A stretch of 64,000 nt of DNA from Octopus sinensis (taxonomy: Eukaryota), in contig NC_043018.1 of the NCBI RefSeq assembly GCF_006345805.1, positions 28,148,001 through 28,212,000 of the forward strand. The letters run 5' to 3'. The notes beneath the pieces were generated by a model. It did no database searches, was not told where the DNA came from, and worked only from the letters and a program-made list of their open reading frames with translations. Both the position numbers and the translations under genes were made by a program. Within the stretch, counting starts at the first letter, position 1; each line of letters starts with the position of its first letter. Of this stretch, positions 1 through 64,000 are shown piece by piece.

Positions 1-21
1 ACGCTCATGGAGGTGAGACAA

Positions 22-59
22 CCTCTTACGTTTCGAGCTTACGCTCTTCAGCAGAAAGG
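22..59 (-). ncRNA. Degenerate minimal hammerhead (A6>C)
   Basis: Reverse complement CCTTT-CTGCTGA-A-GAGC-GTAA-GCTC-GAA-ACGT-A-AGAGG: stems I and II pair, but the core has A6 changed to C. Confidence 0.6.
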
Positions 60-368
60 AACACGAGTAAATAAACGACGAGAATAAAAAAGAAAGCTTT
101 AGTAGTTAGCGGTGGGGTGCGGTTGTGTGTATGTGTATATATGTAGAGAAAGAGCATAAAATGTTAAGATATATGAGAGGTGAATATATTTTCTTCTAAC
201 CACTTGATATCCGCAGGATTGCGGCCGTTTCTCTGCCATAATCACGTAATAATGAAAAGTTCCAGTGCTCAATCGATTATGTTACATATCTGCACCAATA
301 TACCTGCTACACATTCCACAGTACATTTGTACAATTACAAATCAATGCAGATGTATAAAGTTTGCCCC

Positions 369-1020
<652 letters not shown>

Positions 1021-1962
1021 ACTCAATAATAATAATAACGATAGTTATTTTTATTGATGAATGGTGAAAGCAGCGTAACGCACGTTGTAACTTAAGTTGT
1101 GCAGATTTATAATATGAAAATAATTAAGATGTTTACTGCTCTTCTACTCTTCTATTTGTTTTAGTCATTTGACAGCGGCCCTGCTGGAGCACCATCTTTA
1201 GTTGAACAAAACTACTCCAAGACCTACTCTTTGTAAGACTAGTAATTTATTCTACCAGTTTCTTTTACCGAACCGCTAAGTTATGGGGACGTGCATACAT
1301 CACTTTATCCTATGTAATACCTCTGATTTTTCTTACTTATTACACCACCCCATATATTATATATATATATATATATATATAGTCATACTTTTCTCACGAA
1401 GCACATAGATCGCATAGAATTGCTCAAGTCAAACCTGGAACGTTAGACAAGTATAATAAATGAAATGGAAATAATTCTAGTCAGGCAAACTATAATGAAC
1501 ACATATGTATACAGATTTAATTAGGAAAAAATTGCCGAAAATAAAGCATATATTATGGAGATGTACATGCATAGTAAATGACCTGATATGAGATCATGTT
1601 CTGAAACAAAAACAATTTCAGCGTGGAAACCATTTAAAAACATACAAAAGTCGTTAGATTCACTTCAACATTTAAATTCAATTTGTAAAAATATTTTGCC
1701 GCTTTGAAACCGCGATCTGTTCACTAACAAAACTCTGTGTTGCACGGAATTTCGAAAAGTGATGATGTAACTCTTCAATGTTGTAAAACAAAAATTTGTC
1801 AGGATAAAACATAAGAGTTAACAACTGTCAAACTTAGTGCATAAGAAAATCAACCAATTCATTCTTAATGACCCGATACATACATACATACATATATATA
1901 CATACATACATAATACATACATACATACATACATACATACATACATAACATACATACATACA

Positions 1963-1996
<34 letters not shown>

Positions 1997-2028
1997 ATAT
2001 ACATACATACATACATATATATATATAC

Positions 2029-2101
<73 letters not shown>

Positions 2102-2109
2102 CAAGGAAT

Positions 2110-2160
2110 TTTGTCAGAGAACAGGTCGCGGTCTCAAAGCGACGAAAATATTTTGACAAA
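2110..2160 (+). ncRNA. Minimal hammerhead-like motif with G3/C8 core variant (this copy also U4>A)
   Basis: TTTGTCA-GAGAACA-G-GTCGC-GGTCTCAAA-GCGAC-GAA-AATATT-T-TGACAAA. An inverted sister copy at 1681-1732 has GTGAACA but has lost G12. Confidence 0.5.
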
Positions 2161-2624
2161 TTAAATTTAAATGCTGAAGTGAATCTAAAGGTTTCTTGAA
2201 TGGCTCATAAACACCTTCCACGCTGCAAAACGTATATTGATATATCAAAAATATAAAAATATATGAATATTAAAAATATTTATGGACATAAAAATATATG
2301 AATACATAAACATAGAAATAATATAATGAAGTACAGGATTATAGATAAAAAGGTTTTAAAAAAAGAATTGAAAATATAGTGAAGTGGAAATGATAGGCAT
2401 CAAAAGAGTTTTCGGTTACATATTAAAGGAAATATATTCCAACGTCGTTTCAGGCGTTTATTCGTCTGCGTAAAAAATAAATCTCAAATTTCATTTTCAG
2501 AGAATGTCTCCTTCATCAGGAGAAAAAATGATATTTGTATACACATGCATACATCTATACACACACACACACACACAGACACACACACGCACACACACAC
2601 ACACACACATACAAACACGCATAC

Positions 2625-2798
2625 GGGTAAGAGTGTCTGTGTTGTAAGTAGCTTGGTTCACGACCATACGGTTCCAGGTTCAGTCTCACTGCGTGACACC
2701 TTGGGCAAGTGTCTTCTACTATAGCCTCTGACCGAGCAAAGCCTTGTGAGTGGAATTGGTAGAGGGAAACTGAAAGAAGCCCGCCGTATATATATATG

Positions 2799-2854
<56 letters not shown>

Positions 2855-3085
2855 TATGCGTGTGTATGTGTGCGTGTATATGTTTGTGTATCTCTGTCCC
2901 AACAACATCGCTTGACAACCGATGCTAGTGCGTTTACGTCCCTGTAACAAGCGCTTCAGCAAAAGAGACTGATATAATACGTACTAGGCTAACAAAGATT
3001 AAGTCCTGGGGTCGATTTGCTCGAGTAAAGGCAGTGCTCTAGCATGGCAGCTGTCAAATGACTGAAACAAGTAAAAAAATGAAAG
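2625..3085 (+). mobile_element. tRNA-derived SINE, family B (CR1-like 3' tail)
   Basis: Head with A/B-box-like motifs, internal (TA)(TG)n, tail agcatggc..gtcaaatgactgaaacaagtaaaa. Other copies at ~1160-1290(-), 3100-3400(-), 18980-19150(-), 23060-23335(-) and 23985-24390(+). Confidence 0.85.
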
Positions 3086-4045
3086 AATATATATATTATT
3101 TTATCTTTTACTTGTGGGGCATGGTAATTATTCTATCGGTTACTTTTGCAAATGGCTAAGTTACTGGGACGTAAATAAACCAACGTTATTTGTCAAACGT
3201 TAGTTGGGGGATATACTCAGATAGAAAAGTAGAAACACATGGCTATATGTATGTATATAGGACAAGCTTCTTTCAGTTTCCGTGTACCAAATCTACTCGC
3301 AAGGCTTTGGCCGGCTTAAGGCTATAGCAGAAGACACTTGTCTAAGGTGCCACACAGTGGGACTGAACCCAGAACCATATGATTGAGAAGCAAGCCTGTA
3401 AATATATGGCTATGCAGTTCAGAAGCTAGCTTTGCTGCAACGAGTTTTGGGGTTTAGTCGCGGAGCACCTCGTTGGGTAAGTGTATTAACGCTTTATTTC
3501 TTGAAATATGGATTGAAATGAATAAAAATAACAGTCATATCTCCTGAATTTATTGCATAGGATCTCATAAATGCACACTCATACAAGGATAGAATCAATG
3601 TCCAGCCATATATTCAATGTCAGTGGCGAAATCTTTTATGTAGGAGAGTAACGAATTGTTCCTTTCCATGTAACAAATGCAATGTATATAGATAATTCGA
3701 AGGATTTAATACCCATAAAATATAATGTTTATAGAAGTACATTATCTTAAATGTGTTTCCTCTTTTAAGATTGTAAAATTTGATTTAAAAGGTAGTTGAC
3801 TATTATGTCTTGTAGGTCGACCACATTAAGTAGAGGGCAGCTTCTTCATACCTTCGTTATTGTTATTGTTAATCCAGTTAAACAATGGTCTCATCTCCGT
3901 ATTTTCACACTTTCTCCATATTCATGTTGTCTTTAATGGATCCATATTGTGTTACCCTAAGTGGTTTTCCATTATCGGAAACAATTTGAAACCGATTATT
4001 ATTGCAAAATTTCTTCATGTTGTTTTTCCCCTCTTGTTGTTGTTG

Positions 4046-4107
<62 letters not shown>

Positions 4108-4543
4108 TTTATTATCGTTGTTGTTGTTGTTGTTGCTGTTACAGACGTCCTATCGTAAAAGTTTAGAGTGAAATCCTCTTCAAATGCTGTCGTTGTAGTT
4201 TGTAGTGTTGTAACTGTGGGCAGAGATATTGGTTGTGAAGGAAATGCAATCCACATTAAATATACAAGGGACTGGAATAAGATAATGATTGAGAGAAGAA
4301 AGAGAAGAAGAAATTATAAATCATAGATACATATGTTTACTTTTATAGGGATGTGATTGTCATCCTTTTTTCATTAATGTTATTATAGCATCAGGTAGAG
4401 TGGTTTGCATTGCTCTAAGGTTTCCAGAAGAAACGGCTTTCGACACCCGTAGTCGATGCTACGGCTATTCCCGTTATCGAATCCACACTACCAAAAAATA
4501 GGATTCCAATTGATTCCAGTTGAGCCGATCAACGAACAACCTG

Positions 4544-4954
4544 CGGATCTTTTCGGTTTGAACGGCATTTTTTAAAAATAATTTCCATGTAACTAAACAC
4601 TTTAAAATATCGTATACTGGTAGAATGTGTTTATAAAATATCTTTTTCTCCTGGCTTTATTGAGAAAATTCTATAGTTTGTAAGTTATTTGTTGTTTTTT
4701 TTCTTCAATTTCTGCAATTTCAACCAATCAACGACGTCTATTGAGGTGAAAACATTCTGTGCCGTATGAATATGTCCCTCGTTTAAGAAACAGATTGGGT
4801 TTATTTACATTTGTGAAAAAAAAGAGATACCCTTCCCCCACCCCTAACCCTAAAACAGATTGAAATGCAATAGATCGATTCTAGGATCATAATTATGGGT
4901 AACAATTTCATATGACACCGCTAGAAAAACTGCCGTTCAAACCGAAAAGATCCC
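4544..4954 (+). mobile_element. MITE with ~25-bp TIRs and 6-bp TSD (aacctg), inserted into a SINE
   Basis: (G)GGATCTTTTCGGTTTGAACGGCA...TGCCGTTCAAACCGAAAAGATCCC; TSD at 4538-43 and 4955-60. Confidence 0.92.
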
Positions 4955-5149
4955 AACCTGGTCGTTTAATTAACGTGCAAGTGGCTGAAAATCCACAGAC
5001 ATGCGTACACATAACGTAGTTCTCAGGGAGATTCAGTGTGACACAATGTGAGAAAATGTTCCTTGGTATTACAGGTACAACTCATTTTTGCCAGCTGAGT
5101 GGACTGAAACAATGTGAAATATATATATATATATATATACATATATATA

Positions 5150-5636
5150 TACTAGCAGTATTGCTCGGCTTTGCAAAATGGTCACAATTAATTCAAAGCG
5201 TTAAAAATGTTATGAAAACAATTGGTAGGTGTTCACAAAGTCCAAACGATTAATACGAAAAAACCCTCCAGGCTACATCCTGAAAATTCATTCATTTGCT
5301 GAATTTCTACAATGTTTACGGCGTTTCGATTTTATATCTTGATTTTTTATTTTTCATGCAATTTACGCATGCTTGCACGCGTGGTGAACACAGTTCACGT
5401 CAAACAGCTGACTGAGTAAAGTGCACTATTCAATGCATGGGATAAGGCCTAAACAAACACGTTATCAATTTTTGCACTTGCGAGATGAATTTCGGAACAG
5501 AAATAGCGCAGTTCAATTTTCATTCGCCTAAACTTTAAGTGACCCATTTCTGGTGGTTCTACGATTTGTTGGCTAGGAGGAGATATGCCGGGAAGTTAAA
5601 CACACAGACACACACACAGATAGACACACAAGTTGA

Positions 5637-5660
<24 letters not shown>
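5150..5660 (+). mobile_element. Probable non-autonomous Helitron/Helentron-like element
   Basis: Starts tactagcagtattgctcggc and ends with a (CA/CAGA)n tract then ttttatatata, a layout typical of DINE-like elements; no transposase seen. Confidence 0.45.
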
Positions 5661-5714
<54 letters not shown>

Positions 5715-5741
5715 TAATATATATATATATATACTGGTATT

Positions 5742-6014
5742 TATATAAGCTTAATATTATAGCGATCACTGTGCGATGTCGAAAGAAAATAGTCCAATAA
5801 TGGGTCATATAACCCTCCACAGACAAAAAAAGCAGGCTTTCACATCCGCGCCGCGTGTAATAACACACTTAGTCGCGTTAACAAAGAGATGTGGGTTCAG
5901 ATTCCAAAAGGATGGGAAAGCCTACTTTTTCTCTGTCGCGGGGTTCTATGCCACATTATTAGGCTATTCTCGTTACTCATTGCACGGTGATCACTGTAAG
6001 GTTTAAGCTTATAT
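5742..6014. mobile_element. Small MITE-like element with ~35-bp imperfect TIRs
   Basis: tatataagcttaa...gatcactgtgcgatg at the left end versus cattgcacggtgatcac...ttaagcttatata at the right end. Confidence 0.6.
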
Positions 6015-6083
6015 AAATAACATTATTATTATTTACAGTATTGTAAAACTCGGCACTGTATAACACAACTATTCGCACTGAAA

Positions 6084-6143
<60 letters not shown>

Positions 6144-6164
6144 GCCTTATTATTATTATTATTA

Positions 6165-6233
<69 letters not shown>

Positions 6234-6234
6234 G

Positions 6235-6297
<63 letters not shown>

Positions 6298-7255
6298 TAT
6301 TATTCAGGTCACTACTTGAAATCAAACTCGGAATGTTGGGTTTAGTAGCCCGTGCTCTTAACCACAACGCCATATGGAGTGTATTTTTGGGTATATAAAT
6401 CTAATATTTTCCTATCCTTCCTTAATACCGGTTTCGATTGCCGGATCCAAGAGTTGTGAATGTTTATTGAGCATAAACATCTAAGGGGTGGGGGGGGACG
6501 AACCTTGCTGTACTGTTTCTCTCACTCTTTCTTCCTGTTTCTGTTATACCTGTATTTCAAAGGCCCAGCCTTGTCACACTCGGACAGAATAATTATGTTT
6601 TTTTTTAATATTTGTTAGATTGTATGAAATATTATCGGAATCGATGTGTGAGTCCATTTTACCAAATATTAAAATTCGAAATCAAAAATTAGATAATAAA
6701 TTATAAACAAATTATAAAATAAGCAAAAATTGGAAATTGAAAATGTTTGTTCCCGTATTCTATGCGCAATTAAGCACTTTGTTTCCTATTTCTTCTTAGA
6801 GTCTCTTCATACATATGTCCTCGACGTAGAGGTCTGGAATGGAGTTCAAGAGATCAAGTGTCAAAAATTCTATTGAATTCAAAAGCAGATTTCTTCAGTC
6901 AAAAATTCTTTTGAATGGAATAAATTATTTCTTTTTCCAAATATGGTTAGTTGCGCATTGGTGCATCCGTGCGTGCATGTGTGTATTGTTTTATGTGTGT
7001 AAAGGATGATCTGAAAGGTTGTGGATAGAATTGTTTTTCTTTTTCATCGTGGTGCGCGCGCTTGTGTCTGCGTGTGTATGTGTTGGCATGCGTTTTGTTT
7101 TGGGAGAATATGTTTGGGAGAAGGAATTACTTTTTGCATTGACTCTTCACTCATTGCAACTATATATATATATACCTATGATTGATTCTAGTTTCAGCTC
7201 ACGGGCTGTGGCCATGCTGGGGCACCGCCATTTGGTGTTGCTACATGGTTTTACT

Positions 7256-10200
7256 TCACGAATGCTTTTTAGCAACTGCCATTTGGTGCATGAGAGAGTT
7301 CGATGCAGCTGCCTTCATCTGCACCTCCTGTCGTGAAGTTGGTTCATCTGGGATACCTGACAAGAAAAGATCCAGTTTCATTTTAAAGACATCTGCATCC
7401 ACCCCATGCATGTCTCTTAGGTTCTTCGGGAGGATATTGAAGAGCTGTGGGCCTCGGAAGCCCAGGCTATCACAGTATCTTGTCCTACATCTTGATGGCA
7501 AATTTGGAGTCCCAGGCACCACGCAGTGGCGCCCAGTTCTGGCATTTGTGTAACTCTCGATGCCAAAGTTTGGGACAAGTCCTTCCAGGATCTTCCAGAT
7601 GTATATTATGGCATATCTTTCTCGCCTACGCTCCAAGGAATAGAGTTTTAATCTCTTGAGTATTTCCCAGTAGCTTATATTCTGCACAGAGGCTATCTTC
7701 TTCGTGTAGCTACGTTAGATCGCCTCAAGTTCTGTGATCAACTTGACACTGGATGGTGACCATAGCTGAGAGCAATAGTCAAAGTGGCTTAGGACAAGTG
7801 TCCTCCAGAGGACCATCATGGTTTCTTGTTCTCTTGTTCTAAAGGTTCTGAGAATCCATCCGGCCAGTCGTCTACATTTCATTGTCAATTTAGCAACATG
7901 TACACGAAAGGTTGGGTCATCACTCATGTAAATACCCAGGTCACGCACTGATTGTGCCTCTGGGATTGCAATTCCTCCGGGTCCAGTGTATTCATTGGGT
8001 ATTGCATTTAGTTTTGCATGCTGATAGCATAAAGCTTGAAACTTTTCAGCATTGAACTGCATGCTATTCTTTTCAGCCCACTTGTATATTTTGTCCAGCT
8101 CACATTGCAGGCGTTTAGTGTCCTCAGGGTTCTGTATTGCCTGTGAAACTATTGTATCATCTGCATAACTTGTGATCGTGGCTCTCTGCGTGGCTGAGGG
8201 CATGTCTGAGAGGGCCATTATGAACAGTAGTGGTCCCAAAACAGTGCCCTGTGGAACACCGCTCACTATTTGCGTGTTAATGGAAGTGGCCCCATTGGCT
8301 ACTACCACCTGACTTCTATCTTTCAGAAAGTCATGAAGCCATTCTCCCAGTTTTCCAACTATGCTGAGATCACGCAGTTTGTGACATATCATTCCATGAT
8401 CGACTTTATCAAAGGCCTTTGCAAAGTCGAGATATATCACTTCCACATTTGAGTGGTTGAGCAGTCGTTTCAGCACCCAGTCATAGTGTTGTAGGAGCTG
8501 AGTTAAGCAGCTTCTTCCTGGTCGGAAACCATGTTGGGTGTCAGGCAGCAAGTCATTTTCTTCAAGGAAGGTGATCAGTTTCCTTCTGACTATTCGTTCC
8601 ATGACCTTGCTGATGTATGAGGTCAGAGAGATAGGTTTGTAGTTCTTGGCCTCCGCTCTGCTACCTCCTTTATGAATAGGGCATATTTTACCTTCCTTCA
8701 GTTTTCTTGGAAGTTTGCCAGCTGCAAGGAAGCTCTGAAAGAAGAACTGCAGTGGTCTTGCTAGGACTCTCTTACATACCTTTAGGAGGATTGCCGGGAA
8801 TCCATCGGGGCCAGTAGCTGAGTTTGTTTTCATTTCATCTATAGCCTTGATTACATCGTCTTCCTTTATATCGATGTAATCTATCGTCGCTGCCTCTGAT
8901 TTTATATCTGCAGTGGTAAAGAAGTCAGTTGGATTGGTGATTTGGAAATGCCCAAGGGGTGGAGTGAAAACATTCTTGAATTGCTCATTCAGTATTTCAC
9001 TTACCCTCATTGGTTTTCCTGTGAGTGTGCCATCCTTTTCAAGGAGTGGCCCTATCCTACAGTGCACCGTAGCTGTTTCTTTGGCATACCTGTAGAAAGC
9101 TCTGGGGTTAGATTTTATGTTGTCTATAGCCCAGGCTTCTTTGTCTGCTCTTTCCTTTTCATGGGAGAGTTGCAGACATTTTTCAATTTCCAACAGTTTT
9201 ATTTTCAGGCGGGACTTTTCACTGCTTTCAATCTGTTTGTTTAGGCGATTTGAAATTTTTGTACGCCATCTCATTAAAATTTTTCTCTCTCAGGGGATTT
9301 TGTTCTTGTGTACAGTGGCCTTTCTCTCAGGGACACATTTGTAGCATATGGCTTGCATTTCAGACATGAATTGTTGAAGTTTCACGTCGATGTCTGGCCA
9401 GGAGAGACATTCAGGCCAGTTTTGTTTGAGGATCTCTTTCTCAATTTGTTTCCAGTTTGCCTTATGGAAGTTCAAGCTGGAAAGATTCTGAGGGTTTCTT
9501 GTAGGCTGCATGTCCATGCTTTCCTTTGGCCCGTACATGGTCAGCTCTACCATGTTGTGATCCGAGAGTAGTGTCGGTGTCACTTTCACATTATGGATGA
9601 GATCCATATTATTTGTGAAGCAGAGATCCAGTGTGTTACCTGCCCTGGTTGGTTGGAGTATTACTTGCTCCATGTACAGGGTGTTGATGAGGTTCAGGAG
9701 GGACCTCGCCTGTCCTCGTTCACATCTTGTCATTCCTGGGAGAGAAAGGCCCTCGGGCCATATGACATTGGGTAGATTGAAGTCTCCCATAAGAAGTACA
9801 CTTATGTGTTGTTGTAATGTGATTAGAACTTCTTCTATTTTTATAAGGCAGTCTTCAAACTTGCCTACATGGCTTGGGCATCTGGAGGGCGATATGTAGC
9901 ACACACAACTACATCAATTTGCCTTATATGCACAATTAGTGTGTCACACACCGAGTTTGAGTATGACAAAAGGACCTGGGATGTGAGGTCCTCACAGATG
10001 TACATGGCAACTCCTCCATGACTCCTTTCTTTTCTGTCGGTCCGTAGTACAACATACTGTGGTATGTGTAATTCCGCATCTGCTATGTCCGGTTTCAGGT
10101 GCGTTTCCGTAAGTGCTATGCATAAGGCTTGATTGCATGCAACAAAGTCTCTCAAGAACGGGATTGTTGTCCTGTTACTGAGTGTTTGCAGTCCTCTGAT

Positions 10201-10344
10201 GTTCAGTAGGAGCATCGAGGTGAGGTGTATGCTGTTGCCGGCGGTGTCCACCCTGGGTCTATTTGCTGCGGTGGTCTTGTATATCTGCGAGCTTGGGTTT
10301 GATGAAGCCAGGTTAGCTGCTGTACAATCTTTTGTGCCATGCAC
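7256..10344 (-). pseudogene. LINE ORF2 (APE endonuclease + reverse transcriptase), disrupted
   Basis: APE motifs LLNIRGL, ALTETHL, MGDFNLP, TLDLCF, SDHN. RT motifs GPDG, QHGFRPGRSC, YLDFAKAFDKV, GVPQGTVLGP, YADD. Lesions: one frameshift near 9865-9904, in-frame TGA at 9290-92, and TAA at 7715-17 (CAA in the sister copy at ~21600). Confidence 0.95.
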
Positions 10345-11093
10345 AAAAAAGATTCTTGTTCAGCAGCTGCCCTTTCAACAACATCATGTTGGCGGTTTGT
10401 GGCACGCACCACATCTGCGTACCTCTGTTTTGGGGCAGGTGGTGCGTGGTCCATCCCTTTTCCTTTTGTTAGTTTGTTTCTGATCTGTTTCGTGTCTCTG
10501 CGGCAGGGTCCCCGATGTGCAAAACGGCAGCCTGCACCTTCCTCTCCATGCCAGCAGGTACCTCTCAGGTAGAACCTACACACCCGTGTGCGCTGTTTGT
10601 TTCCATCCTTTTTGGTATATGGATAGTCAGTTTTACTTCTATTCTTGGCTGTTTCATTTTTTGGTTTTGTTTGAGTTTTTCTTTTAGTTTTTCCTCCTTT
10701 TATTTCTTCTTTGGGTTCTTCATCTCCATGGCTTTTGGTGCTGGTAGGAGCACTTGCACTTGGATTTACTTCCCGGGCAGGTTTCTCACTTGAAACCTCT
10801 TCCCGGGTGTCTACTAGGTGGGGGTGGCTTCTTTCATCAGCACCCGTGTCTCCATCCTTGCCATCTTTACTTTGTTCGTTCTCAAAGATGGCATCAAGCG
10901 TGCCAATGTGAGATCTTATAAGTACATAGGAGCGTATAAACTCCTGCTTCTTTCGCTCTATCTGAGCTATTTTCCTTTTATAACTACCGCACTTCAGCGC
11001 AGCTGTAATTATATTGTTAGGGTTATCTCCGTCGGCGTATTGCCAGGCTCGTACGAACAACGCCAATTCGTCACGTCTCCAGGTTCTGGACAT
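10203..11093 (-). CDS. LINE ORF1 protein with a CCCH-type zinc finger
   Basis: 296-aa open frame directly upstream of and overlapping ORF2; CRFYLRGTCWHGEEGAGCRFAH is C-x7-C-x8-C-x3-H, preceded by a Lys-rich stretch. Confidence 0.75.
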   Translation of the reverse strand: MSRTWRRDELALFVRAWQYADGDNPNNIITAALKCGSYKRKIAQIERKKQEFIRSYVLIRSHIGTLDAIFENEQSKDGKDGDTGADERSHPHLVDTREEVSSEKPAREVNPSASAPTSTKSHGDEEPKEEIKGGKTKRKTQTKPKNETAKNRSKTDYPYTKKDGNKQRTRVCRFYLRGTCWHGEEGAGCRFAHRGPCRRDTKQIRNKLTKGKGMDHAPPAPKQRYADVVRATNRQHDVVERAAAEQESFLCMAQKIVQQLTWLHQTQARRYTRPPQQIDPGWTPPATAYTSPRCSY

Positions 11094-11123
11094 GTTGGAT
11101 ACCCTATCTATTTATCTATCTAA

Positions 11124-11700
11124 TTATGTTTAAAATTTAATAGTGTGATAGAGGGCAGAGAAGTAGAGAAAGAAAGTGACTGTGTATTTAGAGAGATTCA
11201 GAGCTGAGAGAAGATAAGAAGATATTTTATTTATTTATCTATCTAATTATATCTATCTAATTATATTTATTTATCTATCTAATTATATCTATCTATTATA
11301 TCTAATTTAATTTAATTTATCTATCTAATTATATCTATCTATCATATCTAATTTAATTTAATTTATCTATCTAATTATATTTATTTATCTATCTAATTTA
11401 TTTATCTAATTATATTTAAAATTTAATAGTGTGATAGAGGGTAGAGAAGAAATAGAGAAAGAAAGTGACTGTGTATTTAAAGAGATTGAGAGCTGAGAGA
11501 AGATAAGAAGATATTTTATTTATTTATCTATCTAATTATATCTATCTATTATATCTAATTTATCTATCTAATTATATTTATTTATCTATCTAATTATATT
11601 TAAAATTTAATAGTGTGATAGAGGGTAGAGAAGAAATAGAGAAAGAAAGTGACTGTGTATTTAGAGAGATTGAGAGCTGAGAGAAGATAGTGACTATATA
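11124..11700. repeat. Three dispersed direct copies of a ~90-110-bp purine-rich block, possibly the LINE 5' UTR
   Basis: tttaaaatttaatagtgtgatagaggg...gagctgagagaagata at ~11128, ~11415 and ~11598, separated by (TATCTAAT)-like repeats. Confidence 0.8.
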
Positions 11701-12067
11701 TTTAGAAAAAATGAGAGGCTGAGAGAGGAAAGATTGTGTGACAGAGAGAAGTGGAGAAGTGAAGAGACACGGAAAGATTGAACGGCTGAAAGAAGAGAGA
11801 TGGTGTGATAGAGAGAAGTAAAGAGACAGAAGGAGAAAGAAAAGAAAGAGAGGAGGTTACGAAGCTGAAATAAAAATGAAAGATTAAGAAAATGAAAGAT
11901 TATTAACAGGAAAGCTGAAATAGAAAATAATAGATTCTGAAACAGAGATGGAAAGATTATTAAAGTTCGCGTCTATGTATATATACGTATATATACACGT
12001 GCACATACATACACATACATACACACATATACACATACAGAGAGAGAGAGGAGGTAGAATAGAGAGG

Positions 12068-12175
<108 letters not shown>

Positions 12176-12511
12176 CACTGTAACTAGGTAAATAGAATCT
12201 TCGAACAGAGACGGTCAGTAGCGACACCTGCGGGTCGACTACGCTGCATTGATAAAGTGCAACAACCCGGAAACATGTCTGCAGCTGTCTGACTAGCAGG
12301 ATGAAGCGGCTGACCTCCCCTGTTCGAAGGTTTATAACGGACGCAGTTTGTGTGTCAAGTAGCTAGCTAGAGGCGGTGGCCTCTTGGAGCTAATCAGCGA
12401 CAGCTTTAGTCTCATATTTATAAGACTGCCATATTAGTATGGCGATAACTATTAATTTCCAGTAACGCTGCCGTAATCTCCTTCAGAGAGACTTAGTAAT
12501 TTTAATATTTC

Positions 12512-12561
<50 letters not shown>

Positions 12562-12798
12562 ACGTTAGCCCGCCGGCCGAAATGCACAGCGGTATTTCTT
12601 CTGTCTTGAACGTTCTGAGTTCAAATTCCGCCGAGGTCGACTTTGCCTTTCATCCTTTCGGTGTCGATAAATTAAATGCCAGTTGCGTACTGGAGTCGAT
12701 CTAATCGACTGGCTCCCTCCCGCCAAAATTTCAGTCCTTGTGCCTAGAGTAGAAAAATATATACACACACATACATATATATTTACAGAGATATAGTG

Positions 12799-12856
<58 letters not shown>

Positions 12857-13484
12857 CGTCAACCAAATACATTCACTTCGTGCATCAGTTGACTTTTATT
12901 TTATTATGTCCTTAATTTTGACTAGCCTGTGTATGTATGTATGTATGTATGTATGAATGTATAGGCACTTGAATTGATGCTACAATAATGCACGATTAAC
13001 TTGTTGACTCTGCTCTCACGCATTATACCAATTTTGTTTACATATTAAGCTTCCATTCACGTTTAAGAAAGAAAAAAATGAACAAAAATACAAAAATACA
13101 TAAGCAAAAACCCATCGAAGTAGCGAATGTAATTTAAACAGATGGACTGCAGCAAATAGAAACTAAATATTTTTTGCCCTTAGGTTGTTCTATATTTACA
13201 TTTCTTTAAAAGCATATCAAGTACCCATAATTAGAATTAAATTGCTTTTCGATTCCTCTAACCACCAATTTATTGTGTATAGAATTCGTATTGTTTTTAT
13301 ATGTCCCAAGTCTATATGTACAAGTGCAGATACAATGCCAAATGGAATTTCTTGAAAGACATTTAAAACCATTTTTATTCACAAGGGTTTGCGTTTATCT
13401 TAATAATTAAGACTTATTTTTAACGATAATCATGACAATAATACGTTTTTGTTTGATATAATCTGCTTTTGCTGATAAAAAATA

Positions 13485-13546
<62 letters not shown>

Positions 13547-14421
13547 GATAATAATAATGATTATGATAATGATGATAATAATGATAATAATAATAATAAT
13601 AATGATGATGATAATAATAATAATAATCATCTTTTCTACTAAAGGCGCAAGGCCTGAAATTTTGGGGGAGGGGATCAGTCGAGTAGATTGACTCCAGTAC
13701 GCAACTGGTTCTGAATTTATTGACTCTGAAAGGATGAAAGGCAAAATTGACCACGGCGGAATTTGAACTCAGAACGTAGTCAGACGAAATACTGCTAAGC
13801 GTCTGGACCGGCGTGCTAACGATTCTGTCAGCTCGCAGTCTTAACAAAAACAAAAACAACATTAATGCTTTCTACTAAAGGTATAAGGCCCGAAATTTGT
13901 GGGGAGGGGGTAGGGTAGTCAATTAAGTCGACCTCAGTGTTTTACTGGTACTTAATCTTCATTCTCATTATTTGTAGTTTATGGACACTCCTCTGTACTG
14001 TAGAATATCACATTATATATAAAATATACAATAACCCCAATCACAAAAATGAGTAAAGAGAACATCATTTAGTATCTTTGATAAATTAAAAACAATATTG
14101 AAAGCCTCAGTAAGAGTCAAGATTCGTTTACAGTTCATTTTGCAACTCGATGCTCTGCTCTACACCATCCAGCAATTCCTGTATGCTCTTCCTCTCATTC
14201 ACTTAGTCCAGAGGTGGATTTTGTCTTAGAGGTGGATTTTGTCTTAGAGGTGGGCTTTGTCTACATCGTGCTACAAGATGATGCATCACTTAGATGCATC
14301 ACTTAGAGTTTCATCACTTGTTCTTTCGGGAGCAGTTGGGAAACTCTCCCTGTTCTGCGAAACGAAGCAACGTATTTTCCTTCCTGCACGTTGATGGATA
14401 AATTTCTAGCAGCTTTATTCT

Positions 14422-14800
14422 TTTACTCTTTTACTTGTTTCAGTCATTTGACTGCGGCCATGCTGGAGCACCACCTTTTAGTCGAATCAAATCGACTCCA
14501 GGACTTATTCTATGTAAGCCTAGTACTTATTCTATCGGTCACTTGTGCCGAAGCGAAAATTGGGGGGACAAACACAGATACACACACACACACACACACA
14601 CAAATACACACACACACATATATATATATATACATATATACGACGGGCTTCTTTCAGTTTCCGTCTACCAAATCACATGGCTTTGGTCGGCCCGAGGCTA
14701 TAGTAGAAGACACTTGCCCAATGTGCCACGCAGTGGGACTGATCCCGGAACCATGTGGTTCGTAAGCAAAGGTACTTACCACGCAACCACTCCTGCGACT
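14422..14800 (-). mobile_element. SINE family B
   Basis: Near full-length match to the copies at 28726, 32153 and 59543. Confidence 0.88.
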
Positions 14801-15604
14801 ATGGATATCTAAACATCTTTTAGATTAGTATCACTAGCGAAAACAAAATGTGTGTTACTGATATTGTCTGCGACGTGTAACTTTGTATTCCTATGTGAAT
14901 TTAGTGTATCCATAGTTGCTTTATTTTAGTTTTCCTCCTGTTTTTTTCTTTCAGCATTCTGTTTTTGAATTTGTTTTCGCATTTTCAGAGTCCATTTATT
15001 TTGAGGAGGCGTATCCAGTTTGTGCTCCCATTCTTGTAAGAATCTCACTCCTATTGTTCTACTAGTAGAAGAAGCCGTATTGCACAGCTCGTAATGAAAA
15101 AAAGAGAAAAGAAAACGGTTAGAATAAAACAATGTCTAAAAAATGGATCTTCTGTTTATCTCAGATATCGGGTTTTACGTCCACACGTTTCGAAGGTTCT
15201 TGTTTGCAAAAAAAACTTTGTAAAAGTTTATCCAGTAAAAAATTGGTAATAATCTAACATTCTGCCAGTAGTTTCTATAGGTGTGCGTATGCTTCTAAAC
15301 ATAAAATACAACTACAACAGCAACAACAACTCTAACACTATTAATGATAATAATGATGACGATGATGATCATGATCATGATGATTATGATATGATAACGA
15401 CAAGAACAATAAGAATTAGTGATATTAATTTCCAGGATAACACAAATATAATAATACAAAAGATAGAGAACACAAATATATAACGTATGACAGCAAATAA
15501 TGGTTTCCAACTTTGGTACAAGGCTAGCAATTTCAGGCGAGAAGGTAACCCCTGCGCTCAACTGATGCGTATTTTGTCGACACCAAGAAGATGAAAGGCA
15601 AAGT

Positions 15605-15633
15605 CGACCTCAGCGGTGCTGCTGCTGCTGCTG

Positions 15634-15676
<43 letters not shown>

Positions 15677-15803
15677 CACCGCCACCACCAACACCACCAC
15701 CAACACCAACACCACCACCACCACCACCACCACTACTACTACTACTACTACTGCTACTACTACTACTACCACCACCACCACCGCCGCCGCCGCCACCACC
15801 ACC

Positions 15804-15852
<49 letters not shown>

Positions 15853-15870
15853 ATAATAATAATAATATTA
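15605..15870. repeat. Compound trinucleotide microsatellite (GCT/ACT/ACC/GCC/AAT); representative of dozens of (TA)n, (CA)n, (TACA)n and (AAT)n tracts
   Basis: Directly visible; such tracts generate most of the low-complexity ORFs in the track. Confidence 0.95.
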
Positions 15871-16594
15871 ATGATGATACTTTCATTATTGACCACCAGG
15901 GCCAAACACAAAATATGGAGGACGATACGCAGGCGAGGGACAGTGAGGTTAAAGTGTAAACAGCAAGACAAAACAATTGACAACTAACAATATATAATTC
16001 CTCAATTGGTGGAAGATCCAGCGAGAGGTGACCAATGCAAACTCACCCACTTTGGGCCCCTAACACCAAAGCACCTCAGATAGGGACCCCCTCCTCATGG
16101 CATCCGGCCTACAAGCGCACACTTAGAGTAGGCTCATTCAGATGGGCCTTCCTCGCTTACATTCCCCGCATTTCGAGAAACTTACCGGGTGACAGCATCT
16201 CTCTTTCCAGTCTCACCTCCCTTGTCAGGTGGAACCTGAAAAAATTAATGAGGCCTTGACCAAAGAGGAAGGTACCCGTCTTCAACCCTTTCAATCGCGT
16301 CCATCGTACAACTTCGTTCATAATAGCCATCAAACAGAGAAAAACTGCTTTTCTTTCCTGGCCAAAGGAAGGAGGCGGAGCAATTTTCGCGATGGAATGG
16401 GACGATAGCTGGATCCGTCCTACATGTGACAATAACTGTTTGACGAAGCCCCACAGGTTAGCAATGAACGGACACTGTACTTGTGCATGCAGATTGATTT
16501 TCTTGCTCCCCAAACACCTCGGACAAGGCGTCTGACAGCACATTCGTGCCCTTCGGTAGCACTGCCAGGCCAGATATTTTTGGATATTATCCAT
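15870..16594 (-). mobile_element. Tx1/L1-clade LINE 3' remnant
   Basis: ORF 16157-16594 contains CPRC...HAQVQCPFIANLWGFV (C-terminal zinc knuckle typical of L1/Tx1 ORF2), followed by a 3' UTR and a (TAT)n-like tail. Confidence 0.7.
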
Positions 16595-16596
16595 GC

Positions 16597-16634
<38 letters not shown>

Positions 16635-16935
16635 TAATAATAATAATATTAATAATAATAATAATATTAATAATAATGGTGATAATAATAATACTTTCAA
16701 ATTTTGGTACGAGGCCAGCAGTTTTAAAGAAAGGTATGAGTCCATCACATAAACCCCAGTGCTTCACTGGTGATTATTTTATCGATCCTGAAATGATGAA
16801 AAGCAACGTGGGCCATAACGGAATTCGAACTCAGAAAGTTGAGGTAGATGAAATACTGCTAAGTACATTGCTCGGCATGCTAGCAATCCACCCATCATGC
16901 AGGCTTTATAATGATGATGATGATGATGATAATAA

Positions 16936-16966
<31 letters not shown>

Positions 16967-16973
16967 AATAATG

Positions 16974-17018
<45 letters not shown>

Positions 17019-17120
17019 TAATAATAATATTGATGATGATGATGATGATGATGATAACATCCACAATATCAACAATTATAATAAAACTCACGGCTTTGTG
17101 CCTAGAGTATAAATAATAAA

Positions 17121-17151
<31 letters not shown>

Positions 17152-17211
17152 GGATCCGGCTAGTATTATTATTATTATTTATTATTATTATTATTGTTAT
17201 TAGTATTATTA

Positions 17212-17279
<68 letters not shown>

Positions 17280-17364
17280 TATTATTGTTATTAGTATTAT
17301 TATTATTATTATTATATTATTATTATTATTATATATTATTATTATTATTATATTACTATTATTA

Positions 17365-17401
<37 letters not shown>

Positions 17402-17409
17402 ATTATTAC

Positions 17410-17483
<74 letters not shown>

Positions 17484-18342
17484 AAAGAATGCAATCAAAG
17501 ACCTAAATATATTAGGAGAAAGAGAAAACTATATAAACAAAATGGAATAGATTGAGCAATAAACAAACAAAAAAAAATGCTAGGGAAACAGTTAAGCTAA
17601 AGAGCAACTTGAATATTCATGTTGTTTGAATTGCTGAAGATTTTGACTGTAGAGCGTGACACGATGACATGAAATTGTTCTCCGAATCACGTTAATGTTT
17701 TCATAAGAAATAAGGATGATAGTTTGTTGTCTTTATGATCTGAGTTCAAATTTTGTCGAGGTCGGCTTTTCTTTTTAGCCTTTCGGGCCGTTAATCTACA
17801 TAACATTTACACGGGAGCTGACAACATTTCGAAGCGACGTTTCGATTCAGTTGTGCTCTCCATTACTGAAACCAACCTCAACTCATACGACCTTAAGCCA
17901 CAAAAAGCTGTCCAAATTTATTACGTAAATTTCTTAACGTAAATAAATTAGGCACATGTATGAATTGTTAAATATGTATTTATAATATACTTTTCATCTG
18001 CTGTCGTTTTATATTCTTGATGCACTCATACAATAATTAATGAGTTTGTATGTGTGTATGTTTGTGTAGATGTGTACGATTGTAATAATTATCTGTAACA
18101 CAACAGATAGAATATGGATGGTAAATCAAATTAATACACTTGTCAATGTTATATAGTGGTCATCTTTTGAGATGTTATATCAATCATCGTTTGTTACCGA
18201 AGGAACCCTGGCTCACACTTACAAACATTTACACACTTCACTTGTACAGGTACACACATACACACGTATACTTGCACAGAGATGAAACACTCTTTGACTT
18301 TTCACTTCAGCGTTGAATATAAACGATTTCCCTTCCATTGCC

Positions 18343-18389
<47 letters not shown>

Positions 18390-18846
18390 TCACATACATC
18401 CCTTTTACATATACACACATATACACATACAGAGTTGAAACACTGATATTTTCAGCGAAGAATTTCCATCATCCCGCTACCAAGTATGACATCACACCTT
18501 CCTTCCTTTCTCATTCATGTGTTGAGACGGAGAAAAACACAAGAGTATTATTATAGTAGATACTGGCGTTAGTAAAAAATTTCGGAGTCCCAAGCAGTCG
18601 TGTTATAAACAAATATGAGGTTGCCTCGATGTCTCCGCAACAGTATAGTTATATAACACAGAGGTGATAAATAACCAAACCTAGGGAAAGCGTTTGTTAG
18701 CTGACATCATCCGTAGAAGGGTTAATTTCTATGATATTAAACCCATTAGATTTCACCTGGACAATTTATTATTGCTGCTGGGAGCTGGCGCACCAATTGT
18801 CGTGAAGTCGGTTGTAGAGTCACATAGGTCATAAGTCGACTATGAC

Positions 18847-18879
<33 letters not shown>

Positions 18880-19359
18880 CATACAAACACATACAATAGC
18901 GCCACACACATGCATACACATATACACTTACACACACGAATAAACATGCATACATGCTCACTCACACACACGGACACATACATACACATAAAAGTTGGAC
19001 TTTCAATTTCCGTTCTACAAAATCTACTCATAAGGATTTGGTGGGCTCTTGGTCATAGAAGAAGTGACTTGCCTTTTGTTCCCTGAAGCAGAGAACCGAA
19101 CCCGAAACCACATAGTACAGAAGTAAAATCATTCAGTACACAGTCCTTCATGCTGTATATCACCGACATAATGTTCAATATATATTATTGTACTGGACAT
19201 CACGTTATGAAGTGTTTTTTCACTTCAATGAAATAAAATCTCTGTGTGAAATATCCATTACCTAACTATATATACACACACTCACACATACATATACACA
19301 AACACACACACACACTCACACACGCACATATATATATATATATATAGATAGATAGATAC

Positions 19360-19441
<82 letters not shown>

Positions 19442-19820
19442 CTATGAGAGTGAGTATGTACATATATAAATATTACGTATGCATTTGTGTTAGACATTAT
19501 GTTTCTGTGTGTGTATATACGTATATATGCACATACTTACCTGCCAAGTTACATACATTCATATATGTATACACATATGCAGACAGAATAGCAATATTTG
19601 AATGAATCATCCATAAACAGAATGAACAATTTGACCTTTGTAAATCTGTGTGGTTTCGTCAGACACTGATCAAAATTATTGACTCCAGAGTGGAAAAGAT
19701 ATATAGAATGCGTCTGTAGCATTTATGTCTCTGCCAAATATATTAGCTCTGTGTGAAAGTGGGGATTATTACGTCCACACTTAATATACACACATCTATC
19801 CATGTATAGTATATATATAT

Positions 19821-19869
<49 letters not shown>

Positions 19870-20072
19870 CATGTATATATATACACACACACGCACATGT
19901 ACGTATATATAGAGATCATATATAAATATATGTGTGTGTGTGTTTGTGTGTGTATCTTATGTATATACATACGTACTTATATATGTATATATATGCACAT
20001 ATATACATAAACATATATATATCTGTGTATGTATATGTACGTGTGGATATATATATATATATATATATATAT

Positions 20073-20113
<41 letters not shown>

Positions 20114-20153
20114 CATATATATATACATATATTATATATATATATATTATATA

Positions 20154-20218
<65 letters not shown>

Positions 20219-20976
20219 GTAAATATACTGAACTAAAGTTATAATATTTGTCCACTTACTTTGGAGCATCGTATGTCGAACGTGGCTGTATAAATTATAT
20301 TTGGTATCACTTAGTTCCATAATTCAAAAGATATTCAACACTACGTATTCTCATCGGAATCGCCAAGTCCATTTACCAAGGAAAAAAAAAGATAAAGCAA
20401 AAACCCACAAACAACAAAAAACAACCAGAACAATATCGACGTATCTTCGCTCTGTGATGATTTTCATATAATTTTCCAAATTTGTTTATTTAGTCTGAAT
20501 TCGTTTTTTTTTTTTTTACCTCTATAACTTTTGTGCAAAGTGTAAATTCCTGACTAAACAGATCTAATTATGAAAAAACTATAGACGAAATACCCTAAAC
20601 TTTTGTTATGGTAATTAGTACGTCGGTTCATTATATCATATAATAGCATTCTGTGCCGGAGTAATGTGTTCTTCTTTTGTGTTCGTTACGATCTCTCACA
20701 AAATTACGTTTGTATTTTCCTAAGGAAACAATAGTAGATAAATAACTTTAACCTTATCAACGCATTGAATATCATAATATTTTATAAGGGTATTTACGGA
20801 GGAGAAAAAGAGAAAAGTATAAATAAAAGTAAACACTGGACCACGCAGCAATTTTAACGGATGTTCAAACTATATTGGGAGTAAATAAGGAATGAAACAA
20901 TTGAACGTTATCAAGAAGCACAATGGACGGTGAGAAGATATGTTTTTTTAAAATATGGATCTGCCCGTAAGCAGGG

Positions 20977-21212
20977 ATCACATAATTGGTGATTAATTCC
21001 AGAACACTTTGAGAAGACTGAACTGTGTTTAGCTTTGAAAACTCGAAAATTAATTGATAAAGGAACATGGTCAGAATAGAAAAGCTTTCTCTCTCTCTCT
21101 CTGTATATATATACACACATTTATATACATATAAATAACATTATGTGTTATATACATATATATACATTTATATATACATATAATATATCATGTATATTAC
21201 ATGTAATATATG

Positions 21213-21303
<91 letters not shown>

Positions 21304-21519
21304 ATAAAGAGAGTCAGCAGAAGTTCGCCATTACCTTCTGTCGGAGCCGCGTGGGGCTTAGGTGTTTCGCTCATAATTCGTTTTAAAAATTTCTCATTCG
21401 CTCATCTCTGTATATCTAATCAGTTTCTTTTACACTTAAACCGATATATATATATACATATACACATACATATGTATATATATGTATATATATACAATAA
21501 TATATATTATATATATATA

Positions 21520-21568
<49 letters not shown>

Positions 21569-22150
21569 ATATATATATTGATCACAGAGCTCGAGGCGAT
21601 CCAACGTAGCTACACGAAGATAGCCTCTATGCAGAATGTAAGCTACTGGGAAAGACTCAAGAGATTAAAACTATATTCCCTGGAGCTTAGGCGGGAAAGA
21701 TATGCCATAATATACATCTGGAAGATCCTGGAGGGACGTGTCCTGAACTTTATCATCGAGAGTTACGCAAATGTCAGAACTGGGCGCCACTGCGTGGTGC
21801 CTAGGACTCCAAACTTGCCATCAAGATGTAGGACAAGATTCTGTGATAGCCTGGGCTTCCGAGGCCCACAGCTCTTCAATATCCTCCCGAAGAACCTGAG
21901 AGACCTGCATGGGGTGGATTCAGATGTCTTTAAAATGAAGCTGGATCTCTTCCTGTCAGGTGTCCCAGATGAACCAACTTCACGGCAGGAGGTGCAGATG
22001 AGGGCAGCTGCATCGAACTCTCTCATGCACCAAATGGCAGTTGCTAAAAAGCATTCGTGAAGTAAAACCAAGTAGCAACACCAAATGGCGGTTGCCCCAG
22101 CATGGCCACAGCTCATAAGCTGAAACTAGAATCAATCAATCAATCAATCA

Positions 22151-22193
<43 letters not shown>

Positions 22194-22457
22194 ATATATA
22201 TACATATATATATATATATGTATTGTATATATATATATACATATATATACATATGTATGTGTATATGTATATATATATATATCGGGTTTAAGTGTAAAAG
22301 AAACTGATTAGATATACAGAGATGAGCGAATGAGAAATTTTAAAACGAATTTTGAGCGAAACACCTAAGCCCCACGCGGCTCGACAGAAGGTAATGGCGA
22401 ACTTCTGCTGACTCTTCTTTATTTATATTTTTTATATATATTATATATATATATATA

Positions 22458-22501
<44 letters not shown>

Positions 22502-22751
22502 CATATATACATGTATATATACATGTATATATATATGTATATATACATGTATATATATATGTATATATACACATATATGTATTTATATGTATATATAAAT
22601 GTGTGTATATATATATACAGAGAGAAAGCTTTTCTATTCTGACCATGTTCCTTTATCAATTAATTTTCGAGTTTTCAAAGCTAAACACAGTTCAGTCTTC
22701 TCAAAGTGTTCTGGAATTAATCACCAATTATTATATCACCAATTATGTGAT
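20977..22751. repeat. Inverted duplication (~600-bp arms) centred on the truncated LINE
   Basis: 20977-~21530 is mirrored at ~22190-22751, including the microsatellite patterns; a third copy of part of it is at 22780-22918. Confidence 0.9.
21578..22153 (+). mobile_element. 5'-truncated copy of the same CR1-group LINE
   Basis: The 160-aa ORF is nearly identical to the C-terminus at 7256-7745; same 3' UTR; (CAAT)n tail; inserted in a (TA)n tract. Confidence 0.95.
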
Positions 22752-24661
22752 ATATATATTATATATATATATATATGTATATCGGGTTTAAGTGTAAAAG
22801 AAACTGATTAGATATACAGAGATGAGCGAATGAGAAATTTTGAAAACGAATTATGAGCGAAACACCTAAGCCCCACGCGGCTCCGACAGAAGGTAATGGC
22901 GAACTTCTGCTGACTCTTCCACCACAACCTTCTCTCATTCTTTCCTCCTGCATCTTGCAGCTCACCTGCGACGGACCGGCGTCCCGTCCGGGTGGGGGAC
23001 CTATACGCCAAGCAACTGGGAAACCGGCCCTTATGAGCTAGGCGTGGCCCGAGAATGAACCAACTTATTTGTAAAGCTCGATACTTATTCTATTGGATAC
23101 TTTTGCCGAATCGTTAAATTACGGGGACGTAAACACACTAGCACCGGTTGTCCAGCGGTGGTAGGGGACAACCATAGACACAAAGACACACGCACATACT
23201 ACGAGCTACTTTCAATTTTCGTATGCCAAATCCACTCACAAGCTTATAAACCCGGCTCTCTTGTAAAAGGCACAGACCTATGGTGCCACGCAGTGTGATT
23301 GAACCTAGAGCTATCTGGTTACAAACTGAGAGTATACCGTATAAGCCATTTCCTCTGTATTGATTGACTAAAAACTAGTAACAATGTATAGCGCCCTCCT
23401 AATTATAGGAGTAGACAATGGTGTATCACAGTAAACGGTAGAAGACAAATGTGTCAGAACTACCGTAAGTAAATACCAATTTAATTAAAGCTGACAACAT
23501 TAAGTTGGATATGTACACGGAAATGAGAAAATCCAAAAAGAACCACAGACAGGAACATTTAAGTGTAAAAGAAACTGATTAGATATACACAGATAAGCGA
23601 ATGAGAAATTTTTAAAAGAAATAGTACGTAGTGAAATTAGATAAATATTTAAAAGAAAAAAAATGCTAAAGTCAATGCTTAGTACCACCAATATTATATA
23701 GGGCAGCTTCGGTATTTATTCTGTTTATTGTCGGAAGTGAATTAAAGCGTTTAGACAGAAACAGCTGTAAGTACAGCTTTTAAAATAAATCAACTGTGCG
23801 CTGAAATAAATCATATACACCTACTTTGGTCACAGAGAGGAACGGGTTTCAAACAATAGAGTCCTACGCATTAACCAGAGTGAGGTAACGCAATTTAATT
23901 AAGAGGACAGGAAGTTCTTGATGTATCAAGGAAAATCGATGAAAAAAAATGAAAGAAAAAATTAATTGTGATTATGGCTGTGTGGTTAAGAAGATCGTTC
24001 TGAAGCCTTGTGCTTTCGTTTTCAGTTCCATTATGTGACACATTCGACATATTTCTTTTTTACTATAGCCCCAGGCCAAATGATACACTGTGAGTGAACC
24101 TAGTGGACGGAAATTGTGTGGAAGCCCTCCTATGCGTGTGCGTATGCGTGTGTGTGCGTCGTGCGTATGTACGTGTGTGTGTGTGTGTGTTACTGCTTGT
24201 GATTGTTTCCAGCACCTACCAAACGCAGTTGGTTTCTTTACATCTCTGTAAATATTTCTAGAATAAGTACCAAACTTAAGAAAAGGTACGTAGGCATTTG
24301 GTTCGATTCATTCTTCTAAGTCCTTACAATGTAGTGCTCCAGTATGGCCGCAGTCCAGTGCCAATGACTGAAACAAGATAAAAGACAAAAGGTAAGTGTT
24401 TGTGTTATACGGATTTTATGGTATAAGCAGCTCGATAATATAAAACATTATTGATATCACATACTTAATGTATATGTATGGTCAAACGGTGCAAATTCGC
24501 GATATTTCGTCTTAGAGAGATCGCTTTTAAAATGTGTTGTCAGTGCGTATGTGTGGGGGGGGGCAGCATAAGTCGAAGGCAGGCGAGGCGAAATCGTTCT
24601 AGAAGATAAAAGAAAATAAACATGGAGGTTTGAAACTAACAAGGATAGAAAAAACATAGTT

Positions 24662-25080
24662 TGGATCTTTTCGGTTTGAACGGCAGTTTTTAACATAATT
24701 TCTAGGTAACTAAAAAAATTTAAACTTCGTATACTGGTAGAATGTGTTTATAAAACATCTTTTTCTCTTGGCTTTATTGAGAAAATTCTATAGTTTGTAA
24801 GATATTTGTCGGGTTTTTTTCTTCAATTTCTGCAATTTCAACCAATCAATGACGTCTATTGAGGTGAAAGCATTCTGTGCCGTATGAATATGTCCCTCGT
24901 TTAAGAAACAGATTGGGTTTATTTACATTTGTGAAGAAAAAAGATACCCTTCCCCCCACCCCTAACCCTAACCTTAAGACAGATTGAAATGCAATAGATC
25001 GATACTAGGGTCATAATTATGGGGTAACAATTTCATAAGACACCGCTAGAAAAAACTGCCGTTCAAACCGAAAAGATCCC
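24662..25080 (+). mobile_element. Same MITE family, TSD atagtt
   Basis: Same TIRs and body; TSD at 24656-61 and 25081-86. Confidence 0.92.
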
Positions 25081-25455
25081 ATAGTTTTCATAAGCTCAAA
25101 ACAATAGAAATGGTGCCGTGGGATCAAGAACGGTAACAACCGCAATTTAAATCTATTATCTGTGAATAATGTCAATATAAATGCAGAGACGTACATAAAT
25201 TGAACTGGAGAACTTCGACATCCTACTAAAAATAACATTATAAGGCCTCTAGATACATACTAAATAGACAATCCGTAGAATAATTTAAACATTCACTTTA
25301 TAAATAAAATAGCAGTACCAGATACTGCACATCGTAATAGATATCATACATATTCCAAATAGATGGGTTTGAGATGTTTTGATACTGTCTTTTTGGCGTC
25401 GCTAATTCGATGCTGACTTATTTGACATCAGGCGTTTTAATGTTTCTCATTCGAT

Positions 25456-25494
<39 letters not shown>

Positions 25495-25557
25495 AAAGCT
25501 GTATAATTCTGCCTCCAATACTAAAATGTACTGTCACCTAAACATGTTGACAATCAA

Positions 25558-26017
25558 GGGATCTTTTCGGTTTGAATGGCAGTTTTTAACATAATTTCCA
25601 CGTAACTAAACACTTTTAAACTTAGTATACTGGTAGAATGTGTTTATAAAACATCTTTTTCTCTTGGCTTTATTGAGAAAATTCTATAGTTTGTAAGATG
25701 TTTGTTGTTGTTTTTCTTCAATTTCTGCAATTTCAACCAATCAGTGACGTCTATTGAGGTAAACAACATTCTGTGCCGTATGAATATGTCCATCGTTTAA
25801 GAAACAGATTGGGTTTATTTACATTTGTGAAGAAAAAAGATACCCTTCCCCCACCCCTAACCCTAACCCTAACCCTAACCCTAACTAATCCTAACTAACC
25901 CTAACCCCAACCCTAAAAGAGATTGAAATGCAATAGATTGATTCTAGGGTCATAATTATGGGTGACAATTTCATATGACACCGCTGAAAAAACTGCCGTT
26001 CAAACCGAAAAGATCCC
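25558..26017 (+). mobile_element. Same MITE family, TSD aatcaa, with an expanded (TAACCC)n tract
   Basis: TSD at 25552-57 and 26018-23; telomere-like repeats at ~25855-25915. Confidence 0.92.
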
Positions 26018-26675
26018 AATCAAGTCAGCCTTGCCAAGTTGTCAGCGTTTAAACACCTTTGCACAATCGTCTCATCACGCTATTCAATAACATTCAAATC
26101 AGTACGTAGAACAAGTTGCTGCACACGTCTTACTTTCATCAGACTAGCACTAAACACGGCTGTTACGCATGGTACAAACCAGAAGCACAAGCAGAAACTG
26201 CATCCGCACTTCAAATATTTCCAATACTTTAGCACAGGTAGGCTATGCACACAGGAATTCGTAGAATACGGATAATACTATAAATTAAACCAAACACATC
26301 AAGCCATAAACAAAAACCTACCCCTATCTAAGGAACATAGAATGGTTCTCGGTTTTTGCAAAGAAAGCATGTATCACAAATACAATAAAACTACAAGAAT
26401 ATAAAAACAAACAATAATAGTATTGATAGTGATAATAACTGAATAAACAATAAAATTATCCGTAATATCTTTACAGGTTATAAAACATATGTTGGAGAAT
26501 CATGACATTTGATCATAAAATGGATGGAGGAGCTTAAAATTGCTAAACAACGTCATAATTCTGGTGGAAATTCTTTCATAAATTTTCTTTTACAATTCAC
26601 ATATTCGTGTTAATATTCTCTGCCATAAAATTTCCCGAATATACTACATACCATACATACATACATACATACTAC

Positions 26676-26768
<93 letters not shown>

Positions 26769-26846
26769 TATATATTAATAAATAAAACATATCCTATATA
26801 TTAATAATAAAACATATGCATATATATATATAAATATCATTATATA

Positions 26847-27572
26847 TACGTACCGTACCTCTACATCTATATATACACGCATATATGAGTACAGGAAACC
26901 AAAAAAACGTCGAACACGATGAGAAACGAAAACATAGACACAAACCCAAGGAACTGGACATTTTTCTTAAACAACAAAAAAATAGAGTACAGGACAAATA
27001 ACACAAGGAAAAGAACCCCTTCTTCAGTCGCCATGGTTTCATCTACTCTACGTTTCGAAGGTGAAGGCGAGACGTATCTTCGATAAGAAACTTTCCTTCC
27101 TGCGAAAAGCAAGTGAAATAAAATTTGAGATCTTTTTGCAGAGGGGTAAACATGGTAACAAAAACAGGACAGTAACGACAGTACAGAATATAAGCAGTAA
27201 AAGACAGGACAAGGAAAATAACAAGACAAGAGGGGCTGTTAACGCCGAACGAAAAAAAAGTATTACGAACGCTAATTTCTGCAAAAAGATCTCAAATTTT
27301 ATTTGATTTGCTTTTCGCAGGAGGGAAAGTTTCTTATTGAAGATACGTCTCGCCTTCACCTTCTAAACGTAGAGTAGATGAAACCATGGCGACTGAAGAA
27401 GGGATTTTTTCCTTCTGTTATTTGTCCTGTACTCTATTTTTTTGTTGCTTAAGAAAAATGTCCAGTTCCTTGGGTTTGTGTCTATATTTTGGTTTCTCAT
27501 TGTGTTCGATGTTTTATTTGGTGTCCTGTACTCATATATGCGTGTATATATAGATTTAGAGGTAGGTACGTA
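26847..27572. repeat. Fold-back element: ~295-bp inverted arms with a 135-bp spacer
   Basis: 26847-27142 is the reverse complement of 27278-27572 with scattered differences; (TA)n flanks. Confidence 0.9.
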
Positions 27573-27671
27573 CATATATGTATATATATATGCATATGTT
27601 TTATTTATTAATATATTATATGACGGAACGCACGCATCCCATTCTAAGTAAGATTGTTCTTGATAAATATA

Positions 27672-27733
<62 letters not shown>

Positions 27734-27837
27734 AGGTGTGTGTGTTTTATTCTTGGTTAATCTTATGCCCTGAAAAATGAATGTTCATGAATATCTATCT
27801 ATCTATCTATATCTATATCTATATAATATATATATAG

Positions 27838-27902
<65 letters not shown>

Positions 27903-28163
27903 TATATAATGTACACGGAGGTACAGAGGAAACGCATTTACAAACTCACATTCCAATGCGTATATATATATATATATATATACATATATAAATGTATACA
28001 CATATATATATATATATGCATGTGTGTGTGCGTGCGTTTTTCTGTGCGCGTATGTATGTATGGGTAAAAATTGCAAAAAAAAACAACAAAAAAGAAAAAA
28101 GCAGAGACAAGAGAAGGAGCAACAAACAAATTGTATCAGTTTTACGCTCAACGAAAATGGAAG

Positions 28164-28200
28164 CTTACGACGTTTCGAACCTACGCTCTTCTTCAGAAGG
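28164..28200 (-). ncRNA. Degenerate minimal hammerhead (core intact, stem I broken)
   Basis: Reverse complement CCTT-CTGAAGA-A-GAGC-GTAG-GTTC-GAA-ACGT-C-GTAAG; same layout as the copy at 22-59. Confidence 0.55.
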
Positions 28201-28725
28201 GAATGTGGAGTGACAACAGGTGATGAAGAGAGGGAAAAATACGGGGAGAGATAAAAACGTATCTGGATTAACAGTTGCACATTTTGAACTGACCGGGAGG
28301 AATGAAGTGATCGGAGACAGGGGTGGGAAGGGTGTCATCTTTAACGTGGCAAAAGCAAAAGTGTGTCTGCATGTGTGTGCATATGAGGATAATATGTTCG
28401 TGTACACCTATATATATCTATGTACTCACACACGCACTCATAAATATACATATATGTGTGTGTGTGCGTGTGTGTGTGTGTGTGAGAGAGATAGTTTGTC
28501 TAATGCATAAATATGACGAGCATTGAGTGTAAAAGTATTTGATACATGAGTAGCGTTTAATATTTATTGCAGATTGTTGACAGTAACTCTCAATTTTCGG
28601 AGGTTGTGGTAAAATCAGTCTGCGCCATGTATGACGGCGAATCTTTGGAATTAATGTCCACAATCTACAATATGTACATATGTGGATATATATATATATA
28701 TATTATATATATATATATATATATA

Positions 28726-28886
28726 TGGCGGCATGTGTGGTAAGAAGCTTGCTTCCCAACCATATTATTCTGGGTTCAATCCCACTGTGTGTCACCTTAG
28801 GAAAGTGTCCTCTACCATAACCTCGGACCGACCAAACATTGTGGATTTGGTAGACGGAAACTGAAAGAAGCCCGACGTATATACGC

Positions 28887-28926
<40 letters not shown>

Positions 28927-29178
28927 TGTGTGTGTGTGTGTGTGTGTTCGTGTGTGTGCTTGTGTTTGCATCCCACCACCACCACTTGACAGCTGATGCT
29001 GGTGTGTTTATGTTATCGTTGCATAGCGGATCAGCAAAAAAGACCAATAAAATAAGCACCAGGTATAAAAGAAAAATTAATTCCCTGGGTCGATACATTC
29101 GCCTGAAAATTCTTCGAGGCGGTGCGACAGCATGGCCGCAGTCTAATGACAGAAACAAGTAAAAGTTAAAAGAAAAAA
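28726..29178 (+). mobile_element. SINE family B
   Basis: ggcggcatgtgtggtaagaagc...gggttcaatcccac head; cagcatggccgcagtctaatgacagaaacaag tail. Confidence 0.88.
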
Positions 29179-29689
29179 GATATAAGCCCGTGTATGGGAA
29201 TGTAGATATATATAGGTGTAAATGAACGCATGATTGTGTATATAAAGTAATCTATTTTACCTTTAGAATTATAAAAACGAAACGAGCTTTGGCGCGAATG
29301 CGAGCAAAGCTTTGGAGTCAACTCAGAGTTGCTTTTCTTGGTATCTGATTTTGAAGAGAGCTAATGAGTGCGAAATGCATATAGCAATTTAATTGAAGCG
29401 CTCTGAGATGAATATGGTGCATTACCACCTTTTTGTCTTTGTTCATAATTCTTTCTGGATCATACATTGTCATGAAAAGCCTTTAGTAGTCTTTATTTTG
29501 TATAACTGAAATTATTCAAGTTTTATCCGAATCGAATATGATCGAGAATTCAAGTGGTCGAATGGGGTACCTCTGGAGTTATGTTACTCGATAGAGTATG
29601 CAGCCCAGAGCTCAGTGACATGTTGTATGAACATCTCGGAAAAAAATAAATCACTGGAGAGGCTTCGTGGTCAAAACCAACCGGCAGGA

Positions 29690-30060
29690 AAGCCAGGAGT
29701 AGACCACGAGCAACAAGATTGGATCAAGTCCTTGTGTACGGTTTGTTTCGCATGTGGACGCTTGATGCGGCTGGGTTCATCCCAGATTAGTGTTACCAGC
29801 TTAGTTGTTCCAGGTTAGTGGTTATGGTTCACAGAGACGACCAGGTCCACCAGTGTTATCCATCAGTGGCGGTCAAGTGCCAGCCCTTCTGCATCTACCA
29901 AGGTGACATCGATCCTCTGGGGATCTTCGTTAATCGCATCCAGCCATCTGGTGTGGGGACTGCCTCGTGGCCTCTTCCAGCCCACAGCTGCTGCGTCTAA
30001 TGTGAGTAAGAACTCGATGGAAGGTGTAACTGAGGAATCTACCCCAACAGTTCTTCCAGG
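29690..30060 (-). mobile_element. RTE-type LINE 3' end remnant
   Basis: Minus-strand translation resembles GWKRPRG.P.RWLDAINED...LALDR, the usual RTE ORF C-terminus. Confidence 0.55.
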
Positions 30061-30774
30061 AATTTCTGGGCGAAGAAGAGTAGGTGTGATATATTTTGGT
30101 AACTAAATTTCAAAATTATTACGTAGATATATCTGTCACTGGCAAAACCAGAACTAAATTCTTTAGACCGTTTACACAAAAAGAACATTAGAATACTTGA
30201 ATATAAATAAGTCTACAAGAAAATCAATACGTAGCCAGCAAGAATTATAACGACATCCTTAACAACGCCATTATTGCCGATGAAAATATTAAGGGTGTCT
30301 GCTGAATAATTACAACAATAATGTGGTGCATTAGAAAATATGACACGACTCAAGAGAATTATAATAGTGTAAACGAAGCAAACAGCTACTGATTTTAGTT
30401 TTTATGACCATCTTTGAAATAATAGCAAGAACTCTACCTCTGTTCAAGTTAGTGTCTCTAAAATGGGAGAAATTCTTCAGAATACATAAATTGCTGCAGT
30501 TATATTGACGTACAGATAAGATACTTATTCGCATTGCAATATGAACATGCAGAGTCATTGCATATATATATATGAACTTATTGTAGATTGTTGATATTAA
30601 TTTCAATGATTCGCCGTCATATATGTTGCAGATTTATTTTAGCACAATCACCGAAAATTGGAAGGTATGGTCAACAATCTGCAATGCATATTAAACCCCA
30701 TACCTGTATAAAATTCTACACTCAATGCTCATCCTATTTATGAATGCACGCACACACACACCATGCACACACAC

Positions 30775-30862
<88 letters not shown>

Positions 30863-31031
30863 GTATACATGCGTGTATGAGTGTGTTTGTGTATGCGTTA
30901 GAGTACAGAGGTATTTATAGGCATTCACGAACACACTATCCCTTCAGAAGAACCCCATTTAAGCTACTTATATACCTAGTTGTACCACTATCCTATATTT
31001 ATATTTATATGTATTTGTGTATATATATGAA

Positions 31032-31340
31032 AGCGCGTGGCTCAGTGGTTAGAGCATCGAGCTTACGATTGTGAGGTTGTGAGCTCGAATCCCGGACCGG
31101 GCTGCGTGTTGTGTTCTTGAGCAAGACACTTTATTTCACGTTGCTCCAGTTCACTCAACTGTAGAAATGAGTTGCGACGTTAGAGGTGCCAAGCTGTATC
31201 GGCCCTTGGATAACACTGGTGACGTGGATAGGGGAGGGCGTTATGCTTGGGCGACTGCTGGTCTTCCATAAAAATAACCTTGCCCAGACTTGTGTCTCAG
31301 AGGCTAACTCTCTAGGTGCAAGCTCATGGTCAGTGTCACA
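31032..31340 (+). mobile_element. tRNA-derived SINE (other family)
   Basis: gcgcgtggctcagtggttagagc...tcgaatccc head, then a ttgagcaagacactt...ctccagttcactcaactg core. Related copies at 39090-39316(-) and 61305-61600(+). Confidence 0.8.
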
Positions 31341-31373
31341 ACAATCAATATATATATATATATATATATACAT

Positions 31374-31513
<140 letters not shown>

Positions 31514-31627
31514 ATATATATATATATTATATATATATATTATATATATATATATAATATATATATATATTATATATATATATATATATAATATATATAT
31601 ATATATGTATTATATACTTATATACGG

Positions 31628-31928
31628 GGAAGCGCAATGGTCCAATGGTTAGGACAGCGAACTCGCGATTGTAGGAACGCGGTTTCGATTCCCAGACCAG
31701 GCGTTGTGAGTGTTTATTGAGCTAAAGCTCCACGCTTCTCCGGCAGGGGGTCGTCGCGATCCCTCCTGTACTCTTTTGCCACAACTTTCTCTCACTCTTT
31801 CTTCTGTTGGCCTGCTCGCTTAGCCAATGGGGTGGCGCCATTTGAAGGCTAAAACAATGCGAAGTGCATTGTGACCAGCGACGTGTAGTAACATCTGATA
31901 GCCTGGTCGGTCACGGTGATCACGGTGA
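31628..31928 (+). mobile_element. tRNA-derived SINE family C
   Basis: gcgcaatggtccaatggttagg...tttcgattccc head. Related copies at 33563-33875(+), 55672-55860(-) and 22850-23050, with different 3' tails. Confidence 0.8.
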
Positions 31929-32152
31929 TATGTATACTTATATATTGATCGATAGATAGACAGATCGATAGATACATACATACAGGCATATATGCATTCA
32001 TGACCACTACAAGCAACACAGATAGGATCTATGCAATATGAAATTATGGGGGCAGATGCATAAGGTCAGTCCTAACAACCATGGAATATCGCATTGCATC
32101 GCTCAGACATCATCTGCTGCGCAGTAAAGAAAAATGTGTACATTCCAGGTAT

Positions 32153-32552
32153 ACTCTTTTACTTGTTTCAGTCATTTGACTGCGGCCATGCTGGAGCAAC
32201 GCCTTTAGTCGAGCAAATCGACCCCAGGACTTATTCTTTGTAAGCCACGTACTTATTCTATTGGTCTCTTTTGCCGAACCGATGGGTTACGGGGACGTAA
32301 ACACACCACCATTGGTTGTCAAGCGATGTTGGGGGGGGGGGACAAACACAAACACATAAATACATGCACACATACATATATACATATATACGACGGGCTT
32401 CTTTCAGTTTCCGTCTACCAAATCCACTCACAAAGCTTTGGTTGGCCCGTGGCTATAGTAGAAAACACTTACTCAAGGTGCCACGCAGTGGGACTGAACC
32501 CGGAACCATGTGGTTGGTAAGCAAGCTACTTACAAAACAGCCACTCCTGCGC
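32153..32552 (-). mobile_element. SINE family B
   Basis: Full-length reverse copy. Confidence 0.88.
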
Positions 32553-32942
32553 CTGGTATACGCAAAAGTAACAGTAACAATGTCTTCAGAGTTGGAGAAG
32601 AACTACTGTGCAAGTATTCTGAGAACAGAATTGTCACATGCAACCCGAAGGAGGCTGGACTGGCCTACGAGGAAAAGAAGCTTGGAGGAAAAAAAGAAAT
32701 CATACCAGCAGAATGCAAAGCATGGGTATATACACTGTAAGCAAGATAGCAACAGCATTGACACGAAGTGTAGACCCTCCTGAGTCTGCCATAGTTACGT
32801 TACATCTCACAGACACAAACACCCACGCAGACACACACACACATATAAATAAAGGCTTTCTGAGCGAGAAATCACTCGGTTACTAGTCCAGCTTTGGCAT
32901 TGCCGTAACGTTCCTTTAAATGTATTGATATATGGGCAACTA

Positions 32943-32983
<41 letters not shown>

Positions 32984-34513
32984 ATGCATGATCATATATA
33001 TACTGTGTAGTTGTGTGTGTGTGCACATGCGTGTATGTATGCGTGTTCGTTCGTGTGTGTGTGCATCTGCATGTATGCGTGTGTATTTGTGTGCTCCTAA
33101 AATTACTGACAACAGATGGAAGAAGGTAGACATGTCAGAGATTATGCAAACGCTTCTGGAATAACGGTGACATCTACTTACTGCTGGAAACTCATTCATC
33201 AATTTAATAAGCATCAGTGTTACTAACCTCACCAGGAATCGAACCCACCACCACCACCACCAACAACGACAACGCCAGCACACAACTAACGTCACCAAAA
33301 CCATTAACCCCATTGCGACCACCGTTTATAACAGTATCAACATCAATGAGATCACTAAGACAAACGATGATGACAAGAATGACAACCACAACAACAGCGC
33401 GGCTAACAACATTAGCACCGACACCAATACCAGTAGCAGCACTATAACCACAACCATTACCGTCGCTACCACCACCACCACATCCAACACCACAACGACC
33501 ACTCACTACAACCACCATCACTAGGACGCCTCCGACTTTACCATCACCAAAACCACCACTGTGGAGGCGCAATGACCCAGTGGTTAGGGCAGCTGACTCG
33601 CGGTCGGAGATTCGCGGTTTCGATTCCCAGACCAGGCGTTGTGTGTGTTCATTGAGCGAAAACACCTAAAGCTTCACAAGGCTCCAGCAGGAGGTGGTGG
33701 CGACCCCTGTTCTACTCTTTCGCTCCAATTTCTCTCACTCTTTCTTCCTGTTTCTTGAGTAACGCTGCGATGGACTGGTGTCGTCCCGTCCAGCTGGGGG
33801 GAACACATACGCCACAGAAACCGGGAAACCGGGCCCATGAGCTTGGCTAGGCTTGAAAAGGGTGCATAAATAAATAACTAAATAAATAATAGAACCACTA
33901 CTACAACAACCAGTACAACCACCAACATCCAACAGCAACAACAACAACACTCGCCTACAACCGTGAAAACCACCATTAGAAGCCCTAAAATAACCACCAT
34001 CACCTCCGTCACCAAAACCATCAAAGCCACAACCAGAAACATCACTATCACCACAACCACCACAACCCCCACTGATAACAACACTCGACCATAAACACCA
34101 TAAGCAGCACTGCAACCACTAGCACTACTTCCGTCACCAACATCAGCACAACCACTAAGACCTATTTCTTTACTACCCACAAAGGGCTAAACACAGAGAG
34201 GACAAACAAGGACAGACAAACAGATTAAGTCGATTCCATCGACCCCAGTGCGTAACTGGTACTTAATTTATCGACCTCGAAAGGATGAAAGGCAAAGTCG
34301 ACCTCGGTGGAATTTGAACTCAGAATGTAGCGGCAGACGAAATACCGCTAAGCATTTCGCCCGGCGTGCTAATGATTCTGCCAGCTCGCAGCCTAAGACC
34401 ACCACAGCGGAGGAGTTCACCATAATAGTCTAGTTCCGCTTCAGATTATAGCTCCTCGATTGTGACTACTTCATTGCTTGATGGTTTAGCAAAATCGCAG
34501 CTGTCAGTATATA

Positions 34514-35307
34514 ACACAAGGGTAGTGTCAAAAATTATCCGCACTTTCGCTATAAGATATCTTTATTATTGTTACACTCCCTTCTGCGCATGCGTGTTTA
34601 TAGCTGGTACTATTGTGATCACGTGATCAAAGTTTGAGTTTGATCGCGCGATTTTTCTTTCTGGTTTTACTGTGTAAACATGGCTGCTCCACTAGCGATG
34701 TGCACCAAAGTAGAACAAAGTGCAATGGTGAACCGGTTCCCTATTACTATGTCTCGAGATTGCTCAATTCTCTCGTATATATTTCTTTATTGCACAAGGG
34801 GCTAAACATAGAAGGAACAAACAAAGACAGACAAAGGGATTAAGTCGATTACATCGACTCCAGTGAGTAATTGGTACTTTATTTATCGACCCCGAAAGGA
34901 TGAAAGGCAAAGTCTGTGGTTGAGGATGACGGGTGTCTTGCTTCCTCTTCGTGCATCACGCTTGTCCGGCCACATTTAAACTTCTCGATCCACTCGTACG
35001 TACGTCTACGTGGTAGTGCAATGTCCCTGTATCGTGCTAAAAGCTTCCGGCGAATGTCAGCACCTGACACATCTTCCGACCAGAGAAATCGGATCACTGC
35101 TCTTTGTTCTTATTTGCTGCACATCGCTAGTGGAGCAGCCATGCTTACACTGTAAAGCCAGAAAGAAAAATGGTGCTATAAGGCTGAAACTTCGATCACA
35201 TGACCACAATAATACCAACTATAAGCACGCATGAGCAGAAGGCAGTTTGACAATCATAAAGATATTTTTATGGCGAAAGTGCGGATAATTCCTGACTTCC
35301 TTTCGTA
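34514..35307. mobile_element. Mariner derivative built from two inverted 5' ends
   Basis: Both arms start with the TIR (aattatccgcacttt) and the transposase start MAAPLAMC. The right arm encodes IRFLWSEDVSGADIRRKL...YEWIEKFKCGRTSV (HTH). A SINE tail lies between the arms. Confidence 0.8.
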
Positions 35308-35769
35308 TTTACCATATGAATCAGTGGTTGATAAGAGATTTCAGCTCCCATTTCTAGCAATGTATGTGCAACCCTACACTGTCAGCCACAATTAGTGACA
35401 ATTGAATTTTTTCCTTTTGGTTTTATATTGCATATGATCGCCTGCATTATTTTATAATTTTAATATTACCGTTTTGCGGTATCATCTGTTGATTCACATG
35501 CTAAATAGTATATATTGACAATCGGGATTTAGCCTTACCAACAATTAATGGAGCAGCCACCACTGATAAGCTTTAATTCTTAGCGAAACTAGACTAGTAC
35601 GGTAATCTCACTCGCTGTGGAGCGGTTATCTCCCCTTTCAGTACACTGACATGTGCTTACTGCGGCTATAAAGGCTTAGCTCTTATTTCTAGCAATGTAG
35701 GTGCTACCCTACATCGATAGTCACAATTTGTGACAATAGTATATATTAACATATACGGATATACCAGCT

Positions 35770-36010
35770 GAGGTCACCACACAATTCCAGACTAAGAACG
35801 GCGCTGGAAGCGGCCCAACGTCAATACACTATAAAAAAGAAAGTGTAACATTGCAACAGATGAACTACAGGGAGAGGATTAAAAGAACTACGACTTCATC
35901 TCTGGAGCGAAGATGGAACGGATATGTAATAATCTGCAATATGGAAAATTCTGGAAGGGCTACCACCTAATTTCGGCATTATACTCGAACTGGGCACCGT
36001 CCACTCTATC
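35770..36010 (+). mobile_element. Old CR1-group LINE C-terminal remnant
   Basis: Degenerate translation QQMNYRER...SLERR...WKILEGLPPNFGI matches the C-terminus of the LINE at 7256. Confidence 0.65.
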
Positions 36011-36397
36011 TATCTAAATTCAGGACCGGCTACTGCAATAACTTAGGGTTCAAGGTTCCACCGCCCGTCAAAGCTCTGCAACAAAAGTTAAGAAACCTAC
36101 GCAATGTCAACGTAGATATCTTCAAAAAGTATTAGGCCGGAAAAAAATGTAGATGAGCTGCGGCCTAATGGGACTACTGGACTGCAGATTACGCACACGC
36201 GCACACACTCACATACATACATTCATATACACACACAGGTGCACGCACGCGTATACACATATATTTGTATATGTTTGTACTTTGCGTCCATTGTTTTGTT
36301 TTTATATGTTAATTTATGTATCTCTCTGTATAGCTAGACCCTTTGCATTTTTTATTAGACGCACGTGCGCGCGCACACACATGCATAGTTGTATATG

Positions 36398-36428
<31 letters not shown>

Positions 36429-36496
36429 AATACGCATAAATATATATAGCATATATACAAATACCATGATTAATATATGTATATATATATGTATAC

Positions 36497-36557
<61 letters not shown>

Positions 36558-37186
36558 CATACATACATACATGCATATAATATCTTTATCATATATATAT
36601 GCACATACACATACACATAGTTACATACATTACATACATACATGCGTGTGTGAGTGAGTGTTCAGAATTCTCACACACACACACATAAATATATACATAT
36701 ACACACACGTGCACACGTACACACACACACACACATGTATATATATATATATATATACATATATATATACACATACATTTACACACACTGAAAGGGTTAG
36801 ATTTATAGACAGTGAAACAGTAGGAAGAGGAAAAAGGGAGAAAGATAGAGAGAGGGGGAAAGAAAGAAGGAAAGAGAGAGAATGTGAAAGAATAAGGCTT
36901 ATGAGAGCAATCGGAAGCGATGTAGATTTTGAGTTTGTTTTACTGGATTCCATGGGAATATGGCGAAACGTAACTTAAGTAGATGAGTGGAGTAAATATT
37001 GGAATAAACAATAGAACATATTGGAATATAAATAGTGCCATAGAGTTGTCGGCCGGAGAATGTGTATTTTACACTCAATATTAGTTACTAGTAATGGACA
37101 AGCACACATGCACATAAAAAACGTATGCAGTTACACGCTGTGTTTCCTATATATTTCCGTCTGTTTATATGTGTGTCCGTTGAGGT

Positions 37187-37785
37187 GGCGAGCTGGCAGA
37201 AACGTTAGCGCGCCGGGCGAAATGCTTAGCGGTATTTCGTCTGCCGTTACGTTCTGATTTCAAATTCCGCCGAGGTCGACTTTGCCTTTCATCCTTTCGG
37301 GGGTTGATAAATTAAGTACCAGTTACGCACTGGGGTCGATATAATCGACTTAATCTGTTTGTCTGTCTTTGTTTGTCCCCTCTATGTTTAGCGCCTTGTG
37401 GGTAGTAGAGAAATAGGTATTTCGTCTGCTGTTACCTTGTGAGTTCAAATTCCGCAGAGTTCGACTTTGCCTTTTATCCTTTCGGGGGTTGATAAATTAA
37501 GTACCAGTTACGCACTGGGGTCGATATAATCGTCTTAATCCGTTTGTTTGTCCTTGTTTGTCTCCGTTGTGTTTAGCCCCTTGTGGGTAGTAAAGAAATA
37601 GGTATTTCGTCTGCTGTTACCTTGTGAGTTCAAATTCCGCAGAGTTCGACTTTGCCTTTCATCCTTTCAGGGTCAATAAATAAAGTACAAGTTACGCACT
37701 GAGGTCGATATAATCGACTTAATCCCTTTGTCTGCCATTGTTTGTCCCTTCTGTGTTTAGCCCCTTGTGGGTAGTAAAGAAATAT
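37187..37785 (+). mobile_element. tRNA-derived SINE family A with three tandem 185-bp bodies
   Basis: Head ggcgagctggcagaaacgttagc; ggtatttcgtctg recurs at 37231, 37416 and 37601; B-box-like gagttcaaattcc. Confidence 0.9.
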
Positions 37786-37801
37786 ATATGTGTGTCATTA
37801 A

Positions 37802-38033
37802 TGGCGGCGAGCTGGCAGAAACGTTAGCGTGCCGGGCGAAATGCTTAGCAGTATTTCGTCTGTCGTTACGTTCTGCGTTCAAATTCCGCCGAGGTTGACT
37901 TTGCCTTTCATCCTTTCGGGGTCGATAAATAAAGTACCAGTTACGCACTGGGGTCGATATAATCGACTTAATCTGTTTGTCTGTCCTTGTTTGTCCGTTC
38001 TGTGTTTAGCCCCTTGTGGGTAGTAAAGAAATA
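37802..38033 (+). mobile_element. SINE family A monomer
   Basis: Complete head plus one body. Other copies at ~12565-12755(+), 13635-13838(-), 16702-16895(-), 34165-34390(-), 39935-40050(-), 56455-56676(-), 58230-58640(-) and 60650-60858(-). Confidence 0.88.
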
Positions 38034-38676
38034 TATATGTGTCTCCTTGCATATACACATCTATGCGTACGCAGTGAAACACAGGCATGTATATATATAC
38101 ACACATAGCGTGTAAACTTATTTATTTTTTATATTTGATTTCGCTTCTTTGAATGTGAGCACGCTGTGAAGAACGTGAAACTGGGTCGGATTTGAACGCA
38201 AAACGAGAAAGGATTTGACGAAATAGCACACGGTTTTGTTTTGTTTTTGTTTTTGTTTTTTTTCTCCGGGCTCTACTGATCTTAACACTCTGCTATTACT
38301 TCACACATGTGAGAGAGATGGATGGGTTTGATGGTAGTCTTTCGCATTCAAAGAGAGACACTTCAGAAATATCTTACGAAAAACAAGCAGCGCAAATGAT
38401 TTATTAATAGCGATCAATTGTCTGTGTTTTACATTAGTGAGATGCCTTCATCAAATCGGCATTGCCTGAATCGTTGCACTGTGTAGCACATGTCAGGTGT
38501 CGAAGTGATCGTAAAGCAACGGGCAATGAAGCATTTCCCCCAACAACACAACCCACTTGCAGGCGCAGGGATTGAAAATACAATCTCGGAATCGTGAGCG
38601 ACGTACCCTCCTTACTAGGTCACGCGCCCGCTTTATATGCAATATGTCAACGAATAAATGGACCAACTCATAGATA

Positions 38677-38760
38677 TGCCGATAGTGGTTAAGAGCGCGG
38701 ACTACTAACCCCAAGATTCCGAGTTCGATTCCAGCTAGAGTCCTGACTAATAATAATAAT
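38677..38760 (+). mobile_element. Short tRNA-head SINE with an (AAT)n tail
   Basis: agtggttaagagcgcggactactaaccccaagattccgagttcgattcc followed by (aat)n; second copy at ~6305-6375(-). Confidence 0.65.
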
Positions 38761-38815
38761 AATTTCGTATATTTTACCCCAGTGTCACTTTGATGGCATG
38801 TACTGCTCTCTAATA

Positions 38816-38869
<54 letters not shown>

Positions 38870-38956
38870 TAATAATAACAACAACAACAACAGCAATGAT
38901 AATGATAATATCGAAAAATACCTTAGGAATGAGAAACCAGGTTTGAAATTTCCCCA

Positions 38957-39005
38957 TGACACCTGATGAAGGCTTGGAGGGTATATCAGCCGAAACGTTG
39001 TGTTA
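38957..39005 (+). ncRNA. Minimal (Penelope-type) type I hammerhead ribozyme
   Basis: TGACAC-CTGATGA-A-GGCT(loop)AGCC-GAA-ACGT-T-GTGTTA: 6-bp stem I, intact core, 4-bp stem II, palindromic ACGU in place of helix III, GUU cleavage site. It lies in a short repeat after an (AAT)n tract. Confidence 0.8.
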
Positions 39006-39360
39006 ACAACAAACAAGATGAGGACAAATATCCGTCAAATGTAAATAATGTAAATAAAGTAGAGTAGTGAAGTTCCTTCTGGACTTATATGGACTTATAT
39101 GGGCCGGTTTCCAGGTTTCCGTTTCGTATATATTGCTCATCTGGACGGGACGCTAGTCCCTCGTATGATTATCATTTTTGCCAGCTGAGTGGACTGGAGG
39201 AATGTGAAATGAAGTGTTTTGCTCAAGAACACAACACTACGCCAGCTCGAGGAATCGAAACCTTGATCCTATGATCATGAGTCCGACACCATAACAACTA
39301 AGCCACGCACCTCCTTCATATTCATGCATACATACATACATACATACATACATACATACA

Positions 39361-39391
<31 letters not shown>

Positions 39392-39402
39392 TTACATACA
39401 TG

Positions 39403-39453
<51 letters not shown>

Positions 39454-40050
39454 TTTAGCCAAGATTAATCCATGTCCATGTTTTCATCCCAAACATAATG
39501 AGGAATGTACGGAACTCATCATCTGCAACTGTTTGATGATTTTCGTTTTGGCTTCTGAAATAATTCTCTCTGATTCGGGGAGGATCTGCAGGGAACCCGC
39601 TAGTCTCTTCATTTTTTACTTTCTGCTACACTTGCTCTTAGGATTTGGCAAACTTGCTCTTAATGATATTTCGTCATATGCTGCCTTCGGAGTTAGAGTA
39701 ATTTCTTGTATTATCACATGATAAATGGATTCTTTATTGATGAACTTGTTGGAAAGAAGTCTTTTTGTATGATCTATCGAGGGAATAGTAAGCATGTAGA
39801 AATTAGTGATGTTTCTAACAGAGAATTCAGTTATGGTCTGTTAAAGAAGAGTTTCGTACTTACAATAATTTTCCAGGGCTGAACGGCTGTCTTTTCAGTG
39901 TAACCAGTTTCAGCACATCTAGTGAGCTAGTCGATTAGATCAACACCCAGTACTTCACTGGTACCTATTTTTGTAATAACTATTTGACCAAGGATGAAAG
40001 GCAAATTGAACACGACAGAATTTGAACTCAGAAAGACAGAGGAAATACCG

Positions 40051-40116
<66 letters not shown>

Positions 40117-40648
40117 ATCGGCCTTTCGTTATGTCTGTGTGTAGGTATTTGAATACATTTATGTGTGTCTTTGTGAATGCTCGCTTGTGTATGTAGATAT
40201 ATTGATACATATGGAAATGTAGAACACATACACACATACACGTTCATATATATACATACACTCACACACACACACACAGACACACACACACACATATATA
40301 TATATATACACATACATACCTACATACATCTATCGCATACAGCGAGATATTATTATTTATACAAACATACGAATAAATAGATAAACAGTTATACGCCTTA
40401 CATATCATATTTATCTAAATATTAAAGTCATACTACTTTATACATCTAATAATTATATTATGTAAATATTTGTACATCACAGTCATGTCTATATGATATC
40501 CCCGCCGTATCAGAGAAAACATAACACAATTTCAAAAATATCGATACATGAATACATTCAATATCACTTCAAATCACAGATGAATCATTGAGAGAATAAG
40601 AAACGGTGCATGTATACCTACACACACACACACAAACACACACACACC

Positions 40649-40708
<60 letters not shown>

Positions 40709-40873
40709 TATACACAGATACTACATATATGCATACGCACAATCATACATGTATACGTACATATATATACGTATTTACAGATATGTATGTGTCTATACAA
40801 GTGTGTCTGTATATACATATATGTATGTATGTATATATATATATATATATAATATATATATATATATATAATA

Positions 40874-40936
<63 letters not shown>

Positions 40937-41286
40937 GTAATACTAAGCAATAAAGGGTTTAGCAACGAATTGCCTTACCACATACGGAATTTAGAAATAG
41001 CAGTCAAAGAGTTATAGCTATTTCTTCTACTAAAAAGGGAGATCTCAGTAAAAATATATATATATATATATGCTTATTGATAAAAGGATAGGATATATAT
41101 GTTGTATGTATTATTCCAGTAATATATACATCAGTAAGATATATGTGTATCCATTTGTATATTCATTTATCTCTCTTCTATCTGCCTATCACACAAGTTA
41201 TATCCAGCTTACACACACATACAGCCACACACACACACACGCATGTATGTATGCATATATACACATACATACGCACACATATATTC

Positions 41287-42076
41287 TAGAATGTACTGTA
41301 AAGTTCCTGGCTTTAAAAGTATCGCGAAAGGTTTGAGCTTTTACCTTTACAGAGGCAGTAGGTCAGCTATTCAGGAGAAGATATTCAAAATCTGATGTCA
41401 TACAATACATCTTTCTTCCTTTTGCAGATTTAAAGATCAATGGCGATTTCTACAGTGGATTTTGGCAAAAATTGAAGCACAGGCGATCATGAAATTCCTC
41501 TTTTTGCTAGGCAAAGGAGCGGCGGAAGCCCATGCTGAAATAAAAGAAGTCTTGAAAAGTGGATACCCATCTCTCTCCACAATGAAAATCTAGATGTCAA
41601 CAATTCGGACTGGTCTTTTCGAGGTCACAGATGAACCTCGATGAGGACGGCCAACTTCCCCGACCACAGAAGTTGAAGCATTGCTGAATTTCGACGAAAG
41701 TCACAGTTGAAACACTGGGTATTTTCCGCGAATGATTTGACCACATCAGCCATAAACATTCTGGATATGAAAATACTTTCCGCAAAATGGGTGCCGAGCT
41801 ACCTGAACGCAGATCAGAAGCGCGTCAGAATGACAACATCAAAGGCGATTTTGGACTGGTTTGCAGCGGGAGAAGTTGATTTGAAAGCTCGTTTAGTCAC
41901 CATGGATGAAACTTGGCTTCATCATTCTGATTCCAGGATCAAGCAGAAATCAATGGAGTTTCGGACACATGCCATAAGTGTGTGAATCTGCGAGGGGAAC
42001 ATGGTGAATAAAATTATAATTAACTGCTCCTCCTGTATTTTCTGTAATAGTCAGGAAATATTCAGCAACCCTCATA
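41287..42076 (+). mobile_element. Internally deleted mariner transposon
   Basis: TIR-like ends (aagttcctgg / caggaatattcagcaaccctcata); degenerate transposase with KWVP and TMDETW motifs. Confidence 0.85.
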
Positions 42077-42263
42077 TATGTATGTATATAATGTATATAT
42101 ATATATATGCATACATAATACATACATACATATATATACATATATATATATATACATATACATATGTATATACATAAATTATATATATACATATATATAT
42201 ATATAATTATATATATATATATAATATATATCTATATATATATATTATATATATATATATTAT

Positions 42264-45200
42264 CATCACAATCAAGGAACGGCCATAATAGGCCATTCAC
42301 CCACTAGAAATAACAGCCAAAAGCTTTAACCGCAAAATAACATCAATTCCGTAAACCAGGAGAAAATTAAAAACATTTACCCTGTAATTCTTATACGATG
42401 CACCGTTTCATCTACTGTTTAATGGTAAACTAACCTGATTAAATTAAATCGAGCCAATCTACCATAGGCCCTTAGATTCATCAGTAAGAAATAGCCAAGT
42501 CGGAACAGATATTTTTCACGAGGCATTCCCGTCCCTGCCTCGGCAATATCTGACATAAAATTTTCAAATCATCGCACACTCGCCCAAATTTATCGGCAGC
42601 AAATAAATATAAGCCGCCGATTCCATTACGGAATTAACCAGAAAATTCATAATTAATCAATATAGGGTGGCAAAAAATTTGTAGAATTTTTTTGCCACCA
42701 GCGGCCTAGTGGGAAAAAATTAAATAGTCATATACCATTTTTAAGTTCAACATCACAATCAAGGAACGGCCATAATAGGCCATTCACCCACTAGAAATAA
42801 CAGCCAAAAGCTTTAACCGCAAACTAACATCAATTCCGTAAACCAGGAGAAAATTAAAAAACATTTACCCTGTAATTTCTTATACGATGCACCGTTTCAT
42901 CTACTGTTTAATGGTAAACTAACCTGATTAAATTAAATCAAGCCAATCTACCATAGGCCCTTAGATTCATCAGTAAGAAATAGCCAAGTCGGAACAGATA
43001 TTTTTCACGAGGCATTCCCGTCCCTGCTCGGCAATATCTGACCTAAAATTTTCAAATCATCGCACTCGCGCCAAATTTATCGGCAGCAAATAAATATAAG
43101 CCGCCGATTCCATTACGGAATTAACCAGAAAATTCATAATAATCAATATAGGGTGGCAAAAAATTTTGTAGAATTTTTTTGCCACCAGCGGCCTAGTGGG
43201 AAAAAATTAAATAGTCATATACCATTTTTAAGTTCAACATCACAATCAAGGAACGGCCATAATAGGCCATTCACCCACTAGAAATAACAGCCAAAAGCTT
43301 TAACCGCAAAATAACATCAATTCCGTAAATAGGAGAAAATTAAAAGACATTTACCCTGTAATTTCTTACACGATGCACCGTTTCATCTACTGTTTAATGG
43401 TAAACTAACCTGATTAAATTAAATCAAGCCAATCTACATAGGCCCTTAGATTCACCAGTAAGAAATAGCCAAGTCGGAACAGATATTTTTCACGAGGCAT
43501 TCCGTCCCTGCCTCGGCAATATCTGACCTAAAATTTTCAAATCATCGCACTCGCGCCAAATTTATCGGCAGCAAATAAATATAAGCCGCCGATTCCATTA
43601 CGGAATTAACCAGAAAATTCATAATTAATCAATATAGGGTGCCCAAAAATTTTGTAGAATTTTTTTGCCACCAGCGGCTAGTGGGACAAAATTAATAGTC
43701 ATATACCATTTTTAAGTTCAACATCACAATCAAGGAACGGCCATAATAGGCCATTCACCCACTAGAAATAACAGCCAAAAGCTTTAACCGCAAACTAACA
43801 TCAATTCCGTAAACCAGGAGAAAATTAAAAAACATTTACCCTGTAATTTCTTATACGATGCACCGTTTCATCTACTGTTTAATGGTAAACTACCTGATTA
43901 AATTAAATCAAGCCAATCTACCATAGGCCCTTAGATCATCAGTAAGAAATAGCCAGTCGGAACAGATATTTTTCACGAGGCCATTCCCGTCCCTGCGCTC
44001 GGCAATATTTGACATAAAATTTTCAAATCATCGCACTCGCGCCAAATTTATCGGCAGCAAATAAATTAAGCCGCCGATTCCATTACGGAATTAACCAGAA
44101 AATTCATAATTAATCAATAGGGGGGCAAAAAATTTTGTAGATTTTTTGCCACCAGGGCCTAGTGGGAAAAAATTAATAGTCATATACCATTTTTAAGTTC
44201 AACATCACAATCAAGGAACGGCCATAATAGGCCATTCACCCACTAGAAATAACAGCCAAAAGCTTACCGCAAAATAACATCAATTCCGTAAACCAGGAGA
44301 AAATTAAAAGACATTTACCCTGTAATTTCTTACGATGCACCGTTTCATCTACTGTTTAATGGTAAACTAACCTGATTATTAAATCAAGCCAATCTACCAT
44401 AGGCCCTAGATTCATCAGTAAGAAATAGCCAAGTCGGAAAGAGATTTTTCACGAGGCATTCCCGTCCCTGCCTCGGCAATATCTGACCTAAAATTTTCAA
44501 ATCATCGCACTCGCGCCAAATTTATCGGCAGCAAATAAATATAAGCCGCCGATTCCATTACGGAATTAACCAGAAAATTCATAATTAATCAATATAGGGT
44601 GCCAAAAAATTTTTTAGAATTTTTTTGCCACCAGCGGCCTAGTGGGAAAAAGTTAAATAGTCATATACCATTTTTAAGTTCAACATCACAATCAAGGAAC
44701 GGCCATAATAGGCCATTCACCCACTAGAAATAACAGCCAAAAGCTTTAACCGCAAAATAACATCAATTCCGTAAACCAGGAGAAAATTAAAAAACATCTA
44801 CCCTGTAATTTCTTATACGATGCACCGTTTCATCTACTGTTTAATGGTAACTAACCTGATTAAATTAAATCAAGCCAATTTACCATAGGCCCTTAGATTC
44901 ATCAGTAAGAAATAGCCAAGTCGGAAAAGATATTTTTCCCGAGGCATTCCTCGTCCTGCCTCGGCAATATCTGACCTAAAATTTTCAAATCATCGCACTC
45001 GCGCCAAATTTATCGCAGCAAATAAATATAAGCCGCCGATCCATTACGGAATTAACCAGAAAATTCATAATTAATCAATTAGGGTGGCAAAAAATTTTGT
45101 AGAATTTTTTTGCCACCAGCGGCCTAGTGGGAAAAAATTAAATAGTCATATACCATTTTTAGTTCAAATCACAATCAAGGAACGGCCATAATAGGCCATT

Positions 45201-48200
45201 CCCCACTAGAAATAACAGCCAAAAGCTTTAACGCAAACTAACATCAATTCCGTAAACCAGGAGAAAATTAAAAACATTACCCTGTAATTTCTTATACGAT
45301 GCACCGTTTCATCTACTGTTTAATGGTAAACTAACCTGATTAAATTAAATCAAGCCAATCTACCATAGGCCCTTAGATTCATCAGTAAGAAATAGCCAAG
45401 TCGGAACAGATATTTTTCACGAGGCATTCCCGTCCCTGCCTCGGCAATATTTGACATAAAATTTTCAAATCATCGCACTCGCGCCAAATTTATCGGCAGC
45501 AAATAAATATAAGCCGCCGATTCCATTACGGAATTAACCAGAAAATTCATAATTAATCAATATAGGGTGGCAAAAAATTTTGTAGAATTTTTTTGCCACC
45601 AGCGGCCTAGTGGGAAAAAATTAAATAGTCATATACCATTTTTAAGTTCAACATCACAATCAAGGAACGGCCATAATAGGCCATTCACCCACTAGAAATA
45701 ACAGCCAAAAGCTTTAACCGCAAAATAACATCAATTCCGTAAACCAGGAGAAAATTAAAAGACATTTACCCTGTAATTTCTTATACGATGCACCGTTTCA
45801 TCTACTGTTTAATGGTAAACTAACCTGATTAAATTAAATCAAGCCAATCTACCATAGGCCCTTAGATTCATCAGTAAGAAATAGCCAAGTCGGAACAGAT
45901 ATTTTTTACGAGGCATTCCCGTCCCTGCCTCGGCAATATCTGACCTAAAATTTTCAAATCATCGCACTCGCGCCAAATTTATCGGCAGCAAATAAATATA
46001 AGCCGCCGATTCCATTACGGAATTAACCAGAAAATTCATAATTAATCAATATAGGGTGGCAAAAAATTTTGTAGAATTTTTTTGCCACCAGCGGCCTAGT
46101 GGGAAAAAATAAATAGTCATATACCATTTTTAAGTTCAACATCACAATCAAGGAACGGCCATAATAGGCCATTCACCCACTAGAAATAACAGCCAAAAGC
46201 TTTAACCGCAAAATAACATCAATTCCGTAAACCAGGAGAAAATTAAAAAACATCTAGCCTGTAATTTCTTATACGATGCACCGTTTCATCTACTGTTTAA
46301 TGGTAAACTAACCTGATTAAATTAAATCAAGCCAATCTACCATAGGCCCTTAGATTCATCAGTAAGAAATAGCCAAGTCGGAACAGATATTTTTCACGAG
46401 GCATTCCCGTCCCTGCCTCGGCAATATCTGACCTAAAATTTTCAAATCATCGCACTCGCGCCAAATTTATCGGCAGCAAATAAATATAAGCCGCCGATTC
46501 CATTACGGAATTAACCAGAAAATTCATAATTAATCAATATAGGGTGGCAAAAAATTTTGTAGAATTTTTTTGCCACCAGCGGCCTAGTGGGAAAAAATTA
46601 AATAGTCATATACCATTTTTAAGTTCAACATCACAATCAAGGAACGGCCATAATAGGCCATTCACCCACTAGAAATAACAGCCAAAAGCTTTAACCGCAA
46701 AATAACATCAATTCCGTAAACCAGGAGAAAATTAAAAGACATTTACCCTGTAATTTCTTATACGATGCACCGTTTCATCTACTGTTTAATGGTAAACTAA
46801 CTGATTAAATTAAATCAAGCCAATCTACCATAGGCCCTTAGATTCATCAGTAAGAAATAGCCAAGTCGGAACAGATATTTTTCACGAGGCATTCCCGTCC
46901 TGCCTCGGCAATATCTGACCTAAAATTTTCAAATCATCGCACTCGCGCCAAATTTATCGGCAGCAAATAAATATAAGCCGCCGATTCCATTACGGAATTA
47001 ACCAGAAAATTCATAATTAATCAATATAGGGTGCCAAAAAATTTTTTAGAATTTTTTTTTGCCACCAGCGGCCTAGTGGGAAAAAGTTAAATAGTCATAT
47101 ACCATTTTTAAGTTCAACATCACAATCAAGGAACGGCCATAATAGGCCATTCACCCACTAGAAATAACAGCAAAAGCTTTAACCGCAAAATAACATCAAT
47201 TCCGTAAACCAGGAGAAAATTAAAAAACATCTACCCTGTAATTTCTTATACGATGCACCGTTTCATCTACTGTTTAATGGAAACTAACCTGATTAAATTA
47301 AATCAAGCCAATCTACCATAGGCCCTTAGATTCATCAGTAAGAAATAGCCAAGTCGGAACAGATATTTTTCCGAGGCATTCCCGTCCCTGCCTCGGCAAT
47401 ATCTGACCTAAAATTTTCAAATCATCGCACTCGCGCCAAATTTATCGGCAGCAAATAAATATAAGCCGCCGATTCCATTACGGAATTAACCAGAAAATTC
47501 ATAATTAATCAATATAGGGTGGCAAAAAATTTTGTAGAATTTTTTTGCCACCAGCGGCCTAGTGGGAAAAAATTAAATAGTCATATACCATTTTTAAGTT
47601 CAACATCACAATCAAGGAACGGCCATAATAGGCCATTCACCCACTAGAAATAACAGCCAAAAGCTTAAACCGCAACTAACATCAATTCCGTAAACCAGGA
47701 GAAAATTAAAAAACATTTACCCTGTAATTTCTTATACGATGCACCGTTTCATCTCATTTTTTGTAATGGTAAACTAACCTGATTAAATTAAATCAAGCAG
47801 CCAATCTACCATAGGCCCTTAGATTCATCAGTAAGAAATAGCCAGTCGGAACAGATATTTTTCACGAGGCATTCCCGTCCCCCTGCCTCGGCAATATTTG
47901 ACATAAAATTTTCAAATCATCGCACTCGCGCCAAATTTATCGGCAGCAAATAATATAAGCCGCCGATTCCATTACGGAATTAACCAGAAAATTCATAATT
48001 AATCAATATAGGGTGGCAAAAAATTTTGTAGATTTTTTTGCCACCAGCGCGGCCTAGTGGGAAAAAATTAAATAGTCATATACCATTTTTAAGTTCAACA
48101 TCACAATCAAGGAACGGCCATAATAGGCATTCACCACCCACTAGAAATAACAGCCAAAAGCTTTAACCGCAATAACATCAATTCCGTAAACCAGGAGAAA

Positions 48201-49080
48201 ATTAAAAGACATTTACCCTGTAATTTCTTATACGATGCACCGTTTCATCATTACTGTTTAATGGTAAAAACCTGATTAAATTAAATCAAGCCAATCTACC
48301 ATAGGCCCTTAGATCATCAGTAAGAAATAGCCAAGTCGGAACAGATATTTTTTACGAGGCATTCCCGTCCCTGCCTCGGCATATCTGACCTAAAATTTTC
48401 AAATCATCGCACTCGCGCCAAATTTATCGGCAGCAAATAAATATAACCGCCGATTCCATTACGGAATTAACCAGAAAATTCATAATTAATCAATATAGGT
48501 GGCAAAAAATTTTGTAGAATTTTTTTGCCACCAGCGCCTAGTGGGAAAAAATTAAATAGTCATATACCATTTTTAAGTTCAACATCACAATCAAGGAACG
48601 GCCATAATAGGCCATTCACCCACTAGAAATAACAGCCAAAAGCTTTAACCGCAAAATAACATCAATTCCGTAAACCAGGAGAAAATTAAAAAACATCTAG
48701 CCTGTAATTTCTTATACGATGCACCGTTTCATCTACTGTTTAATGGTAAACTAACCTGATTAAATTAAATCAAGCCAATCTACCATAGGCCCTTAGATTC
48801 ATCAGTAAGAAATAGCCAAGTCGGAACAGATATTTTTCACGAGGCATTCCCGTCCCTGCCTCGGCAATATCTGACCTAAAATTTTCAAATCATCGCACTC
48901 GCGCCAAATTTATCGGCAGCAAATAAATATAAGCCGCCGATTCCATTACGGAATTAACCAGAAAATTCATAATTAATCAATATAGGGTGGCAAAAAATTT
49001 TGTAGAATTTTTTTGCCACCAGCGGCCTAGTGGGAAAAAATTAAATGTCATATACCATTTTTAAGTTCAACATCACAATC
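42264..49080 (-). repeat. Left arm of the array: 14 units with hammerheads on the minus strand
   Basis: Motif atttctta-t-acgatgcaccgt-ttc-atcta...tagat-tcatcag-taagaaat at 42387-42492, 42875-42981, 43361-43466, 43846-43950, 44325-44426, 44808-44913, 45287-45393, 45776-45882, 46264-46370, 46753-46858, 47241-47346, 47727-47839, 48223-48328 and 48707-48813. Confidence 0.96.
42875..42981 (-). ncRNA. Type I hammerhead ribozyme (representative minus-strand copy)
   Basis: Exact reverse complement of the 107-nt motif at 50288-50394. Confidence 0.92.
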
Positions 49081-52000
49081 AATTTTTTCCCACTAGGCCG
49101 CTGGTGGCAAAAAAAATTCTAAAAAATTTTTTGGCACCCTATATTGATTAATTATGAATTTTCTGGTTAATTCCGTAATGGAATCGGCGGCTTATATTTA
49201 TTTGCTGCCGATAAATTTGGCGCGAGTGCGATGATTTGAAAATTTTAGGTCAGATATTGCCGAGGCAGGGACGGGAATGCCTCGTGAAAAATATTTGTTC
49301 CGACTTGGCTATTTCTTACTGATGAATCTAAGGGCTTATGGTAGATTGGCTTGATTTAATTTAATCAGGTTAGTTTACCATTACACAGTAGATGAAACGG
49401 TGCATCGTATAAGAAATTACAGGGTAAATGTTTTTTAATTTTCTCCTGGTTTACGGAATTGATGTTATTGTGCGGTTAAAGCTTTCGGCTGTTATTTCTA
49501 GTGGGTGAATGGCCTATTATGGCCGTTCCTTGATTGTGATGTTGAACTTAAAAATGGTATATGACTATTTAATTTGTTCCCACTAGGCCGCTGGTGGCAA
49601 AAAGATTCTAAAAAATTTTTTGCCACCCTATATTGATTAATTATGAATTTTCTGGTTAATTCCGTAATGGAATCGGCGGCTTATATTTATTTGCTGCCGA
49701 TAAATTTGGCGTGAGTGCGATGATTTGAAAATTTTAGGTCAGATATTGCCGAGGCAGGGACGGGAATGCCTCGGGAAAAATATCTGTTCCGACTTGGCTA
49801 TTTCTTACTGATGAATCTAAGGGCCTATGGTAGATTGGCTTGATTTAATTTAATCAGGTTAGTTTACCATTAAACAGTAGATGAAACGGTGCATCGTATA
49901 AGAAATTACAGGGTAAATGTTTTTTAATTTTCTCCTGGTTTACGGAATTGATGTTATTTTGCGGTTAAAGCTTTTGGCTGTTATTTCTAGTGGGTGAATG
50001 GCCTATTATGGCCGTTCCTTGATTGTGATGTTGAACTTAAAAATGGTATATGACTATTTATTTTTTCCCACTAGGCCGCTGGTGGCAAAAAAATTCTACA
50101 AAATTTTTTGCCACCCTATATTGATTAATTATGAATTTTCTGGTTAATTCCGTAATGGAATCGGCGGCTTATATTTATTTGCTGCCGATAAATTTGGCGC
50201 GAGTGCGATGATTTGAAAATTTTAGGTCAGATATTGCCGAGGCAGGGACGGGAATGCCTCGTGAAAAATATCTGTTCCGACTTGGCTATTTCTTACTGAT
50301 GAATCTAAGGGCCTATGGTAGATTGGCTTGATTTAATTTAATCAGGTTAGTTTACCATTAAACAGTAGATGAAACGGTGCATCGTATAAGAAATTACAGG
50401 GTAAATGTTTTTTAATTTTCTCCTGGTTTACGGAATTGATGTTATTTTGCGGTTAAAGCTTTTGGCTGTTATTTCTAGTGGGTGAATGGCCTATTATGGC
50501 CGTTCCTTGATTGTGATGTTGAACTTAAAAATGGTATATGACTATTAATTTTTTCCCACTAGGCCGCTGGTGGCAAAAAATTCTACAAAATTTTTTGCCA
50601 CCCTATATTGATTAATTATGAATTTTCTGGTTAATTCCGTAATGGAATCGGCGGCTTATATTTATTTGCTGCCGATAAATTTGGCGCGAGTGCGATGATT
50701 TGAAAATTTTAGGTCAGATATTGCCGAGGCAGGGACGGGAATGCCTCGTGAAAAATATCTGTTCCGACTTGGCTATTTCTTACTGATGAATCTAAGGGCC
50801 TATGGTAGATTGGCTTGATTTAATTTAATCAGGTTAGTTTACCATTAACAGTAGATGAAACGGTGCATCGTATAAGAAATTACAGGGTAAATGTTTTTTA
50901 ATTTTCTCCTGGTTTACGGAATTGATGTTATTTTGCGGTTAAAGCTTTTGGCTGTTATTTCTAGTGGGTGAATGGCCTATTATGGCCGTTCCTTGATTGT
51001 GATGTTGAACTTAAAAATGGTATATGACTATTTAATTTTTTCCCACTAGGCCGCTGGTGGCAAAAAAATTCTAAAAAATTTTTTGGCACCCTATATTGAT
51101 TAATTATGAATTTTCTGGTTAATTCCGTAATGGAATCGGCGGCTTATATTTATTTGCTGCCGATAAATTTGGCGCGAGTGCGATGATTTGAAAATTTTAG
51201 GTCAGATATTGCCGAGGCAGGGACGGGAATGCCTCGGGAAAAATATCTGTTCCGACTTGGCTATTTCTTACTGATGAATCTAAGGGCCTATGGTAGATTG
51301 GCTTGATTTAATTTAATCAGGTTAGTTTACCATTAAACAGTAGATGAAACGGTGCATCGTATAAGAAATTACAGGGTAAATGTTTTTTAATTTTCTCCTG
51401 GTTTACGGAATTGATGTTATTTTGCGGTTAAAGCTTTTGGCTGTTATTTCTAGTGAGTGAATGGCCTATTATGGCCGTTCCTTGATTGTGATGTTGAACT
51501 TAAAAATGGTATATGACTATTTAATTTTTTCCCACTAGGCCGCTGGTGGCAAAAAAATTCTACAAAATTTTTTGCCACCCTATATTGATTAATTATGAAT
51601 TTTCTGGTTAATTCCGTAATGGAATCGGCGGCTTATATTTATTTGCTGCCGATAAATTTGGCGCGAGTGCGATGATTTGAAAATTTTAGGTCAGATATTG
51701 CCGAGGCAGGGACGGGAATGCCTCGTGAAAAATATCTGTTCCGACTTGGCTATTTCTTACTGATGAATCTAAGGGCCTATGGTAGATTGGCTTGATTTAA
51801 TTTAATCAGGTTAGTTTACCATTAAACAGTAGATGAAACGGTGCATCGTATAAGAAATTACAGGGTAAATGTTTTTTAATTTTCTCCTGGTTTACGGAAT
51901 TGATGTTATTTTGCGGTTAAAGCTTTTGGCTGTTATTTCTAGTGGGTGAATGGCCTATTATGGCCGTTCCTGATTGTGATGTTGAACTTAAAAATGGTAT

Positions 52001-52569
52001 ATGACTATTTAATTTTTTCCCACTAGGCCGCTGGTGGCAAAAAATTCTACAAAATTTTTTGCCACCCTATATTGATTAATTATGAATTTTCTGGTTAATT
52101 CCGTAATGGAATCGGCGGCTTATATTTATTTGCTGCCGATAAATTTGGCGCGAGTGCGATGATTTGAAAATTTTATGTCAGATATTGCCGAGGCAGGGAC
52201 GGGAATGCCTCGTGAAAAATATCTGTTCCGACTTGGCTATTTCTTACTGATGAATCTAAGGGCCTATGGTAGATTGGCTTGATTTAATTTAATCAGGTTA
52301 GTTTACCATTAAACAGTAGATGAAACGGTGCATCGTATAAGAAATTACAGGGTAAATGTTTTAAAATTTTCTCCTGGTTTACGGAATTGATGTTATTTTG
52401 CGGTTAAAGCTTTTGGCTGTTATTTCTAGTGGGTGAATGGCCTATTATGGCCGTTCCTTGATTGTGATGTTGAACTTAAAAATGGTATATGACTATTTAA
52501 TTTTTTCCCACTAGGCCGCTGGTGGCAAAACAATTCTACAAAATTTTTTGCCACCTTATATTGATTAAT
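49081..52569 (+). repeat. Right arm of the array: 7 units plus a stub, with hammerheads on the plus strand
   Basis: Hammerhead motifs at 49311-49417, 49800-49906, 50288-50394, 50775-50880, 51263-51369, 51752-51858 and 52239-52345; all have intact cores. Confidence 0.96.
50288..50394 (+). ncRNA. Type I hammerhead ribozyme (representative plus-strand copy)
   Basis: Stem I ATTTCTTA (50288-95) pairs with TAAGAAAT (50387-94). Core CTGATGA is 50296-302. Stem II is closed by ATCTA/TAGAT (50303-50370), followed by GAAA (50371-74). Helix III is ACGGTGCATCGT; the GUA triplet predicts cleavage 3' of A50386. Confidence 0.93.
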
Positions 52570-52575
52570 AAATAA

Positions 52576-52653
<78 letters not shown>

Positions 52654-52659
52654 GTGTGT

Positions 52660-52893
52660 GTCCGGGTGCTGCTGAAAATTTCCATATACATGAGAGAGTG
52701 CTGAAAATTTCCTGGGTTTATGGGGATCACGAAAGGCCTGGTTGAGGCCCAACCTTTTGAGTTCTTTCACAGGGTTTAGAAAAACTGATGGACCGCTGCA
52801 ATAAGTGTGTAAATCTGAGAGGAGAAGTTAAAAAATATCATAACCCTCTCGCGTTTTCTTTTACCGAAAGCCAGGAACACTTCAATACTGCTA
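52660..52893 (+). mobile_element. Short non-autonomous mariner
   Basis: gtgctgaaaatttcctgg...ccaggaacacttca; encodes GLEKLMDRCNKCVNLRGE (mariner C-terminus). Confidence 0.75.
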
Positions 52894-53569
52894 GGACGTG
52901 TTTAGGTATATGAATTTACACAAAACTACATACATATACGTAAATATGTAGAATTGCCTAATATGAAGGCTTAAGGTGTTCGCTTCGCAATCACGACGTC
53001 CCGGTTCCGCTCCTTCAATTTTCACCGTCAGGTATATTGAATAAATGCTAATCACTACTGAATGTGTTCCACTCGTATTTTATGAATGAAATTAGATAAA
53101 TGAAAACTGTGCTGAAACCCCGAGAATGACTTGCACTTTCTTTTCGAGGGGAGGGGCGAAGAAAAAAAGCAAAAACGAAAAAAAACCAATGGTGATGTTT
53201 GTGGCAGAGTTATCCGTAGTAGTAGTAGTAGTAGTGGTTGACTGTGAAGCTCTCGCCTGGGTTCTTCCAATTTTCTCGTGGTGCCGGTGGCGGCGGTGTT
53301 GGCGTTCATGCTCACACCTGCACCTGTGTCGATCCTCCCCTTCTTCCCCACCCCACTTCAGGAAGCTGAGGTGAAGGCAGGGTAGGGAAATCACTGTCGT
53401 AAGCGTTGTCAAGGAGACCGGCGTTCTTTGCAACGACGACGACTTCATGGCTTGAAGACCAAATGCTCAAAACAGAAAATGGCTTAGAAAGCCAAAAACA
53501 AATTTACAAAATCAGGAAACACGCCACACGGGGCAGGTTTCCCGTGCAAAGAATTTTGCACAATCGAAA

Positions 53570-53732
53570 GGGATCTTTTCGGTTTGAACGGCAGTTTTTT
53601 TTCTAGCGGTGTCATATAAAATTGTCACCCACAATTATGACCCTAGTATTGATCTATTGCATTTCAATATCTTTTAGGGTTAGGGTGGGTTAGGGGTGGG
53701 GGGAAGGGTATCTTTTTTCCTTCAGAAGTGTA
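53570..53732 (-). mobile_element. Truncated copy of the same MITE
   Basis: One TIR plus ~160 bp of the right end, in reverse orientation. Confidence 0.85.
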
Positions 53733-55189
53733 CAACCTTGCGAGACACACCCAGTCTCACCTTGTTACGTGTCCCAGTCGCTCGAAGATGAAGATCCATC
53801 TGTTCCATCAAATATATTACCTCAATGAACGTTCACATGACTAATCATTCAACAAATACACGTGACTTTTTGCGCAGTATCAATGTGACACGTGTGTATC
53901 ACACGGTGGTATCTTGGAATTATAGAAGCAATGCATCCAATGGGCGTTATGCCCTTCTTTGTGTGTTGAGTTCACAATACAACAGTTCAAACAGAACCAA
54001 CTATAAATTAAAGTTTTCAGAACTGACGCTTACCAGGATCGAACACGAAACCACAAGCTTACGAATATAATCAGGTACCGATCAGTACATCAATAAAAAT
54101 GAGTTTGAGAGCACATTAGAAGCACATCATTACTTTTAGCGTATCACTTTAAAGATTTTAAAATATATTCAGTTGAATAATTGGTCTCTTCAGATTTCTT
54201 AATTGCGAAGGAATTATCAGCGGAATTTTAAAATTGGTTTTACTGGTTATGCTTCATTCTCAGACGACACTATTGGATGAATTGTGAAGCAGGAATTTTC
54301 TATATATATATTTTTCTGAATTATAAACTACACCTGCCCAAACAACTAATTTTGTTTTTCCTTACGTCATTTGTGCATAAAACTTGTCTAATTTTGTGGA
54401 AATTGACTTCGAAATAAGTTTACAAATAGGTTTGCTGAAAGTGAATACACGTGTTCTCCGAACTTTTAATATTTATGTTTGTTCTTAAGAAGGTAAGCCA
54501 TTACAAACGCTCTACCTACTCGATGTTCTGTATCACCAACTTACACATGTTTGCCAAACGTATACACTCTTTCGAACAAATATATAACAAACTGCCTCCC
54601 GAACCATTTACAATAATTAGACTAATATGACCTTCTAACATACAGGGGGATTCAAATGTCGCCATATATAGGAACAATTTATCTTTTTATAAGAAACTGT
54701 TTATAAGAAAAGTTTTTTTTTCCCTTTAACAGGCTCTATATGGTTACCAGTGTTTTGAATACAATAAATAAAATAAGAAAACTAAAATGCTAGACGATTA
54801 AAACAAAATGATAAGATTTCGATCTTCATGTGTTCTAAAAGAATTTACAATTTTATTTGTTAGATAATTTGATGTAGAAATTACTGGTGTTTCTGAAGCA
54901 AACGTACATTGCATTGGTGTAAATTATTATTCTCCCAACTAATGTGAATCGGAAATTTCTTTTTCCAATATCACAGCTATATCAGTCTTCAAGTGTATAG
55001 ACAGAAATTGTTTTCTAACCCCGCAACCTATCTTTTGCTGGTTGTGAGGATAGAAAATGATAATACGTTAAGGGTGACTAGAGTGTAAATTAAAGCATCT
55101 GGTATTTGAAGAAACAACCAGAAGAATTTTGCATATTTAACAAAATAATAAAAAAAAGATGTTTGCAAGTAATCAGAAACATTTTAGAG

Positions 55190-56330
55190 TAAGTTCAGGA
55201 GTGAAGATCAACATTGACTTTTCACTTCGTTGACTTTGAAAAGGCTTTCGACTCAGTCTACCGTGATGAGCTGTGAGAAATAAGGAGATTGTTCGGCATT
55301 CCTCACAAGCTGACGAGGATTATGTCTTCTTCTTCTTCTTCTTCTTCTTCTTCTTCTTCTTCTTCCCCTCCCCTTCTTCCAATCAGGACTCACGCCATTA
55401 GCCTCAAAGAATAATCTCTAATTCGAACCTACTCTAAGCTACTAAGAATGCGTGTGGCAACTTGAAGATCCACCCACCACACGCGACAGACTCGCGGTTG
55501 CACGGGCGCGAAAGCTACGTGGTTATCGTCATTCCGTAAACGGTGGCTTTTAACGGGTGGAGAGCTGAACCATCTTTCGGTACAGAGGATTCGCAATTTA
55601 GACTAGGGTCTGAAAGTTTACCACACCATTGTGTGTAACACCATGGTTCCTCTGGTTTGTGGCAGAAGTAGGAAGAAAGAGTGAGAGAAAGTTGTGGTGA
55701 AAGAGTACAGCGGGGTTCACCACCACCCCCGCCGGAGAAGCGTGGAGCTTAGGTGTTTTTGCTCAATAAACACTCACAATGCCCGGTCTGGGAATCGAAA
55801 CCGCGTTCTTACGACCGTGGGTTCGCTGCTCTAACCACTGGGTCATTGCGACTCCACCGAGGATGATGTAGACCATGTACGACAAGAACAAGACAAGGGG
55901 GTTTAAGGTTACAACTAGTGTCCAAGCAGGGATGTTCCGTGTGAGGCTTCCTGTTTCTCATGGCAATAGACTGGACCGTGCGAAGAACCACAGTAAGGCA
56001 TAGGAACGGCATTAGATGGAACCTCACGAGCACGCTCGAACATCTCTACTTTATCAACGACGTAGTGTTGCTATCATCCACGTACGGATACACCCAGAGC
56101 GAGATACGTAGATTGGCAGAGAACGCGGACAGGAAAATGTAAAGCACTAAGGAAGAATAATAGAAGACAAGCTTGGCGACGACGAGGTGAAAGACGTCGA
56201 AAATTTTTTTACCTCGATCGGACACTCAAGAAAAACTGAGGGGAAATGGAGGGATATAAAGAAGAGAATATCCAGTCTGTTTTAGCACAGACTTGGCAGA
56301 CACGCGTCTCATACCCAAATCTTCAGTGGC
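55190..56330 (+). mobile_element. RTE-clade LINE RT remnant interrupted by (TTC)n and a SINE
   Basis: FVDFEKAFDSVYRDEL*...FGIPHKL; then KQGC...FLFLMAIDW...GIRWNLTSTLEHLYFINDVVLLS. Confidence 0.7.
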
Positions 56331-56689
56331 AATGGACTGAACTGAACCGTAACTAATCTGCACATTTTCTGATAACTCATGGATGGTGATTCGACGATTT
56401 CCCCTTACAACTTCACAAACACCTGCTATGTTCTTCTCAGTTCTTATTTCTTTATTGCCAAGAAGAGGCTAAACATAGAGGGGACAAACAAGGACAGACA
56501 AGGGGATTAAGTCGATTACATCGACCTCAGTGCGCAACTGGTACTTAATTTATCGACTCCGAAAAGATGAAAAGCAAAGTTGACCTCGGCGGAATTTGAA
56601 CTCAGAACATAAAGATAGACGAAAAACTGCTAAGCATTTCGCCAGGCGTGCTAACGTTTCTGCCAGCTCGCCGCCTTAAATGTTGTTCT

Positions 56690-57050
56690 CAGTTCTGCTG
56701 GTTGCAGGTCTGTCTTCCAGAACGTTCGTGATTATCGACATTTTTTTCGGTCAAGTTGGAAACGTCTGAACCACTCGTACACTTGTGTGCGGCTCGTACA
56801 TTTCTCTCCATACACTTTCTGCAACTTTGCGTCGGACTCTGAGCAGGTACCATCAAGCTTTTGGAAAAAATTGCTGTAGATTCTCTGCTCAACTTTCTCT
56901 GTCATGATCAATTCAGTGGTAAAACTAAATTCTCCAAGACATTTACCATCACACTGTACCATTTTCTACCGACACACTCTTCTTGCATTTAACATGTCGC
57001 AATAAATTCTATTAAATTCGGATTGGAGGAAAATGTTGTAAAATTCAGCC
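56690..57050 (-). mobile_element. Mariner transposase N-terminal remnant
   Basis: EQRIYSNFFQKL...KLQKVYGEKCTSRTQVYEWFRRFQ, then DNHERSGR after a frameshift. Confidence 0.75.
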
Positions 57051-59542
57051 ACACCAAAACCTTTCAAGATCGTATTGTTACTTTACTAAATCCATCACAA
57101 TAAATTCTAGCTTTGTGTTTGTTGTTTGAGGCTTTTTCTCCCTTCCGTTTATCAGTTTTTCTTGTATTTATTTTTGTATCCACCGTTCATTTTCAAATGT
57201 TATTATCTCACTCAGTATAATTCAGGAGAATTCCGTATAACTTACAGGAATCAAGCGAGAGAATTGAAACATTATATATTTCGACGTGAATCCGCATTGC
57301 ACTTTCTCCTTCCTCCACCTCTATACCTCACTGTGCAAATCCATTTATCTTCATTTTCGCACAAATGCCAGCTGGGATTTGTCAGTGGCAATATTAACAC
57401 CGACAAAATACTCCAGTTGAAACGAATACCACATTTTGAAATTGCTATGTATACGTAGGACGTAAAGGGCCATATACGTTTCTCATACAATTTCACCAAA
57501 TAAAGTTTAAAATGTCAAGTCAATTAAATCGTGGAGAATCTACTAAGAAAACATTTTATGTAATGAAACCAGAGAGGAAACTGTCAGTTTGTCTTCGGAA
57601 TTGGTTTAACACGGCTTTCTGGGGAACAAAGTGCAAGTTTTGGTTCATCTACAGATCTACAGCAGGGACACCGAGCAATAAGTTTAATCTCAAATGTGAA
57701 CACAAGACAGGTTTTATACAAAAATATTTTACTCATTTTGACATTTAGTTGATTAATTTATTTTTTATTTTAATTTGTCAATAAGCTAATTAGGTAGCGA
57801 TTTATTTTGATTACGAGTGAAAATAGCAATCAACTCTCTCTCTCTCTCTCTCTCGTGCTCTCGCTCTCGCTCTCTCTCTCTCGTTCTCTCTCTCTCGCTC
57901 TCTCTCTCTCGTTCTCTCGCTCTCGCTCTCTCTCTCTCGCTCTCTCTCGTAAATCTGTGAGATTATATAATAGTGGATCATCCCCAATGCTCTCCTCTTA
58001 CGGATAAACAAAAATTAAATTTAACTGATGCATATTTATTGAAATCATACCCCATTTACATAAGAAGAGGAGTAAGTTGGAGCGAGTGGGGGAGATCATA
58101 ATTAACAGAAAAGGTTTGTTTTTCCCCCTATACGAAAGAAAATCTAAAATAGTTGAAGAATATTGCATACGTCATACATTATAACAAACCTGAATTTATT
58201 TTTTTCATTCACGAATTGGTTTCAAATTTTGGCATAAGGCCAGCAATTTAGTGGGGTGGGGTGGCAAGTAGTTTACATCGACCCCAGCGATCAGCTGGTG
58301 TTTATTTTATCGAACCTGAAAACTTAAAAGGCAAAGATGCCCCCGGCAACATTTAAACGTAAAGGTGGACGAAATACCTACTTTTTTTACTACCCACAAG
58401 GTGTTAAACACAGGGGACAAACAAGGACAGACAAACAGATTAAGTCGATTACATCGACCCCAGTGCGTAACTGGTACTTAATTTATCAACCCCGAAAGGA
58501 TGGAAGGCAATGTCGACCTCGCCGGAATTTGAACTCAGAACGTAACGGCAGACGAAATACGGCTACGCATTTCGCCCGGCGTGCTAACGTTTCTGCCAGA
58601 TGGACGAAATACCGCTAAGCTTTTTTCCTGGCGCGTTAACTACCAAAATTAATAAATACGTATCGGATAGAACAAAACAACTAGAGGAAATTCCTTTTCT
58701 TCCAGAATGTCTTCGACTAAGGAATCGAATGTCTTCCTTAGACATGTACGTCGTAAAGGAGAATGTGTTCTGTGATGAAACAGCACGATCAGAATATTCA
58801 CGTTCGAATCAGCCAGAACTTGAGTATAATTTTTGATGTGGTTTCTATTTGAATCATGCGGCTCCACGGCTTCTAGTCATCTACAAAGAAAAGGTGAGCG
58901 ATTTTATTGGACCCATTCCTCTGGCTTCTGTGTCTAGTGATTAGATCTTACTGGGATAGGGGTCAGTAAGAGTACAAAGAATAGTATAAACAAGGTGTCC
59001 TTTTGGTGGTGTATAGTGTGAGATTTGTTTTCTTCATTGTCAACTCCAAGAAGTATCAGTGTTTGGTTTTGTGGTGGAAGGCAGCTATTAGTGGTGGTGG
59101 TGGTAATAGTAGTTCATCGTTTTGATTCTCGTTGTTCAGCGTGCATATGATGTGGTGGCAGACATCAGCACGGTTCAGCAAAGAATTTGTTTGCTGAAGT
59201 TATTGAAGAGAGCCGTGAACTCTTGCTAGATTCATTAGTCCAGGGCTGTTTGTGGCTGACGAGACACATGACGTTGAAACAATGGCTACTCCAAACTCTT
59301 TCGTACTAATGAATCTAGGGTGTTATAAATTCATATTCGCCATAAATGTGAAACCGTTCTATGGTGACGAAGCAAAAATTAATTAATATATTCACAACCG
59401 AATCTTCCGCAACATAATAGGAATAAATATACTGATTATTGCTATTAATTTTAATAGTATTAAAATATGAGTTTTGTAATTACCTTCTTTTATATATTAG
59501 GTCGTCCCATAAATAATGCTGTTTGTTTATACTCTCTTTCCT

Positions 59543-59905
59543 TTTACTCTCTTTTACTTGTTTCAGTCATTTGACTGCGGCCATGCTGGAGCACCGCCTT
59601 TAATCGAGCAACTCGACCCCGGGACTTATTCTTTTTGTAAGCCCAGTACTTATTCTATCGGTCTCTTTTGCCGAACAGCTAAGTAACGGGGACCTAAACA
59701 CACCAGCATCGGTTGTCAAGCAATGTTAGGGGGACAAACACATACACACACGCACACATATATATATATATACATACATATATACGACGGGCTTCTTTCA
59801 GTTTCCGTCTACCAAATCTACTCACAAGGCTTTGGTCGGCCCGAGGCTATAGTAGAATAATCATGTGGTTGGTAAACAAGCTACTTACCACACAGCCACT
59901 CCTGC
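59543..59905 (-). mobile_element. SINE family B
   Basis: Reverse copy with an internal deletion in the head. Confidence 0.88.
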
Positions 59906-61174
59906 ACCTAATATACTACTTATATTTATATACTAGTTATATTTTTCAAAATTTTTCTTTAATCTAAAATATACTCGCCTTTATTTTCTACAATGCCCTT
60001 TCATCCATCTGGTAGACTAGCAAGGACCCTCTTACAAAATTTATTTGCACATGACGAGGACTTGGATACCATAAAAATTATACGGAGAGACAAGCGGCAC
60101 ACAAATGGCACATAAATGCCTGAATGGAGGTGGCACATGAGCAGCTACTTCCGGGAAATAGAGCCAATGATTATAGCGATAGAAACAGCAGACTGGAATC
60201 AGTTTTACAACGTTTTACAACGTTGCTTATGAATGAAGGCATTTACGATGCAGTCACATACGGATATTTTGACCAATCTATAAAGAAAATAAATATACTT
60301 CCCTCGTAAGACCACATGCTTTTAAACAACTGTGAACGAGGAATGATCCCATTGTTTCGCTTCTTACCAATAATCAAGATTTTCTAACGCCAACGCTCTG
60401 TTTCGTGCCAGAAGGCGGTAGCAGAATTTAGTCATTAAAATTGTAATTAAGATTGTGCCAATGCACAACTCATTATTTACAAAGTGAAATATGTCTGACA
60501 CATCGAAATTAATTATTAAAGAACCTATAAATCTTAGTTATGACTTATGCATGTACGGAATGATATCTCTACGTATTTATGATGAAGAATGGTTAGAATA
60601 ATAGTAAAAGGAGAATGAAGTACTATGAATTACTATGTATGCAATATATTGGCTTCAAATTTTGAAACAAGGATAGCAATTTTGGGATGGGTTAATCGAT
60701 TACATTGACCACACAGCTCAACTGCTGCTTGTTTTATCGATTCGAAAACATAGAAAGCAAAGTCTACTTTTGCAGAATTTGAAGCCAGAACGTAAAGACG
60801 GATGAAATGTCACTATGCATTTTGACCGGCGCGCTAACGATTTTACCAGCTCGCCATCTTGCTACGAATACAATACATTACTTATTTTTATTCTGTGGTG
60901 TTTCTTTTGACTGCGTACGTCATCACCCTACGCTCGATTCCATTGATAACAGTGATACTGTATGTGTTTGGTTAACACATGGACATTCAAAGGCTCTTAT
61001 TAGATTATATAGTTATGCATATAGTTCTCAAATATTGCAACCGGTGTTTATTATTTTTTCATGATTTTCCAAAATTATTAAGTCCAACAACGCATGAATT
61101 CCAGCTTAGGTCTGGAACCTGACAGTTTTGACATCTGGGATCGAGTGATTCATTGGAAATATCCTACCTGACTT

Positions 61175-61249
<75 letters not shown>

Positions 61250-61654
61250 ATACACACTCACACACACACGTGTGTGTGTGTGTACGTTCGTGCGTGGGTA
61301 ATGTAGGCGCGTGGCATAGTGGTTACGTTGTTGCATTCACGATCGTCAGAACATGGGTTCTATTTTTGGGCCGAACTACGCATTTTATTCCTGAGCAAAA
61401 CACCTCATGTGATGTTGCTCCAGTCCCCACTCTGCTGTAAACGGGTAACTCTGTGGTGGAATCGGTTTCTGATCCTGGGACTTTTGGCCCGATTGCCTAA
61501 CGAGTGAGCTGGCATCGTTCGAATGACAAACAAAAATCAATGCAAAGCGCATTGTGACCAATAAAGTATAACAGTTAATAGTCTGGTCAACGACACGATC
61601 TCGTGGTATTATATATACATATATTCAAATGTATATATACATGTATACATATAT

Positions 61655-64000
61655 ATTCCCGAAGTTCAGCGAACTATTTACACTGGCCATGCGTGACTCC
61701 CCTGATGTGATAGCTATCACCGAGACTTGGCTGACTCCAGCAGTAAAGGACTCAGAAATCCACCTACAGGGCTGCCTCCTCTTCAGATGTGACAGAGAAA
61801 AAAGGCGAGGTGGAGGTGTTGCTGTTTATGTTAAATCTGATCACAAACCGTCCAGCGGTATTCTACCCACTAATGCTCAACCTACAACAAAATTCGATGC
61901 CGTCTATTGCAAGCTGAGCCTATCTGAGTTTTGCCTGCCCGTGTTAGCTGTCTACAGGCCGCCTCTTGCCGACCCCCAGGACGATGCTCATTTACTCGAA
62001 GCGATAAGATTCGTTTCAGCTTCTCATGGCTGTTTGATATTAGGAGGCTTCAACGCTCCAACGATCGATTGGCCCGCATCAATTTGTACAATATCTTCCC
62101 GGTTCGGCCAGGCCCTTCTTGACGTGGCTGAAGATTGTTTTCTATCGCAACATGTTGAATATCCGACAAGGCATCGGTCTGGGCAGCAGCCATCTATGCT
62201 GGATCTGGTATTCTCTCGCTATCCAAGATCAGTGTCAGACGTATCTGTGTGCGCCCTTCTTGCCAAGAGTGATAATGCGGTCCTGAAGTTCGTCATGCAC
62301 ACAACTTTTTCTACGCTGACGACTACTTCGCTGCCACGTAGAGTCTTCTCTGCAATTAATCTTGAAATTCTAACCGAGGCTTCCGCGCTTCTGGACTGGC
62401 GATCCCTGATGACGTTGTCCGTTGTCCTCAGTTGACGAACTATGGTCATCCCTCAAAGCATATGTAATCTGGTTGACTGACCAGGCAGTTCCCGTTGGGC
62501 TTCCCAAGAAGAAGAAACACAAGCCCTGGGTGACAAAGAAGGTTAAACGAGAACTTTTTCAACTATTTTCAAACAAGATGATGGTCGTGAACCCCCTCCA
62601 TTTGATAGATCGGTACCTCCAATGCTACGATTGGTCATCACGCGGGACGAAGTCAAACGTGTTATTCAAGGCCTCGATGTCAACAAGGGTCACGGTCCTG
62701 ACGGCATACACTCACGGGTTATCAAAGCGTTGGCTCCGGTCATCTGCGAGCCCTTAACACGTCTATTCAATATGTCATTGGCGACGGGTGTTATACCTGC
62801 GGACTGGAGAACAGCGATAATCTGCCCAATTTTCAAGAAAGGGAGCCGCGAAGACCCGCTTAACTACCGACTGGTTTCCCTTACATCAATAATCAGCAAG
62901 ATGTTCGAAACCATCCTTAAGAAAAGTATGATGCTCCACCTCCAAAACACAGCCTCTATCTCTGATTCCCAACACGGCTTCGTGCCGAAGAGATCATGCT
63001 TGACCAACTTACTGGTAATGGAAGAATTGGTGACGCGCATCCTCGATGATAGTGACGCTGTTGACATCGTTTTATTGGACTTTGCCAAAGCTTTTGACTC
63101 GGTAAACCACCGCCAATTACTTGTCAAGCTTCAAGTATATAGTTTCCCTCCGGATATTGTACGATGGGTTGGTGCCTTCCTCTCAGATCGCTCCTTCCAA
63201 GTCCAAGTTAATGGTTCGCGGTCCGACGCCTCCAGTGCGAGCAGTGGCGTGCCTCAAGGTTCAGTGCTTGGTCCCTTATTGTTCTTAGTCTTCATAAATG
63301 ACTTGCCCGACGACCTCACGCAACACACCCTTCTATTTGCCGACGATGTCAAACTAGTCGCTCCTCGCGTTGATATAGAGGATCTTCGTCGATGCCTCCA
63401 CCAAATTTGGAGGTGGTCTAACGAATGGGACCTGTGTCTGAACGTGTCAAAGTGCTGTCATCTACCTGTCGGCTCTCCTCCTGCAACTGAACTTGATTTC
63501 GAGCCGGGTCGTCTGCTGCTGGAGAGGACCGATCAAGTAAAGGACCTGGGTATCTTGGTGGATTCCTCCTTTTCGCCTTCGGTCCAGTGCGTCCATGCTG
63601 CCAACAAAGCACGCGGAATTCTGTTCTTGATTCGACGGTCATTCGGAATGCTCACAGCAGCCATATTCCTACCACTCTATGTCACGCTGGTGAGACCCAT
63701 ATTGGAGTACGAGATTCAAGCCTCTTCTCCTTATCTCCTCAAAGACATACATCATCTCGAAAGAGTCCAGAAGCTGGCTACCCGCATGGTTCATGGTCAC
63801 AAAAATTTGTCTTATGAAGAAAGCTGAGGACGCTCGACCTTTATTCTCTAGAAAAACGCCGCCCCGTGGTGATCTTATTCTCGCTCACAACATCATAAGC
63901 GGAAAGTGTAACCTCTCGAAAGAGCTGTTCTTCGCTCCTGCTCCAGAACGTCGGCTGCGGGATCATTCCGAAAAGCTCTACCTGCGACGATTTCATCTCA
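61655..64000 (+). mobile_element. Second CR1-group LINE family: 5'-truncated, frameshifted ORF2 (APE + RT), runs off the window end
   Basis: IAITETWL, RRGGGVAVYV, LDLVFS; then GPDG, QHGFVPKRSC, LDFAKAFDSV, GVPQGSVLGP, LFADDVK, and LYSLEKRR after a frameshift near 63825. The APE-RT linker looks internally deleted near 62560-62620. Confidence 0.93.

What the first reader, a model, noticed from the sequence alone, without database searches (positions are those of the whole stretch)
42264..52569. Ribozyme satellite: 21 tandem type I hammerheads at ~489-nt spacing (candidate cephalopod retrozyme / circular RNA system)
Seen in sequence: every unit has AUUUCUUA-CUGAUGA-[stem II]-GAAAC...GUA-UAAGAAAU with a perfect 8-bp stem I and all conserved core positions (e.g. 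50288-50394). Established knowledge: tandem repeats with one type I hammerhead per monomer (newt satellite 2, Dolichopoda pDo500, Schistosoma SM-alpha, metazoan non-LTR retrozymes) are transcribed as multimers and self-cleave to monomers, which in retrozymes accumulate as circles. Inference: this locus yields ~489-nt non-coding monomers or circles starting UAAGAAAUUACAGGG and spreads through a retroelement RT. I do not know of this family being described in cephalopods, but I could not search.
Basis: partly seen in the sequence, partly recalled or inferred. Interest (0 to 1): 0.95.

Follow-up and report, generated by a model that had tools for sequence, protein, structure and literature searches.

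The report
Inverted arrays of hammerhead-ribozyme repeats
A 10.3-kb block of a 489-bp non-coding repeat, each unit carrying a complete self-cleaving hammerhead ribozyme motif, lies as two head-to-head arrays inside a (TA)n microsatellite. It looks like a new, probably octopod, member of the already known "retrozyme" class of ribozyme-bearing mobile repeats, not a new kind of system.

Summary
The repeat and the ribozyme motif are real, but the description needs correcting. The locus is not 21 same-strand units. It is 14 units on the minus strand (42264-49082) joined head-to-head, with a 2-nt overlap, to 7 units on the plus strand (49081-52569). Seventeen of the 21 hammerheads are intact and four are damaged. 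The motif has all core nucleotides: an 8-bp helix I, helix III of 4 bp with a palindromic UGCA loop, and cleavage predicted after GUA. It is atypical in having a 68-nt helix II and an A10.1-U11.1 pair, and Rfam 15 does not detect it even at E<=10. A full descriptor found none elsewhere in the window and none in 20 Mb of composition-matched random sequence. The 489-nt monomer is AT-rich (36% GC), non-coding and strongly structured (z = -6.5). These are the hallmarks of metazoan non-LTR retrozymes and hammerhead satellites. Both outer (3') ends abut one (TA)n tract and the 5' ends meet in the middle, the pattern described for Penelope-like elements and twin-primed reverse transcription. Shared monomer subtypes also show DNA-level amplification or a heterogeneous template. 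Transcription, cleavage, circles, copy number and host species could not be tested. No cephalopod retrozyme was found in the searchable literature.

The parts
42264..49082 (-). Left arm: 14 hammerhead units. In monomer coordinates it runs 121-489, then 13 full monomers, then 1-132. Its 5' end is at 49082 and its 3' end at 42264.
   Evidence: TRF: period 488, 14.0 copies, 96% matches, 2% indels. blastn of the consensus. Motifs on the minus strand.
49081..52569 (+). Right arm: 7 hammerhead units. In monomer coordinates it runs 162-489, then 6 full monomers, then 1-232. All 7 ribozymes are intact.
   Evidence: TRF: period 489, 7.1 copies, 98% matches, 0% indels. blastn. Descriptor 7/7.
49081..49082 (.). 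Head-to-head junction of the two 5' ends. There is a 2-nt AA/TT overlap and no (TA)n between the arms.
   Evidence: Sequence, blastn coordinates, inverted-repeat pairs I1-I3.
50288..50394 (+). Representative intact type I hammerhead: AUUUCUUA / CUGAUGA / 68-nt helix II / GAAA / C-GGUGCAUC-G / UA | UAAGAAAU. Predicted cut after 50386.
   Evidence: Sequence, per-unit table, folding.
43361..43467 (-). Damaged ribozyme: core CUGGUGA (A6->G) and GUG at the cleavage site.
48223..48328 (-). Damaged ribozyme: A at 10.1 lost and the base of helix II disrupted.
43846..43950 (-). Damaged ribozyme: A at 10.1 lost, leaving U-U at the base of helix II.
44323..44426 (-). Damaged ribozyme: the 3' strand of helix I lacks its first UA, so helix I cannot form in register.
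42074..42263 (.). Left half of the (TA)n target microsatellite. It directly abuts the 3' end of the left arm.
   Evidence: TRF, sequence.
52570..52653 (.). Right half of the (TA)n target microsatellite. It directly abuts the 3' end of the right arm.
   Evidence: TRF, sequence.
41440..42073 (+). Context only: a decayed, internally deleted mariner-like relic that ends with its 3' terminal inverted repeat (CAGGAAATATTCAGCAACCCTC) at the microsatellite.
   Evidence: Sequence and translation. HTH_48 at E = 1.1e-4, below Pfam's cut-off.
52685..52850 (+). Context only: a second mariner-like relic. It starts with a 5' terminal-repeat-like GAGAGAGTGCTGAAAATTTCCTGG, followed by the transposase C-terminus GLEKLMDRCNKCVNLRGEVKKYHNP.
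   Evidence: Sequence, blastn of the flanks, translation. Read by eye; no Pfam hit.

Best explanation
The locus is a genomic copy of a non-autonomous, non-coding hammerhead-ribozyme repeat of the metazoan 'non-LTR retrozyme' / hammerhead-satellite kind, in what is probably an octopod genome.

Proposed mechanism (shown in the sequence):
- Each 489-nt unit carries one type I hammerhead.
- Helix III alone is weak, but the segment ACGGUGCAUCGU is quasi-palindromic. Two neighbouring ribozymes can therefore pair into a 12-bp extended helix III.

Proposed mechanism (inferred by analogy):
- Transcripts running outward from the central junction through either arm would fold one hammerhead per unit and cut after GUA. 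This would release 489-nt monomers starting UAAGAAAUUACAGGG, with 5'-OH and 2',3'-cyclic phosphate ends.
- Cleavage would favour multimers (double-hammerhead mode). The monomers would be circularised by an RtcB-type ligase or by the ribozyme itself.

How the DNA copy arose (inferred):
- RNA was reverse-transcribed at a nicked (TA)n microsatellite.
- Two primings occurred on opposite target strands, as in twin priming or the inverted 5'-truncated copies of Penelope-like elements. This gives two arms whose 3' ends face outward and whose 5' ends are joined by a 2-nt microhomology.
- Unit number then changed through unequal crossover, or the template was already a heterogeneous multimer.

The confidence given applies to the identity of the locus as a hammerhead-bearing repeat of the retrozyme kind. 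I put self-cleavage at about 0.7, circular RNA at about 0.55, and Penelope-like or twin-primed integration at about 0.4.
For: Ribozyme:
- All invariant core positions (CUGAUGA, GAAA, U16.1, H17 = A) plus three helices are present in 17 of 21 units.
- There were no descriptor hits elsewhere in the window or in 20 Mb of random sequence.
- The active three-way junction lies 1.9 kcal/mol above the MFE, and it is the MFE once the core is kept unpaired.
- Helix III alone is -0.2 kcal/mol; the 12-bp helix III dimer is -19.5 kcal/mol. A palindromic loop 3 is the published hallmark of metazoan type I hammerheads (PMC4209133).

Retrozyme hallmarks:
- Tandem units with 36% GC, and a longest stop-free stretch of 60 codons.
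- The monomer RNA folds at -148 kcal/mol with z = -6.5. It uses 24 G-U pairs on the ribozyme strand against 3 on the complement.
- Published retrozymes have the same features, including mussel units of 350-390 bp whose hammerheads lack the archetypal loop contacts.

Insertion:
- Both outer ends abut (TA)n and there is none at the inner junction.
- Perfect (AT)n of at least 10 units covers only 2.9% of the rest of the window.
- Penelope-like elements prefer (TA)n and form tandem plus inverted copies (PMC8557442). Their hammerheads are also found as close pairs on opposite strands.
- The left arm's 3' end (monomer position 132) and the right arm's 5' end (position 162) are 29 nt apart, as twin priming predicts.
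- The arms are not mirror copies, and the flanks differ beyond the mariner terminal repeats.
Against: - There is no hammerhead hit in Rfam 15 even at E<=10.
- The pair at 10.1-11.1 is A-U, whereas G-C is described as highly conserved. Helix II is 68 nt against the usual ~4 bp plus a loop, so the helix I / helix II tertiary contacts cannot be recognised.
- The MFE prefers an alternative UGAUG:CAUCG pairing that competes with the core.
- There is no evidence of transcription or circles.
- Only one locus was seen, and no relatives were found in the collections that could be searched.
- Variants are no rarer inside the ribozyme than outside it: about 26% against 22% of columns, by my own count from the listing.
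- Monomer subtypes are shared between the arms, and the left arm has a 5-unit higher-order pattern. Neither fits copying of a single monomeric circle.
- A 10.3-kb uncut template conflicts with efficient cleavage.
- The 132/162 adjacency has roughly a 1-in-8 chance of arising at random.
- No Penelope-like ORF is present in the window.
Confidence: 0.7

Rival explanations
1. This is ordinary satellite DNA that happens to carry a hammerhead. The array arose and grew only by DNA-level processes (replication slippage, unequal crossover, an inversion). The ribozyme at most trims satellite transcripts, as first proposed for newt satellite 2, and there is no reverse-transcription cycle.
For: The left arm has a 5-unit higher-order pattern and monomer subtypes are shared between the arms, both signatures of unequal exchange. 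Only one locus was seen. No reverse transcriptase of the Penelope type is nearby. The 2026 preprint itself invokes local amplification by unequal crossover.
Against: A simple inversion with one break in the flank should carry (TA)n to the inner junction, and none is there. A fold-back duplication should give mirror-image arms, and they are not mirror images. The position inside a (TA)n tract, with both 3' ends outward, is what endonuclease-primed reverse transcription gives.
Confidence: 0.2
2. The motif is a dead or never-active hammerhead look-alike. The atypical A10.1-U11.1 pair, the very long helix II and the competing pairing prevent cleavage, so the locus is just a decaying repeat.
For: Rfam does not recognise it. 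G10.1-C11.1 is described as highly conserved. The MFE uses an alternative pairing. No purifying selection is visible within the locus.
Against: Every invariant core base is present and the three helices are in register in 17 of 21 units. Such a motif was never produced in 20 Mb of random sequence. Mussel retrozyme hammerheads also lack the archetypal contacts yet cleave, and an axolotl family tolerates a U-U at the base of helix II. Young copies are not expected to show selection.
Confidence: 0.12
3. The head-to-head arrangement is an assembly artefact (a chimeric or palindromic long read, or a misjoin inside a repeat). The real locus is a single one-orientation array.
For: The left arm carries many 1-nt indels, largely in homopolymer runs, which is typical of unpolished long reads. 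Tandem repeats are prone to misassembly.
Against: The arms have different lengths (14 against 7 units), different variants and different unique flanks, so the structure is not a palindromic read artefact. The junction has no gap and shows a clean 2-nt overlap.
Confidence: 0.1
4. This is an integrated or co-assembled viroid-like or delta-like circular RNA replicon rather than a genomic repeat.
For: The unit is small, structured and carries a hammerhead. Hammerheads do occur in delta-like agents of metazoans (PMC7936874, listed).
Against: The array is embedded in ordinary genomic DNA, between microsatellites and transposon relics. There is no ribozyme on the complementary strand. There is no ORF of antigen size. 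No match was found in viral contigs.
Confidence: 0.02

Closest known systems
Metazoan non-LTR retrozymes (Cervera & de la Pena 2020, PMC7229834): coral, mussel, axolotl
   Same: One type I hammerhead per unit, tandem arrays from dimers to tens of units, low GC, no ORF/LTR/PBS/PPT, and a strongly self-paired monomer. The mollusc example (mussel, 350-390 bp) also lacks the archetypal loop 1 / loop 2 nucleotides.
   Different: The unit is 489 nt, above the published range (170-400 nt RNAs; 150-450 bp repeats). Helix II is 68 nt instead of about 4 bp plus a loop. The 10.1-11.1 pair is A-U. Rfam does not detect it. Expression and circles are untested. The host is probably a cephalopod, which was not reported.
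Newt/salamander satellite 2 and other hammerhead satellites (Schistosoma SM-alpha, Dolichopoda pDo500)
   Same: A tandem satellite-like repeat of a few hundred bp with a type I hammerhead. A palindromic loop on helix III allows double-hammerhead cleavage of multimers.
   Different: Here helix III has 3 bp beyond A15.1-U16.1, which is more stable than the 1-bp amphibian form, so single-motif cleavage is conceivable. Peripheral helices and sequence are unrelated.
Penelope-like elements (PLEs) and their pseudo-LTR hammerheads (PMC4209133, PMC8557442; bioRxiv 10.64898/2026.07.22.740005)
   Same: Insertion in (TA)n microsatellites, tandem plus inverted head-to-head copies, and hammerheads found in pairs on opposite strands. 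Retrozymes are proposed to derive from PLE pseudo-LTRs.
   Different: No RT/GIY-YIG ORF is present here. PLE hammerheads are minimal (no helix III, an extra base before 10.1), whereas this one has a full helix III. No similarity to any PLE could be tested.
Twin priming of LINE-1 (established knowledge, Ostertag & Kazazian 2001)
   Same: Two segments are joined 5'-to-5' with microhomology. Both 3' ends lie at the target. The 3' end of the inverted part and the 5' end of the direct part are neighbours in the template (132 against 162).
   Different: There is no poly(A) and no recognisable target-site duplication (which could not be seen inside a microsatellite anyway). The template is a repeat, so the adjacency holds only modulo 489.
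Plant LTR retrozymes and viroid-like circular RNAs
   Same: Hammerhead-processed small structured RNAs that can circularise.
   Different: Those carry type III hammerheads and have LTR/PBS/PPT (retrozymes) or ribozymes in both polarities without a DNA stage (viroid-like). None of this is seen here.

Membership tests
Hammerhead ribozyme, type I | Invariant core C3 U4 G5 A6 N7 G8 A9 / G12 A13 A14 / A15.1-U16.1 / H17 (not G) | tested here: met
   CUGAUGA ... GAAA ... GUA in 20 of 21 units. One unit has CUGGUGA and GUG.
Hammerhead ribozyme, type I | Three helices in register, with helix I open and helices II and III closed | tested here: met
   Helix I is 8 bp. Helix II is 5 bp, then an internal loop, then a 19-bp hairpin. 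Helix III is 4 bp with a UGCA loop. This holds in 17 of 21 units.
Hammerhead ribozyme, type I | G10.1-C11.1 pair, as is typical of canonical hammerheads | tested here: not met
   The pair is A10.1-U11.1 in all units that keep it. G-C is described as highly conserved in PMC4209133.
Hammerhead ribozyme, type I | Loop 1 / loop 2 tertiary contacts | tested here: inconclusive
   Internal loops exist 8 bp up helix I and 5 bp up helix II, but the archetypal nucleotides are not recognisable. The same is reported for mussel retrozymes.
Hammerhead ribozyme, type I | Match to the Rfam hammerhead covariance models | tested here: not met
   There was no hit at gathering score or at E<=10 on either strand. 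I attribute this to the 68-nt helix II, but that was not tested directly.
Hammerhead ribozyme, type I | Site-specific self-cleavage | not testable with these tools
   This needs in vitro transcription.
Metazoan non-LTR retrozyme | Type I hammerhead in each unit of a tandem repeat of a few hundred bp | tested here: met
   The right arm has 7 of 7 intact and the left arm 10 of 14. At 489 bp the unit is slightly above the published 150-450 bp. By the preprint's 'active' definition (hammerhead in all repeats), only the right arm qualifies.
Metazoan non-LTR retrozyme | Low GC (below 45-50%) and no coding capacity | tested here: met
   GC is 36.4%. The longest stop-free stretch is 60 codons, and no ORF of 120 aa or more lies in the array. 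LTR, PBS and PPT were not searched for explicitly.
Metazoan non-LTR retrozyme | Monomer predicted to be a highly self-paired RNA | tested here: met
   MFE -148.4 kcal/mol, z = -6.5, with 0 of 100 shuffles as stable. 60% of bases are paired when it is folded as a circle.
Metazoan non-LTR retrozyme | Abundant linear and circular monomer RNA in tissues | not testable with these tools
   No transcriptome was accessible.
Metazoan non-LTR retrozyme | Many dispersed loci in the genome (mobility) | not testable with these tools
   There is one locus in the 64-kb window. No eukaryotic genome collection was available, and the scans that could be run found nothing.
Metazoan non-LTR retrozyme | Co-occurrence with Penelope-like elements in the genome | not tested
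   None is present in the window. The literature reports Penelope-type and Naiad elements in cephalopods.
Penelope-like element | ORF with a telomerase-like RT and a GIY-YIG endonuclease between pseudo-LTRs | tested here: not met
   The array has no ORF. The only reverse transcriptases in the window are LINE-type, with APE endonuclease.
Viroid-like / delta-like circular RNA agent | Ribozymes in both polarities, or an antigen ORF, and no genomic DNA copy | tested here: not met
   The complementary strand has no ribozyme. There is no suitable ORF. The array is embedded in genomic DNA.

The most novel reading that the evidence does not exclude
The locus preserves the footprint of how a non-LTR retrozyme integrates. 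One long multimeric retrozyme RNA of about 10.3 kb (21 units, position 121 to position 232) would have been reverse-transcribed at a nicked (TA)n tract from two primers on opposite target strands, presumably by a Penelope-like RT/GIY-YIG enzyme. The first cDNA would have stopped 29 nt short of the second priming site. If that is right, retrozymes can spread as uncut multimers rather than only as monomeric circles. The unusual hammerhead (68-nt helix II, A10.1-U11.1, dimer-prone helix III) may then be tuned to cleave slowly or conditionally.
Probability: 0.25. Interest if true: 0.65.

Novelty: new member of a known kind. Interest (0 to 1): 0.4.

Why it matters
If confirmed, it would add cephalopods to the animals that carry hammerhead retrozymes. 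It would also show that a family with a very long helix II escapes the standard Rfam models, so current counts (for example the 235 'hammerhead 1' hits reported for the giant squid) may understate these elements.

The architecture is one concrete, checkable piece of evidence for the recent proposal that animal retrozymes depend on Penelope-like elements: a (TA)n target, 3' ends outward, and 5' ends joined by microhomology. On its own it is a single locus of a known class, and it does not open a new question.

Tried and rejected
1. Rfam at gathering score and at E<=10 found no hammerhead. The sub-threshold miRNA 'hits' are the hairpin formed by the inverted junction and the (TA)n tracts.
2. The metagenome scan with the core plus the 3' half gave one hit, L003. 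It is a GC-rich bacterial-looking contig that shares only the 16-mer, so it is a chance match. The viral-contig scan found none.
3. I used the longest stop-free peptide of the unit (60 aa, antisense) as a handle to pull satellite-bearing contigs out of the protein-indexed assemblies. No candidate was found.
4. Exact look-ups of three window ORFs, to find the source record and organism, were not on record. The two closest RT hits lead to an unnamed metagenome scaffold and an assembly I could not name.
5. The ~30-nt inverted similarity of the flanks first suggested an inverted duplication of the whole locus. I rejected this because it stops after about 30 nt, is only ~80% identical, and is explained by the terminal repeats of two mariner-like relics.
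6. Fold-back or mirror duplication is rejected because the arms do not share variants unit for unit.
7. Simple inversion is rejected because there is no (TA)n at the inner junction.
8. The hit at 40599-40614 that resembles the 3' half of the ribozyme is chance.
9. One literature search with a loose term threshold returned only general cephalopod papers.
10. One paper (PMC5785218) is not held.
Full report
OBSERVATION

Tandem Repeats Finder reports two adjoining arrays:
- 42264-49082: period 488, 14.0 copies, 96% matches, 2% indels.
- 49081-52569: period 489, 7.1 copies, 98% matches, no indels.

Their consensus units are reverse complements of each other. The strict pattern CTGATGA-N50-80-GAAAC-N6-12-GTA occurs 20 times against 0.03 expected, 13 times on the minus strand in the left block and 7 times on the plus strand in the right block. 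A fuzzy search for the cleavage-site anchor finds 21 sites, 14 minus and 7 plus. The quoted example, 50288-50394, is exactly as described.

THE UNIT

Nineteen full monomers, cut at the predicted cleavage site, give a 489-nt consensus of 36.4% GC. Plus-strand copies differ from it by 0-7 substitutions and 0-3 deleted bases. Minus-strand copies differ by up to 14 substitutions, 14 deleted and 12 inserted bases, and many of these are single bases in homopolymer runs. That may reflect either age or long-read error.

The array contains no ORF of 120 aa or more. The longest stop-free stretch on the circular consensus is 60 codons, on the antisense strand.

The monomer RNA folds at -148.4 kcal/mol (z = -6.5; none of 100 shuffles is as stable), while the complement gives -106.8 kcal/mol (z = -5.25). 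The ribozyme-strand fold uses 24 G-U pairs and the complement uses 3, as expected if the structure matters at the RNA level on that strand.

THE RIBOZYME

The motif reads:

AUUUCUUA / CUGAUGA / helix II (68 nt) / GAAA / C-GG-UGCA-UC-G / UA | UAAGAAAU

- All invariant core positions are present and H17 is A.
- Helix I is a perfect 8 bp and continues beyond an internal loop.
- Helix II is 5 bp (AUCUA:UAGAU), then an internal loop, then a 19-bp hairpin.
- Helix III is A-U, C-G, G-C, G-U, capped by the palindromic tetraloop UGCA.

The active three-way junction lies 1.9 kcal/mol above the MFE, which instead pairs UGAUG of the core with CAUCG. With the core held unpaired, the hammerhead junction is the MFE. 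Helix III alone is worth only -0.2 kcal/mol. Two copies of ACGGUGCAUCGU pair over 12 bp at -19.5 kcal/mol, so double-hammerhead cleavage of multimers is plausible. A short helix III with a palindromic loop is described as typical of metazoan type I hammerheads (PMC4209133; PMC7229834).

A descriptor requiring the core plus helices I (at least 5 bp), II (at least 4 bp) and III (at least 3 bp) matches 17 of 21 units. It matches nothing else in the window, and nothing in 2 x 10 Mb of first-order Markov sequence with the composition of the array or of the window.

The four failures are as follows:
- Unit cut at 43369: A6->G and GUG at the cleavage site.
- Units cut at 48231 and 43854: loss of the A at 10.1.
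- Unit cut at 44331: the 3' strand of helix I has lost UA.

Three features are atypical:
- The 10.1-11.1 pair is A-U, where G-C is called highly conserved.
- Helix II is far longer than the canonical ~4 bp.
- The archetypal loop-loop nucleotides are not recognisable.

Rfam 15 gives no hammerhead hit at gathering score or at E<=10. I attribute this to the long helix II but could not test it.

ARCHITECTURE

In monomer coordinates, with 1 as the first base after the cut:
- The left arm runs 121-489, 13 full units, then 1-132.
- The right arm runs 162-489, 6 full units, then 1-232.

The two 5' ends meet at 49081/49082 with a 2-nt AA/TT overlap and nothing between them. The two 3' ends directly abut (TA)n at 42263 and 52570, so the block splits one microsatellite. 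Perfect (AT)n of at least 10 units covers only 2.9% of the rest of the window.

Beyond the microsatellite the flanks share about 30 nt of inverted similarity. This is explained by two decayed mariner-like relics in the same orientation:
- The left one ends with its 3' terminal repeat at 42073.
- The right one begins with a 5' terminal-repeat-like sequence at about 52685, followed by a transposase C-terminus.

The mariner assignment rests on reading the translations and on sub-threshold HTH_48 matches.

ORIGIN OF THE ARRANGEMENT

The arms are not mirror images. Variants near the junction are not shared unit for unit, the arm lengths differ, and the unique flanks differ. This argues against a fold-back duplication or a palindromic-read artefact. 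A simple inversion with one break in the flank should have carried (TA)n to the inner junction, and none is there.

The geometry has 3' ends outward at the target and 5' ends joined by microhomology. The left arm's 3' end (132) lies 29 nt from the right arm's 5' end (162). This is what twin-primed target-site reverse transcription predicts (established knowledge for LINE-1). It also matches what is described for Penelope-like elements: a (TA)n preference, tandem plus inverted 5'-truncated copies (PMC8557442), and hammerhead pairs on opposite strands. The 132/162 adjacency alone has about a 1-in-8 chance of arising at random, so it is only compatible evidence.

Against copying of a single monomeric circle, monomer subtypes recur. 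In the left arm M1~M6, M2~M7~M12, M4~M9 and M5~M10, a 5-unit higher-order pattern. Subtypes are also shared between the arms: P1 and P4 with M4 and M9, and P6 with M2, M7, M10 and M13. Either the template was a heterogeneous multimer or the arrays were later reshaped by unequal crossover and gene conversion, as the 2026 preprint also proposes.

CONTEXT AND ORGANISM

The window holds two LINE-like elements with APE endonuclease and RVT_1 domains, several mariner relics, and no Penelope-like ORF. The closest named relative of the LINE reverse transcriptase is from the octopod Argonauta hians, at 57% identity. Closer unnamed hits could not be assigned to a species, and the window's own ORFs are not on record. 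A cephalopod, probably octopod, origin is therefore plausible but not shown.

COMPARISON WITH WHAT IS KNOWN

Metazoan non-LTR retrozymes are tandem repeats with one type I hammerhead per unit. They are low in GC and non-coding, and they are expressed as abundant, highly self-paired circular RNAs of about 170-400 nt in a coral, a mussel and the axolotl. They are said to be present in many invertebrate phyla (PMC7229834). A 2026 preprint argues that they derive from Penelope-like pseudo-LTRs.

The present family meets every sequence-level criterion, with three differences: a larger unit, a much longer helix II, and the A-U pair at 10.1-11.1.

In the searchable literature no cephalopod retrozyme is described. 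The retrozyme papers and the one supplement held do not mention cephalopods. The giant-squid genome paper only counts 235 Rfam 'hammerhead 1' hits. Combined searches found nothing relevant. Subscription journals are not covered.

VERDICT

This is a real hammerhead-bearing repeat and a new member of a known kind. The mechanism is inferred by analogy and is untested. The most interesting aspect is the insertion footprint, which fits Penelope-like or twin-primed integration into (TA)n. It rests on a single locus.

Noticed in passing
window 7182-11093 (-) and 61629-63827 (+): Two LINE-like retrotransposon copies with APE-type endonuclease and RVT_1 domains. The first also has a zinc-finger ORF1-like part. 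Its nearest named RT is from Argonauta hians (57%).
   Followed up: partly
window 37231-37784: Three tandem copies of a 185-bp unit (90% matches). By eye it resembles a tRNA-derived SINE, but ARAGORN finds no tRNA in the window.
   Followed up: no
window 25855-25916: A short interstitial telomere-like (CCCTAA)n tract.
   Followed up: no
window 34879-35097 (-), 56732-56962 (-), 41440-42073 (+), 52685-52850 (+): Four decayed mariner-like relics, with sub-threshold HTH_48 matches or a readable transposase C-terminus. Two of them bracket the microsatellite that holds the array, and their terminal repeats explain the inverted similarity of the flanks.
   Followed up: partly
window 48994-49130, 42075-42204, 52592-52670: Sub-threshold Rfam microRNA-precursor matches. 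They come from the hairpin formed by the head-to-head junction and from the (TA)n tracts, not from microRNA genes.
   Followed up: yes
window 40599-40614: AGAAACGGTGCATGTA resembles the 3' half of the ribozyme, but no core or helices lie nearby. It is a chance match next to an (AC)n/(AT)n tract.
   Followed up: yes
window 42264-49082: The left arm shows a 5-unit higher-order periodicity of monomer subtypes. It also has many single-base homopolymer indels that are absent from the right arm; these could be real divergence or unpolished long-read error.
   Followed up: partly
monomer positions 121-162 (e.g. window 50507-50548): Three of the four array end points (left 5' at 121, left 3' at 132, right 5' at 162) fall within 42 nt of the unit. 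This could be a priming or termination hot spot, a transcription start, or coincidence.
   Followed up: no
whole window: There is a very high density of (TA)n, (AC)n, (TAA)n and similar microsatellites (97 TRF rows). No recognisable host gene was found.
   Followed up: no
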